Positions 1 to 64,000 of a stretch of 64,000 nt of DNA are shown here, in pieces. The notes under the pieces were generated by a model. That model was not told the origin of the DNA and did no database searches. It was given only the letters and a program-made list of their open reading frames with translations. This DNA is from Cyanophora paradoxa CCMP329. Lineage: Eukaryota; Plantae; Glaucophyta. Both the position numbers and the translations under genes were made by a program. The stretch is from contig QPMI01000710.1 of NCBI GenBank assembly GCA_004431415.1, positions 1-64,000 of the forward strand, in the 5' to 3' direction. How positions within the stretch are numbered: position 1 is the stretch's first letter; every line of letters starts with the position of its first letter.

Positions 1-1243
1 CTCGATATGCAAAGGTGGAAAACCCAGATGACCATATAGTTCTCTTGGATGCAAATAATCTGTATGGTTTTGCTCTCAGTTCAAGAACTGCCCATTGGCG
101 ATTTTCGGTGGGAAGATGTCACAGAGGCACTTAAAGAGACCCAGGACGAAGTGCCTTTATTGAAGTAGACCTGGAATACCCACAACTCTCACAGATCATT
201 ACGATTTTCCACTTGTAGTCAATAAAGAACATGTCACCACCGAAATGCTGGGTGAGTATCAACAAAACTACTGGATATCACAGGTGAGAAGATAAGCAAA
301 GACCCCAAACTCACAGCAACATTCTCACCCAAAAACTATGTGATTTCCCAACCTCTCTTGATCTATCTTGTGAGCAAGGTATTATAATAAGAAGGTTCAC
401 AGGGTTCTCTCATTTGCAACTCTGCATTCATGAAGAGTTTATATTGATCTAAATACGAAACTGAGGCGCCAATCTATGTCCAGATTCGAGAGTGACTTCT
501 TTAAAATTAATGAACAATGCAATCTATGGTAAATGCCTCGAATCATGCAGGGGTCGCTCTGTGGTAAGATTGCTAACAGTGAGAAACTCTGCAAGAAATA
601 TGCTGCAAGTCCACTCATCAAGGCAACCAATGTATTAAACGAAAATGCTGTTGCCTTGAGATGTACTCAAAGCATGTTCACTTAGATAAACCTGTTGCAA
701 TTGGTGCTTTTGTGCTGGATTTCGCGAAACTCCATAATAGCAGGTTCTTTTATGATGTGGTGAGGAGAACTTGGGAAACAGCAGAGCTACTATTCCATGA
801 TACAGATTCTTTCTGTCTACTGCTGCATACAATGATCTTAAATAATGAGATGAAGCGAATTTCTGAACACCTGGATGCAGTAATTATGATACTGCCACCC
901 TCTCTTGATAGGAGAAATCGCTTGATTCCAGGTAAATATAAAAAACGAGTTTCCCAATGCAAAGATTGTGGAGTATGTAGGTCTGAGATCGAAACTCTAT
1001 GCTTTCAGAACTGAGACCTTTGATAAAATAAAGATGTCTGGTACTTCCTCCAAAGAGGTTCACTTTGATGATTTCAAGAGATGCCTGTTTGAAGGCATCA
1101 CCAAAACAGTAGCAGTAGTAAACAAGCGAAGACAAGACCACAACCTATATGATTTGGAGAGCAGAAGGGTGGCTCTAAACCAACTCGATAGCAAAAGGAA
1201 GATATTAGACGATGGAATTCACAGCATTCCATTTGGGCTCTAA
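1..1243 (+). pseudogene. Protein-primed family B DNA polymerase, C-terminal half, multiply frameshifted
   Basis: Motifs recoverable across frames: LDANNLYG (from 46), LPIGDF, FIEVDLEYP, FFK-LMNNAIYGK (about 500-535), LLFHDTDSF (about 790-810), EYVGLRSKLYAF. The indels may be decay or assembly error. Confidence 0.88.
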
Positions 1244-1401
1244 TCTACTTCATCAATCTTTCTTTTTCTTTGGTTTCGCTCTCCAAGAAGTAATAAACCG
1301 CGAATTAAATGCAGCAGCCATATACATCTTAATCCTGGATCATTGGGCTCAATTGCAAAGTAGTTTGGAATTGTGTTCTCCTTCCACACAGACTCTTGCA
1401 T
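1240..1401 (-). CDS. Small viral ORF, 53 aa (MQESVWKENT...KIDEVD), unknown function
   Basis: Fills the gap between polB and the integrase. The ATG sits in a TAAATG context like other viral starts. Below the ORF-track cutoff. Confidence 0.35.
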   Translation of the reverse strand: MQESVWKENTIPNYFAIEPNDPGLRCIWLLHLIRGLLLLGERNQRKRKIDEVD

Positions 1402-1426
1402 TTATTATATGAGAGATAAGGTAAAG

Positions 1427-2827
1427 ATGCCTTCTACACAAATAGGATTGAGACAACCACCAAGAATTGTGAGAAAAGAGGCAATTGAAGATCGAGGGAA
1501 TATTCTGCCCATCACAGTTCCAGTGGAGGAGAAGAGCAGTCGAATATTAAAAAGATCAGAGATGGTCAAGCAATTAATCCCAGAGACACTCCCAGCTGAG
1601 ACAGCACCAAAAGAGTCGAAGATTGCTAAGAAGTTCTATGATCCCAGGACAGGCTACAAGGGATTTACTGCAATGAGACAGGAACTACCAGAGGAGAACT
1701 ACAAGAAGATGAGAGAATGGTATGATAAGCAGGAGGTTGTCCAAATTAATGCACCCACCCTATCTCGAAAGAGAGATCCCATGATTCCAATTAGGCAACC
1801 CCTTGATACCTATGTGATTGATCTGCTCTTCTTTCCTGCATACAAAAAGCAGAATGATGGTTATGATACATTTATGAGTGCAATGGAGTCAACCCTGAGA
1901 ACAGGGTTCATTATTCCAATGAGAGACAAAAGTGCTCTTACTACACTTGCAGCATTCAAGCAACTTGAACAGAGAGTCCCCAGACCAATTGTTCGCATTC
2001 AGAGTGACAGTGGAAGCGAATTTACCAATGTATTATTCACAGATTATTTGGGAACGAAATTCATTGAGCATCAACTAAGTGATGTTGCAGATCACAGAAC
2101 CCAAGGTCGAATTGAAGCCTTTAACAGACAGATCAAGAGATTGATCACAAACTACTGCATTGCAAATAATACTGCACGATTTTTTGATGTGTTGGGTGAT
2201 ATTGAGTATAATTATAATAATACCATCCACTCTGCAACCAAGAGAAAACCAGCAGAGACCACAGAAGCCCACTACAAAGAGATTGTGAGTATGGAGGATC
2301 AGAGGTTCAAGAAATCGATTGAGTATCTTGATGCTCTGAAACCTGGTATGTTTGTGAGAGTGAAAGTTGAAAAGAATCCATTTGCAAAGCAGGGAGTGAA
2401 TTGGTCTCGAATTGTTTATAGTGTGGAGGGCAGAGAGGGCTTCAAGTTCAGAATCAGAAGCCCCAGTGGTGAGATAGTTGATGGTAGATTCGCTTTTCAT
2501 GAACTGCTGCCCATTAAAGGTGTTGAGTATCATGAAACTCCCACAGTGGATGCTCTTGAACAGGCAAAAGAGGAAGCCAGGGTTGATTCAGCAATCAGAA
2601 AGGAGGGCATAGAAAAAGCAAGTGAAGTACCAAAAGAACCCCTCACAGAAGCAAGAGCACAAAAGAAGGGTAGAGTAGAGAAAGAATTAAAGAAGTTGAC
2701 CATAGCAGGAACCCAGAAATTATCAGAAGTTAACAGTCAGAGGTGGTATAATGACTTTTCAACCACCAAAGAAACATATACTGCACCCCAAACTCGATTT
2801 AATTTACGGAGTGGTCAGAGGAAATAG
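1427..2827 (+). CDS. Retroviral-type (rve) DDE integrase, Polinton-like
   Basis: Uninterrupted ORF with the catalytic triad in YVIDLLF, IQSDSGSEF and QGRIEAFNR, followed by YNNTIHSATKRKP. First ATG in a GTAAAGATG context is at 1427. Confidence 0.93.
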   Translation: MPSTQIGLRQPPRIVRKEAIEDRGNILPITVPVEEKSSRILKRSEMVKQLIPETLPAETAPKESKIAKKFYDPRTGYKGFTAMRQELPEENYKKMREWYDKQEVVQINAPTLSRKRDPMIPIRQPLDTYVIDLLFFPAYKKQNDGYDTFMSAMESTLRTGFIIPMRDKSALTTLAAFKQLEQRVPRPIVRIQSDSGSEFTNVLFTDYLGTKFIEHQLSDVADHRTQGRIEAFNRQIKRLITNYCIANNTARFFDVLGDIEYNYNNTIHSATKRKPAETTEAHYKEIVSMEDQRFKKSIEYLDALKPGMFVRVKVEKNPFAKQGVNWSRIVYSVEGREGFKFRIRSPSGEIVDGRFAFHELLPIKGVEYHETPTVDALEQAKEEARVDSAIRKEGIEKASEVPKEPLTEARAQKKGRVEKELKKLTIAGTQKLSEVNSQRWYNDFSTTKETYTAPQTRFNLRSGQRK

Positions 2828-2828
2828 A

Positions 2829-3071
2829 TTAACAACGCTTTCGGAATCTCTTAGACCTCTGGCGAATTTTCCTCATTTGTCTATCTTTTTCAATAATTTC
2901 CAAGAAGAAAGTTTCAAGGTTTGAAACCAGCTGGTAATTATAAACAAAGAACAGTCTCACATGCTCTGGCTGTGACATGAAGAAATTGTAATAGAAAGCA
3001 GTTTTGAAATCATGGATCCAGTCTGATTGGGCAGCATGGATGATAACAGGGTCTTGGTAGATGGGATCCAT
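2829..3071 (-). CDS. Small viral hypothetical protein (80 aa, basic C-terminus)
   Basis: ORF converging tightly on the integrase stop; no recognisable motif. Confidence 0.45.
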   Translation of the reverse strand: MDPIYQDPVIIHAAQSDWIHDFKTAFYYNFFMSQPEHVRLFFVYNYQLVSNLETFFLEIIEKDRQMRKIRQRSKRFRKRC

Positions 3072-3259
3072 AGCAGAAGTTGAGAGAATCCAGAAAATCC
3101 TTGTCAATTTTTTATTTTGTTAGTGCCCGATCTCAACGGAATCTGATAGCCGCTGACGAGAGGATTCCGAATCTGTTTTCAGAATTGAAAACGGAGCAGT
3201 TGGTGAAGAGTTACCTGCGTTTATCGGTTGACTCAACTTGACTGTGAACTGCGCGCAAT

Positions 3260-3913
3260 CGCGAACCGTCAAGTATATATGCATATATATATACATATAT
3301 ACACTTTTTTACCAGAAATTCCGTTTGACCAAACCGAGATTACGGAGGTTTTGTGTATATATGCGGTATATATGTCGAGAGTTGTCTGTTGGATTTCCTG
3401 GGCTCCCTCTGGACATCAATCTTGTAATGATTGTTGTATTTGATACAAAACATCAATGGAAGTTGTATTCGATAGCGATGATGTACATGATTTTTGAGGC
3501 TGATAGAAAATATTAATGAGTTTTGAGGCTGATAGAACTTATGAATTGTTGTTGAGGCTGATAGATTGCAGAAGACTTTTTGATGATGCAGATAGAATTT
3601 CCAGATGCAGACATCTATGATTGTTGTATTCGATACTAAACTCTGGTCTTCCCTATTGATGAAAGACTCCGGTTATGACTAATTGTTGATATCTATATCA
3701 ACAATGAGTCGTCTTCGGATATCTACCTCAACAATGAGTCATAACTGATATCTATATCAACAATAAGTCATTACCTCCGAAAGAGTGCAACATATATACA
3801 CCATATCTACACCATACTTTTCGTGTGACATCGAACCTCCGAGTCGCCGACCGACCAATCCGCTATTTTGTGGTCAAAATGTATATATGCGCATATATAC
3901 TTGACGGTTCGCG
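3260..3913. repeat. Non-coding segment bounded by 23-bp perfect inverted repeats, with internal opposed arrays of about 30-bp units
   Basis: CGCGAACCGTCAAGTATATATGC at 3260-3282 and its reverse complement at 3891-3913. GAGGCTGATAGA at 3496, 3525 and 3554. Inverted GATATCTAxxTCAACAATxAGTC x3 at about 3688-3769. Confidence 0.85.
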
Positions 3914-4219
3914 TTACTACTGTCGGCATCACTTCACGTTACGACTGTGGGGCTGTCGGCATCTTCAAACGCTTGTATCTCACCACCAGATCATCACCTT
4001 GCAACCGTCGACATATCGCTGGAAAGCGCTTAAAAAGACCTACACGATGGTGCAGGTATCAAGTATATATACGTATATATTACATACAAATATTTCGAAA
4101 AAACGATTAATCGGCTACTTTCTACTGTAAGGAACATACAGTAAAATAATGCGAAAATACAGTAGCTACTGTTAAAAAAGCCATAATCTGGCGCACCATA
4201 CATCAGAAGTCCTGAATTT

Positions 4220-5761
4220 CTATACACTTCGAATAAATGCACCTGTGACATCCACTCTCATAGTTGGGGCATTTATATATACAAGTGGATAAATACGAAT
4301 ATATCTGGTTCTCAGAGGGTAGCCAATATAGAAAACGTCTCTAATAGAGGTTGGATACCCAGAACTGTATGAGACATCACCACTATTATGGGCATTATTA
4401 ATAGTTTCACACATGAACATTCTGTTAACACCTTCATACTTGATAAATGACCAGGAAACACCATCTTGTGAGGTTGCAACATTGAAGGTCTTAACAAAGG
4501 CATTGGTCACACCAGACCCATATGCAATTATAGATGCTACCTCATATATATATGGGAAGGATACTTGGAGATACTCAGTGGGAACACTCCATATCCCATC
4601 AGGAGCAGATGCATTTGCCTCCCAACCAGTTAATGAAGGTCTTGCTTTAAATGCCTCCCTTCCAATTTTTGATGATGAAGCAGTGAATGCACCATCTGAT
4701 AGAAGATACCAGTTAGCATCAATGGGAGGTATGTTATTCAGAGTGGATGATATATAGAACCTTGCAGGGTTCTTGATTTCATAATTTGCAACCAGTAAAT
4801 CACAGAGTCTATCAATCATCACAGTGTTTGCTGCTATATACATTTCGGTTGCATCTATCATATCTGGTATCTTAGAGGTATCATCCAGAGAGTTTACTAT
4901 GGTCTTTGGAAGTGGAACAGAGAGTCTATAATATCTTGCATATCCTTGGTCATCATTATATGGGAGAAACTCTTGCATCTTTTCCAGGGCTGAGAGTTCA
5001 CTTGCAGCCATCAACATATTAATTAATGGACTCCCAGAGGTCGAAGCAATCCATGAGAGAATGCCCCAGCTGTTGACATCTTCATAGGAATATCCCACAT
5101 TTGGGGCATCTGTTTCATTGACCTCACCACAGGATATACTGATCACAATTATATCATCATCATCATCATAGATCTTTTTAGCATGGCTGTAACCACATAC
5201 ACTGGGATTGTTGTTACCTGATATTGCACCATCAATTAGAGACATCCCATCATAGTTCACAGGTGAGAAGTAAGTAGGTGCAGCAGAGGTGGATCTTGCA
5301 GCAATCTTGCTGGGGATGGATTTGTAGGAATTATCATTGGTGATAAAGATGGGCTTCATACTCACAGTATCAAAACTTGTTATCACTACATCTTTTAGAG
5401 AGTCTTGAATGAGAGACTCACCAGTAACAGTGAGAATGGCTGTCTCCAATGGGGTCACATCATACTTGGTGTTGAAAAGGGCATTATCTATAATATTTCT
5501 GGGATTAGCAAAGATTAAAGGCAATTGATTGAGATAAGTGGAATGCAAATCGGTTGCAGTGAGTTTAGGTTCGTTTGGAAATTCGGGATTTTTCACATTG
5601 AGACCAATTGCAATAATCCCACCAGTGGATGTACCACTCACCAGGTCAACAAGATCTATTACTCTTTTTCCTGTTCGAGTTTCGATTTCTTTTAGCAATC
5701 TCGTAATAATTATACCACGAGCTCCCCCACCTGAGAGACTGAGAATTACACGAAGGGGCAT
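4220..5761 (-). CDS. Patatin-like phospholipase fused to a C-terminal F5/8 type C (discoidin) domain
   Basis: Patatin motifs LSLSGGGARG, GTSTG (GxSxG), SAAPTYF and DGA. Discoidin pattern EYLQVSF...FVKTFNVATSQDGVSW...PLRTRYIRIYP...MRVDV. Confidence 0.92.
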   Translation of the reverse strand: MPLRVILSLSGGGARGIIITRLLKEIETRTGKRVIDLVDLVSGTSTGGIIAIGLNVKNPEFPNEPKLTATDLHSTYLNQLPLIFANPRNIIDNALFNTKYDVTPLETAILTVTGESLIQDSLKDVVITSFDTVSMKPIFITNDNSYKSIPSKIAARSTSAAPTYFSPVNYDGMSLIDGAISGNNNPSVCGYSHAKKIYDDDDDIIVISISCGEVNETDAPNVGYSYEDVNSWGILSWIASTSGSPLINMLMAASELSALEKMQEFLPYNDDQGYARYYRLSVPLPKTIVNSLDDTSKIPDMIDATEMYIAANTVMIDRLCDLLVANYEIKNPARFYISSTLNNIPPIDANWYLLSDGAFTASSSKIGREAFKARPSLTGWEANASAPDGIWSVPTEYLQVSFPYIYEVASIIAYGSGVTNAFVKTFNVATSQDGVSWSFIKYEGVNRMFMCETINNAHNSGDVSYSSGYPTSIRDVFYIGYPLRTRYIRIYPLVYINAPTMRVDVTGAFIRSV

Positions 5762-5810
5762 CTTTACTTAACTCAAATTTAATAAATCTCTATAAGTAGA
5801 GTAAACAGGG

Positions 5811-8800
5811 ATGAGTTTCAATTATCCAGCAAACCTACAAACCATTCCCTCATCTGGAAGAGGGAAGACAGATAACAAACATGTGAATTTCGATAACTTG
5901 ACAGCCAGAGGGTCAATCTCAATTGATCACAGTGCAGATGAACCCTCAAAGACTCACCCAAGAGAGCATGCACTTTCAATAAACGAAATGGATCCCGAAA
6001 AAGAGGATGTGAGTGTTGCTTTCAGCATGGGGAATGTGAAAGCGAATCAAGTAGCCCAGATTAAAGCAACCAGGAGCAGACCAAGAAAACTGAAAACCAG
6101 TGGAACCCATCCAGATATTCCAACTCGATTCGATAGTGGAAGGTTGATATTCAATGTTCAAAATGAGAAGGGTGGGCATCAGAGTGGTTTAAGAATCTAT
6201 AATGAAGGATCAAATGCAATTGCACAAATTCCCGAAATATTACAGATAGCACCCCATGGAGAGACCAACAAAATCGAGTTCACTAACAATGTTTATCCAA
6301 GAGATATTGTGGCGAATTCGGCTTCTAATGCGCAATTCGGTTTCCAACTACCTGGTGATACAGCAAAGAATAAGGCGTCTATCACTGTCAACAGTAGCCC
6401 CACTCAACCAGTAACAATTCATTTACACCCAGACCTTGTCGAAATGGACAGGCACCTTTTACCTCTGGTAACCAACACCAAAGATCTTGGTATCAGAACC
6501 AGGCAATGGCGAAATATCCATGGAAGCAATGTCTATGCAAATGGAGAGAAACTTGTAAGTGAGAAGACCATAAGAGAGATCTTTGAATATTATGGACCTG
6601 TCCCAGTTCCCTTTCCTCTTCCATGGGATCCACCAGATTTAACACCAAAAAAGCAACCAGGAAGAGAGTACACAGCAGATGAGACAGTTCCTTTTGGGCA
6701 ACACATTGTGAGTTGGGAGCAGGTTCGCAATAAACCGATAATTGAACCAAGAAAGCAAATTGATGAGCAATATTTACCTCCTGAAATCGATATTTTGGAG
6801 CTGGACGAATACCAATTCGTTCCAGATGAGGAGGAGTATTTACCAGATGGTTTTGACCCACAGGAGTATGAATATGATCAATATGACCCCAATGAGGAAG
6901 AGTATTTACCAGATGGTTTAGATCCACAAGAGTATGAGTATGAACAGAATTATGAACCCCATGAGGAATATTTAGCAGATGGTCTCGAACCACCAGTTGT
7001 GGATTATGAGCAACCATATGAACCCCATGAAGAATTATTACCAGATGGATTTCGACCTGAGATTTGGGAGTTCTTCCCTGATTGGGAGCAGATCAACAAT
7101 AAACCAGCCAGATTTCCACCAGAGGATCACAACCATGACTGGGATGAGATCTTAGGTAAACCAGAGAAATTCCCACCAGAGGATCACAGGCATGACTGGG
7201 GTGATATTGATGGAAAACCAGAAGAGTTTCCACCAGAAGATCACAGACATACATGGAGCGAAATAGATGAACAACCAAAATTCGCATCAGCAGGTGATGT
7301 TTTCGACACCACACATGGTGTTACTCTCTACCAAAGTAATACCATACCAGAAAGATTACGATTAGATGAATATTATGTGAATCGTAAAGGGATTGATGCA
7401 GGCACCACAATGGAAGGTGAATTATACATCAGACCACCTACAAGAATGCAGATAATTGCAGCAGGCGGAAATTTCGGTTTGATGGACACCAAACCAGGTA
7501 TCTATTTAACCAGTTACTATGCTGATGACATCCCAATGACAGGAGGATTGATCTCTCTACCATCTGATCCAGTCAACTATGATGACAAAGATGCAGCAAT
7601 CCAAATTAATGTTACTGATGTGAGTGACTTAGATAGTTCAAGACCCAAATTAATATTCACCAGAGAAAGATTGTTACCCAATGCTCTCATTGGAAATCGA
7701 GATGACTACAAGAGATGCGAAATATCATGGATAAAAACGAATTATAATGGTGGAGTGGGTGAGGGTCTCTTAGAAATCAATCAGAGGGCAGCAGCAAAGA
7801 ATATTCACAATGAGACCATATCCAGAGTGGTAACAGAGGATTACCTGCAAGCCCAGAACTACATAGATGAAACAGAACTGAATACAATTATTGCAGGTAT
7901 TAATATTGGTGTGACAGGGGATTACCTTCCTCTCACAGGAGGGATTATTGATGGAACAGTAACAGCATGCAACTTCTTTGTCCATACTGAAAGCAATCAA
8001 ACCTTTCCTGTGGTTCACCCAGGAGGTGAATATGAGATCCCAGATGACCCATCTATTATGCCCATTAAGATTGACCTACCTTCTGATTATGTTGGAAGGG
8101 GTGAACTGAAAACGATCTCTTTCACAGGAGATTATAATGATCTCCTCAATAAACCCACCCCATCCAATTTACACCCTGTTGCATACTCAGGTAGTTTCCT
8201 TGATCTGAATAATAGATCACACACCCACACAAAGGCAGAAATTATAGATTTTGCACACACTCACACCAAATCCCAGATAACAGATTTTGCTCACTTCCAC
8301 ACCAGAGCAGATATCACGAATTTCGCTCACACTCATTTTAAATCTGAAATCACAGATTTCGCACACACTCACACAAAGTCACAGATAACAGATTTTGCAC
8401 ACACTCACACCAAAGGAGAGATTACAGACTTTGCTCACACCCATGTAAAGAGTGAGATAACAGATTTTGCACACACTCACACCAAAGGTGAGATTACAGA
8501 CTTTGCTCATACTCATACTAAGTCTCAAATTACAGATTTTGCTCACACACACCTTTGGGGAGATATTACAGATCGACCTACTCTTGATCCATTCACAGCA
8601 ACCACTATTAGAGCCAACAACACGATGTATGTAGGATCAGGTCAGATTGTAGAACCAGCAGGACCTATGTTTGAAGAAACATGGTTCTTCCACAATTCGC
8701 AGAATTACTTTGATAAAACCTTACTTGTTCGTGGAAATGCATATGCAAGGAATTTCTATGCTATGAACCCCTCAAATAATGCGACCATCAGTCGATGCAT

Positions 8801-9140
8801 TACAGAAGCAGATCTTTCCAGTCAACTCAATGCATATTTTAATGGGAAAATTCAAGCAGGTAAGTATGTTTACACTACTCCTGTTTTAAATTACAATAAT
8901 CTATATGTGTTCAATCTTACTATCTATTTTACCAATGCCTTTGCTTCTCCTCCTGTTGTTACAGCAACTGTAAGGCATGAAGGACAAGAACCAAATTATC
9001 AAGTAACTCCCGTCATTTTTACTGTGAACCTGTTGAATGTTTACAGTAACTATTTCACTTGTGAACTTTTCACTGATCCATATGCAATGAATAATTCATC
9101 CAAAACTGTAACAATCCATTACATTGCTGTCGCAATTTAA
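5811..9140 (+). CDS. Large fibre/spike-like protein (1109 aa) with acidic repeats, HxH repeats and a lectin-like C-terminus
   Basis: Phage-fibre-type motifs LLPLVTNTKDLG..QWRNIH, WxxIxxKPxxFPPEDHxH x3, FTGDYNDLLNKP and HTHTKSQITDFA x10. C-terminal FTNAFASPPVVTATV resembles H-type lectin/gp53-like tips. Confidence 0.8.
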   Translation: MSFNYPANLQTIPSSGRGKTDNKHVNFDNLTARGSISIDHSADEPSKTHPREHALSINEMDPEKEDVSVAFSMGNVKANQVAQIKATRSRPRKLKTSGTHPDIPTRFDSGRLIFNVQNEKGGHQSGLRIYNEGSNAIAQIPEILQIAPHGETNKIEFTNNVYPRDIVANSASNAQFGFQLPGDTAKNKASITVNSSPTQPVTIHLHPDLVEMDRHLLPLVTNTKDLGIRTRQWRNIHGSNVYANGEKLVSEKTIREIFEYYGPVPVPFPLPWDPPDLTPKKQPGREYTADETVPFGQHIVSWEQVRNKPIIEPRKQIDEQYLPPEIDILELDEYQFVPDEEEYLPDGFDPQEYEYDQYDPNEEEYLPDGLDPQEYEYEQNYEPHEEYLADGLEPPVVDYEQPYEPHEELLPDGFRPEIWEFFPDWEQINNKPARFPPEDHNHDWDEILGKPEKFPPEDHRHDWGDIDGKPEEFPPEDHRHTWSEIDEQPKFASAGDVFDTTHGVTLYQSNTIPERLRLDEYYVNRKGIDAGTTMEGELYIRPPTRMQIIAAGGNFGLMDTKPGIYLTSYYADDIPMTGGLISLPSDPVNYDDKDAAIQINVTDVSDLDSSRPKLIFTRERLLPNALIGNRDDYKRCEISWIKTNYNGGVGEGLLEINQRAAAKNIHNETISRVVTEDYLQAQNYIDETELNTIIAGINIGVTGDYLPLTGGIIDGTVTACNFFVHTESNQTFPVVHPGGEYEIPDDPSIMPIKIDLPSDYVGRGELKTISFTGDYNDLLNKPTPSNLHPVAYSGSFLDLNNRSHTHTKAEIIDFAHTHTKSQITDFAHFHTRADITNFAHTHFKSEITDFAHTHTKSQITDFAHTHTKGEITDFAHTHVKSEITDFAHTHTKGEITDFAHTHTKSQITDFAHTHLWGDITDRPTLDPFTATTIRANNTMYVGSGQIVEPAGPMFEETWFFHNSQNYFDKTLLVRGNAYARNFYAMNPSNNATISRCITEADLSSQLNAYFNGKIQAGKYVYTTPVLNYNNLYVFNLTIYFTNAFASPPVVTATVRHEGQEPNYQVTPVIFTVNLLNVYSNYFTCELFTDPYAMNNSSKTVTIHYIAVAI
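6820..7060 (+). repeat. Coding tandem repeat, about 22-aa acidic units (EEEYLPDGxxPxxxxYxQxYxP) x4
   Basis: GAGTATTTACCAGATGG and variants recur every 63-69 bp or so. Confidence 0.85.
8220..8579 (+). repeat. 36-bp coding tandem repeat, HTHTKSQITDFA x10
   Basis: Directly visible in both DNA and translation, with synonymous divergence between units. Confidence 0.95.
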
Positions 9141-9159
9141 CTATTTGATTAATATAAAG

Positions 9160-10113
9160 ATGACCTCTCTATTAGAAATCCCAAACTATGAACTTGCAGC
9201 CAAATCACTGCACAGCACCTCTCATGGAGTAGTTGATTCAACCCCTGGGTATATTTGTACTGAAACTTCAAGTAATACCTCTTTCACAGAGAATAATATA
9301 CTCAGAGTCAAAGAAATTCGATGTGATAGGAATGGAGGCAAGATAAGAACCACAGGAATTATTATCTCGAATAAAAATCAGGTTCAAGCAGGTCAAGTAG
9401 TCCCAGATTCAGCAATATATGATAATGTAGGTGGATTTACCACAGCACAGATAGTTTCTTTTGGTAACACAAGTAATACTTCCGCTCTTGTAGTCAAGAG
9501 TGGAGGAGCATACTTTGGAGAGGCATTAAAGGTGAATGGAACAGTAACAGCATCCATACTAAATGCTGGAAGTGGAATGTTTGAGAGTCCAATAAATTTT
9601 GAGGGTGGATATAATGCGAGTAGTTTTTCAGTTGGTGTTGGTGTCTTTTCCACAATGTTAAACACACCTGAAATTGAATCATCGAATGCACTCAATATCA
9701 AGAGAAATGCAGTGGTTACAGCAACCATAAACAATGTTTCCCCTTCAATAAATCTAATTAAATATCTGAAAGCTCCTCACCCTCGGTTTTGTATTGTAAA
9801 TTATTCAACATCAGCAGTTACTGTGGGAACCACATCAACAGCAAGAAGATTCGCTTTTAACAGAACTCTTGTGGATGCAAGCAATAATATCACATTATCC
9901 ACAGGCACCTTTACAGCACCTGTGTCCGGAATTTATAGATTCTTCTTCATTGTTCAAATGTCAACAGCTTCATCAACAGGGGAGTGTAGAGTTGCATTTA
10001 GAAAGAATGATTTGGCTCTTTCCCTCAATCGGTTCAAGAATTTTCAACTTACAATGGAAGGCGAAGTGTTCATATGGAGGCTTCTTTTGCTGTATATGCG
10101 AACGAATTTGTGA
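9160..10113 (+). CDS. Fibre paralogue 1: shared N-terminal module plus C1q-like head (probable frameshift near the 3' end)
   Basis: N-module PGYICTE..SF...ILRVKEIRCDRNGGKIRTT..VVKSGGAYFG. C1q signature FNRTLVD...GTFTAPVSGIYRFFF. Confidence 0.78.
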   Translation: MTSLLEIPNYELAAKSLHSTSHGVVDSTPGYICTETSSNTSFTENNILRVKEIRCDRNGGKIRTTGIIISNKNQVQAGQVVPDSAIYDNVGGFTTAQIVSFGNTSNTSALVVKSGGAYFGEALKVNGTVTASILNAGSGMFESPINFEGGYNASSFSVGVGVFSTMLNTPEIESSNALNIKRNAVVTATINNVSPSINLIKYLKAPHPRFCIVNYSTSAVTVGTTSTARRFAFNRTLVDASNNITLSTGTFTAPVSGIYRFFFIVQMSTASSTGECRVAFRKNDLALSLNRFKNFQLTMEGEVFIWRLLLLYMRTNL

Positions 10114-10226
10114 ATGTTATACAAACCTGGACATCGTCCATGCAATATGATGCTACAATACAAGGTATTACCTGTTTTGGGGGCATCTCATCAGTAGATT
10201 ATAAACTTTTTGTTGGGAATTTATAG

Positions 10227-11247
10227 ATGGCTACCCAAATTGCAGTTCCTGTTTTCTGTTATGCAGCACCTAAATTGCATCAACTGAACCACACAGTTAC
10301 AGATGCTATTCCCGGGTTTATTTGCACAGAAACCACAGGAGCAGATTCGTTTACTCAAAATTCGATTATCAGATGCAAGGAGATTCGATGTGATAGAAAT
10401 GCTGGAAAATAAGAACCACACAATTAATCGTAAGTAACAAGAATCAGGTGTTAACAGGTGGTGTAGTTGCTGATGCAGCTATTTATGATGATGCAGGTGG
10501 GGTGACCACACCACAGATTGTTACTTTTGATGGGACAGAAAATAATGCAGCACTTGTAGTTAAATCAGGTGGAGCATGGATAGGTTCGGAGCTTTTGTGA
10601 ATGGAACACTCTCAGCTGCAAACGTCTCAATTTCAGGCCAAACGACATTTACAGGTGTTGTGAATGCAAATGGTGGTCTTTTTGTTCCTACTTATACAGT
10701 CCCTGTGATGACCACAACCACAAAGATTCAAACACCTGAAATAGATACAGGAGCAAATGTAGATCTCATTCTGAAAGGCAATAGCACAGAAGTCGCACGA
10801 ATTGATGCAGGGGGTCTTACAATCGCAGCAAACTTTTATTTGAAGCAAGAAACCCAACCTCGATTTTGTGTTGGGTTTGGTGTAGCAACAAGAAGTGGAG
10901 TATATGGGCGTCTTACTAATTGGTTGCATGAATTCTTTGATAATACCAACTCATTTGATGTAGTAGAAGGGAAATTCACAGCGCCTATAAGTGGAGATTA
11001 TAGATTCTCTCTTAATTCTTATAGTATTGTTACCTCATCTGTGAGTGTAGATCTGAAAGTAAATGATCAGAATGTTTCAACAGAATTCAATTTCAGGGTA
11101 AACAACTCACAAACAGTAACCAACAAAACAATCATTTTGAGCGCAATACTCAGACTTGGAGCCGGGGATAATGTCTCTATTTATGCTGTTGATACTTCCA
11201 TTTCAGAATTCACAACGTTTAGTGGCGAATTGCTGAGCATAATTTAA
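10227..11247 (+). pseudogene. Fibre paralogue 2: shared N-terminal module plus C1q-like head, split by frameshifts
   Basis: 10227-10412 gives PGFICTE..IIRCKEIRCDRNAGK. Homology to paralogue 1 continues in another frame through 10413-10575. 10576-11247 ends in FDVVEGKFTAPISGDYRFS...LRLGAGDNVSI...FSGELL. Confidence 0.8.
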
Positions 11248-11266
11248 TTTCTACAAGTAGTTTAGA

Positions 11267-11530
11267 ATGTCGAATATATACCAAGTAGTTCTGACTGATA
11301 CCGAAAAGTTGGGAATGGAATATTGCGCTGCTTCTGTTCAGGACTGGATTGATAATGCTGCCCACAACAGGGCAAGAATCGCAATTGATGAGATTGTTCA
11401 GAAAGAGATCCAATCTTGCATTTCATCAGGAGTTCAAATACCTACCTCAAAGGAAGCCATTGTATTACAGGCATTCCAAAGGGGAACTGTAAAGAAAGGC
11501 ATTGAGTATAACAATGTCACAGAAGAGTAG
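11267..11530 (+). CDS. Small fibre-associated protein (87 aa), possible assembly chaperone
   Basis: Clean ORF directly after the C1q gene. The pattern LTDTE..MEY.A.SVQDWIDNA..NRARIA.DEIV recalls, from memory and unsearched, small hypothetical proteins that follow fibre genes in aquatic tailed phages. Confidence 0.6.
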   Translation: MSNIYQVVLTDTEKLGMEYCAASVQDWIDNAAHNRARIAIDEIVQKEIQSCISSGVQIPTSKEAIVLQAFQRGTVKKGIEYNNVTEE

Positions 11531-11568
11531 TGAACATTATTTTTCTTTCCTTCTTAGTAAAAGAAGCA

Positions 11569-12413
11569 ATGGGTGAATATAATCGAGTTCAACTTCCAAT
11601 ATATTCCCTTGGATCCCCTGCTATGCACTTTCGCCAGCATGAAGTTAATGATGAGGTTCGTGGTTTAGAATCCACAGAGAGACCCAATTCCAATGGTAAC
11701 TCTTTTGATAAGAATTCGATTATTCGAGTTAAAGAACTGAGAGCAGACAAGAATTCGGGTGTGGTTAAAACAACTCGACTCCTTGTCTCAAATGCGAACT
11801 TCTTCCAACCCACTAATGGAGGTCCTGATGCTTACAGTGTAGACCTGAAAGCCCTCGATTTTGACAAGAATTCTGCTGCTGTAACTGTGAGATCAGGTGG
11901 AGCATTTATTGGTGGTGGTTGCAGAGTTTCAGGTCAACTCTCCTCATCAATTGCATACAATGATGTCCAGATACTCTTGAACAGAATGTTGAAGACCCAC
12001 AACGAATTCGATTATATATACCAGTTGCACAACAGCCAATTATTCAATTTTACCAAGGTTATACTGTCACACTTGAAAACTCTGAATTGATTGAAGGAAC
12101 CAAAAGAGTAATGAGAGGGCTGGTCATTCCTTCTGCAATGCTTTCTTTATGTAGAGCCAACAATAACCAGCCAGGTCACAGATACAATTTCAGTGTTCAA
12201 GGATATGATCATTTCGGCACAGGGTTCTGTGTTTATAATAACAATTTCACCTATGATCTGTTTGTTACAGATATTGGAAAATATACAATTACAGTTATGG
12301 GTATCAGAACAGATATAGCTGCTGTCTCAGCTCTAAGAGGTGTTACTCCTGATACTCTTTCTCAAACAGGGTTTTACCAGGAACCAGATGTGATTGATAA
12401 CCCAACCCCATAA
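11569..12413 (+). pseudogene. Fibre paralogue 3: shared N-terminal module plus non-C1q head, frameshifted around 11970-12090
   Basis: GLESTE..NSFDKNSIIRVKELRADKNSGVVKTT..VRSGGAFIG. The C-terminal part YDHFGTG...GKYTITVMGIRTD parallels paralogue 4. Confidence 0.75.
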
Positions 12414-12436
12414 ATTATATATTACTTTAATGTAAA

Positions 12437-13264
12437 ATGGCTGCCCCAGTAGAGCGAATTATTACACCCCAACTCTCATTAGCAGCACCTGCAAATCACG
12501 TTTTGCAGCATGCTACTTTTGATGATGTAGAAGGTCTCCAATCCACAGAAGTACAACCTACAATGAATACCTTTGGTTCCACCCATAAACTGAGATTGCA
12601 GGAACTCAGATGTGATAAAAATAATGGTATAGTTAAGACAACGAAACTCCTTGTGACAAATGCGAACTTTTCTGCCCATTATGGAGACCCAGACAGTTAT
12701 GGTGATCCTCTTTCTACTTATTCTTTTGAATCTCGGTCGGGAGCTATTAACTGCAAAACGGGGGGAGCATATATTGGTGATGGTCTTCGGATTGGTGGAG
12801 CTGTTGGTGCGCCTCTTTTCGTAAATGATCAACCCAATCCCATTGATCCCAACACCAGAATTCGCACCTATGTCCCCAGTATGAATGCACCATACATTAT
12901 AAAGATCTTCCCAATTGTTGTGAATGAGCAGACATCAGTAGTTGATTCTCTTGTTGAGATTGGCGACCACTACAAGGTGGTTGTCGATATCCCACCAGAT
13001 GTTTATGCTGTTTGTCAAGTAGAGGGTGGAACCCCAAATATTGCAGTTGTGATCACTCCATATGATAATTTCGGAATTGCTTATCATGGAGTAAATTTCG
13101 GTCTTGAAGATTACCAGTTCTTGGTGAGAGCCACCAGATTTGGTATCTACAAATGCATTCTCTATGCTGAGAGAACCGATGCTATTGCAAGACAGAATAC
13201 ATATGCAGAATATTACGGCACAAATCGATACTTCCCCATTTTCGGGCAGGATACTGCTCCATAG
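12437..13264 (+). CDS. Fibre paralogue 4: shared N-terminal module plus non-C1q head, intact
   Basis: GLQSTE..NTF...LRLQELRCDKNNGIVKTT..KTGGAYIG. C-terminal TPYDNFGIAY...GIYKCILYAERTD. Confidence 0.8.
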   Translation: MAAPVERIITPQLSLAAPANHVLQHATFDDVEGLQSTEVQPTMNTFGSTHKLRLQELRCDKNNGIVKTTKLLVTNANFSAHYGDPDSYGDPLSTYSFESRSGAINCKTGGAYIGDGLRIGGAVGAPLFVNDQPNPIDPNTRIRTYVPSMNAPYIIKIFPIVVNEQTSVVDSLVEIGDHYKVVVDIPPDVYAVCQVEGGTPNIAVVITPYDNFGIAYHGVNFGLEDYQFLVRATRFGIYKCILYAERTDAIARQNTYAEYYGTNRYFPIFGQDTAP

Positions 13265-13291
13265 AAATCTCAGGTATATATAGAGAGAGGG

Positions 13292-13564
13292 ATGGATGAT
13301 AAAACAAAGAAATTCATAGAATCTGCAATGATGGTTCATGGTGATGCTAAATTCGATTACAGTGAGACAGTCTATAAGAAAGCACAAGAGAAGGTCTCTG
13401 TTAGATGCCTTAAATGCAACAAGATCCTGCAAACCTACCCATTTAATCATGTAAGGGGAAGTGGATGCAGAGAGTGCAACAAGAAATCCTCTCATGCATA
13501 TAGAAAAAAGACTACATCAGGAATTGTGATAGATGATAAACCAGTAGTTTTATATTTCGATTAG
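13292..13564 (+). CDS. Zinc-ribbon protein (DUF723-like module)
   Basis: FIESAMMVHG..FDYSETVY......V.VRCLKC.........H..GSGCREC pattern. Confidence 0.7.
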   Translation: MDDKTKKFIESAMMVHGDAKFDYSETVYKKAQEKVSVRCLKCNKILQTYPFNHVRGSGCRECNKKSSHAYRKKTTSGIVIDDKPVVLYFD

Positions 13565-13710
13565 ATCTTTGAGAGAGAAATGAGAATCTTTCCCCATTTT
13601 CCCTTGGTGATTATGCATGTATCAAAGCAGTTGGGACAGGTCTTGTGGTAGTGCAACAGAATGATATCCACCAACTCATAAGGTAGCACTCTTGCTAAGA
13701 TGATTCGCAT
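13561..13710 (-). CDS. 49-aa ORF with an F-box-like start (LPYELVDII) and CPNC
   Basis: MRIILARVLPYELVDIILLHYHKTCPNCFDTCIITKGKWGKILISLSKI fills the intergenic gap. Confidence 0.35.
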   Translation of the reverse strand: MRIILARVLPYELVDIILLHYHKTCPNCFDTCIITKGKWGKILISLSKI

Positions 13711-13750
13711 TCTACCAATCGCGTTTTTAATTTTTCTAAATTATTCATAA

Positions 13751-14152
13751 ATGAATACTCATCGAGGCTTCCATGTGATGCTGGATTACAAATTCAGAAC
13801 CCAATTAGCAGTAGGAGTGGAAAACTTGGAGACAACAACCAGGTGGTTAATGCAGTTCTTACAAACTATTATTCAAGAGCAAGGTATTCGAGTAGTTCAC
13901 AAGCATTGCGAGATTTTCGATGGTGGTATTTCTCCTCCTGGTTTTGCAATGGTTCTTCTGCTGGATGAGAGCCATTGCACTGCTCACTGTTACTCAAATG
14001 AAGGTATGTTGGCGATTGATATATTCAGTTGTGGATTAGAAGCAGAGCGAAAAACCACGAGAGTATCTCATGAGATAGATGAGAGAATAACAGGTGTGTT
14101 TTCAGGGTTGGAGAAATCGGAGAAACATAGAGTATTGCGATTTCCGAGTTAG
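13751..14152 (+). CDS. speD: Bacterial-type pyruvoyl-dependent S-adenosylmethionine decarboxylase proenzyme family
   Basis: GFHVMLD...F..G....GFAMVLLLDESHCTAHCY.NEG..AIDIFSCG, including the ES self-cleavage site; 133 aa. Confidence 0.88.
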   Translation: MNTHRGFHVMLDYKFRTQLAVGVENLETTTRWLMQFLQTIIQEQGIRVVHKHCEIFDGGISPPGFAMVLLLDESHCTAHCYSNEGMLAIDIFSCGLEAERKTTRVSHEIDERITGVFSGLEKSEKHRVLRFPS

Positions 14153-14210
14153 TTGACACTGAGAAATTCAGAATTTCAGATGGTCTTACTGAAAATGGTC
14201 AGATAATCGG

Positions 14211-14648
14211 GTGTGACACCTATTTAATTGACTGTGACGCCTCTTTAATTGACTGTGACGCCTGTGACGCCTGTGACGCCTACTTTCAAACTTTTTAAAA
14301 TTTTCAAAAATGACAGACTTCTGAAAACAGCCGTCACAGCCGTCACAGGCGTCACACCCAATTAAAAATGGAATCTCTTTCTCTTACTGAGATTTTCGAG
14401 AATATATTCTTGTCTTACTGAAATCCGTCTTGTGACACCTCTGACACCTACAAAACACTATCCATTAATCAACCTTTTTGAAAATGCGAAGTTGTCTTAC
14501 TGGATATCGTCTGCAATTTCGCTGTGACACCTAATTTAATTGAGTGTGACGCCTGTGACGCCTGTGACACCTACTTTCAAACTTTTTAAAATTTTCAAAA
14601 TGACAGACTTCTGAAAACAGGCGTCACAGCCGTCACAGGCGTCACAGA
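14211..14648. repeat. Duplicated module of about 130-145 bp: opposed 9-bp iterons flanking an AT-rich core
   Basis: (TGTGACGCC)x3 - TACTTTCAAACTTTTTAAAATTTTCAAAA...CTGAAAAC - (G[G/C]CGTCACA)x3, at about 14211-14356 and 14523-14647. TCTTACTG occurs six times in 14185-14700. Confidence 0.9.
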
Positions 14649-14759
14649 CATTCCACCCCTCTTACTGACTTTCTCAAAAACAAAACTATCTCTTACTGAA
14701 TATCATTTGAATACTACCTGTCACACTTGAATTCATTTATTCTGTTTTATAGAACATAT

Positions 14760-15015
14760 GCAATCTAATCGATTGTTCAATTGGAGACCATGCAACTCTG
14801 TGACACTTTTTCGATCTAAAATATGCATCCGCAATCTCATCGATTGTTTAATTGGACATAATGCAGTTCCGATATATTCCAATAGAAAATCCCGCAATCT
14901 AATCGATTGTTTAATTGGAGATAATGCAACTCTGTGACACTTTTTCGGTGCAAAAATGTACATCAGCAATCTCATCGATTGTTCAATTGGACACAATGCA
15001 ACTCTGGGACATTTT
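14760..15015. repeat. Subterminal tandem repeat, 4 units of 63-72 bp
   Basis: GCAATCTMATCGATTGTTYAATTGGA....ATGCA at 14760, 14831, 14894 and 14966. Confidence 0.9.
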
Positions 15016-15328
15016 TTGCGTTTTTCGATACAGAATGGGCGGTGGTCTACTTCAATACCAGAGAGATATATCGAGTTTATGCGAATTTATGCAATTTAAT
15101 CGCGATTATATCGATCTTTAAGTAGTTTAATGCAAATTAATCGCAGTTTTATATGTAATCGACAAAGAACATAATCAATCGATATAAGATCAATTGATTC
15201 AATCGTAAATATGCATAAAGTTAAACGCGTTTTTCATTTTTAATACAAAGTTTGCATTAATTTATACAAAGTTTGCATAAAAAGTTAAAGAATTTAATCG
15301 ATAAATACGTATTTTAGTATTAATTTTG

Positions 15329-15413
15329 ACACATATGTATAAACTTATTTAAATCCAGGAGCGGAGCGCGAAGCGCGAAGCGGAGGGATTTAAATAAGTT
15401 TATACATATGTGT
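15329..15413. repeat. Terminal hairpin: 28-bp perfect stem with a 29-nt purine-rich loop
   Basis: ACACATATGTATAAACTTATTTAAATCC (15329-15356) pairs with 15386-15413. The loop is AGGAGCGGAGCGCGAAGCGCGAAGCGGAG. Confidence 0.95.
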
Positions 15414-18400
15414 GGATGAGACGGAGGAGATGAAAGCGGTCGAAAGCGTGCTTAATGACTTGCCGGAGGAAGCATCAACGAACCAGATTCTTCTCAAGGT
15501 GCTCCTTTTAATCACTCTCATCTGTGAGCATCGCTCTACGACTTTGACAATATTAATTGGTCATTCGCTTCAGATGCGTAATGCTATGTTGAATTGCCGG
15601 ACAATGTCTAAACAAGAAGCTGCATTGTACTGCCTAGGTGCGCCTCTTGCTCTTCGTGAGAGAATGAGCTTTGCAATTGCCAACTGCAGCCGCTTGATAG
15701 GTCTTCCACTGTTCTTTTCATCCCGTTCTTCATGCTCGGTAGCTGCATACCTTCCTGGAAAACGAGTGAGGCGGCTGAGGGACAAGCGGGAGCTCGAATT
15801 CCGCATGGATCGCAATCCAGAAGATCAAGACACGTGGGCTGACGATCAAGTGGATTATTACATGGCGCGCACTCGAGATCCAGCAGGTGAGGTTTTTAAT
15901 CACATTATAACTCTTCCAGCTGTACACGCTGAGCTTTGGTTCACAATTGCAACCAGGAGCAAGATCAGTCTTCGAGAACTTGACCTTCATGCAATACATG
16001 AATTGGTTCAATCTTCACTTCGGGGGCAATGGTCCTATCGGCGCTGGACCAGATTCAAACCTTGCTTCCGAGAACATTGATGCCGAGGCTCTTGAAGAAG
16101 GAGGAGACCTCGATTGCTGGGAACCAAATCCTCTGTGGTTCGATGTGGAGCATCGGAAGCAGCAACCACAATCAACCGCGCCACTGCGCCCCAAGGTTCC
16201 TGGCTCCGGGTAAATATGATTTGATATTATGTCTATACGTATCAGCCCTGAATAGGTTTAATCAATCGTATGCGCTACACAGTGTATGCCCACGGACAAA
16301 ATTGATGCCTCCTTTTCGGATTCATGAACTCCAGCAGCGTCGACGCCCTCGGACAGTCCGAGTGCGAGTGCCCAAGGACAGTGATCCTGACAGTTTGTAC
16401 AGTCTCCTGTTTATGCACGTCCCCTTTCGAAACGAACTCCATGACTTACTGGGCGTTGAACGCGAGGAGGACGTCACTCCCCAGATTATTGCAGCTGCAG
16501 TCGTCCGTCACCGTGCCACCATTGACTACAACATCCAGTTCACCCATTGCCATATGGCAGCTCGTCTTGGACGATCCCTTGAAAAATTTGACAAGGATTC
16601 CCGTCTCGCTGCTGCAGCTGGCAAGGATCTCCACCCGGATCCGGACGCACAGTCAATTACGTCAACTGGCACAGAGTCATCTGCAGCTCCACTCTGTCCC
16701 CCTGCTTCTGATGCATGTGTCATGACTACTGCAGACCTTGAAGCTCCCGAACCCAACAATCAAGTGCATGCGAGTGCTTCGATGGCAGTCGACTGCAATC
16801 CGTGCAACGATTTTGATACGGGAATTGTCACCGGTACCTGCAGCATCGCTGATGCTCCCTGCTCAAGCATAAGCATGCCTCCAGCTGCAGTAGCTCCAAC
16901 ACCCGGTGTGAACCTGCAAGACATTGATTCTATGTCACTGGATGTGCTGGAAAGGATGCTCAAGCCCAAACAGCGGGAGATGATGGTGGCTGTTCGTCAA
17001 ATGACCAGTCGCCTTGAATCACATTATGCAACACAGTCAGCGTAAGTCCCGTTTACATATGTGCATGCGCATTCAAGTTTCCTCAGACATAAACATTTTC
17101 TCTAGGCACAATGCGGCAGTGGCTGCCAACTCGGGGATGCCTGTTTGTCGGCAGGTCCAACCCCCTCCTGTCACTTCCAAGCTCCCAATCCACGTGGCAT
17201 GTGTTGGACCTGGCGGGACAGGTAAATCGCTATTGATCAAGACCATTGTGAAGTACATGCTTCAATGGAGTCGCGATCATGCCAACATGCAACAACCGTG
17301 TGGAAGTGGCGGCGTGCTGCTCATGTCGTGGACAGGCGTTGCTTCGTTCAATATTGGGGGCGGGACTGTATCGTCTCTTCTGGCGTTTGGAGCGCCTCCC
17401 AAGCCCGGTGAAACAAAGAGCACGTTCTATCCTCTATCCGGACAGCGGGCATGCCAGTTCCAAGCAAAGTATCGCGATGTGGAACTCATCATTATCGACG
17501 AAATCAGTTTCGTAGGTGGCAAGAATTTCTCACGGATCAACCAACGTCTGCAAGAGATCTTTCAGAGTGACGCCCCCTTTGCGGGCAAGTCTGTTATCTG
17601 CTTTGGCGATTTCTTCCAGCTACCTCCCGTGAAGGAGAAGAGAATTTTTAATGTACTTGAGCCACGTATGTGGCGTACTTTCCGATACGAAGATGATTGC
17701 GTGGAGGACAATCATCTGTGGTTGTCCTTCTTTCATCCTATCTTCCTTGATGAAGTAGTTCGACAAGCTGGCGATACAATGTGGAGAGACACTTGTCTTC
17801 GTCTGCGAGCTGGGAAATTCAGTGATGCAGATCAGCGCCTTATCCTTTCAAGGTACAATTCCAGTTCCAAGAGTGAATTCGAAGGGCTCGAAATATTTAC
17901 TACATCCACTCTGCACTCAGGTCGGCCAATCCGAAGGAGAACAAGCACGGCCACGCGCAGCTGGCAGAAGAACTCAAAACCACCGTCTGGCAGAACGCAC
18001 TACGTGTTTTTCCATGCAACAAGGACGTTGCAGCGTACAACCGAGCTCGCCTGCAAGCCACCTCTCGTCGTTATTTGGCCCCTATCATCACGCTCGAGGC
18101 TTTCGACGAGGGAGAATATGACAAGATCTCAAAGACGTGCAAACCTGCCGATCCAGTCGATGTAAGTAATTATATAAATTCCAGCCTTGCTGTTATTAAT
18201 GCGTGCTTATCAATGCCGGTTTTAGAATAAACAGGGCGAATTGTTATCAGCCAAATTCACATTTTGCCTGGGCTCTCGGGTGATCATGGTCCTGAACGAG
18301 GATACTCACGACGGCCTCGTCAATGGAGCTCTGGGCACATTGGTGGGGTGGGAATTTGATGGACCGGTCCCATCAACCACTTCACACATTCGCTTGCTCG

Positions 18401-20317
18401 ACAAAAACGCACCATCGGCACTGTTTGTTGCATTCGATGATGAGAAGGTCGGTGCCAAGCGTGGACGAGTGAAAGTAAATCTCGCTGGTGTGGATTATCA
18501 GGCTGTACGCATCGAGCCTTCTGAGCGGGACATCTCTAATGAGCCTGTTGCACATGCAGCACAGCGGACAACAGCAACTCCAGCAAACCAGCAGATCCAG
18601 CCTCCTCTTGACATCACCCCGAAGCCGTCAGCTGCCAGTTCAACTCCATCAAGAACACAGTTCCCTTTTCGACTGGCATGGGCTGTAACTGTTCACAAGT
18701 GCCAGGGTCTAACACTACCAAAGATAGTGGTCGACCTGGCTGCTGTCTTTCAGTACAACATGGCGTACGTTGCATGCAGCCGAGTGCGTTCGTCGGCCGA
18801 TATTATTTTCACCAATGTTCTCCGAGATCCCAATTGCAACCGGCGACGACGAGGACAGCATCATAAACGCGGGTTTATGGCTGCTATGCCAACTGCTGTG
18901 ATGTGCTCCAGCAGTGAGGATTCGGATGCATCCCTCAACGCTAGCGCTGCTGCATGCACAGCTGGCACCAGTTGTGACCGCTGGCTGTATTTTGCACCCT
19001 CTGCTGTTGACCTGCGGGAGAATGACCGGCTACGTGCACTATCAGCTACCATTGGCGTACCAACAGACAACCTCACGAAGCCATGGGGCACTTCTAGGTT
19101 TCCGACCGTGAAACCCCAACAAGTGATCGATAAACAGCGCAGCGATGCAGCTGCACTCGCAGCCCGCCGTACTCCATCAAAATCTTCAAGGTCAGCTGCA
19201 TCTACGAATGCCGTTGGTGAAGTCCCACCGCCATCACCCCGGACTCCCAAACGCAAACGTGACGATGCATCTGCACGTGCACGTTCGTCGACGTCATCAG
19301 CTGCAGTACTGGCCGACCAAACCGGCGCCCTCAATGTCGCATCCCCAAAAACCCGCCTACCACTCCCTGCAGCTGTGAGGAATCTGGATTTTGCGTTTTC
19401 CCAGGCGTCGACATCCTGCCCTGCGCATGCGCATGCGAGCCCTCCGGAGCCTGCATTTGGGGAGAATGTAGCCACGGCCGCAGAATCCTCTGCATGCGCA
19501 GCTAGCACGCAGATTCTGACTCAACCATATGTGCCCCCATCTGCGCGTTGCGTTGACATCATGAGGTCCCGCCTGATGACGATGGCGTCAACTCAGACTT
19601 TGCCCCCTATTTTCATGCCTTCGAATCTGGTGCCTGCCAGGTACGCTCTGTTCTTGGCATTATATATTGCGAAATTCGAATGAGCTAATATTTGAATCGC
19701 ATATGTACATTTTTTATATATAGTAATACTGGACGTGGTCGCTGCATGTTCCTGTCCATCATTGACAGCTTAATTTCGGAGGGTACTGCACCATGGCCAT
19801 CCTCCGTGCGGATCCGGAATGTCGACAAGTGCACTTTTGCGGATCGCCTGCGGAACGAAATCGTGGACTACATGTCATCGATTACCGCACATCATCCATA
19901 CTTTGGACTACTTTGCTCATCTGTTGTGCCTGACGTTCCTGACGGACATGCCTCACCCGATGCGCTGCAACAATACGTCAACCGAATGCGAGATCCCACA
20001 GTTTATGGTAAATATTAATATGCATCGACATTTGTCGACGTCACATTTATTAATTCTGCTTCGCAGCGACCAGTCTGGAGGTCGCTTGTTGCTCGGCCTA
20101 TTTAGGTCGCCCCATTCTGATTTTCTTCGAAGATAGAAGCCCCAGCCGCCCTTCCCCTTTTATTCATACCGGCACTACCGGAACACGTTACAGCCCCCCG
20201 ATCCTAAATTATCCTCGGCCTTTGTGCCTCCTTTACCATGGCATTTTCCACTGCAATGGTACCCTGACCTCTAGCGGTAGCCATCATTATTCTGGTTTGG
20301 TCCAGCGTACACTGTAG
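15414..20317 (+). mobile_element. Helitron-like RepHel 3' portion: PIF1-family helicase plus C-terminal OTU-like protease domain, intron-containing, 5' end cut off by the virus
   Basis: RTMSKQEAA..LGLPL..SSR (RepHel linker). PIF1 motifs GPGGTGKS, IIIDEISFV, GDFFQLPPV, QFPFRLAWAVTVHKCQGLTL and YVACSRV. OTU-like GRCMFLSI..LRNEIVDYM..YVNRMR..HHY, stop at 20315-20317. Confidence 0.8.
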
Positions 20318-21564
20318 TCTTCCCTACGTATACGTATATATATATACATGCACGTTACATCAAGTCGGCAGACATCAAGTCGGGGGCCTGCACTGCGGCA
20401 GCTGGTACTGCGGCGGATAGGAAGGAGTGAATTGAAGCCTTTCTCCCGCTTGCGCACTGCGGCATGCTGTGTGCAGGCGCTGCTAGCAGCCTTTAAATTG
20501 AGCTACGCTCGCGCTGCTAGCTATAGTAGCCTTTCAGCTTCCTTAAGCTTCAAACTCGAATTGATATCCCTGCCCTGCGCATGCGACGCAGCACTAGCGC
20601 TAGCGCTAGCGCGGCGCCCCGCACGACGGGGCGGGCTGTAAGCAGCGGCATGCGCAGCCCTTCCAAAAGTTTGCCCGCTAGTGCACGCCTTCCTGCCGAT
20701 CAAATCTCTTCGGCGCCGGCAGCGATCTCCATCACCTGCTCGTGGCCCTTCCCCTATAGCTACCTCCGGCACCTCCTCGGCTCTCTCCTCGCCTCTTCCT
20801 TCCCGTATACGTAGTCCTCCGCCGCGTTCCCGTCGTCGGGTCTCTAGCTGAGACTAGCTCGATCCTGGACTCGAGCTCTCCGGTCCGCCTGCCGCTGTCT
20901 ACGACCGCGAGGTACTTCCTCCGCCGTACTCGGCGCCGGTTGTCAGTGCTTTGCTCGGTAGCTCCCCCGCCTTGCCCCCCCGGGGGCCTCTTCGAATTCG
21001 TCGTCGTCGTTCGCTGGGTTCCGGTTCCGGGTCTGCAGCTGATTTCTCGCCGGGCTTGCCTTCTCTTGGCTCTGCTCCCGACCGCGGGCCCTTAGCTCCG
21101 GGACCTTCTTCCCCGCGGCCGACTCGCGATCTCTTCCCGGACTCGTAATCGCACCCGTCGCCGGCTTGCCGAGCCTGCGTCTCCTTGATTCTCGTTCCCT
21201 CGAGCTCCGTCGATTTGCTGGCCGGCCGGGCCCTCCGACCGTCGGACCCTTGTTCTAGCTGTGCAACTAGAAGTTGAACGAGAGCCTTCGTCGCCCTCCC
21301 ACGCATAGACGCAAGGGAACTACTAGTACTGCAATAGCGGAGCAGACCGCGGCCGGGGGCCATGCACGTTACGTACCCAGTACCGACCTGTTTAATTTTA
21401 AAGTAAGTAAATGTTACCCAAAAAGCTTCGAATTCCTTTAGTAAATTTTTGAAATGTACATGTTACCCGTTCAATGTTAACCGAGGTCCTGACTCACTAT
21501 AGGCTATAGCACGCTTCAGACCAGAGGTTGCACTGCCCCCGGGGCAGGACTGTTTATACCGACT

Positions 21565-21879
21565 CAGGCTGAAATCCGGCAGGGGATTTCTTAAGCGGTT
21601 TTAGCTTAAGCTTTCGTCGCTAGCTAGTTCCGACTCGGACTAGTTCGACTCCTAGCGAATTACTAGGAGCACCATCGTAGAGGTTTGCTTGAAGCTAGCG
21701 AAGTTGGCCTTGGCGCCGGTATGGCCATACCGGCGCCAAGAAACTTACCAAATCGCACTTCGCTAGCTTGTGAAACCTCTAACATGTTCCGTAATGACGT
21801 AATGGTACCTCTGCAAACGCGCTAAGTACCTGCGATTAGCTAAGATTTGGCCTAAAACGCCCTGCCGGATTTCAGCCTC
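21565..21879. mobile_element. MITE/foldback element, Mutator-like (9-bp TSD)
   Basis: TIR AGGCTGAAATCCGGCAGGG / CCCTGCCGGATTTCAGCCT. Internal palindrome CTTGGCGCCGGTATGGCCATACCGGCGCCAAG. Flanks ATACCGACT (21556-64) and ATACCGAGT (21880-88). Confidence 0.75.
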
Positions 21880-22861
21880 ATACCGAGTAATACCGACGTT
21901 TACGGTTTACTTGTGACATGTACAGTGCCATACTGTAAACGTAGAAATTTTCGTCGAGACTTAATTTCGACAAAACCCGAAAATCGTGACGAAAATATGG
22001 TCCGGCACTGGACCGGCAGCATCATATTTTCGTCAGCTCCGGACCGATCCAGGACTCCGCCATAGACGAATCAGCCGTTAGTACCCCTCTCCACACAAAA
22101 TTTCCGTTCAAGAGTATCAAATATTCGTCACAGTGCAGGTCTGACGAACTTCGGAATATAGACGAAATAAAGACACTGTCGAAGATTCCTACGTTTACAG
22201 TACTGGTAAGTCGGCCGGGCGCGGCGGAAACGTATACGTATACGCCTGCGCAGCTGCAGCCTGCAGCTAGAGCCTCGATCGGCATCATCGATCATCCGAT
22301 GATCGCAGCCGAGTCGCACTGTACTGTAGTAACTGTACTACGGTACTGCGGCACTGCCGCGCAGTGCGCATGCGGCAGCTGCAGGCCTACCGTAGTACTA
22401 GGGCCCACTAGGCTAGGCCCGACGGTCGCTATCCGATGATCGCAGGCTCGCAGGCTGTCGCAGCCGCCGGCCGAGTCGCAGGCTAGGCTCGCACTGCCTC
22501 GCAGACGTCGACTGTACGCCGTAGCTAGCGTACGCGTCGAACGCGGACTCCCATATCGCCGATCGCGAGTCGATCTGCCGCAGTGCGCGCACAGCACCGC
22601 GGCACCTTAGCCTCTTGCACAAGTTGCACTAGTACTGCATGCGGCGCCATGCGCACGCGCATCATGATCAGCAGCGCTCTGTGTACATAGGCAGCATCTT
22701 GCAAGCTCATGATCATGATCAAGCAGCGACCACAGTGCGTATACTTATGCTACATTAGCTATATAGCAGCCTGGCAGTATACGTAGGCGCATCGAAGCAG
22801 CAATATCGCCGAGTCGGCACTGTTTATGCGTAGCCTATTAGCGCTAGCGTGATCATTCAGA

Positions 22862-25800
22862 ATGGATGTGCTCCAATTGCAAGCTGCTACGGAAATCACT
22901 CGAACATCCAGTGCAAGATGCAAGTACCGGTGCCCGGAGGTCTCGGATCTGGAGACTTCTTCGGACTGTGCCAAGAAAGAGGCGCAGCTCCTTCAAGATC
23001 CTGACTACGACCTGCGCATGCCAGCCCACTCGAGGGTTCGCTCTTCAGCTTTTAACGAAATCGCTTGTCGTGCATAAGCGCTGGCGTGCACAGGACCCGA
23101 CTGCGTTGCGGCACATTGGGACTGTACAATCACACGGCGTCCTCATTACACGTTCGCCTTTTCTCCCATGTCTGACTAAGAAAGCTGTCGACAGCGCGCA
23201 TGCGCACCCACAGTGACTGCTGACTCGACATTGCATCAAGACACGCCTTGCATCCGTCGGGTCTCGTTGCGCGAATTCCTCAGAGCGATTGACAGTCCCT
23301 TAGCTAAAGCTTGCATGCGCATCCTCACAGCCCTCGCAGCGAGAACCTCGGCGACCTTATTGGGGTGCCGGCCGCATCAGTCCTTGGCGGACCGCTATCC
23401 GCAGTTCTTGAGCCCGAATCCCTTTGTTCGGTCCGAAGCGCGATTGCCTCGCTCCAGGCCCAACCTCTCCTCCTGCCAGGGGAGACGCCTTTTCCTGGCG
23501 CTCCAGGCGGCATCGGTGGCCCCATCGAGCTCCAACTGCGTACGATCAACGACGCAGGTGCCCATGCCGGCCAGCTGCTGATCCTGAACGTTGACTGCAA
23601 CTGCCCCTTCTGTTTCGCTAAATTTTCAAAAGAATGGAATGGCACGCTCCACGTCTCCGAGGCTGTGTCGGAAGGTTCTTCGTCGGAGTGCATCTTGGAG
23701 CTGGAGCCTCTCGCTTTTCCATTTTCCGACGTCGACGCCGCCTCGTGCGTGTCTCCGCAAAACAAATTCCGTAAATAATTTTAATTTTAAATATTGGCCA
23801 TGACGGCCCCCGGCAGCGGTCCTGCCTACGAATGCCCTGTTACAGACGTGCATATGGCGATTGCAAGCCTCTCTGCACGCTCGATGCGTGCGCATATACA
23901 TGCACCGCTGCCGGGCCTCCTTTTGGATTTCGCCCCCCGAAGCATTCACATTCCGCCACCAGGGATGGCGGCGGAGGCCACGAGCGTGGAGCAGCTGCTC
24001 CAGGCGGTCGTTCCCCTCTTCGCGGAGATTGTGAAAGTCGATCGGTTCGCCCCTCGAGATCTCTTCCTTCCGCTCCCGCGGCTCCCGGCCCAGCAAATTC
24101 GAATCCGCGCCCACAGGTGCATGGTCTACCGATTCGAACCGCGCAAAGATGGCCTGGTCATCGCGGAGGTGCGCCCCCCGCGCCTCCACCTCTCGATCGC
24201 GCGCGCGCGCGTTTCGCCTCACCTGCTTGCAGAGCCTTCGGGACGAGAGCCGCTCTCCCTTAATTGGCATGAGTTTCCCTAGCATGGTCCGAACCTGGCT
24301 CGCCCCCGGCCGCGGCCCGTTGCTCTCTGCCACCGATTTCCCTTCAATTTCAGGACATTCCCCCAGCCGCCCGTGCCATGTTCATGCTTAACCGCTTCCG
24401 AGCCATCCCCGATGCGAATGCCCGTACGCGTTCGATGCGCTCGCGCCGTTTTCGAGGACCTCGTGATCGACCGCCCACGCTCGCGTTCGCAGCGCAATCT
24501 TCTATCCTCTCCCATCCCGGCGACCATCCCCTTGACCTCGGTCGGAGCATCCTGCGCTCCGCCTCCCACTGTCAGCTCATCCCGCCATTCTTCTTCTCAT
24601 CTCGCCATTGCTCTCACACTGCGTCCACCAGATCACCTCGACTACATGCAAAATATGGTTTGCGTTCCTTTAATTTCCTGCACATATGCATGTGCTTCCG
24701 CGCGCCCGCCGACCGGGCGGCGTCCGCCAACGTCGAGTTCGCCCAGGGAACACGCGCCTCTCTCGTGCACGGCATAGTTCTGTCCGGGAGCCTTTGGGGT
24801 CTGTTTGTGTGGTGCGTCGCGCTCGCATTTCGTATACACGGAACCGCGGCATAAGCCAGCACACGCCTGAGAGCGGTTGGAACGCAGCCACAACCACCAC
24901 TCGCCATTATACTGCAGTCGGCGCACCCGTCTGGCCTGCAGCAATTTCGTGATGGTTCCCGCCCAAGCCCACAGGGAAACCGCGGCCGCCTTCACCGAAA
25001 TTAACGCTTTGCAGATGTTAACAACTCAGATCGCGTGGATACAAGAAAGGCTCTTCCGGCGGGCGGAGATGCGCGCACGGGAGCTGCATGGTGCTATACT
25101 GGAGAGCGCGCACGCGCAGCGGTCGGGACTGCACCAGACTTTCTTGAAGGCCCTTTTCTCAGCAGACCCGAGCATTGAGGACCTTATCAAGTGCTGCGGG
25201 GTGGCGCTCGTGTCGGCAGTCGACACGGAGCACTTGCAGCAAGCCGCAAAAGGAGAGGGGATCTGTGAGTTCGAAGCGGCAGGCTGCTGCCCGCAACGGG
25301 ACGTGGTGTGCAAATTCGAAAAATTAAATGCGCGCTTCTTACGCTTGACAAGCTGTTTGACAAGTGCATTGGAATCGAGCAGGTTGTCACCCTTGGAGCG
25401 TTCATCGAGCAGAAGTGCATGGATCGAGCTTCTCTGGGGCATGCCGAAGTCTGGTCCACGAGCTTCTGGGTGCGCGGCCCCGCCCCTGAATTCGAAGCGG
25501 AGCGCGTTGCCGACGCGACTGCGAAGGCCCGGGACATCCCTTCGAGCATCCCGTCCTCTAGTGGCATCTGCGGCATCCTTGCTGCGCGCTTATCGCCAGG
25601 CGAGCTGGCTCCTTTCCTGCAATCATTCATTTATCGTCTTTTGTGAACCTGCAGCTGTGCGCTTGCACTTGCGAGTGCTCACCCTTCGAATTCTCCAGGT
25701 TCCATCGTCATGTACTTCCGGGAGGAGATGACCGTTGCGCGCAAGTGGGCCTGCAAGCAGTCGGACCTGTACCGTGACGACCGCCACTTGAACCCGAGAC

Positions 25801-28800
25801 GCTCTTTTGAACTCTGGTGCGCATGCTGAGCGCCGCCGAATCCGCGCGACTGGGGCGGAGTGCACGTGCGACGCTGCGGCAGGGTGGAGTACGCGAAGGG
25901 CCAGAGCGAGGAGTTCGAGGAGGAGGACTTCGCCGCGCTCTTCGTCCTGGCCCGCCCCGCCCCGCCTCACTACGAGCTCTAATTCCCCCAGGCCAGGCCT
26001 AGGCCGGTATCATGCTGACGCCCGCCGCAGCGGAGCGTGTGGGCCTTGAACGAGAAGCTGGGGATCTCCCGCCAGCTCAAGCTGGTATCCCAAGGTGCTT
26101 TTAATTTCACCCACGCTGCTCCTTGAATCGAATTTGCAGCTAATATACTTTTTCAAACTTCATTTACAGACCTGAAGCAGCTGACCGAGGCTGTGACGGT
26201 ACCCGTGATCACGCTGTGCGGCGAGGGTCGCATGATTAACTGGAATCCGAAGGTGTTTTCGTTTCTTCGAGGTTCCGACCTGTTTATGTTGCGGCTTATC
26301 ATTTTCGACTCTCCTGGCAGGCTGAAGAACTTTTTCACCTGCAACGCACGCCTATGCTCGGTGAGAAAAACCGAATTCTAATTCGGGAAGGGGAAAAGAG
26401 AGAGAAGGAAGACGCTCTAAGCGGAGATAGGATGAACATTTTTCAAGTCTTGAGCTTCCGGGCGCATTGTGGTATCCTGTCGACATCGTATACGCCGCCT
26501 CAGGGCGCGACTTCGTGGATGCTTTGGTCGATGAGAAGAATGCAACGGACGTGCGCGCCGCCATTAAGGTCCGCGCGGCGTGCTGGCAGTCCGCGGGGGC
26601 AGTCCGAGTCTGACATTAACATCCCTCATTTAGGCGGCCTCCTCCGCCAACGGGCGCGCGCTGGACAACAAGGGGCACGAAGTCGAGTTCTCGACCCGCT
26701 CCGTAGACGAGACGCGCCCGGTGCTTCACGTGTATGCACTCGTTTGCGCTGAATCTTGATTCGAGCATATTTCGAGGCAGCCGCTGGACATTCTTATGCA
26801 CGCCTTCACGCGTCAGGATGCTGTCGGTCAGAGCGGCCCCTTCGGTGTCTGCTGTATTTGCGTGCGCTCTTCTAGATCTGCTGCTATATTTGTGTGCTTC
26901 GTTGTTCTACCTCGAACCCAGACGGACCTGACGGAGAGCAAGAGCAAGATGAAAGCGGAAATCAGGGCCGAGGAGACTCGAAAGTTCCTGTCCACGATGT
27001 CTCACGAGAGTGCGCGCTTTTGGCACGAATTCGAAGAGCGCATTTTTTAAAAGCCGGCTCCGCAATTGACGGGCAAACATGTGCTTTGCGCAGTGCGCAC
27101 GCCGCTGAATGGGTATTCGCTCATTCCTTTTTCGTTTCGCACATGTCCGCCATCCGATGAAGCTCTTCGCAGTGTCCTAGGAATGCTCCAGCTTGCCAAG
27201 GACTACCCCTTGCCCCCAGCCGCCACCGATTACATCGACGGCGCCGTGCGCTCCGGAGAGCACCTCCTTCACCTCATCAAGTGCTCGACGTCCATTCGAT
27301 TGAAAATCTATTCGTCCCTCTAGATCTTACTCCTACTGTTAGTGATATTCTCGACATAAACCGCATTGAGGCGGGAAAGCTTGTGCTTTCTTCGACGCGA
27401 TTCGATGTGGCCACAATCATCAAAACCGCAGTTATGGTCGTCCAGCCGAAAGTGCCTGGAACCGTACCCTTCACCTCCCTTCGTCTCTGAGCGTGGGTTA
27501 GGCGACGAGCAAAGGGATCGAGATCGTCGTGGCCATGCCGGAGGTGGTCCCCGAGGTCTACGGCGACCCCGAGCGGCTGCAGCAGATTCTTCTCAACTTC
27601 CTCAGCAACGTCCGCTCCTGAATCTCCTTTCGCGCCCCCCTTCCGTTCCAATAGAACCGCGCTGACCTGTTTTTCTTGCGACCAGGGCGTGAAGTTTACG
27701 CCCGTGAGTCCTCTAGGGTGGATCCTTGTGGTCTTACGCTCTCTTGCAAACCTCGTGCGCTTCCGATCGCAGGATGGCGGCCGCGTTGTTGTACAAGTCC
27801 GCGTGATCGAGCGACGAGGGCGCATCCTCGGTCTGCTTTTCAGCCTGAAATTGTATTTGAGTTTTCCCGATACCCCTGCCTGACTGTTTGCTTTCGCTTT
27901 CGCAGATGTTCGCTTTGATGTGACGGACAATGGCGTGGGTATACGTGAAAAGGACCAGCTCCAACTGTTTCAGGTCCGACTGTTGACGGAATCGTTTTTG
28001 GCTCGACCGCTTCTTACACACTTGTTACTCTGCGATTTTCAGAGGTTTTACAGGGTGCAGGACCGCTCCAGAGAAGACCCGGGTGGAACGGGCCTTGGGT
28101 GGGCTCCGGCCCGCTCTGCTCTAGATCTGCTCTTCAATTCACGGCCTTACATGATGCAGGCTCGCCATCTGTCGAGAGATCGCGGAGCGGTGGGGGGGCA
28201 AGGTCGGCTGCGAAACGAAGTACGGGAGCGGCAGCACCTTCTGGGTGCTCCTTCCCCTCGAGGTCGCCATGCCCGGCGACTCGCCGCGCGCCGCCTCTGC
28301 GGAGCAGTCGGCCCGGCAGAGACGTCGCGACGCCTCGCGCCTCTCTTCCTGCTCTGAGGCGTCTTCCCCCGTCTCGACCTCGTTTGATTCAAGGCGCCCG
28401 GGCCGCTCGGCCTCGGAAATCTACCCAGCCGGCGTGCGCCACATGCTGCCAGCTCTCCAGCTCGGCCCTCGTGGCGACGCCCTGTGCTCCGGCTCCCACG
28501 CGTCCTCTCCTGCTCCCGGGTCCCACGCATCCTCTCCCGGTCCGGGGTCCCCCTCGGCCGGTCCCCGTTCATTCGGCCTCGATCCTCCAGCGAACGCCTC
28601 TATCCGCCCCACGGCCCGCCCCGCCGGCGATGGCGCCAGCCAGCACCGGAGCACTGCTGAGGCAAACGTCGGCGTCGGTGCCAGAATTGGATCACTCGAC
28701 GCCACCGTCAATGCTGCTGCCCCCGCGACCCGTCAGCAGGCCGGAACGCGGTGGATCCACCTTTGCGCCTTGCTACTAAAACTCCTCGTGACACATTCCG

Positions 28801-31338
28801 AATTGCAGGGCGGGCATCGATGGCTCATGTGGCTCTGAGAAGGACCGGGAGGCCCCCTCCCCGTGCGCCCTGTGCTCTTCCGCCATACAGCGCCGCTCCT
28901 AACGCGCTCTACATATTTCAAAACACTTATTTCGAGCCCTCATGATCAGTGGTTCCAGCTTGAGCGGGGCAGACTTCAAGGCTCTGGCCGCGTCCCCCGC
29001 CGGCATGTCCCCCCACCCCGAGTTGGTCAGCGACCGCGTTTTCGTTCGAAAAAGGACCTGTTCAAGCGACCTCGCCGCAGGACGTCGACTCGCCGATGGG
29101 GCGCGCCACCCCTTTGCCGGTCTCGCTGCGGCCGTGCCACGTCCTCGTGGCCGAGGTTCGGCTCCCCGCCCCTTGCACTCGGCCTCCCCGGACGATATTG
29201 ATGGTCAAGCACCCTGCAGGACAACCAAATCAACGTCCGGATAGTCCGAACGATGCTGGAGAAGGTGCGTCTGCGGGGACGTGCGAACCGCGATAGGTGC
29301 CCGTATATGTACATCTCATGCTCTGTCAGGCGGGGCACGTGGTGGTGGTGGCCGCGGACGGAGAGGAGGCCGTCGAGGCGTTCCGGAGGGCCGCCGCGAA
29401 TGCTGCAGAGGCCTCCACCTCGGGCTCGGCCCATGACTCGCTCTGGGCGGTGCCTCCGGACCCTTTCGATCAGCCGCCACCGCCACCGCCGGCGCGGCGC
29501 GCATTCGACGTGATTCTCATGGATTGCGAGGCGCACACCACCCCTCTAGATCTCTATTGTTTCCCTCCTGAATCTCTGTCAACAGATGCCCCGCAAGGAC
29601 GGCTTCTCAGCAACGCAAGAAATCCGAGAGATAGAGGCCTCCCTCGGCCTCGCGAGGCACCCCATTGTGGCACGCTTTCTGACGCCGACCTGTGGCTCCC
29701 TGCTGACGGAGCGCAGGCGCTGACGGCGAGTGTGCTGCCCGAGGACGAGAGGCGCTGCTACGACGCCGGCATGGACCACCACGTTGCCAAGCCAGTCGTC
29801 CGGCGCCTGGTGCGTGGGAAGATGCGACTGAGGGCTCTGAGCCGTCGATCGGTTCATGGAGCACGAGCTTCCGCCTGCTGCGCCCTCCGGCGACCAGCGT
29901 CCTCCGCTACGTATACCCGATTGTCCGCCCCCCGGGCCCCCCGGAACCGGGGTACTGGCCGAAGCGTTCCGCTCGCCCAAACTCTCGCCATCGGCCCTGA
30001 CCGATCGAGCCGCGCGGCCTTCGCCCGCGGCCGCGCCTACCCCCCCGACTCCCGCGCTCGAGCCCGTCCCAGCTGCCCCCGTTAGCGTTCGCCCAACGTC
30101 GCGGTCGGCGTCCATTAGCCTGGAGCGCTTGCTGCTTTCGCCCCGCCCCTCGTCAGCTCCGCCGATCCCGCCCCCATCGATATCGTCTGGGCCCCGCAGC
30201 GTGTTGCGCCGTGCCTCGAGCAGCTCCGCACGCCTCGAGTCGTTTTCCGCGGCCCCACCGGACGCCGGCCCCCCGCTCGACGTCCTGGTTGTCGAGGACA
30301 ACCCTGTATGCGAATTTACATTTATATTGCTCCGTCCTGTCCATCGGTCTCCCTTTTTCATTGCGCGCTGCGACAGGTCAATATGAAGGTCCTGACGGCG
30401 ATGCTGGAGGGCGTCGGGTGGATGGTACGTATACGCCGGGTTCTGTTCCGGACTGCTAATTATAATGTGCACGTGCCTGAGCTTCCGAAATCAGGTGACG
30501 AAAGCGCGGGATGGGCAGGAGGCGGTCGAGGCCTTCGAGAGCCGCCTGGGAACCACCGGCTCCCTCATGTTTTCTGCAATTCTCATGGATTGCCAGGCTC
30601 GCTCTTAAGCTTGTCTGTTCGTCTCTTTTTGCATTCCAGTTTCCTTACTTTTGCTGCAGATGCCAAGAATGAACGGGTACCAAGCAGCCGCGAAGATACG
30701 GGAAATCGGTGTGCATGCGCCCCTCTGAACAGGCCCTCGAAGCCCCCCTTACATTGTCTGCAGAGCGACGCCTGGAGCTCCCCAGGCACCCGATAATTGC
30801 CGTCACCGCATACGCGGGTAACCTCTCTATCTCCTTGCCTTCTTTTCCCTCGCTAAAACTCGCTGATCATGTACTTGAATTTTTGCAGCCAATGCAGATG
30901 GTAAGATGCTCTGGTCTCCTTTTCGCGCACAGCGCATTGATATCCCTTGGCTTTGTTCTCTTACTGTGTTACCCCTTGCGACGGTAGACTGTGCACGGTG
31001 CCTCGAGTCCGGCATGGGTGCGCAGTGCTCTCGCCCCCGTCGTTTTCTCTCGCCTCATCCTTGAAATTTTCCTCTCAGATGAGTACACGACGAAGCCTGT
31101 GCGGCGCGATGCTCTCGTGATTTTCCTCCCTCTCCGCTAACACGGTGAAATGTGTACACGTAGGTGAAGCGGGATATGCTGCTGCAACTCGTCCAGGTCC
31201 GATCTCTTTACACAGACAGCTTCTCAACTAAGCGAGCTTATGCATATGCTGCTGCTGCAGGATCGGGCGGCCGTTGCTCTCGCCTGTATCACGCAGAGAA
31301 GCCGGCCACGGGTGCCCGCCCGCACTCAGCAACCCTGA
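22862..31338 (+). CDS. Phytochrome hybrid histidine kinase (PAS-GAF-PHY-PAS-HisKA-HATPase-REC-REC), many short introns
   Basis: Photosensory core: GTVQSHG, ENLGDLIG, ILELEP, DR-CMVYRF, FPSM-DIPPAAR, LDLGRSILRSASH-HLDYMQNM, LWGLF, PSIEDLIKCCGVAL, NPRRSF. Output: MSHE-VRTPLNG, RLQQILLNFLSN, DNGVGI, GGTGLG and two ILMDC-MP receivers. Confidence 0.93.
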
Positions 31339-32160
31339 TCATCGGTTTCATGCAATTGCATGCCTTTTTATACTTAGTCACCTAGGCCTGTTGTAGTCAA
31401 TTGCAATGCCTTCCTTCTAGATTTCGCACTAGTACTGGCTTGTGATTCTGTATTTTGGACACGGGGACACTGTAAGATACTGTAGGTCCCCCCGTCTCGA
31501 CTGCGTTCGTGTTTTATAATTACCAGCCTTACTGACTTGCAATTGGATGGCACCGGTGTGCGGCCGCGGCCGCGGGACCGGAGGGGCTGGGGGGCGGGGG
31601 GCGGGGGGGGCGAAGCCGCGCGCCGCGGCGGGTTCCGGGGTGGCCGAAGCCAGCCTGCAGGGGCCCGGGGACGGTCGAAGCCCGCGAGGGCAGGGGGGTG
31701 CCCGAAGGCAGCTGAAGCTGCAGGCCTACTAGCTCTAGGCTAGCTATATAGGGGGCAACTGCAGCTAGGCGGATCCGGGAGCGAGCTCGAGGCCTAGGCT
31801 AGTGCTGATCATGATCATGAGACGTCGACTGGGGGAAAGCTTAAGCTCAAAAGGGAGCTCCGCGGCCGGGTAGCTAGAACCAAGCGCTAGCGCTAGCGCG
31901 GGCGCTCATGATCATATGCATCGACCGGCCGGGCGCGCGGCCGCGGACGCGATTTCAAATTCGAATTTCAGCGCTTGCTGCCGGGCCGGGTACACAGTTT
32001 TACAACGTCGCCACTGACTCGCCAGCTGCAGGCGGCGATCGCTAAATCAGGAGGCGTCCGTCGCGATCTGGGTGTGTCGTTGTGTCTAGCGCTAGCCGGC
32101 GGGAAGCGCGCCCTGGGCCAGCTGCAGTTGCGGCTCGCCGGACTGCACGCGGCGCGACAG

Positions 32161-32670
32161 ATGGCTATGGCGCCGATCTTCTTAGTGAACACTATCGAAG
32201 CGTCTTCCCAAGCGCTTCTTCGTCTCCAGGGCGCGCCCAGACTCGCCGTCGACTGCGAGGGCGTCGATCTGAGCAGACGTGGGCGCCTCTGCCTCGTGCA
32301 GGTGCGTGATATCGATATCGATACTTGCGCGTTGGGGGCTGCGACCTGCACCTGCTGTGTCTGGTCCGCGCACTCTAGATCTGCAGCTGATCCCGACGAC
32401 CCGCGGCCGGCCCCGCGCGCGCGGCGCGGCTGCTGCGCAGGTCGCCGACCCTCGGGACGGGACGGTGCACATCTTCGACGTCGTGGCGCTCGGGGGCCTT
32501 CCCCAGGTGCTCCGCCCCGCCCCGCCGGGCGCTCCCGGCCGGCTCGTCGTTCGCTGCCGGTGCCGAGCCGCGCGCGCGGGGCCGGGTCGGGCAGTTCCTC
32601 GTCGCGATCCTCGGCGACCCGCGCGTCCTGAAGATCTTCCACGACTGCAGGCAGGACAGCGACGCCGTGC

Positions 32671-32711
<41 letters not shown>

Positions 32712-33339
32712 CCCCGCCCCGGCCCTTCGGAGCCGACGGCGCCCGGCCCCGGGGCGGCCGGCAGCTCTACCACCAGTGCGGGGTGGCGCTGGCGAACGTG
32801 CTGGACACGCAGCTCTGCGACGCGCTGCACCAGCAGCTCCGCACCGGCCGCCTCCCGCCCTTCGTCTCGGGCCTCAAGAAGCTCCTCGAGCTGCACGTCC
32901 CGCACCTCGTGCCGCCCGACGCCGCCCAGCTCAAGGCCTCCGTCTCCGCCGGCTTCGACGCCGACCTCCGCCTCTGGGAGCGCCGGCCCCTGCCCCAGCA
33001 CCTCCTCCTGCGCGCCCCTTCCCCACCCCAGTCCACCTCTGGCGCGCCTCTGACTCGCTCCCTTCGGGCAGGTACGCCGCGTACGACGTCGCGCTGCTGG
33101 GGGCGCTGGCGGACCACCTCACGGCCGGCTTCCACCCGCTCCACCTCGAGGCTGCCCGGCGTGCCTCCGCCCGCTACGTCGCCCTCTTCCGGTGCCCCGC
33201 CCCCCGTAGCCCCCGCCAGACCCGCGTCGGCCTCTGCTCAGCGGCTACGCTCAGGGACGCCCCGGAGGCGAACGACCGGCAGACGCCGGGCGGCCGCGGG
33301 CGCGAGAACGCCCGCCTCGACCCCGCCCTCTTCGCGTAG
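32161..33339 (+). CDS. 3'-5' exonuclease, EXD1/Egalitarian-like DEDDy family
   Basis: LAVDCEGVDLSRRGRLCLVQ, KIFHDCRQDSDA, NVLDTQL, LWERRPL, YAAYDV across exons. Confidence 0.88.
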
Positions 33340-33624
33340 CCCCCCCCACCCCCCTCTTCCCTCCTTGCGCCTGCAGTCCTAGTACCCCTTCCACCTCCAG
33401 TTCTAGTACCCCTCCGGCCGCGTCCCGGCTCTCCCACGCACAGGCGCTTGTACCATCCACCTGTCTCCTTGCATATTTAATCATACTCTAACGGAAGTAA
33501 ACTAACAAATGAAAGAAAAGGGCGCCAGAATAAGGGCGCGCCGGCGCCGCGGATCGAATGCAGGCATCCGACTCTAATCTCGCGAGCTGACGAGTTCCGG
33601 AGGCCGGCGCTCGGCGCCGGTGGC

Positions 33625-34922
33625 TCAGGAGGCGGTGTCGTCGACGAGCTCGAGGGTGAGGTAGACGATGCGCATCCACTGCGCCCCGCCGAGAAGCCCC
33701 GTGAGAAGGCGGGGGCAAGAGGGGCCGGGGGAGAAGCTTAAAAGGGGCGGGCCTGGGAGCGGATGGAGGCCTCGACGGTGGAGAGGCCCGTCTCGCCCTC
33801 GTCGAGCAGCAGCGTCTGCTCCAGCTTCAGCGCGTCCAGCTTGTACCCCTTCCGCCGCGACTCGATCACCCCCAGCACCAGCTGCTCCAGCCCCTGCACC
33901 CCCCGCTCGTCCCCGGGGGGGCGGAGAGGGTGTGGGGGCGGGGGGTACGGCACCCTCGGGTCCACGACGACGGGGCGGGTCCAGTTCTCGTTGTCGCGCG
34001 GCCGGTACCGCACCGCGTTCAGCGTGAGGACTGCGCGGCGGGCGTCGGAAGGGGGTACAGGCGGGTCGCGGACAGGAGGCGGGGGCGAGGGGGGTACGGC
34101 GCACAGACGAGGGTGATCCAGATGGCGCGGATCTCCTTCTCCTCCTCGTTCAGGCGGATGAACTCGTCCAGCTGCGCCCCGCGCCGGTTAACGGGCGGGG
34201 CGGGGCGCGGGGCGCGGGGCGCGGGGCGCGCCTGGGCGTTGCCGGTGATGATCTCGTTGGACATGAGCTCGAGCTTGAGGGCCTCAATCGTGTACCCCCG
34301 CAGGTACGCGACGACCACCGCGCGCAGGAACTCCTTCATCGAGTCCGTGTAGCCGTCCCCCACGCCTGCGCCAGCCGGCACGCGCCGCTCAGCCCGGCAC
34401 GCGTCGGCGTACGTCGCTGGGCTCGGCTCGCCTGCGCTGTAGAGGTAGAACCACGTTTTCCGGAACGCGAGCTCCAGCATCGCCGTGATGGGCTGCGGCG
34501 CGGCACGGCACGCGCGTGAGCACACGCCTCGCCGAACGGCGGCGCGCGAGGAGGAGAGCGGATCGGATCGGCGCGCCTTCCCTGCGTCTGAAGGAGATGG
34601 TCCGGGGCTCGGCTCTGGGCCGTCCGCCTCGATCCCGCAGGAGATCTGTGGCAACCAGACCCGCCGCTGACCCTGGCAGCTCCGGGAGAGCCCTGAGGTC
34701 GACCAGTGCACGTCTCGTAGCCTGAAACTAACACTCGAAGCCTGCAGCAGCGATCGGCGAAGGCCCGCATCGTGCGCGGAACGATCGGGCGCGTACCAGC
34801 TGCGTGGGTGGTCGCACGCCGGCTCCGGTTGGCGACCTCGAGCATGCACGCACTGCAAGGCGTTGCGGCAACGCCGCACGCTCGCTGCTCAGCGCGGGAC
34901 CCGCCACCACGAAGCAGGCCAT
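33625..34922 (-). CDS. Probable plastid-targeted hypothetical protein (intron-split)
   Basis: Starts MACFVVAGPA with an Ala/Arg/Ser-rich leader. Two similar halves (AYLRGYTIEALKLE..IRAIWITLV and SRRKGYKLDALKLE..IRSQWMRIV). Confidence 0.6.
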
Positions 34923-35123
34923 TTCTGGGGGTAGGCCTCGCTTCGTTCGCAACGCCAAGCCAAGGTATCCAGCGCGTGTCCAGATATCGATCTCGTCTTG
35001 AAGTTCAAGGGGATGATGATTTAAATTTTACATCTACAACGCGTACGATGTTGAACATACTGACGAAGGGCGCCGGACCCGGCGCGGGGACATAGCCTAG
35101 AACTCGAAGCTACCAAAAAAAGG

Positions 35124-38100
35124 CTACGCCTCGCCGTCGCCGCGGGGCGGGTCGGCGCTCTCCGCAGAGAGGCCGCCGGCGGATGCCGCGGAGCCGCGGA
35201 AGCGCGCGGGGAGCTTGCGCCTCACGAGGGAGACGAAGGTGGCGACCTGCGCGCGGGGGCGCCGCGGGCCTCAGCCACCCGCCCTCTGTCTCGAAGCAGG
35301 CGGGGCGGGGGGGCGGGGACCTCGGGGACACGGAAGAGGACGAGGACGGCGGCGAAGGCGACGACGCCGGAGCCGCCGGCCGCCGCCAGGTGCGCCAGCT
35401 GCGCCGGGTCCGGGTCGGCGAGGCGGGGGCGGGGGAGAGGCGCGCGGGGCGGGGCGGGGCGGGGCGCACCAGCAGCACGACCCCGGGCCCGGGAAGAAGC
35501 GCTGCGGGGGCGGAGCCCGAGCGTCAGGAGGGGCGCGGGGGCGCGGGCGGGCGGGCTCGGGGCGGCACCATGAAGAAGCGGGAGACGGCGGTGGCGGCGG
35601 CGGCGGCGGCGGCGGTGCCGGCGGCGAGGGCCGCCCCCGAGGCCGCCCACTCGGCCAGCGGCAGCCCGGCCTCCTCCGCCGGCTCCGAGGGGTCTGCGGC
35701 CGCCACGCCCGGGCCCGCTCGCTCGGCGGGCTTGCGGGGCCCCAGGGCGCGGGCGCGGGGGGCGGCGCACCGCGGAACTCGTTCTGGAGCTTGCGGTGGA
35801 GGATGGCGAGGAGGACGACCTGCGCGGGCGGGCGCGGGGGCGGGCGCGGGGGCGGGGGCGGCGCGGTGAGACGGCGGGGGCGCAGGAGAGCTGGGGGGCC
35901 GGGCGGGGGCGGACGAGGGAGACGGCGTTGGCGAGGGAGGAGGCGAGGACGAGGCCGGGGGCGCCGAGGGGGCGGATGAGCGCGAAGTCCAGCACGCCGT
36001 TCAGCGCGATGGAGAGCACCTGCGGGGCCCGCTCGGCCCCGGCGGGCCTCGCGCGGCGGGGCGGGGCGGGGCGGGGCGGGGCGGACGGAGTTGCGGAAGG
36101 GGACGGCGCCGTCGCCGAGGGCGTAGAAGACGCGGACGAGGACGTCGCGGGCGAGCCCCGGGAACATCCCCAGCGCGAACATCTGCCCGCCCGCGCTCGG
36201 CGGGGCGGAGCCGGAGAGGGGGGCGGGGGGCAAGGGGGGGGACCTGGAGGGCGGCGGCGACGGCGGCGGAGGCGGCGGCGTCGAAGGCGGCGCGCTCGTA
36301 GACGAGGCGGACGACGGGGAGCGCCAGCGCGAAGGTCACCGCCGCCACCGGCAGCATCGCCAGCCCCGACAGGAAGATCCCCTGCGGGGGGCGTGGGCCG
36401 GCGAGCGGCCGGCGTCTGCGGGGCCGGGGGAGGGCCGGCGGGCACCTGGCGGATGCGGGTCTTGAGCTCCTTGCGGTCGCCGTTGGGCCCCGCGAGGCGC
36501 GAGTAGAGGGGCATCAGCGGCACCAGCAGCATGCTCGACGCGATCCCCACCGGCGTCTGCCCCCGCCGCCGCCGTCACGCGGGAGATCAAAAGGGGCGGG
36601 GGCCGGGGCGGGCCTGGATGAGGAGGTGGGCGTAGGTGAGGGCGGCGGCGGCGCCGTGCGGGACGAAAGACGCGAAGAGGAGGTCCATGTACACGTTGAT
36701 CTGCGCTGCTCTGAGGGGCGGGGGGGGCGGGGGCTGCCGAGGGGGCCGGGGGGCACCTGGCCCATGCCGGAGGAGAGGGTGGCGGGCCCGAGGAGCGAGA
36801 GCACCTCCCGCACGCCCGGCGCCGAGAGGTCCACGCGGGGCCGGAAGAGCCGCCCCACCCGCCCTGCCCGCCCCCTCCACGCCTCAGGACAAATACTACG
36901 GGCGCGGGGGCGGGGCGGGGCGGGGCGGGGCGCGCCGAGGTTGAAGCCGTCGCCCTTGACCACCTCGCCGCCCGCGCGGGCCCCCTCGCCCTCCTCCTGC
37001 TGGTGCCGCCGCCCCGTGATCCCTGCTGCCATTTGCGCCCACACCTGCCCCCGCCCGCCTCAGCCCCGCGCCGGGCTGCTGGCGCGCCGGGCAGCGCCCG
37101 CGGAGCACTCGCCTGGACGAGCCACTGGAGTACGGCGCCGGCGAGGGTCGACCACGCGAGGACCTGCGCAGGCGCCTCAGCGGCCGCGCGCGTGCCGCCG
37201 GGGGGCTGGGGTGCGCGCCATGCCGCCGAGGATGGCGTTCTTGGGGTCGCCCAGCTCCCTGCGTCGGGGAAAAGAAGACGGGGCGCGTGAGGCGCCTCGG
37301 GGCCTCGGGGGCCGGGCAGCGCTGCAAGAAAGAAAGAGAGAGAGAGGGGCGCACTTGAGGCCGACGCGCCACATGAGGAGGGCCATGGCGCCCGCCGTCG
37401 TCGCGCTCGAGAGCAGTGGCGAGACCGACGGGAGCCAGTACAGGTCCCGCGCCCTTGAAGCGAAGGGCAGTGAGGGGGGGGGAAAGAGGAGGAAGGGGGA
37501 GGGGAGGGGCGGACGAGAGGGTGCCGAAGGAGACGCCGATGAGGCCGGAGAGGACGGCCATCGGGGCCATGATCCGCAGCTGCCGCACCGCGATCGCCCT
37601 GCGCGACGAGGGCCCGTGAGGCTGCGGCGCGGGGCGGGCAGGCCGGGGTCGGGGAAGGCGATGGGCCGGACCGGGTGAGGATGGCCTCGGCGGAGCCGGC
37701 GAGGGCGGCCTGGGCGACGCCCGGGGCCGCCATGTCGACGATCGGGCCGGCCGCCCCGATGAGGAGCAGCGTCACGCAGGAGAGCACGCCCCCGACCTGC
37801 CGCAAAGCCCGCGCGGCTCAGCTGGGCGAGGGGCGCGGCGCGGGGGATGGGGGCGCGCCATCGTGGAAATCGTGTCGACGAGGGGGCCGGCCACCCGCGG
37901 GTCGGGGTACTGCGGAGTACCGGGTCAACGGAGGACGATAGGGTACGGGGGAGGCGAGGAAGGGTACCTTGGAGAGGACGGAGACCATCGAGGAGTGGAA
38001 GGGGCCGTTGATGCCGCTGGGGGGGAGGGTTGAGGGGGGTACGTGTACGGACGGGGCCAGGGGCCGGGGCACCCGAGGAGGATGAAGAAGAAGCCGGGTA

Positions 38101-38305
38101 CGACGGAGGCGTAGTTAAAGGCGTTGACGGCGGGGCCCACGCCGAAGGCCGCCGCGATCGCCTGCGGGGGGGTACGCGGTCAGGCGAGGGGCGCGGAGGG
38201 GCTCCAGGCGGGGACGAAGGGGGTACGCGCTTGCTGGCGGACGAGGCCAAAAAGCTTGGAGATGAGGGTACCCAGGGCGACGATGCCGGCGATGCCAGCA
38301 AGGCT
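35124..38305 (-). CDS. murJ: Lipid II flippase MurJ/MviN core, cyanobacterial type, intron-split
   Basis: SLAGIAGIVALGTLISKLFGLVRQQ-AIAAAFGVGPAVNAFNYASVVPGFFFILLG-GINGPFHSSMVSVLSK. Also PATLSSGMGQINVYMDLLFAS, VVRLVYERAAF and RDVLVRVFYALGDGAVPF. Confidence 0.92.
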
Positions 38306-38363
38306 CTGCGGAGGGGGGCGGGCGTGATGCCGGGCGGGTCGGGCAAAAGTCGGTCGGGTGTAC

Positions 38364-41300
38364 CTTTCCGCCGGAGGGCTTGTTGGCGGGAGTGGGCGGG
38401 GTGGACGAGGAAGGGGTGGAGGGGCCAGCGGGGGACGCGGGCACCGGCAGCTGCTCCTGCTGCTGCGGTGGCGGCGTCGGCGGCGGGGTGAGACGGCGCA
38501 GAAAGGGGCGGGGCGGGGTGGGGCGGACCGCGCGCTGCTGGGCGGAGGGGCGGGGGAGGATGGCGAGGAAGAGGCGGGCGAGGGCGGCGAGGAAGCGGGC
38601 CAGGGGCGCCCCGACGCCGGCGTGCTGCATCGCTCCGCTGGACCCCGGCGTCTCCTCTGCCGTCGCCCCCGGCGGATCAGAGGGGCCCGCCAGCCCGCGA
38701 CCCTTCCCCTCCGCCTCCTCCTCCTCCTCCTCCTCCTCGGGCCCCGGCGAGCCGCTGCCCCCAAGGCCCACCGCGCCGCCCGCGCCGCCGCCGCCGGAGC
38801 TGCCGTCGTCCGAGCCGCCGCTCTCCTCCTCGGCGCCTGACGGCTCCGCCGTCGCTCCCGCCGACTCCGCCGACTGCGGCAGGGGCGCGCCGGGCGGGTT
38901 GGGGCCCGGGGCGCCCTCCGCCGCCTCCGCCTCGGCGGCGGCCAGGGCGGCCGGGTCCTCCGAGGCGCCCGTCGGCGCCGGGTCCGACCACTCCTCCTCC
39001 TCCTCCTCCGCCTCCTCTTCCTTCGGGGGCTCTGGGCCACGCGGGCGGCGGCCTCGCCCTTCGCGCGGGCCTCGGCGGCCGCCTCCGCGCGGCGCAGCGC
39101 CTCCTCGGCGTCCGCCTCCTCGTCCGCGGCGGCCGCCTCGGCCTTGGCCGCGCGCTCCTCCTCCGCCGCCGCCGCCGTCAGCGCCTCCGCCGCCTCCTTC
39201 ATCGCCCGCGCCGCCGCCGCCGCCCGCCGCCCCGCCCCGCCGACTCGGCCGCCGCGACGGCCTCGCGCGCCGACGCCGCCGCCGCCCGCTCCTCGGCCTG
39301 CGCCGCGCGCTCCGCCGCGGCCGCGAACTCGGAGAGCTTCGCGGAGGGTCCCCGCCCCGCAGCCGCCCCGCCTCCTCCTCCGCCGCCGCCCGCTCGGCCG
39401 CCGCCGCCGCCGCCGCCTCGCGCGCCGCGGCGGCCGCCTCGGCTGCCGCCTGCGCGACGCGCGCGGCGGCGGCCTCGGCGAGCATCGCCTCGCGCAGGCG
39501 CCGCTCGAGGGCCGCCACCTCTTCCCGCCGGCGCGCCCCGTCCGCCCCCGCCGCCTTCGACGCCGCCTCGGCCGCCTGCGCCCGCTCCACCTCCCCGGCG
39601 AGGGTCCCCTCGCTGTGGCGCCAGAGCTTGCGCGCCGGGCCCCGGCTCGGGTTCCCCGACACGATCGCCTGCATCATACGCCGCCGCAGCGCCTGCGCCC
39701 GGTCGCGGCCTCGGCTGCGGCCCGCCGGCTCGCCCGGCTTGCCGCCCGCCGCCCCGCGCGCTCCGCCGCGGCCCGGCTCCGCCACTGGTCGGCCGAGGGC
39801 CGCGCGGCGTCGGCCTCGGAGGGGGCGTCCCGGGGCGGGCCGCCGGCGCGGCCGTCGAGGCCGAGCCTGGCCGCGCGAACGAGAAGGCCGAGGAGCCCGA
39901 GAGCGACCGCGCCGTGTCTGCGGGCGGCGAGCCGTCAGCGAGCGCGCCGGGGCAGCGCGGCGGGGCGGGGCGGGGCGGGGCGGACAGTGGTCGCGGAGGG
40001 CGAGGGAGACGGAGTGGGCGGCGGCGAGGAGGACGAGGAGCGGGGGCCCGCCGAGGGCCGTCAGGGCGAGGCCGAGGAGCCACTTGGGGACGCGCGGGGC
40101 GAGGAGCAGCACGGGCGAGGCGGCGAGGCCGACGGGGAGGTAGTAGGCCCGCGCCAGCCGCTCCAGCTCGGCCTGCATGTGCGGCGGGAGCCGCGCCGCC
40201 CGCGCCGCCACCGCCCCGCCGACCTCCCCCGGCCCGCCGCTGCCGCTCCAGCAGCCGCAGCTCGGCGAGCTGCGCCCCGGCCCGCGCCGTCCGCTCCGCC
40301 ACACGCCGCGCCAAAGCCGGGTCCGCTGGCACCCGGCTCGGCTCCTCCGCCGGCGCCGGGCGGCCGCGTCGAGCCGGCGCCTGCGCCGGCGCCGGCGCGG
40401 GGGCGGGGGCGGCTTTCGCCACAACTTCGGTTTCTTTCGCCTCAGCGTTGGTCTCTGCCGCTGCGTCCGCCTCCTCCTCCTTCTCCTCCTCCTCCATCTC
40501 CTCCTTCTCCTCCTGCTCCTTCTCCTCCTCTACCTCGACCGCCGCCGCCACCGAAGCCGCCGCAGCCGCCTCCGCCGGCGGCGGCTCCTCCTCGCGCTGC
40601 GCCGGCGGCTCCGGCTCCGCAGAAGCCTCCTTGACGCGCGCCACTTCCTCCTCCTCCGCCTCCTCCTCCTCGGCCGCCGCCTGCTCTACCCGCTCCTCGG
40701 GGGCCGGCACTGCCCGCTCGGCCCGCCTCGTCATCCTCCGCTTCGGCGGGGCGAGCCGGATGCCGCCGGCCCGCGCCGGCGCCGCAGCAGCCGCGGGGCG
40801 GACGGGCGGCGGGGCCGGCGGGGCCTCCTGCGCGGCCTCCGCGAGGTCCGGCGAGGGCGGGCGGGAGACGCGGACGGGCTTCCATGGCGCCGGCTTGGAC
40901 ACGTAGATGCCGAGCGCGGAGTGGATCCCAGAATCCGCCTCCCAGTCGATTGGGCTCAGCGGCGGCGAGCCGGAGAGCGGCGGCGAGGCGGCCGGCGGCC
41001 GCTGCGCGGCGCGGCGAGGCGAAGGGGAGCGCGGGGGCGACCTGCCGCGGGGCGGGGAGGAGCCCGGGGGCGGAGGAGGAACGGCGAGCCGGCGCGGCGC
41101 TTGGACGGGGACGCCCGCGCGGTCGGGGGGGCGGCCGCCGGCCGGCCGAGGCGGGGCAGGGAGGGGGCGTAGCGGGAGGCGTCCCACGCAGGCTTGCGCG
41201 CCGGGGGCTGCTCCTGGGGCGCCGCCGCGGGGCGCTCCCGGTCGCTTCCTGACGAAGGGAAGGTGCCAAGGCCGAGGGAGAGCTGGACGTCGAAGGAGGG

Positions 41301-41700
41301 GCGGCGTGCCGGCCCCGCCAGCGGCGGCGTCCCCCCGTCCTCCTCCTCGTCATCGTCGAACACGCTCCTCCTCCGGCCAATGGCGTTCTGCCCGTCGTCC
41401 TCCGGCGGCGGAGGCGGCGGCGGGAGCCTCTGCGCCCTGGGCCCTCGGCGCGTTCGCTTCTGAAGGAACGGCTGGAACGGCTGGAACGGCCGCTTGCGCT
41501 CCTCGGACGCGCTGAACACCTGCGGCGAGTCTGCGGCATTGCGGCGCTCAGCGGATGCCGCGCGGGGCCGGCGGGCGGCCACGCACCGTACGGCCCAGAG
41601 GGGTCCGGCGCGCCCCAGATCCCTCCTGCCGCCTCCGGCACGACTGCTGGCGCGAAGCTGCCGCCGGTGAAGGGATTGTTGAAACCTGCAGGTGCGCACA
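38364..41700 (-). CDS. Long Ala/Glu/Pro-rich coiled-coil-like coding region, apparently the N-terminal extension of MurJ; start not determined
   Basis: Open exons (EEEEAEEEEVARVKE.., LARAYYLPVGL.., AGEVERAQAAE..). The last exon ends ANKPSGGK and joins MurJ in frame through a 58-nt GT-AG intron (38306-38363). Confidence 0.55.
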
Positions 41701-42359
41701 CCGTCGGAACTGCGTTGAGTGTGCAGGCGGGGCGGCGGGCGCACTGCTCCCCGCTCGGTCGGGCCGCAGCGGCGGGCCAAACGGGTCGAAAGGGTCTCCT
41801 TGGAACCGAAACGCCGCTCCGACAGTTTCCGCCGCAGAAACACGGTCCACAGACGACGGATCTGCCCCGAATAGGAGTCGGAACTGGGCGGCAGCCCGGC
41901 GGCACAGCAGCACAAACCCGCCCGAGCCAGCGATGGATGGACGAGCGCAGCGCCTGCTCTGTCGTGCGTCCACGCTGCTCTCCTGCGCAGCACTGGGTTG
42001 CCGAAGAGCCGACTGGCGCGGCGGAGCTGGGCCTCGACGCCAGCGGATGCCCTTGTCTCTGCCACCGGAGATTAGCGCCAGCTCGCCGAACGAAGCTAGA
42101 TGTTGCCAGCGGTAACGACGCACCGCTGACGCCTGCCCGTGCCGCGGACTTGCGCGGCGGAGCGTCTCCGTGCGTCGATCGGCTCCGGCAAAACTCAAGC
42201 GTCGGGGCCGCCGATCTATCCGGACCGACTTGGGCCGGTGCCCGGCCGGCCAGGCCGGCTGCCACATACATCGCTGCGGAGCGCTGGCTTCTCCCGCGAA
42301 CTTGTGCTCGTCGGGGGGTACAGCCGCAGCAGCGAGTCTCTTGCCTGCAGCGGCCGGGC

Positions 42360-45300
42360 ATGGACTGCGGGGCCTTCGGCGGCGTGATGATCCCGAGCGC
42401 TGTGTCCCTACGAGGGCGACAGCTGTTCGCGCGTAGCCTCGCCGTTAGCCAGACGACCCCGATCGCCGGCCTTCAGCGGTCCGGGCTGCGTCAGCATGCG
42501 TACGCGAGGGCAGCTTTCGCCTCGGTGACGCTCGAGGGCGCATTCGCGAGCACTCGGTGGGCGCTCGCGCTCAGGCGCGGGCTCGCGGCCAGCTCCAGCG
42601 GCAAGCAGCCGCTGCCGGAGGCCGCTCAGGCAGCTAAGAAGAAGGCCGGGGACGAGGGCGAAGGCGCGGGAGGCGAAGGCGGTGAGGTCCCCGCGACGGT
42701 TGATCTCTCGAGCATCTTCAAGCAGGCCCTGCGCGGCGACCCCGTCATGAAGCGGATCGAGAAGCAGCGTCGCCAGGGGCGCCTGGAGGACGACTTCGAA
42801 GACGACGACTTGGATCTGGACGAGGAGGACGAGGGCGGGCTCCTGCCCGAGGACGTGGACGCGGAGGAGGAGATGGCGGCGGCTGCGGAGCGCAGGAGGC
42901 GCGCGTACGTGCCGCCGCCGGTGCTCGACGAGGACGGGAACCCGCTCGAGGACCTCACGGAGGACGAGATCCGCGACCTGCCCCGCCGCGAGCAGGCCCG
43001 CCCCGATCAAATCGCGCCCGCCCACGCAGCCGACGCGCCCCGCAGATGGACTACATGCACCGACGTGCCTGCGAGCTCGGACAGGACTCGTACAAGGACA
43101 TCGAGACGGGGGACGAGGCGCGCGGCCCGCCGCCGCGCCCCGCGGCGGAGCGCGGCTGACGCCGGCGCGCAGGTCAAGACGGCGGTGTACCACCTGACGC
43201 GGGGCGTCTGCTGCGAGGAGAAGGGCTGCAGGCACTGCCCGTACGGGTGCGTTGCCCCCCCGCCCCGCCCTCGCCCCGCGATCCAGCCGCGCGCTGCGCA
43301 GGTACGTGTCGCCCGGGGTGTGGCGGGAGACGCACCTGCCGGAGCTCTTCCGCGGCATCGAGCTCAAGCCCTCGACCGAGGTCTGCCTCGGCTGCGGCTC
43401 GGCCTTCCAGGTCCCCCCGCCCGCCCCGCCCCGCCCCGCGCCCCTCGCCCGCCCCGGCCGAAGGGCCGCCGCGGGCAGTGCGAGGACGAGCGGCAGCCGG
43501 GCTTCCTCCCTGAGGCCAAGATGAGCGAGCTCCCGTCCCTCGCCGCCGAGGTGCGCCCCCCGGGGCTCCCGGGCTCCCCAAACCGCGCGGCGAGGCCGGC
43601 GGCGGCGCAGGGCCGGATGGCGATCTGCAAGCGCTGCTTCCAGCTGAAGCACTACGGGAAGCTCGCGCAGCTCGAGATGAACCCCGAGTGCGCCCCGGGC
43701 CTCGCCCGCCCCGCCCCGCCCCGCCCCGCCTCTGACCCCCGGCCAAGGGACTTCCGCCGCAAGCTCGCCGGCATCCGCAAGAAGGACTGCCTCGTCGTAA
43801 AGATCGTCGACATCTTCGACTTCCAGGTCTGCTCCCCCGGGGGCCCTTTCCCGGCCGCCCCCGGCAGCGCCTTAACCCGGTACCCCGCAGGGGACCTTCC
43901 TGCGGGACCTCTCCGCGATCGTCGGCGACAACCCCGTCATCCTGGCCCGCCCGTACCCCCCTGGCGCACCGGGCCGCGCCCCCTGACACTCCCCCTTCTC
44001 CCTCCCACCAGGTGGCGAACAAGGCGGACCTGCTGCCGGCGGGGGTCAACAAGGAGCGCGTCATGACCTGGCTCCACCGCTGCACCAAGGCCCGCCCGCC
44101 CCCTCCCTCTCCCCCGCCCCGGCCCCCCGCCTGACGCCGGCGCAGACGATGGGGATCCGGGTGCTCTGGTCGATCCACCTCATCTCCTCCTTCACGGGCG
44201 ACGGCGTCGAGCAGCTCGCCGAGGACATCGACTACGGTGACCGCCCCCCGGCGCCCCTTCCCTGAGCCAGCCAGAGCCGGCCCCGCCCCTGAGCCGGCCC
44301 CGCAGCGACCCGCGGGCGGGACGTCTACGTCATCGGCGCCGCCAACGTCGGTGCGCCGCGCCGCGCCGCGCCCGCCGCGCCGGCGCGCCTCACCCCGCCC
44401 CAGGCAAGTCCACCTTCATCAACCGCCTCCTGAAGCTCGCCGCCGGCGGCACGCCCGGTCCGCCCCGGGCCTGGGCCCCGCCCTTCCTCGCCCCACCCTA
44501 CCCCTGAGCCGGGCGGGGCGCAGGGGCCAAGCCCAAGGAGAACTTCGTGACGGCGTCGGCCGTCCCAGGTACCACCCTCAATCTCATCTCCATCCCCCTC
44601 TCCTTCAAGCGCGTGCGCTCTACCCCCGCCGCGCGTCACCCTCCGCGCTGGGGCAAAGCCGACGGAGCCGGCGGCCGCGCAGAAGGCGGCCGCGGCGGGG
44701 GCGCGGAAGCCGCCGAAGGGCCCCAAGCGGCCCTCGACCCTCTTCGACACCCCGGGCATCCTCATGCCCCACCAGGCCCGCCCCCGCCCCCGCCCCCGCC
44801 CCGCTTCCCCGCGCCCCCGCTGACATCGCCCCCGCAGCTGACGCGGTACCTCAACACCGACGAGCTGGCGGTCGTCGTACCCCGCAAGAAGCTCCGGCCG
44901 GCCACCTTCCGCCTCACCGTACCCCTCCCCGCCCCGCCCCGCCCCGCCCTGCCCCTCGCGCCCCTCACACGAACGGGGGCGGGGCAGGCGGGGCGGTCGC
45001 TGTTCCTGGGGTCGATGGGGCGGCTGGACCACGTGGAGGGGCCCCCCATCCTTGCCACCGTCTTCCTCTCCCAGGCCCGCGCCCCCCCCCCCCCCCCCCC
45101 CCCCCCCCGCCCCCTTCCTGACGCGGCGGCGGGCCTGCAGGAGATCGTGCTGCACATCACCAGCACCGACAAGGCCGACGAGATCTTCCAGCGTCTCGCC
45201 GGTACGGTCCCCTCCTCCCCGGCCCCCGTTCCCTTGGTTTCTGACGCGGGGCCCGGGGCAGGGACGACGCTGACGCCGCCCTTCTCGGCGGAGCGGGTGG

Positions 45301-45707
45301 CGGAGCTGGGGGCGATGCGGCCCTGGGAGTACGGCTTCGAGGGCCGCTCCTGGACCCAGGCCGAGGCGGACCTCGTCTACTCGGGCCTCGGCTGGGTCTC
45401 CCTCGCCTCCGGCGCCGGCCCCGTCCGCGTCCGCGCGTGGGCGCCCGGCCACGTCTCCGTCACCGAGCGCATCCCGCTCATGCCCTTCGACGTCGGGAGC
45501 CCCGAGAAGGTCACGGGGGCGCCCATCATGCGCACCCCGAAGGCCAAGGGCAAGGGCAAGGCGCCCAAGGCCGCCGCCGGCGCGGGGGCCGCGGAGGGGC
45601 CGCCGGCGCCGAAGAAGAGCGGCGGCTCCCGCCAGAAGCGCGAGGCCGAGGAGCGCCGCGCCGCCAAGCGCGCCGCCGCCGCCGGCGGCCCCGCACCCCA
45701 GCCGTAG
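42360..45707 (+). CDS. Circularly permuted GTPase of the YqeH/NOA1 family with organellar leader and DUF5522-like Cys/His domain
   Basis: CLGCG..FQ..PGF, ICKRCFQLKHYG, VKIVDIFDF, VANKADLL (G4), YVIGAANVGKSTFIN (G1), SAVPGTTL (G2), DTPG (G3), DLVYSGLGWV. Confidence 0.9.
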
Positions 45708-46328
45708 CCCCGTCTTGCTGTTTCACCCAATTGCATTGCAGTATAATAATCGGATCTTCGAGCCCTCGACTGTCTCGATCGTTGCTGATTCTAGCTCATG
45801 ATCAGCGGCTGTTGGGCAGTCCTCGTAGTTCGAGCCGCGGAGGAGTGCCGCTCAGGAGGGCGTTCAATTGTACCGAGAGGCGGTTGCGGGAACCGAGGGG
45901 GGAAGAGCTATATTTTCTCCTCTTGAACCATAAGCTTACCGAGAGGAGAAACGCCCTACCGCGAGAGTAGAGGAGAACCCTTCGGTATAAAAGGCTGTAG
46001 CAGAACTCTTTGCATGCGGTAGAGCGCGATCGCGAGGTGCGCGAAATTCTGCGCCCAGCCCCCGTCCGCGTATTCCACGCCTTGTCGTTCGACGTCGACG
46101 TCGTTCGCATCTGATCACGACGGCCGCGTGCTTTCGGCAGGTTTCTCGGCCGGGCGGCGCGCACCGAACCGGCGTCAGTGCGCCACGCGACGAATTTCGC
46201 GCCCGGGGGCAAGTGCGCGATCTGCTGTTCTTTTTTATTTTTTGCGCTGCTGCATCGAGCGCGCGCGCGCCTCTCCGCGCACTGAATTGGCGCGCTGCGC
46301 GAGTTTTCGAACAGGCGCTCCTCGCATC

Positions 46329-49300
46329 ATGGCGCGTCCTTTCGAGTTCAACTGGGGCGCGGCCGGGGGCCTACCTCCGGCCCAGGCTCCGGACCCGCTT
46401 AAGGTCCGTCACACCGCGGCGTCATTCTAGATCTGACGCGCGCGCGCACGTGCGAAAATGACTCCCGGCCCGCGAATTAAATCATAAACTCTCTCGCCCA
46501 GGAACCCGGTGACCGGAGCCGGATGTCGACGTCGACGCGTCCCCCGTGGAAAACGAGGCGACCATCGATATCGTCGATCGCGAGGATCCGCCGCCTGCGG
46601 CCGATCCGACGAGATGGAAATATTACTCCGACGTTGATCACGAGGTGCATATCGCGCGCGCGATTGTGAGCGGAGCGCCCTCCCGGGCCCGGCCCCGTCA
46701 AAATAGTGCGGCCAGGATGACGAGGATGCATATGCCCGCGAAATATCCAACAACAATATTATTAATGCGCCGGTGTGTTGCGCTCCGCGGCGTAGAATGG
46801 CGCGCGCCCGAATTTTCGCGAGTTAAAGCAGCACGCGCAAGCGCAGGCCCCGCGCACGCCGGCTCGCCGAGGGCGCGCGGGGTCTGTGATCATGAGCTAC
46901 AAGGAGAGCGAGGGATCCGGATCTGATGCCGAGGACTCCGGATCCGAGAGCGAGGTCCGTTTTTTTGCGCAATCAATCTGCGTTTTTTTTCTAAATCGTC
47001 ACATTCGTGCGCTCATGATCAGGAGCCGCGCGCCTCCGCTGTGAAGCGCCGCCGAGTCCAAGGCTCCAATGCGGCGACCCGGAGCAAGCTTAAGACAGCA
47101 GCTGCAGAGCCGGCGTCTCGCAGGTGCAATATTAATCGCAATACTCACGCTTCTTATTGTATGGAACATTTCCAACGCGCTAGCGCTGTACATGTTAAAT
47201 CTGGATTTCCAATTTTGTTTTGCAGGCTTGGCAACAAGGATAGTCGACGTCGCAAGGGCACAATCGAGGCGCGGGCTCCGAAGGTTTGCCTTCCGCGACG
47301 TACCATCGAAATTAAAACGTTCCGATACGCATACCTACGGTGAATTCCGAATTTTGACTCCAGATTTAATTTGCGCAGAAGGCCCTCGTTCGCTTCCTTC
47401 CGAACGACGGCAAGCACCCCGCGACGGGGCGCCTCGTCGAGAAGTTCATCTGCGGCAAGCTCGAGTCCCGCGCGGTGCTCTCTTTGCTTTCGGGTAGGGT
47501 TGGCAGCTTGAAATTTCAAGCCATTGAAATTGCATTGAAATTGAAAATTCAATTTCAATTTCAACGTCGCCCGTTGAAATTGCATTGAAATAGAATATAA
47601 AAATAATAAAATATATTGAATTTCTCCGTTTTCGCACCCTCAGCTTCCCCTTCCCAGCCCCTCCGGCCTTCCCGGGAGCCCTCCCAGCCCGTAAAGAGTC
47701 TCAGAGAGTGAGAGTGCAGTCGATTAGAGACAATTCAGAGTGAAAGAGACTCTCTGGCAGAGTCTCTGCAGTGCGTGGGGTCTCTGCAAGTGCTGCACTG
47801 CGGATTGAAATTTCAATTGAATTTTCAAAGCTTTCAAAGGGTCGACTTTCAGTTTCAACGCCAAATTTTTGAATTTCATGAAATTCACCAACCCTACTTT
47901 CGGGGCGTTCCAATTCGCAACATCGATTGCGATGAATATCTATTGGATTTTATTTGCATTTGCGTATGCATGTGAGCCGCCGATCATGAGCTAGAGGCCT
48001 GAATTCGAAGAGCAGGTCGCGGACCAGTACATCATCCGGTACATCCTGGCGTGCGTCGGCCCGAGGCGCTACCGCAGGGCCATCAAGAAGAAGTGCCCCG
48101 CGCGCCTGCACAAGTTCGCCTCGCGCCGCATGCTCAACGGTGCGCCACTAACCGCGTCTAGCTATAGATCTGCAGCGGCGATATTTAATTCTTATGCAAT
48201 TGATGATCGCCCGGCCCGCGGCACCCGCAGCGTTGATGGCCGAGTCGTGGTTCAAGGCACTCTTCCCTGGGGGCCGGCAGGAGGGCTACATCCCGTTCGC
48301 GCGCCTCAGCGCGAACAGCTGGACGGATGACGACGAGGCGGTCTTCGAGGGGGCGTGGGAAGCGTTGCACACGGAGCTGCTTCCCCTCCTCATTGCGGAG
48401 CCCGCCATCGACGCCGCCGCCGCCTCGCCACAGGTCTCTTAAGCTTGCACACTTCATTGCGAGCTTTATAAGAATAGCTTTATATAGATCATAATTAAAT
48501 CAGACGGCGGTCTGTGAGTAAATTAGAAAATTCCGCCCTCGAGCTCTGACAACGTTCGCTCGCAGGGTCGCTCGGACAACGAGGACGAGGACGGGGATCC
48601 GGAGGACGAGGAGGACGAGGAGGACGAGGAGGAGGAGGGGGATCCGGAGGGCGCCCCCGAGGAGGCGGCGGTGCCGGGCGAGCCGGCGAGCGCGAGCTCG
48701 AGCTCGTGGCCCCCGCCCTCGAGCTCCAGCGCCCCGGCCCCGGCCGCCCGCGGCCATGGCCAGGTTCGGAAATTCTAATCGGCGACAAATAGAACTTTAA
48801 TTTACAGAGCTCGTTCAAGCCTGACGTCGTTCAAGCAGCCGGCGGCGGCTCCCCGCGCGGGATCTCAGGGGAGGACCTCCTCCCAGGTGCGCGCTAATAT
48901 TCCTTTCTCGTCATTAAATCATTTTAGCTCGCCCCATGCGCTGGCACTCGTGTTGATTCCGTCCCGCCACTGGGCCGCCAGTCCCGCCAGCGCCAGGCGT
49001 CCTCGGCCGCGGCATCCAGCCCCGCGAGCCCCCAGCGGCAGGTCCGACGTTTAATCTGGGCTCACATTGCTTGCGATTTCCGGCGCCGACCGCGGAAGTC
49101 TGAAGCGCGCCGCAGGCCAGTACCGGTTTGCCTCGGGCCGCCGGCGCCGCCGCGGCCGCCAAGCCCTCCGGATCCGCCGGCGCCAAGCGCCCCGAGGCAG
49201 CCCCGGCCGCGGAGGAGCCGGCCGGCGCCGGCGAGGCCGACCTCCGCGACCGGCGCGCCCGTCGCGAGGGCGCGGCCCCCGCCCCCGCTTCGAATTCGTC

Positions 49301-49997
49301 GCGATCGTCAAAGCCGACCGCCGGCGCCGGCGCCGGCACTGGCGCCGCGCCCGCGGCCTCCCCTGCCGCGCAGGCGGGGCCACCACCCCGGCCGCGGCCG
49401 GCGGCCCCGCGGCCCCGGCGCCGCTCCAGCCGGCGCCGGCCGCGGCCCCGCGGCGTGGGCGGGGCCCGAGCGGGAGCAGGAGGCCCCGTGGGGGCCGGGG
49501 CCGCAGGGGAGCGGGCAGCTGAAGCTGGGGCGGGTCGGCGTGGAGGGCGACAAGGTTGTGCGGCGGGTGCGGCTGGCCAAGTGGCCGCCGCCCCTCGGCG
49601 GGTGGCCCCCCGAGGCCCACCTCGTCGTCGTGCGCCCCTCCGCCTTTGCTCCCCTTCCTCGCGCACTTAAATTGGCTCTGATCGACTTTTCAATTCTGTA
49701 ACTAAAATCGCGATCGGCCCGCAGCCGATCCGTGAGAGCATGACCATGACAGACATTCTCCGCCGCGCCACGAACCGCTTCGGCAACCCCGAAAAAGGGG
49801 TGCGGCCGCCTCCGGATCCTCCTCCCTTCAAGCTTATTAAGTTAGCTTCGCGCCGCGCAAATCAGACTGATGGTCGAGGGTCGCATGCGCAGGAGAGGAT
49901 CACGAGGATCCTGTGCTACGACGAGGCGGAGGGGGCCGTCGTGGGGACCGTGGAAGACGTCTCTGACCTCATCGAGGACCTCTACTTCTGCTCCTAA
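46329..49997 (+). CDS. Intron-split hypothetical protein (possibly more than one gene)
   Basis: Exon-like blocks (DPTRWKYYSDVDHE; KALVRFLPNDGKHP; YIIRYILACVG; AESWFKALFP; ERITRILCYDEAEG) bounded by splice sites; no recognised domain. Confidence 0.4.
47495..47896. mobile_element. hAT-family MITE (402 bp)
   Basis: TIR TAGGGTTGG / CCAACCCTA. Perfect 8-bp TSD CTTTCGGG at 47487-94 and 47897-904. Subterminal TTGAAATT/AATTTCAA repeats at both ends. Confidence 0.9.
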
Positions 49998-50399
49998 CTT
50001 TATAGGCTCGAGCTCGTGCCACGGTGTACATTTTCGCAGAAAAGAATGGACTTTTTCGCGATCGCCTTCTCTAGATTTCGCGTCGACGTCGGTTTTCGCG
50101 CCTTAGGCTACTGCAATACATTTCTATGAAGTTAGCTCAGCGGCTAGAAAGAAAGCAAGTGCAAATCAATATCCATACAAAGCAACCATGCCGCGACGGC
50201 GGCGGCGGGCAAGGCTAATGTCATATAAATGTATTGCAGTAGCCCGATAAATAAAATCCCGGACCCGGGAGTCCAGTACTAGTAATACACTGTGCAACAC
50301 CAATATGTACGATCGCATCCTCGCCGGCTCGCCCCGCCAGGCTGCGATGCCGCCGGCGGCGGCGCTGGCGGGCGGTGCGCATGCGGGCGCCCCAGCTCG

Positions 50400-51179
50400 A
50401 GAGGCACAGGCCTCCGAGCTCGAGCCTGCGGACGGGGCCGGCGCGCTCTGCAGGGCTTCAGAGGAGCTGCTCGGCGGGGCCGGCGAGGGCGAGGATGCCG
50501 GCGTCGTGCGCGTCGGCGTCGGCGAAGGCCGCGCCCGACGCCTCCGCCGCATCCGCCCCGTCCTCCGCCTGCACCCCTCCCCTTGGGCGGGGTGGGGGGC
50601 GGAGGGGCAGGGCATGAGGCGCGGCGCACGTCGGCGAAGGGCTCGCCGTCGGCGGCGGCGTCGAAGCCGTCGGCCGTGTACGCCTGCACGGAGGCGGTGA
50701 GCGAGGGGGCGCCTCGGGGAGAGGGGGCGGGGGCGGCCCCGCCCGCCCGGCGCGCCGCGGCGCGCACGGTGACGGAGTCGTCGGCGGCGGCGACCTGGTC
50801 GTCGTGGTCGAGCTTGAAGCCCAAAAAGCGGCGGAGGCCGGTGGCCGGCGCCTGGCGCGTGGCGAGCGGCGCGTTCTGCTGCAGGGACGCCATACCGTTC
50901 CGGCACCAGATCGCGTCCTGGCCCTGGACGGGCGACGGCTCCGCGATACTGTAGTTGGCCGGGCAGCAGGCCATGGCGCTCTGCGAGGCGGGTCGGCGTC
51001 ACTGGGCCGCGGGCGGCGAGTCTAGAGGGGCGCGGGCGGGGCAGCCTCGCCTCGCGGTAGGCGTAGATGGGCTGGCCTTCGCCGTTGCCCTCCCAGTTGA
51101 TGTTGCCGCCATACGAGTCCATGATCGCCCGCCCGCCGATGGTCGCCGAGGCGACGATCTGGTCGAGCCAAGTCGGCAT
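50400..51179 (-). CDS. Small intron-split hypothetical protein; 3' end approximate
   Basis: MPTWLDQIVASATIGG...IYAYRE / SAMACCPANYS...DDSVT / AYTADGF exons with host codon usage. Confidence 0.45.
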
Positions 51180-52098
51180 GCGTCCCGTGCCGGCCGCGGC
51201 GGCGCGCGGACGCCAATTGCAAGGCGCGCGCACCGGCACAGGATGCTTTCCGGCAGGACAATACCTCAGACCGGATGACGTCAGGATTTCTGCGCACGCG
51301 GCAAGCTTAAGGTGGGCACGCATACGGCCGGCCTCGGCGAACACATGTACATCCGACCGCATACGCGCAGAACGTCGCGCGGCCGGAGTGCCAGCCGCCA
51401 TGCATATGGCCAGCGCGATCTATCCGGCGCAAGCGCCTCCTATCCACGTGCAACACGCCGCAAGGAGCAAAAACACTCGGTGACTCCAGTGACTCACTAT
51501 CGGTTACGTAGGCGAGCTTGCCCGCGTCGTTGTCGGGGTATTTCTCGAGCAGGAAGCGCTGCTCAACCAGTCCTTGGAGGAGGGCAGCCTTGAAGCTCAT
51601 CGGCATCTGCTCAAGCGTGAGCATCGGCGGGCAGTCCCGTCCGGACAACGCGGCTCGCCTCCGGGGTAGGTGCAGCTGCGGCGGCCATCTTCCGACGTCT
51701 AGGCTTTCGATGCGCGACGGGTGGCCTAGGCCTGGCGCTGAAGAGTCTCGAAGCTGTTTATCACCTGGTGAGGACAGAGGTGTACCCCTGCCGGGCGCCC
51801 GCCTCATGATCCGCGCGCGGCCCGCGAGTTTGTAGCCGTGCCGAGCCGCCGAGGCCCGCCGTCGGTGCTGGAAACCAGGACCGGAACCAGGCTGTGCTGG
51901 GCCGGGCTGGCCGCCGGGCGCCGGGCCCGCGGACGGGCCGAGGCTACGCGTCACCTTGCCAGGGCCCAGGGCTGGCCCAAGTCTCGTTCTTGAGGCGCAA
52001 GGGCGATTAATTCCAATAGTGTATTAATTACGAGCGCGCCCTCTTTCCACGCGCGCGACGCCCCGGGGCGGGGCGGGGCGGGGCGGGGCGGGGCGGGG

Positions 52099-55000
52099 CT
52101 AGCGGGCGGTGTGGGCGCCCGAGAGGGAGAGCCCCTCGAGCCTGCTGACGGCGCGCTGGAGGGAGGCCCCGTCCAGCGCCGGCGGGGGCCCCGGGGCCGG
52201 CCCCGCGTCGGCGCTGCGGGCGATCGAGGCGACCGAGGCGAGGCGGGAGCGGCGGGCGCCCGGCTGCAGGCTGCCCCGCGGCTCCTCCAGCGCCGGGTCC
52301 CGCAGCACCAGAAGGAAGTTCGGCACCGGCAGCTCGTTCTTGTCCAGCCACTGCACGCGCCCCGCGGGCCGGCGCCGGCGCCTCGTTAGAGAGGCGCGCG
52401 CGCCGGTTGCCGCCCCTCCCGCGCGCACCGTCCGCCACGTCTTGGGGGGTATCCCCGCCTGTTCGGGGGTACGCCGTCAGGAGGCGGCGCGGCGGCTCGG
52501 AGGGTACGTCGCGACCGGCGCACCACCTCGCGGAGCTCGTTGATGAAGTACTGCACCCGCTCTGAGAGCTGCGCGGCGCGAGCGCTCGGTACCCCCGGCC
52601 CGCCCCGAGAACGCGGGTACCCCCGGGTGCGCGGACCTGCTCGCGGAGGGAGAGCCCCAGCACGATGCCGTACAGCTTGTTCGCCGTGAATTTCTCCCCC
52701 TCTTCCAGGTCCCTGCGGGGCGCCGGCGTGAGGGGAGGGGCGCGGCCGCCTTGAGGAGGGCGCGGGGGGTACTTCTTGATCTGCTTGAGGAGGCGGAGCT
52801 CGATGGCCGTCGGGCGCGTCCCGTTCGCCTTCTTCTCGAAGACTGCGGCGGCGCGGGACGGGGTGGGTGGCGGGGGCAGGAGGTCGGGAGGGGCGCGGGG
52901 CGGGGCGGGGCGGGGCGGCCCAGGGGATGGGGTGCGGACCCATCTTGACGAGCTTGGGCCACCAGGCGTTGGAGGAGAGGGCGGCCGCCCGCGCCGAGAG
53001 GTCCATCTGGCGGGCGTGGAGGGCGAGGGCGGCACCGCCGCCGCCGACCTGCGGGGGGCGGCGGGTCAGGAGGGAGAGGCTGAACACCCCCGGGGGGGCG
53101 GGCGGGCGGGCCTGGAGGGCGTGGTCGACGGCCTGGAGGCGCCGCATCATCGACGTCGGCCGCTCGGCCTCCATCCTGCCCGGCGGGGGTCAGCCCGGCG
53201 CGGGGCGGGGCGGGGCGGGGCGGGGGGGGAGAGAAGGGGCGGGCTTCTGGATGGCGCGGAGGAGGCCGAGGTCGAGGGCGGCGCGCCGCTCCGCGAACTC
53301 GCGCCGCCGCGCCACCACGTCCCCCTCTGAGCACGCCGCCCGCTCGAGGAGGGGACGGGGCGGGGCCGGGGGCCGGGGGCGGGGGCGGGGTGGAGGCGCA
53401 CCGGGGAGGTGCCAGTTGGGGGGAAGAGGTCGTCGGGGATCTCCCCGTCCCGCCCCTTCTTCTTCTTCTTCCTGCGCCCCGCCGCTCCAGCCGCGCCGCA
53501 GGTGGGGGAGGCGGGGCGGCGGGGCGGGGCGGGGCGCGGACCCGGGGGAGGCGCCGGGGGAGGCGCCGCGGGCGGCGGCGGCCTTGCTGGGGGCGACGAC
53601 GTTCTCCACGAAGCGCTCCAGGCTCTTCTCCCACCGCGGCGGCCACAGGCTCTGCGCCCCCGCCCCGCCCCCGCCCTCAGCGCGCGTCGGAGCCGGACGC
53701 GGCGAGAGAGGGGCGGCGCGCCTGGCCGGGGAGGCGCGCGGTGGCGATGGTGGCGTGGCCCCCCGCCGGCTGCGCGTGCCGCGGCGGGTGCGGCCGCACC
53801 GCCACCGGCTGCCCGTCCGGGCCCAGCGGCGCCGCCCCCTGCGCCCGCCCCGGCCCCTCGCACCCCGGCCCCGGCGAAGGGGCGAAGTGTGGGAGGATGG
53901 GTACCGAGATGGTCCTGCGGGATGCGCGGGAGACGCGCGAGACGATGCTGGCGGCGTCGCTCGCGTCCTCGCCCCCGCTGCGGGCGCGCGTTCGGGGCAC
54001 GCGGGGAAGGCCCGGGGGGCGGGGCGGGGCGGGGGCGGGGGCACCTGGCGTGGGGACCCGTGGAGGGGTCCCCCGAGGTGGAGGGCCTCGACTGGTCGCC
54101 ACCCCTCCGCCCCGGCGACGGCGGCTCCGTCCCCGCCCCGCCCCGGGGCCCGGCGACGGCGGCGCCTCCGCCCCGCCTTGCTCGCCCCAGCGGCGTCCCC
54201 GGCGGCGACTCTGACGCGTTCTCCCCCGCCGCTGCCGCCGCCTCTGCGCGCGCCAGCGCCCGCGAGATCGGATGCGTGCGAGGGGGCGCGGGCCGGCAGC
54301 GGCGGCGCGCGGGCGGGACGCACGGCGGGCGGCGGAGGCCGGCAGGGAGACCCGCGTGACCTCGAGCACGCTCTTGCCCGCCTGCCGGACAGCCTAAGAG
54401 GGCGCGCCCAGCCCCCGTCGGCACGGGCCCCGCACCCTGCACTTCTTGCGCCGCAGGTCCGAGCCCCGGATCTCCTGCCAGAGCTGCACGTACCCCGTCT
54501 TCGGCTCGCCCCCCCGCGTCGTCATCGGCCCATCGTCCTCGACCTCCTCCTCGGCTGCGGGGACGGGGGCGCGCGGCTCAAAGCGGGTACCAGAGGCTGG
54601 GGCGGGGGCGGGGGCGGGGGGGGCGGACCGAGGTACTCCTCGAGCTCGAAGATGAGGTCATCCCTGCCCCGGATCATCGCCTTCTTCTTCTTCACCGCCT
54701 CCTGCTGCTGCTGCTGCTGCTGCAGGACTGCCCGCGGCGGCTCGGCGCGGGGGGAGAGGGGCGGGGCGGGGCGGGGCGGGGCGGGGCGGGGCGGGGCGCA
54801 CGCTCGGCGGCGTTGTGCTGCGACTGCCTCCGCGTGAACTTCTTCGAGTAGCGCAGGTGGAGGTCCGGCGGCCCGAAAGGCACGTAGGAGGTCCCGATGG
54901 AGCAGAGCCACCCCGTGTGCGCCCGCTTCTGCGGGACCCGCGCGCCGCGCCGGTCGGCCAAAGCTTCGCCCCGCGGCCGGACCGGAGCGCGCGGACCTTC

Positions 55001-55100
55001 TCGCGCTCCGCGGCCTCCGCCAGCAGCTCAGCTTCTGTCCGCTCCGTGACATATGAGAGCTCCCTGCGGGCGGAGCGGGTCGGACGGCGCCCTAGCCTGG
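52099..55100 (-). CDS. Intron-split hypothetical protein; start approximate
   Basis: Coherent exons (HLRYSKKFTRRQ, RDDLIFELEEY, LWPPRWEKSLERFV, NAWWPKLV, KLYGIVLGL, WLDKNELPVPNFL) separated by CCCCG-rich introns. Confidence 0.55.
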
Positions 55101-55602
55101 CGAGGGCGGCGGGCACGGAGAGCGCGCAAGCTAATCCCTCGGTGAGGCTGAGATAAGATGAGCGTTTAGTCCTGAGTTGGAGGAGGCTGGCGGCGGCCGG
55201 CGGCAGGAGCTAAGCCAAAGCGCGCCCTTGACGCAGCCACGCAGGATCGGGCCACGGCTGCTGTAGCTAGCGATTCCGCGCATGTGGCCCCAGAAGTCGC
55301 TCGCGCGACGGCCGCTACAGCTATTTTCGCACCGGCGGAGGCTGACGCGCGCGAAGAGAGGCCCCGGATCTTCCTGCTGCGTCGACTTGGGCTGCTTGAG
55401 TGCCCCCTTCATCTAACGAGAGGCCGGACGGCCCACACTCAACCTGCCCTCCAGGCCACCGCAAAGAAGATTTGCACAACGCGCCGCAGTCCTGGAGCCG
55501 TTAGCTACACCCAGAATCCAGGTATGAGGCCCGCCGGCCGCAACGAGCAGCTCGGCTGGGGGGTACGCCACAAGGAAAGCGAAGAGCGGCCAAGACGGCC
55601 GG

Positions 55603-57917
55603 ATGAGCGCGGCAGGCGGCGAGGTCACCGAGCAGACTATCCTCGAATATAGCGGCGAAACCAGCCTCGTAACAGTCCGAGAGGTACGTGGCCACTCCGC
55701 TCCCAAGGCTCGCCGGCCGGACGCGCGACCGGCGCGCCGCAGGTCATCATCCGGGATGCTGGCATAGCCAGCTTCCCTCAGCAGCTCATCGAGCAGCTCG
55801 CCTCTCTCGAGCTCTTGTCGCTATCCAACAACCGCCTCACGTCCATCGAGCACTTCTTCCCGCACCTGGTGCGCCGTGGGCGCATGCCTGCACGCCCTAA
55901 GTCCGTACCAAGCGCTGCGGATGCGCGTGCAGAGCGGGCTCGTCGAGCTCAACGTCAACTTCAATTCGATCTCATCGATCGAGGGGATCCAGTGCTGCTC
56001 TCGCTTGCAGAAGCTCTTCCTCTCGAACAACAAGATCCGATACATCTCCCCGCTCCTCAACCTCCCCTGCCTGCAGTGCGCCGCTCCTGGATGAGCGCGC
56101 CCGACGCCGGCCGGCCGGCCGCCGACCTCCGCCGGCAGGACGCTCTCGCTCTACCGGAACCACATCCCAGCCTTGGACGCCGTGCTTCCCGTTCTGCAGA
56201 CGCTCCCGTCCCTGCGCGAGCTCGACCTCGACGGCAACCCGTGCTCTACCCTCAAGGACTACCGCCACCGGTGCGCCGCCCCGCCCCGCCCCGCGCGCCG
56301 GCGGCGGCTCAGCGGGCCGCAGGATCGTCCTCCAGCTCACCGTCGACGCGCTTGACGGGGAGACCCTGACCCCCCTCGACCGCGAGCTCGCCGAGGACTT
56401 CTTCATCAAGGAGGGCATACCCCCGCACACGATCCGGCCCCGCACCGCCGCCGCCGCGCGCCCCGGCACCGCCGCAGGCGCCCGCCCCGGCTCGGCCCGG
56501 CCGGCGACCGCCCGGCCCGGCACCGCGTCCCAGCAGCAGCAGCTACAGCAGGCGTACGAGAGCGGGCGGCCGCTCACCGCTCGGCCCGGCAGCGCGCGCC
56601 CCGGACCGCGCGCCCCGGCACCGCGTCGGCGGCGGGCCCGGTCTTCAGGAACCTGGCGCTGACGGAGAGCGAGGCGGGATCCTGATGGAGTACCTGGCGC
56701 GCTCCGAGGGGAGCAGGGCCGCCGCCCTCGTCGAGGAGCCGCGGGGGCCCTCCCAGCCCGACGTCCTCGTCGTCGAGCACGGCGACGAGGAGGACGAGGA
56801 GGAGGACGAGGATGAGGAGGGGAGGAGGAGGAAGAGGGGAGGAGGGGGAGGAGGGGGAGGAGGGGAGGGAGAGGAGGAGGGGCCGGTGGGCGAGGAGGGG
56901 GCGGGCGTGGGCGGGGGAGACAGCGCAGCGGACGCAGCGGCGGCGCTGGCGGAGTCGACGGCGGCGGTGCTCGAGCTCGTGGACGACGAAGCCGGTGCGC
57001 CGGGGCCCCCGCCCCCGCCCGCTGCCGCCTCGCCGGGCAAGGCCTGCGCGGCAGCGGGCGTGGTCACGTCGCGGCGGCCGCTGGTGGAGCGGCTGCGCGG
57101 CACGGCGGACGCGATGCAGCGCACCGAGGAGCTCCCCGCACACGCCCTCGCCCGCTCCCTGTCCGCCCCGCCCCGCCCCGCCCCGCCCCGCTTCGCGTCG
57201 CCGGGCTTCGTGTCGCCGGAGCCGACGGGGCGGGGCGGGCAGGGTCTTCGCGCCGTGCGCGAAGCCGCGGCACCAGATCTCGTCGGACCCGCAGGAGGCG
57301 ATCCAGCGCCTCCTGCAGAAGGTCGGCGAGCTCGAGGCCGAGCGCGAGGCGAGCGTACCCCCCCTTTCCGGACGGCGCCGTACCCCGCCGACCGACCGAC
57401 CGACCGACCGCCGGGCCCGCAGGAGCTCATCCGGCAGCACGGCCCCGCCTGGCTCCACAAGCGGGTTGAGGACCTCGTCGCCGTGCGTCCCGTACCCCCC
57501 GCGCACCGATTGCGTACCCCTCCCTCACCCCACGGGGTACAGGAGAACCTGCGGCTCTCGCGCGAGAACAAGAACATGTATTCCCTATACGAGGAGTGCC
57601 AGGAGCTGCGCGCCCGGCTCAAGGCCCGCCGCCCGCGTGCCCCGCTCGGACGGGCCCCGCTTGAGCGCTCCCGCGCAGAGCTACGAGCAGCGGGACAGGT
57701 TCCTCGCGGCGGCGGGCCCGGGGGCGGCCGCGCAGGCGCTCGCCGCGGCGACGGCAGCCGCCGTCGCCCGCCCCGCCACTGCCTCCGGCCCCAGCGCCGC
57801 CGCGGCGGTCCGCCCGCCCCTCCCCGCGACGCCGGCCGCCCGCCGAGCGCCGCGGCCCCAGGCGAGGTACCGGGAGCAGGCGGCGGACGAGGTCATCGCG
57901 GAGGGCTCCACGGGCGG

Positions 57918-57958
<41 letters not shown>

Positions 57959-59023
57959 CGCCCGTCGAGGTCCACGGGGCGCGGCTGAGCGCTGGGCAGG
58001 AGCGTACCGAAGGAGGAGTACGAGCGGCTGCTGCGAGCCTTCCGCGAGATGTCAGAGAAGTACGAGCGGGAGCGGGAGAAGGCGCGCCCCGGGGCCCCGG
58101 GAAGAGGGAGGGAGGCGGCTCCGCCGGCCGCTGACGCCGGCGCGCCGCGGCAGGTGGAGGCGCTGCGGCCGCTGACGGCGCGGCCGGGGACGGCGATCGG
58201 GGGGCCCGCGCCGCCCCCGCCGGCGACGCCCTCGCCGCCGACTTCGACTTCGGCGACGGGTTCGACGCCGAGGCGCGTACCCCCCTCCCCGCGCCGCATC
58301 GTACCCCCCGTCGCCCGACGCCGACGCGGCGGGGCGCAGCTGGCGGAGCTCTTCCGGAGGAACGCGCAGACGCTCAAGAAGATCAAGTCGGACATCCAGA
58401 AGACCAAGCGCGCCATGGCCGCCCAGGGTCCGCCCGCCCCTCCCTCGGCCCCCGCCCCGCCCCCGCCCCGGGTCGCCGGCTCAGGCGCCGGCAGACGCGG
58501 CGGAGGCGGCGGACGCGGCGGCGGCGGCGAGGAGCGCGAGGCGGCCGGCGAGCCGGGGAGCCAGGGGAGCGGCGGGAGCGGCGAGGCCGGCGAGGCGGCC
58601 GCCAAGCCGACCTCGGCCGGCTCCTCCTCGGCCCGCCGCCTCTCCGGGGACGGCGCCGGCCTCCCGCCCATGCCCCCGCCCCTCTCCTCGCCCCACGCCT
58701 CCCTCCGCCGCGCCCTCTCCGCCGGCAGCAGCGGCGGCGGGGGCGGGGCGCCGGTGCTGCAGGGGAGCGCGGGGCGGATCCGGCGGACGGCGGCGGCGGC
58801 GGCGCTGCTGGACGCGGAGGAGCGCGCCAGCGACGGCAGCGAGGGGGAGGAGGGCGCCGGCCCTTCGTTCCCGCCGGCCCCGCCGGGGGCGCCCCAGCAG
58901 CTGCCGCCCCCGATCCCCCCGCCCCGCGCCCTCGCCGGCGCCTCGGGGCCCCCGCCCCTCCCGCCCCGCCCCGCGTCCATGGGCCGCCCGGGCTCGGGCT
59001 CGACGCCCGTCGCCCGCGCCTAG
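55603..59023 (+). CDS. Leucine-rich repeat protein (SDS22-like LRRs plus LRR cap, low-complexity/coiled-coil C-terminus)
   Basis: LELLSLSNNRLTSI, LVELNVNFNSISSI, LQKLFLSNNKI, LRELDLDGNPCS..DYR..LDG. Confidence 0.85.
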
Positions 59024-59366
59024 CTGTATGAGCCTGTATCGCTCGCTCCGCCGCGATCGAATCACCCAGCTGGTATTGCTGAGGAGCGAGTCGAACCTTC
59101 TGTAATGCCGCACCATCGTAATCGCCGCTGGAATTCGAACTGGCCCGCCTGTAGTGCGCCAAATAAAATGGCGCGCCATCTTATTTTTATGGCGCACGCT
59201 TTTGAGCCATCGCAGAAAAAAAGGCGCCGGCCAGCGCAGCCGGAGCTTTGCGTTGGGGGGGCTACTACGACTCCCAGCGTATGATGCAATAGTACTATAG
59301 CTACAGGTAGCGCGCACAGCAGCAGCCGGCAGACAGCACTGCGGCAGCGGGCGGGGCGGTCCTCAC

Positions 59367-61429
59367 ATGGCGCCCAAGAAGGGCAAAGTGGCTAAGCTAG
59401 GCGAGTCGAGCGACGCAGCAGCGGCTGCGGGAGCCGAAGAGTCGGCGGCTCGCGCAGGGCAGCTGCAGGCGCCCGCGGAACCAGTCGAAGTGCGTGTTCT
59501 CGCCGACAGCCGGCAGAACGGAGGCCTTACTACGACCAAAGGTTCGATACTCTTGAGCTGTGATGCGAAGGCGCGCACCGGGCGCCGCGCTGATGCCCGA
59601 CCGCGCGTGCACCTTGCCCGTGACGCAGCGACGGTGACCATCGAGGTCGAGGGAGGCACGGGATGGCCTGCGGAGCTCTTGAAGGATGCGGAGCGGCAGC
59701 TCCGCTTCACGCAATCCGTCGGACCTGCGGGCCTGGACCTGTACTTCTACGATCCGGAGGCGGACACCCTCGATCTGAGGACTGCGTCTCGGAAGCTGCC
59801 GAAGCTCAGTCCCGGATGTTTCTTCTACGTCGTGCGGCGGGACATGCAGCCAGCGCACGAGGACGGCGACAGCAACGCCGACCCCGAACTTGTGAAGCTC
59901 ATGAAGCGCGGCAAGGCGCAGCACGCAGCTGCAGCGCCGGCGCCCCAGACGGTTCAGGCGGCGACTTCGTCGGACTCGGCGCAGCTGAGTTCGCTCGTGG
60001 AGGCCGTGGCCTTGCAGGTCCAGAGATCCGTCGGAGCTGCGATCGCCTCTGCAGGTGAACCTCGAGCAAAGAAGAGGCGGCGACAGGCGCGAACTACCTG
60101 AAGGAGGACACGGATGGCAAGCGCGGCACTGGGGACTGCAACACGGCACGGGACGTCGTGCGGCTACTGTGGGACGAGCCGATCGAGGGATCGGGGGGGA
60201 GTACACTCCGGAGACATGCCCGCGAGCCTGGCTGTTTCTCAAGGTGCCGTCCCTTAATTTCAGTTATGGCATCGAGTTAGAATTTAAATTTATATCTCAA
60301 GCTCTCTCGCGGATGCAGAAGTGCGGGGCGGCACCCGCAAAACGCACGACACGCTGAGCAGACTGCGGCCGCTGCTCACCCCATTCGACAAGGAGGACCT
60401 CAGCCACCTTCAATCCCTCACGAGATGCAAGACAGATGTCTATTTTCATAACATTGAGAACATGTGCGTGCGTTGAAGATGGGCAACGATGCCACGCCCC
60501 TGATGCGTACACTCCGAACAGACTGTGCATTCTAAGGATGAGGAAAGCGGAGCAGGAGGTGCCGGACGATCACTACAAGCTCAAGGGCATCTCGCGACCC
60601 GGCATTCTGGATGTCGCCGACTTCATCCTAGGGAGTCACAATTTGACGGTGATGGAGGAGAACGTAGCCGGCTGGATGGATGGCAAGGACGCGGTGGACA
60701 GGGGAGAGTGAGCAAGAGTTCCATTATTTCGAGCAACCGATACGAAACTGACCGGTGGAAACAATTTACCACGCAGGTACCAGGCGACGGGGCGAAGAGG
60801 AGGTCCAAGAAGAAGCAGGAAATCGAACATCGCGACTCGTTCGAAGGTACGCGGCGCTGTTCCAACGCAATACCAACGCATATGTCAACACCTCGCAACG
60901 CATACGTTGATTGACATACGTTGAATAGTGTTGACGTACTCAACTTCCCTCCGTGTTGCCACGAGGCTCACGCGCACTTTTGCACTTGCAGAGCCGGCAA
61001 GGAAAATGCCAGAGCAGAAGGGCAAGGCACGCGCCAGCGCCGCCCGACAGACGAAGGTGCGCGATGTGTACAACGCATGCAGAACGCATCGTCAACGCAA
61101 GCGTTGATATTGCGTTGTCTGCGTTGCAAAGACACAGCGCAATTTGCGTTGATTCCGTGCCCGCAGAGTCCGACGAGGAGGATGACGTAGAGGACAAGCT
61201 CGAGGACGACGACGAGAGCGGGAATGAGGACGAGGACGAGGGCGAGGACGAGGACGAGGACGCAGAGGCGGCAAGCCCGAGGAAGCGCAACCGCAAGGCA
61301 GAGACGAAGGGTCAGGAGGCGAAGCATGCGAAGCAGGAAGCAGGGAAGCGCAAGAAGCAGGAGAAGGAGATGGGGAAGGAGGCGAAGAAGCCCAAGGCCG
61401 CAGCAATGACAGAGAAGGTGCAGTCTTAA
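59367..61429 (+). CDS. Hypothetical Cys/His-containing protein with acidic/basic tail, possibly transposon-borne
   Basis: 244-aa ORF followed by exon-like pieces with CAC, CCHEAHAHFCTC and an acidic tract followed by RKRNRK. Introns are more AT-rich than in neighbouring host genes. Confidence 0.45.
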
Positions 61430-64000
61430 AAACGCGGGCCGGGGCGGAGCCGCAGCACGGGCCGGGCCGGGCGGGGCCGCAGCAGGAGATGGGGCAGGCG
61501 GGGCCGCAGCAGGAGAAGGGACGGGCGGGGCCAAACCAGGAGACGGGGCGGGCGGGGCCGGAGCGCGGGACGGGCCGGGCGGGGCCGCAGCAGGAGACGG
61601 GGCGGGCGGGCCGGAGCGCGGGACGGGCCGGGCGGGCCGCAGCAGGAGACGGGGCGGGCGGGCCGCAGCAGGAGACGGGGCGGGCGGGGCCGCAGCAGGA
61701 GACGGGGCGGGCGGGGCCGCAGCAGGAGACGGGGCGGGCGGGGCCGCAGCAGGAGACGGGGCGGGTGGGGCCGCAGCAGGAGACGGGGCGGGTGGGGCCG
61801 CAGCAGGAGACGGGGCGGGCGGGGCCGGAGCGTGGGCTGCGGCTGCTTGGGCTGCACGTGCTGCGGCTGCTTGGGCTGCATGCTGAGCGGCATCCTCCTC
61901 CTCTTTCTTGAGAAAAGCTAGAATTCGCAGCTTGAGAGCCTCCTTGTTACCTGTGTGCGGCAGGTTTGCAGCACGGAGGAATGCCTGCAGGGGCTTGTTG
62001 GTGGTGTGCATGCCAGGGGCCAGAAGCTGCGAGAAAAAGGAAATTAGAAGAGGAAGTCCAACGCAACTGCACCGCAAGCGTTGAATTGAAGAACGCAAAC
62101 GTGTGCTTTGCGTTGCTAAAAAAACGCACCCGTCGTATCCCATCAACAGACGGGATGGGGCCGTACTTGTCGTCGACAGGGCCATCTGCTGTTGCATTGT
62201 CGGCGACGATCGATTCTGCCGTTGCGCCACGCTGGCGCGGAATGATTTTCTCCCCGACACTGGCAGTCTCCGGGTAGATGCGCTCACGCTTGTTCTTGCA
62301 CCCGTACTTGCTGCACTGGCAGCTCGAGCAGCACACCAGGCCGCTTGTGAAACAGCCGCATTTCTCTGGAAGGCAGCCATCCCTGCACTTGCACGGGTCC
62401 ACGTCGAGACCGGGGGCCTGGCCACAGAAGCTCTTGAATGCTGTCATGAGAGGAACGGTGCCGTTCATTATGTTGTTCGCACGGTTCTCCTCAATTGTCT
62501 TCCAGATTGTCTGCATCCCTGCACCAGTTCTTTGATGAGTGTGCAACATTCGTGCAAATGGGACTACCCCTGCACGTACCGCCCACGAGGTTCATGTTGA
62601 TCAATTGTGCTCCCTGAATGGGAGTGTCAATGAAACCCGCCATCGTCCTGATCGTGTAGAGGCCATGCCGGACGTCCACCACTTCTGTGACGATCCCAGG
62701 TACCCTTGCTTGTAGGAGGACGTGCATGCCGAGCTGTTTGACAAGAACGGCCACACGATCCCCGATACTGTAGATAACAGGACCTGCTCCCTGCTTCTCC
62801 GCGCACGCCTTCATCTGGTCTCTGTACACGGCAAGCCGTGCGCATGCCTGGACATTCCCGAATGCACGCACAAACTGATCGATCTGTCCAACGCATGCGT
62901 TGAGAATGCGTTGGATGAGAGTGCGACAAAATTTGCAATGAATTGAAGGCACTTACTACGTAGAACACCGGGATGTCCTTCAAGAGCGGGCTCTCCGCCC
63001 TCTGCAGAAGAGCGTTGGCGATATCTTCTTCGTACTTCGCCATGTCATCGCACACTCTGTTCACTTCCTCCATGTTTGCAACCTGACAACACAATTACCA
63101 ACGCATGCGTTGGGATGCGCAGACATTCCGTTGCGCACTCCGAGGAGGTCCTCAATGTCCTTCTCGGTGTACGGCCTTGTCGGATCCGACGGTGGCTCAA
63201 TTCCCAAAGGCCTTCGTGAAGGTCTGCGCCCGGTCATGGCCTCGATGGGTGTCATCTTGTGCCCGTTCGCGAACTTCATGCTGTTGTGGGACTCCATTGC
63301 CTGAGAATCCAGCATCGATCAGTGCACTTGGAATTTTCAAATGGGGTATGAAAAGGATTTTAAATACATCGGGAATGGCTAGGGCCCAGTTCGCCCAGTC
63401 CTCCGCATTCTGGTTCCGGCGTTCGTAGCAAATAGCCTCGAGCGTCGGCTTCGAGTCCCTGTTCGCGCGCTCCACAGAGCCCTGGTGCTCTGGAGTGTAC
63501 GGTTTCCCGTAGGCGATGGACGAGTTCGGGTAGGCCGCCATAAGGACCTTCATGATCTGCCATACTCCGTTAACATAATTAATATTGAAGTTTACAAGAG
63601 ATATCGGGGAATTTCACATCATTCTTGAACTCCGATCCGTTGTCGCAGGACAGGATTGTGCATGCGCCGAAGTAGGCAAATTTCTCGCGAAGACGATCAG
63701 CAACTTCGCCTGCGCACTTTGATTCGCAAGCCTCCAGGATGAGGAAACGAGTGTAGTGGTCCTGCGTTCGCCGTTGTTCGTTACCGGATGCAGAAATCTG
63801 CGCATGACCGTGCCGAAAACTGACCTTTATGGCCAGGACAAATGCCCAGAATCGCGGAATGACGTCCGTGACAAAGACCGTCTTGTAGCAGCCCGGAAAT
63901 TCGGGATCCGGGATTTTCTTCTCGTACCGGCACACGTGCACTGCTTGCTCCCAGTACCAGACCCTCTCGAGCTCGCCTGAGCTCTCATTCCACTTCCACC
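61426..64000 (-). mobile_element. Ginger2/KRBA2-SCAND3-like rve transposase with CXC and SAP domains; runs off the window
   Basis: IK-DHYTRF, ILSCDNGSEF, GKPYTPEHQGSVERANR, YSIGDRVAV..GLYTIRT. CXC CKCRDGC..KCGC..GLVCCSSCQC. SAP-like LQAFLRAANLPHTGNKEALKLRI. Introns present. Confidence 0.8.
61445..61830 (-). repeat. 27-bp minisatellite encoding PPAPSPAAA
   Basis: GGGGCCGCAGCAGGAGACGGGGCGGGC repeated, degenerate toward 61445. Confidence 0.9.

What the first reader, a model, noticed from the sequence alone, without database searches (positions are those of the whole stretch)
1..15413. Endogenous Polinton-like virus with unusually rich accessory cargo in a probable glaucophyte genome
Seen: pPolB plus rve integrase, followed by about 10 kb of entry, adhesion and metabolic genes, ending in a sharp terminus. 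It is AT-rich and intronless within a very GC-rich, intron-dense host. Known: pPolB plus rve integrase defines Polintons/Mavericks and mavirus-type virophages. Inference: this may be an undescribed lineage, possibly a virophage-like defensive provirus. The integrase, lipase, large fibre and speD are intact, so the frameshifts in polB and three fibre genes may be read errors or early decay.
Basis: partly seen in the sequence, partly recalled or inferred. Interest (0 to 1): 0.8.

Follow-up and report, generated by a model that had tools for sequence, protein, structure and literature searches.

The report
Hairpin-ended Polinton-like provirus in an alga
This is the right-hand part of a real, many-copy virus-like element ending in a perfect DNA hairpin, probably sitting in the genome of a glaucophyte alga and probably a member of an already catalogued family of Polinton-like viruses, and its broken genes are likely sequencing errors.

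Summary
Window 1-15413 (39% GC) carries a Polinton-type PolB, an intact rve integrase, a patatin-discoidin lipase, five fibre-like genes and speD. Short-read contigs of 4 of 4 DNA runs carry the 15413/15414 junction and show many variant copies. A contig from a fifth run ends at 15413 and continues into what reads as the left flank of the same insertion: a terminal repeat of at least 227 bp and a 6-bp target duplication, inside a Helitron-like PIF1 element. The frameshifts are probably assembly errors. The lineage is probably not undescribed: published tables list 156 glaucophyte elements with this cargo, and 366 Cyanophora capsid genes, none of virophage type; no protease was found in the 156. 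Capsid, ATPase and the left half lie outside the window and were not seen. Defence against giant viruses is untested. Verdict: new member of a known kind, with an unusual terminus worth testing.

The parts
1..1243 (+). 3' part of a Polinton-type family B DNA polymerase gene, broken at about 12 places in this assembly
   Evidence: high-depth short-read contigs differ by single-base indels at 11 listed places
1409..2827 (+). rve (DDE) integrase, 472 aa, intact, D138-D200-E236
   Evidence: homologue P0001 71% identical
2829..3071 (-). 80-aa ORF, no family hit
3100..4219 (.). Non-coding variable region with a 32-bp inverted repeat (3260-3291 / 3882-3913) and short direct repeats; 3312-3628 has only 2-3 times flank depth
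4220..5761 (-). Patatin-like phospholipase fused to an F5/8 (discoidin) domain, 513 aa, catalytic motifs present; likely entry protein
5811..9140 (+). 1109-aa long fibre-like protein: repeats, phage tail-fibre similarity, weak C-terminal H-lectin hit
9160..10204 (+). Short fibre-like gene 1: shared N-terminal module plus C1q head; frameshifted near its 3' end (end approximate)
   Evidence: contig 9480-10207 has 0 substitutions and 2 gaps
10227..11247 (+). Short fibre-like gene 2: shared module plus C1q head; two breaks
11267..11530 (+). 87-aa ORF between fibre genes, no convincing family hit
11569..12413 (+). Short fibre-like gene 3: shared module plus non-C1q head; broken near 11960
12437..13264 (+). 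Short fibre-like gene 4, 275 aa, intact: shared module plus non-C1q head of unknown fold
13292..13564 (+). 90-aa zinc-finger ORF resembling part of homing endonucleases
   Evidence: PHROG endonuclease E 6.6e-11
13751..14152 (+). S-adenosylmethionine decarboxylase (speD), 133 aa, intact
14153..15328 (.). Non-coding subterminal repeats; at least 15187 onward belongs to the inferred terminal inverted repeat
15329..15413 (.). Terminal palindrome: 28-bp perfect arms around a 29-nt loop with three GCGNAGC motifs (15361, 15368, 15375)
   Evidence: (z -11.9, 0 of 200 shuffles); identical in the X18 contig
15414..15419 (+). Inferred 6-bp target-site duplication (GGATGA)
   Evidence: X18 contig runs on from 15413 with the reverse complement of these six bases
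15414..19683 (+). Interrupted Helitron-like element with a PIF1 helicase: the insertion target, not part of the virus
   Evidence: Pfam PIF1 E 3.6e-17; unbranched 4378-nt contig in 4 of 4 runs

Best explanation
This is the right-hand 15.4 kb of a multi-copy integrated element that is likely an intact Polinton-like provirus of a Cyanophora-type glaucophyte, likely inserted by its own rve integrase with an inferred 6-bp target duplication into a Helitron-like element. Shown: gene content, terminus, junction, many variant copies, terminal palindrome. Inferred: it spreads by excision, copying of the linear genome by its PolB from the terminal repeats, and re-integration or packaging; particles would bind cells through one long and four short fibres with exchangeable C1q, lectin or other heads and cross membranes with the patatin-discoidin lipase; speD would supply polyamine synthesis. 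Integrated copies are probably mostly silenced by CpG methylation. The frameshifts are probably assembly errors.
For: Junction in 4 of 4 DNA runs: an unbranched 4378-nt contig begins at 15386 with 0 differences. X18 contig: 15187-15413 with 0 differences, then a flank beginning with the reverse complement of 15414-15419. Single variant contigs have 12-28 times flank depth at the integrase and first short fibre, and 28-93 times at speD; 654 substitution sites. Breaks: 9 gaps against 3 substitutions in contig 269-583 and 2 gaps against 0 in 9480-10207; 13 of 13 polB segments are stop-free in the frames the indels predict, once one assumed break near 290 is added. Shared N-terminal module with different heads; the C1q fold of homologue P0006's head, E 1.7e-10. 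Same cargo in published glaucophyte elements. CpG o/e 0.33-0.35 in coding parts against 0.93-1.09 outside the element; CpG methylation of viral-origin genes in C. paradoxa (PMC12344493 passages).
Against: No capsid, penton, ATPase or polB N-terminus was seen: the left half is outside the window and no genome is held. The left end and duplication rest on one contig of depth 2.4 from a run under another organism label. Only 28 element letters lie on the junction contig, under the tool's 31-letter bridging rule. Contigs drop rare variants, so a truly decayed single copy is not excluded; 27 indel rows were not shown and the break near 290 was assumed. Errors cluster in polB while the integrase and long fibre are clean. 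Protein priming is untested. The host species is inferred, not shown.
Confidence: 0.8

Rival explanations
1. It is a decaying copy: the frameshifts are real and this insertion is dead, although relatives in the genome are intact.
For: About 12 breaks cluster in 1.2 kb of polB while 1.4-kb and 3.3-kb ORFs are clean; Logan contigs drop rare alleles.
Against: Indels outnumber substitutions against the closest contigs (9:3 and 2:0); at 438 and 503 all laid depth carries the other allele in 4 of 4 runs; a 2-3-fold-depth contig at 3312-3628 is retained; several breaks sit in short homopolymers; 227 bp of terminal repeat is identical in the X18 contig.
Confidence: 0.12
2. It is a mavirus-type virophage or other giant-virus parasite that defends the host.
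For: PolB plus rve with a 6-bp duplication is also the mavirus layout (recalled; rve in mavirus-like virophages). Terminal palindromes occur in Halocafeteria virophages. Most of the element had near-zero cover in 4 of 4 guessed-RNA runs, which is only compatible with latency.
Against: Published glaucophyte elements: 0 of 156 virophage capsids and 0 of 156 proteases; all 366 Cyanophora capsid genes fall in two unnamed clusters, none in the virophage columns. The listing (6 of 7 papers, titles and abstract starts) showed no glaucophyte giant virus.
Confidence: 0.06
3. It is a capsid-less self-synthesizing transposon carrying leftover virion genes.
For: No capsid gene in the 15.4 kb seen; only 2 of 156 glaucophyte elements hit that paper's PLV capsid profile.
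Against: Five fibre-like genes and a lipase are kept in frame or nearly so; 97 minor capsids and 139 A32 ATPases in the 156; divergent Cyanophora capsids were found by iterative search, with HHpred hits to giant-virus capsids.
Confidence: 0.02

Closest known systems
Glaucophyte (Cyanophora paradoxa) Polinton-like viruses of Bellas 2023 (PMC10120064) and Bulzu 2025 (PMC12220804)
   Same: rve, PolB, lipase, AdoMet_dc, discoidin-patatin fusion, PTR plus H-lectin fibre, many copies
   Different: Nothing shown to differ. The passages and tables read do not describe termini, the duplication or the shared fibre module ('hairpin' 0 times in both main texts). Identity to a catalogued copy was not tested.
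Halocafeteria seosinensis virophages and PLV subtype 4 with terminal palindromes (bioRxiv 10.64898/2026.07.28.741278, section 7)
   Same: Palindrome at the end of the terminal repeat next to the target duplication; rve integrase
   Different: There the palindromes go preferentially with non-pPolB replicases; here one sits with a Polinton-type PolB and holds three GCGNAGC motifs.
Mavericks/Polintons (adintoviruses)
   Same: PolB of Polinton type (recalled from motifs), rve with D,D(35)E, terminal repeats, 6-bp duplication
   Different: Ends read AC...GT, not AG...CT (the latter recalled); the probable family lacks the protease and falls outside the Maverick capsid columns.
Mavirus and Cafeteria endogenous virophages
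   Same: PolB plus rve, low GC against the host, multi-copy integration
   Different: No virophage capsid or protease in the probable family; no helper virus known from my searches.

Membership tests
Polinton-like virus (endogenous) | Double jelly-roll major capsid, minor capsid and A32-like ATPase | not testable with these tools
   Left half outside the window, no genome held; no related loci found. Present in the probable family in print.
Polinton-like virus (endogenous) | Terminal inverted repeats | tested here: met
   One contig matches 15187-15413 exactly and continues into a flank that fits the other side of the same site; single contig.
Polinton-like virus (endogenous) | Integrase with matching target-site duplication | tested here: met
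   Intact rve; inferred 6-bp duplication.
Polinton-like virus (endogenous) | Integrated in host DNA in many copies, with a GC shift | tested here: met
Maverick/Polinton in the strict sense | Protein-primed PolB | tested here: inconclusive
   PolB motifs collinear with P0004; no profile hit; terminal-protein region outside the window.
Maverick/Polinton in the strict sense | Adenain-like maturation protease and Maverick-type capsid | not testable with these tools
   Not in 1-15413. In print: 0 of 156 proteases, and capsids outside the Maverick columns.
Maverick/Polinton in the strict sense | 5'-AG...CT-3' termini (recalled) | tested here: not met
   The right end reads ...GT at 15412-15413.
Mavirus-type virophage | Virophage-type capsid plus protease | not testable with these tools
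   Not seen; 0 of 156 and 0 of 366 in the probable family.
Mavirus-type virophage | Depends on and inhibits a giant virus | not testable with these tools
   Needs infection experiments.

The most novel reading that the evidence does not exclude
The terminal palindrome is the working origin: the excised genome folds back and its PolB extends the hairpin or is loaded at the triple GCGNAGC loop, instead of using a terminal protein. With the giant-virus-like capsids reported for Cyanophora elements, this would be a small integrating virus with hairpin-primed replication, linking Polinton-like viruses to hairpin-ended giant viruses, and inducible in a cultured alga. Against: no flipped loop was seen (no strand-change joint), this copy's capsid is unseen, and the motif is common elsewhere (74 viral loci).
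Probability: 0.15. Interest if true: 0.75.

Novelty: new member of a known kind. Interest (0 to 1): 0.4.

Why it matters
Polinton-like proviruses of a basal photosynthetic lineage have been counted but, in the papers I read, not described end to end. This copy looks intact and recent, so it is a candidate for induction in culture. Its palindromic end beside a PolB tests a fresh hypothesis that terminal hairpins prime replication and go mainly with non-PolB elements. Four paralogous fibre-like genes with a lineage-restricted base and exchangeable heads offer a compact model of receptor switching. It also warns that frameshifts in repeats of long-read assemblies can be misread as decay.

Tried and rejected
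No whole genome is held, so the left half could not be read. Related-locus scans found nothing: integrase in viral and metagenome contigs, 275-aa ORF, fibre-module alignment in both, exact terminal arm in viral contigs. The protein atlas gave no answer. The monomer fold of the 275-aa ORF had pLDDT 38 and no PDB match at E 0.001 or better; the shared N-terminal module stayed under pLDDT 50 in P0006 too. The trimer prediction of residues 1-140 gave no verdict. No RNA holder was listed as such. In guessed-RNA runs X15 and X16, contigs of depth 15-33 covered 12.1-14.2 kb at about 90-98% identity, with none on the flank; X18 and X21 were thin; these are not shown to be RNA and are not used as evidence. 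The triple GCGNAGC motif lies in a stem of 15 bp or more in 1 of 74 viral loci, so the motif alone marks no family. The PDB search with the flank ORF 15415-16077 gave only chance hits; the Helitron Rep reading rests on PIF1 plus a recalled motif. No Rfam hit in 1-23000 and no tRNA in the element. Earlier findings: none in three look-ups. A chimeric assembly was rejected. Papers with no Cyanophora or glaucophyte mention in the main text. No phylogeny was built, because homologue searches gave one integrase and one PolB relative.
Full report
Observation. The first 15413 bases are 39.4% GC, the next 7.6 kb 52.9%, and 32-60 kb 72.9%. In order on the element: the 3' part of a family B polymerase in many frames; a 472-aa rve integrase with D138, D200, E236; an 80-aa ORF; a repeat-rich spacer; a patatin-F5/8 fusion on the minus strand; a 1109-aa protein with phage tail-fibre similarity and a weak H-lectin hit; four paralogous short genes, two with C1q heads; a zinc-finger ORF; speD; and 1.26 kb of non-coding repeats.

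The end is real. In 4 of 4 DNA runs laid (of 14 holders with half the words or more), one unbranched 4378-nt contig starts at 15386 and matches to the end of the stretch with no difference. It has only 28 element letters, as expected where many copies branch, and this is under the tool's bridging rule. A 300-nt contig of run X18 matches 15187-15413 exactly and then runs on for 73 unlike letters beginning TCATCC, the reverse complement of window 15414-15419; six letters would match by chance about once in 4096. Read by hand, the reverse complement of that flank is open in the frame of the window's flank ORF and puts a Y-x-x-x-Y-x-x-K motif directly before it, which recalls the two-tyrosine motif of Helitron Rep (pattern recalled; PMC6213432 passages confirm two tyrosines and an SF1 helicase). 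The simplest reading is the left end of this same insertion: terminal repeats of at least 227 bp and a 6-bp duplication, as rve integrases make (PMC12220804 passage). It rests on one contig of depth 2.4.

The last 85 bases are a palindrome: 28-bp perfect arms (15329-15356, 15386-15413) around 29 bases, folding at -30.6 kcal/mol, z -11.9, 0 of 200 shuffles. The loop holds the only three GCGNAGC motifs of the element on either strand. Such mini-hairpins occur at phage and plasmid priming sites (PMC13037366 passages). The triple motif occurs in 74 viral loci, 1 of 74 inside a stem of 15 bp or more. Terminal palindromes beside duplications were reported for Halocafeteria virophages and one PLV subtype, preferentially with non-pPolB replicases, with hairpin priming as an untested model (10.64898/2026.07.28.741278, section 7). 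No strand-change joint showing a flipped loop appeared.

Copy number and frameshifts. Between 2037 and 2794 contigs per run lay on the stretch, with 654 substitution sites. Single variant contigs had 12-28 times the flank contig's depth at the integrase and first short fibre and 28-93 times at speD; these are rough, and assume the flank is single-copy. High-depth contigs differ from the window by single-base indels at 11 listed polB places (27 further rows not shown). With the listed places alone the predicted frames failed after about 290; with one assumed break there, 13 of 13 segments were stop-free. The closest contigs show 9 gaps to 3 substitutions (269-583) and 2 to 0 (9480-10207), the pattern of long-read error rather than decay. 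Contigs drop rare alleles, so real decay keeps some odds.

Fibres. The four short genes share a module of about 110 residues; a profile found 8 proteins among 1.84 billion representatives, 7 with this module and 1 unrelated-looking RTX protein. Three carry C1q heads, one another head, and two are short. A model of P0006 gave a confident C1q head (best PDB E 1.7e-10) and no confident N-terminal fold. A conserved base with exchangeable heads is the layout of receptor-binding fibres; that role is inferred.

Host and prior description. A host MurJ exon at 36087-36182 matched cyanobacteria in 4 of 4 loci, fitting an alga with plastid peptidoglycan. PMC12220804 (section 13 part 1 of 2, Table S6) lists 156 glaucophyte elements: rve 85, PF03175 49, lipases 89, AdoMet_dc 66, A32 139, one minor-capsid profile 97, virophage capsid 0, PLV capsid profile 2, proteases 0. 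It names a PTR-PTR-H-lectin fibre in a C. paradoxa PLV and discoidin alone, paired or fused to patatin in Rhizaria and glaucophytes. PMC10120064 (section 9 and supplement rows) gives 366 C. paradoxa capsid genes in two unnamed clusters (272 and 94), with HHpred hits to giant-virus capsids. PMC8502044 mentions related contigs in one passage. PMC12344493 (passages) reports CpG methylation enriched on viral-origin genes in this species; the element's coding parts have CpG o/e 0.33-0.35 against 1.23-1.26 in its non-coding parts. I did not test identity with any catalogued copy. That the termini are not in print rests on searches and on term look-ups; preprint supplements were not seen.

Mechanism and verdict. 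Most likely (0.8) an intact, mostly silent provirus that excises, is copied by its PolB from the terminal repeats, and re-integrates or is packaged; fibres, lipase and speD would serve attachment, entry and polyamine supply. These steps are inferred. It works like a Polinton in replication and integration genes, but membership of Mavericks or virophages is unlikely on the family's published content. Capsid and ATPase were not seen. New member of a known kind; interest 0.4, carried by the hairpin end and the apparent intactness.

Noticed in passing
window 15414-19683: Intronless 53% GC PIF1-helicase element, likely Helitron-like; the virus appears to have inserted right behind its putative catalytic tyrosine motif.
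   Followed up: partly
window 3260-3913: 32-bp inverted repeat enclosing a low-copy (2-3 times flank depth) repeat-rich segment, with no obvious duplication; possibly a nested or swapped segment. Unexplained.
   Followed up: partly
window 14995-15356, run X15 record 8: A 790-nt contig aligns up to the start of the hairpin loop and then runs on unlike for 428 letters; another loop or a truncated end in another copy. Letters not seen.
   Followed up: no
window 12100-14200: Guessed-RNA runs X15 and X16 hold deeper contigs from diverged copies over the last genes, while the interior is nearly bare.
   Followed up: partly
window about 36000-38300, minus strand: Intron-split cyanobacterial-type MurJ (lipid II flippase) gene.
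   Followed up: partly
window about 59300-63100: Lower-GC stretch with a cysteine-rich ORF (weak CSRNP_N hit) and tandem repeats; possibly another transposon.
   Followed up: no
window 49312-49402, minus strand: ARAGORN calls a tRNA-Arg(gcg) in very GC-rich DNA; likely spurious.
   Followed up: no
L046: The only one of 74 viral loci with the triple GCGNAGC motif inside a long stem (19 bp, AT-rich), like this terminus.
   Followed up: no

Follow-up and report, generated by a model that had tools for sequence, protein, structure and literature searches.

Gene content of the element

The window, a stretch of 64,000 nucleotides of Cyanophora paradoxa CCMP329 (contig QPMI01000710.1, positions 1 to 64,000), carries in its left part an element that is likely an endogenous Polinton-like virus (PLV) and that hosts four short fibre genes. 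The features surrounding these genes were the following:

1..1243, + strand: 3' portion of a gene resembling family-B DNA polymerases, spread over several frames; the element extends beyond the left edge of the window
1409..2827, + strand: rve integrase of retroviral type, 472-aa ORF (Pfam E 0.002, below the curated cut-off)
4220..5761, - strand: patatin-like phospholipase fused to an F5/8 (discoidin) domain (Pfam; PMC12220804 section 13)
5811..9140, + strand: long fibre-like protein of 1109 aa, with phage tail matches, PTR-like repeats and a weak C-terminal H-type lectin
13292..13564, + strand: small treble-clef zinc-finger-like ORF (DUF4379, just under the cut-off)
13751..14152, + strand: S-adenosylmethionine decarboxylase-like gene, of a kind frequent among glaucophyte PLVs
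14180..15413, no strand: likely right end of the element, rich in repeats and ending in a perfect inverted repeat of 28 bp

The pieces at 1..1243, which carry several frameshifts, were presumed to be PolB-like from their polymerase motifs; none of them matched a PolB family (0/5) and no Pfam match was obtained. The integrase expected of a PLV was present, with the score below cut-off given above, and the patatin-discoidin protein is likely an entry lipase. GC content was 38-43% in the element vs. 72% in the host part of the window, and at the arms of the inverted repeat (15329-15356 and 15386-15413) it steps from 40 to 52%. Related contigs over positions 1-15600 numbered 1987-2950 per DNA run, indicating that the element is multi-copy in the DNA of the organism. 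It is therefore integrated, multi-copy and unlike the host in composition, as PLVs are. The integrase, the PolB-like pieces, the lipase and the long fibre bear out the view of an earlier note on this DNA, which had placed the fibre genes in a small integrating eukaryotic virus.

This AT-rich, multi-copy type of element is already catalogued in glaucophytes (PMC12220804), whose PLVs carry the rve integrase in 85/156, PolB in 49/156, the lipase in 89/156 and AdoMetDC in 66/156 cases (Table S6 of that work). Penton and packaging ATPase are reported there for 97/156 and 139/156; no capsid, penton or packaging ATPase gene was found in the window, in which the element is cut at the left edge, and by analogy the fibre proteins would be located on the virion. 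Related loci were found neither in viral contigs (queried with the module alignment, the integrase, the gene-4 family and the relative P0004) nor in two scans of metagenome contigs.

Layout and intactness of the fibre array

The four fibre genes are tandem, co-oriented and tightly packed behind the long fibre, near the patatin-discoidin lipase:

9160..10204, + strand: fibre gene 1, ~348 aa; N-terminal module, short shaft and C1q head; broken at 10021 and 10178
10227..11247, + strand: fibre gene 2, ~340 aa; N-terminal module, short shaft and C1q head; broken at 10405 and 10587
11267..11530, + strand: 87-codon ORF between genes 2 and 3, unrelated to the fibre genes
11569..12413, + strand: fibre gene 3, ~281 aa; N-terminal module and beta-sandwich head of the gene-4 type; broken at 11966
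12437..13264, + strand: fibre gene 4, 275 aa, intact; module at residues 1-~125, head at ~150-250

The starts of the four tandem ORFs (9160, 10227, 11569, and 12437) were as first described, but only gene 4 is whole, genes 1-3 being frameshifted. All five breaks are one-base gaps adjoining short homopolymer runs, and short-read contigs of 3/3 DNA-type runs fill them; runs guessed to be RNA gave only pieces and were left out of the analysis. At 10021, 10178, 10405, and 10587 the gap-filling contigs made up all the covering depth in 3/3 runs, and at 11966 they accounted for 1075/3369, 780/2891, and 117/179 of it in the three runs. Because the gaps are of one base, lie near homopolymers and are filled by the contigs of 3/3 runs, the frameshifts are likely errors of the long-read consensus, or else damage in this one copy; such artefacts are described for multi-copy viral inserts (PMC10120064). 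A 730-nt contig over gene 1 differed by 2 gaps alone (0 substitutions); another, of 1291 nt, spanned genes 1 and 2 with 12 substitutions and 4 gaps. With the breaks read as X, no in-frame stop was left in the fibre genes.

In genes 1 and 3 the modules had a greater summed contig depth than the heads, a measure that cannot rank the parts. Loose contig ends at 9521 and 11936, considered as possible new heads, corresponded to diverged versions of the same shaft.

The 87-codon ORF, separated from its neighbours by 19 and 38 bases, gave no match above the curated cut-off; its product may be regarded as a candidate adaptor or chaperone. The long fibre ends 19 bases upstream of fibre gene 1; it lacks the shared module (module profile against the six-frame window), and the gene-4 family gave no match to it (probability 0.3).

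The shared N-terminal module

A module of ~120 aa opens all four genes (pairwise identity 34-58%, shuffle z 23-65), so that the module of about 115-125 aa first noticed in them is a homologous one. Its profile, which the window rows helped to build, recovered exactly five pieces from the six-frame window at E ≤ 1e-17, the module of gene 2 being split, and nothing further below E 0.67. The earlier note had not recognised the module as a named domain, and searches of Pfam, PHROGs, NCBIfam and PDB sequences gave no known family for it, nor any enzyme family in Pfam and NCBIfam. A search with the module yielded 7 matches among 1.84 billion representatives, all with the module at the N-terminus. 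The relatives found all have a module of this size, and a second docking domain was not seen. Longer fused forms (488-2000 aa) amounted to 0 among 7992 scored candidates, which is weak evidence. Phages gave no significant match, tblastn of phage genomes returning 3 chance-level matches (E 8). No transmembrane stretch was present in the window pieces, with maximum 19-residue hydropathy values of 0.7-1.25.

The module, on gene 4, was divided as follows:

12437..12616, + strand: N-terminal ~60 aa, candidate docking tail
12617..12829, + strand: second half, residues ~61-131, densely in contact with the partner chains in the trimer model

Residues H21, H25, G33, E38, F46, R53, E56, R58, and D60 were invariant in 16/16 aligned rows, several of which are near-duplicates. 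The module ends in the motif GG..IG.GLRV.G, which is the point of head exchange in the sister family described below. Monomer models of the module were unusable (pLDDT 30-54); they gave no VIA match at Z ≥ 2, which at this low confidence is uninformative and no evidence of a new fold. A BFVD match (E 7e-5) was set aside for its rmsd of 21.

Predicted homotrimer of gene 4

The trimer prediction covered gene 4 among the four fibre genes. Folded as three copies with ESMFold2, this protein scored 0.62 vs. 0.00 for the best of 3 controls, with ≥ 70% of contacts shared between runs and a partner pLDDT of ≥ 51. The score mark used was reached by 21/30 proteins solved as one-chain pairs and by 0/23 single chains (17/29 and 0/30 in eukaryotes, respectively, and only 1/7 in eukaryotes without an older solved relative), a calibration that differed from the three-copy job of gene 4. 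Residues 1-56 were unplaced and confidence was low (pLDDT 51-53); inter-chain contacts occurred at residues 95-131, within the second half of the module. The trimer prediction was thus positive in score, at the low model confidence given. The earlier note had taken the whole 120-aa module for the anchor; the trimer model points instead to what are probably two things, an intertwined beta shaft at residues ~61-131 and an N-terminal part of ~60 aa, the only one that could be a docking tail.

Head domains

Heads of genes 1 and 2 belong to the C1q family (Pfam PF00386; 25.2 and 35.1 bits, respectively, vs. a cut-off of 23.7). The profile of the family combining module and C1q matched solved C1q-domain trimers (E 1.6e-19 to 1e-3) in the head region only; the C1q match was also obtained in the heads of six relatives, and the C1q head matched phrog_15750 as well. 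Genes 3 and 4 have mutually homologous heads (25% identity over 117 aa, E 3e-4; z 9.1), which are unrelated to the C1q heads (z 0.2-1.8) and gave no Pfam match. The division into two C1q-like heads and two of another kind was thus confirmed and, together with the predicted homotrimer of gene 4 (at the low confidence stated above), it agrees with the fibre-type architecture originally put forward.

The gene-4 head was modelled as a beta-sandwich (pLDDT 52-70), so a C-terminal globular head is present in genes 1-2 (C1q) and gene 4 (by the model). Among the VIA rows for the gene-4 head, trimeric H-type lectins and tips of phage fibres ranked highest (2ccv, Z 6.2, rmsd 3.1, 87 aligned residues; 7eea, Z 6.2, rmsd 2.3, 69 aligned residues), values exceeded by chance, which reaches Z 8; with a Foldseek E of 0.15 the likeness to lectins was not significant. 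The beta-sandwich head type shared by genes 3 and 4 is thus weakly H-type-lectin-like. The heads of the 7 module relatives include C1q (P0004, P0005, and P0007), the gene-4 type (P0002) and, in P0006, a phage-shared domain (phrog_34132, E 6e-44).

Module and head combinations in the array and in the sister family

Within the array, the modules displayed 53-65% nucleotide identity, with longest exact matches of 8-14 nt, and grouped with like heads (1 with 2, and 3 with 4); neither module/head pairing nor exact-match lengths gave any sign of head exchange among the four genes. The array modules are therefore too diverged to point to current shuffling. In contrast, a sister family of Cyanophora paradoxa in EukProt, assumed to be virus-borne, comprised 6 full-length types whose modules were 83-94% identical and whose six heads fell into three unrelated classes, the C1q heads being only 31-39% alike. 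Before the end of the module 15-20/20 residues matched, and after it 1-8/20. A single clade of C1q-bearing modules was rejected (p-AU 0.0001, 15 rows). These sister genes are gene predictions on an error-prone assembly, and 19 of the 29 accessions listed are stubs of 66-140 aa. Judging from the alignments, tips have likely been exchanged by recombination between copies of the element, and gene conversion of the module could also produce near-identical modules with unlike heads. The idea that shared 5' modules allow head shuffling is accordingly upheld by the sharp junctions of the sister family but not by the array itself, with its like pairs.

Comparison with known fibres

The adenovirus fibre consists of an N-terminal penton-binding tail, a shaft and a trimeric knob. 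Two fibres per penton occur in avian adenoviruses, as cited in PMC12220804. The short fibres have in common with them the order of tail, shaft and head, the trimer (here predicted) and more than one fibre type per genome; they differ in their heads, which are C1q or lectin-like, and gave no match to adenovirus fibre families in Pfam and PDB sequences.

Receptor-binding fibres of phages, such as those of the T4 gp12 type and of multi-tailspike phages, have a constant N-terminal part, a variable C-terminal head and a sharp exchange point between them. The present system shares these three traits, and it is linked to phages by one sister head through phrog_34132 and by the C1q head through phrog_15750, but it belongs to a eukaryotic integrating element and its module has no significant phage match. 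The second half of the module showed a weak likeness, not significant (E 0.5), to T4 gp12 (1pdi), which has a short triple beta-helix (PMC5537660). Heads of genes 1 and 2 resemble those of the C1q/TNF superfamily (C1q, cerebellin, adiponectin, and the C-terminal domain of BclA), but are fused to a new module and have no collagen stalk or signal-type hydrophobic stretch.

The glaucophyte PLVs of PMC12220804, for which a PTR-PTR-H_lectin long fibre and a patatin-discoidin fusion are named (section 13), have the integrase, PolB (PolB-like pieces here), lipase, AdoMetDC and long fibre in common with the window element. Long repeat proteins that have an S74 chaperone make up most of their fibres, to which the window adds short fibres of module plus head; these are not mentioned in that work, and the term C1q has 0 occurrences in its main text and both supplements. 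In a study on PgVV-14T, the PLV fibre (Ltf) and the lipase were found in purified particles (10.1101/2022.07.28.501842). PgVV-14T and the Tetraselmis PLV (tail fibre plus FA58C protein) place fibre and lipase/discoidin in the structural block, as here, but carry one long fibre per genome, vs. one long and four short fibres in the window; the likeness observed is one of gene content.

Interpretation

The four paralogues are best explained as short, predicted homotrimeric PLV attachment fibres, which the module would fix to the particle and which would bind a cell-surface ligand through the C1q or beta-sandwich tip, a reading to which we assign a probability of roughly 0.65. Three chains would intertwine through module residues ~65-131 (the shaft) and the head, and the first ~60 residues would fold on a virion partner such as the penton, a capsomer, the long fibre or the product of the 87-codon ORF. 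Tips may bind glycans or wall proteins, the lipase then breaching the membrane, with the module acting as a constant socket. The array would derive from old tandem duplications that gave a C1q pair and a lectin-like pair without internal shuffling, and in the sister family one gene slot would take alternative heads by recombination at the module end.

The short fibres might instead hang on the long fibre, on the 87-aa ORF product or on each other, and not on the penton, in a branched or adaptor-based assembly analogous to the multi-tailspike clusters of phages. This is rather unlikely, since module size does not vary among the relatives found and a further docking domain was not seen; it would nevertheless suit a long fibre that has no module although its gene ends 19 bases before gene 1, as well as a small ORF set inside the array with spacers of 19 and 38 bases, and five fibre types may be many for one vertex site. 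Somewhat less probable still are trimers acting off the virion in the infected or host cell, for instance by binding particles or the factory of a helper giant virus, with a metal-binding or enzymatic module. The invariant His21, His25, Glu38, Arg53, Glu56, Arg58, and Asp60 would suit a metal or ligand site equally well and no capsid partner was seen in the window, but the genes stand in an attachment and entry block, all the head types identified are ones employed by fibre tips or extracellular trimers, and the module matched no enzyme family. The least probable reading is a functionless array decayed in a dead element, three of the four genes being pseudogenes: the array does carry five frameshifts, and the polymerase-like gene several more, but this reading is already largely refuted for the family by the contigs of three DNA-type runs filling all five gaps, by the 730-nt and 1291-nt contigs with 0 and 12 substitutions and by the lack of in-frame stops, although the single copy in the window could still be damaged.

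Under the preferred reading of short attachment fibres, a further and tentative suggestion is that the socket of ~125 aa is a standard interface for tips from phage and C1q pools, used in two strategies, four fixed tandem tips or one slot trading tips between integrated copies at the socket end, with the host genome serving as a tip library.

Phages and adenoviruses already offer examples of an anchor joined to a variable tip. Short fibres based on the module extend the known modular virus fibres, the principle itself not being new. Sub-gene mosaicism is found here in attachment proteins; a mosaicism preprint reports it for replicases (10.64898/2026.10.13.758929). The fibres bear on how Polinton-like viruses choose their host cells and on whether a giant virus is needed for entry. 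With a constant module, a sharp exchange point and at least six tips in one species, they form a compact set of expressible proteins on which receptor specificity, and what binds the capsid vertex, can be probed.

The array of fibre-like genes

The features needed in what follows are these:

1 to about 15400: likely Polinton-like virus (PLV) element, continuing to the left, with PolB-like pieces, an integrase of the rve type, a fusion of patatin and discoidin domains, a fibre-like protein of 1109 aa (the long fibre), the array itself, a zinc finger and a gene for AdoMet decarboxylase
Starts at 9160, 10227, 11569 and 12437, co-oriented: fibre genes 1 to 4, each opening with a module of about 120-125 aa that is homologous among them
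Between genes 2 and 3, inside the array: an ORF of 87 codons

The modules of the four genes were 34-58% identical in pairs (shuffle z-scores 23-65), which bears out the homology proposed in the earlier note, and in the six-frame window the module profile matched genes 1-4 only. Two C1q-like heads and two of another type had also been described, correctly: C1q domains scoring above the Pfam cut-off end genes 1 and 2, whereas genes 3 and 4 have a second head type in common (25% identity over 117 aa) that is unrelated to the C1q heads (z < 2). The gene 4 head was modelled as a beta-sandwich (pLDDT 52-70); its best structure matches, H-type lectins and phage fibre tips (Z 5-6.2; Foldseek E 0.1-0.3), were not significant.

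The module and its predicted trimer

As the earlier note had supposed, the module is not a named domain, with no match in Pfam, PHROGs, NCBIfam or solved-structure sequences. Scanned in full with HMMER, a set of 1.84 billion representatives yielded 7 module matches, and the last round of a word-index search gave 9, all of them N-terminal. With three copies of gene 4, ESMFold2 predicted a homotrimer (score 0.62 vs. 0.00 for the best control; contact agreement between runs at least 70%; pLDDT 51-53). The mark used was calibrated on two copies, whereas three were modelled here; 21 of 30 solved homodimers and none of 23 single chains passed it. Among eukaryotic proteins 17 of 29 passed, but just 1 of the 7 that lacked an older solved relative. 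Confident contacts covered residues 57-80, 94-131 and 156-246, and residues 1-56 were unplaced. The second half of the module resembled T4 gp12 only weakly and without significance (E 0.5); this protein contains a short triple beta-helix (PMC5537660; PMC3004832). The module had been read as a single anchor; we read its second half instead as a probable shaft, and its first 60 or so residues as a possible docking tail.

Genes 1-4 would then encode short trimeric attachment fibres, a reading to which we give a probability of about 0.65: the tail would dock on the particle, the shaft would project the head outward, the head would bind a putative surface ligand, and the lipase would then open the membrane. 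Assembly as a branch on the long fibre, which is encoded upstream of gene 1, or on the small ORF is unlikely. Slightly less likely still is a non-virion role with a metal-binding or catalytic module; in a 17-row alignment with several near-duplicate rows, 14 module positions were invariant, including H21, H25, E38, R53, E56, R58 and D60 (gene 4 numbering).

Integrity of the array

Four tandem ORFs had been reported. Their co-oriented order held, with spacers of 19-38 bases, but intact they are not: frame breaks occur at 10021, 10178, 10405, 10587 and 11966, gene 4 (275 aa) alone is whole, and the 87-codon ORF is interposed. In all three DNA-type runs there were contigs with one extra base at each break, and all five breaks adjoin short homopolymers; they are thus likely assembly errors, real damage to the one copy in the window being a less likely reading. 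A decayed array is accordingly the least probable of the explanations considered. Genes 1 and 2 were bridged by one short-read contig of 1291 nt. Assembly errors are a known problem in multi-copy viral inserts (PMC10120064).

Short-read contigs at least 90% like the gene starts (places 9156, 10227 and 11537) ran upstream into different sequence (1, 3-5 and 2 per run, respectively), and spacers or adjoining genes may differ among element copies. The long fibre contains at least nine His-rich units of 36 nt (12 aa) plus acidic repeats (8167-8573 and about 6700-7260); joints occur there in short-read contigs, which suggests that repeat number varies among copies.

The element and its neighbourhood

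GC content was 38-43% in bases 1 to about 15400 vs. 72% in the host part, and 1987-2950 related contigs were obtained per DNA run (three runs). The left part of the element, where capsid genes are expected, lies beyond the window edge. The PolB-like pieces, which we take to be such from polymerase motifs, gave no PolB family match (0 of 5). An AdoMet decarboxylase-like gene at 13751-14152 is present in this small virus-like element, and repeats and a hairpin follow it at the right side.

That hairpin, at 15329-15413, consists of two perfectly matching inverted arms of 28 bp, separated by a purine-rich loop of 29 nt that itself contains a small hairpin; its folding energy as DNA is -30.6 kcal/mol (z -11.9). 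It sits exactly where the AT-rich element gives way to the region of a PIF1/UvrD helicase gene in pieces (15430-19683, 52% GC), which starts abruptly there and likely represents a Helitron-like element; the hairpin could be the terminus of the PLV element or an end structure of the adjoining helicase element. A non-coding stretch of 1.4 kb (2830-4220) holds 29-bp direct repeats and nested inverted repeats (32-bp arms at 3260-3291 and 3882-3913, 94%), and could represent an internal origin or the place where two elements were once joined. In the intron-rich host DNA (72% GC), a gene at 35271-37814 weakly matched the lipid II flippase MurJ (E 0.004). A MurJ-like gene would fit an alga that keeps a peptidoglycan wall around its plastid. 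Together with the named homologues, which are from Cyanophora paradoxa, it makes this species or a near relation the likely host.

Comparison with other PLVs

The element type is already known, since PMC12220804 catalogues 156 glaucophyte PLVs with such genes (integrase 85, PolB 49, lipase 89, AdoMetDC 66, penton 97, ATPase 139) and names both a PTR-H_lectin fibre and the patatin-discoidin fusion; the word "decarboxylase" is absent from its main text, although AdoMetDC is in Table S6 (66 of 156). PLV fibres are already described there as well, two per penton included. In PgVV-14T, fibre and lipase are present in purified particles (10.1101/2022.07.28.501842); in Tetraselmis PLVs the structural block includes a fibre together with a discoidin protein (10.1101/2025.10.09.676808). 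Outside subscription papers and bioRxiv supplements, no published description of the module or of C1q-tipped PLV fibres was found: "C1q" does not occur in the main text or either supplement of PMC12220804 or in the main text of PMC8502044, nor "fiber" or "fibre" in the accessible text of two 2026 preprints (10.64898/2026.10.13.758929 and 10.64898/2026.06.19.733378).

Possible head exchange

The idea that heads are swapped on shared 5' modules gained no support within the array and fared better in a sister family. In the array, the modules group by head type, 1 with 2 (58% identity) and 3 with 4 (45%); in the tree these two groups have supports of 86/84 and 80/80, both unstarred, on long branches. 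The 5' DNA is 53-65% identical and the longest exact run is 14 bases; there is no sign of swapped heads there.

The sister family, Cyanophora paradoxa proteins in EukProt with a related module, comprises at least 29 accessions (8 full length, 1 without the module start, 1 head only and 19 stubs of 66-140 aa). The accession numbers of these 29 are never consecutive, the smallest distance being 15, which suggests one such gene per element, and we infer a viral context for these genes. Among six full-length types, two near-copies of P0006 being omitted, modules were 83-94% identical; over the final 20 residues of the module 15-20 matched, as compared with 1-8 of the 20 that follow. The P0006 head is a phage-shared domain (phrog_34132), four C1q head types (P0007, P0014, P0028 and P0026, the last below the Pfam cut-off) were at most 31-39% alike, and the P0022 head (145 aa after the module), without a match in Pfam or PHROG, is a fourth tip class. 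A single clade of the six C1q-bearing modules was rejected in a 15-row tree (p-AU 0.0001). Gene conversion of the module would yield the same pattern of near-identical modules with unlike heads. Judged from these sequences, swapping of heads across the module family is nevertheless likely; a constant anchor with exchanged tips is a familiar principle in phages.
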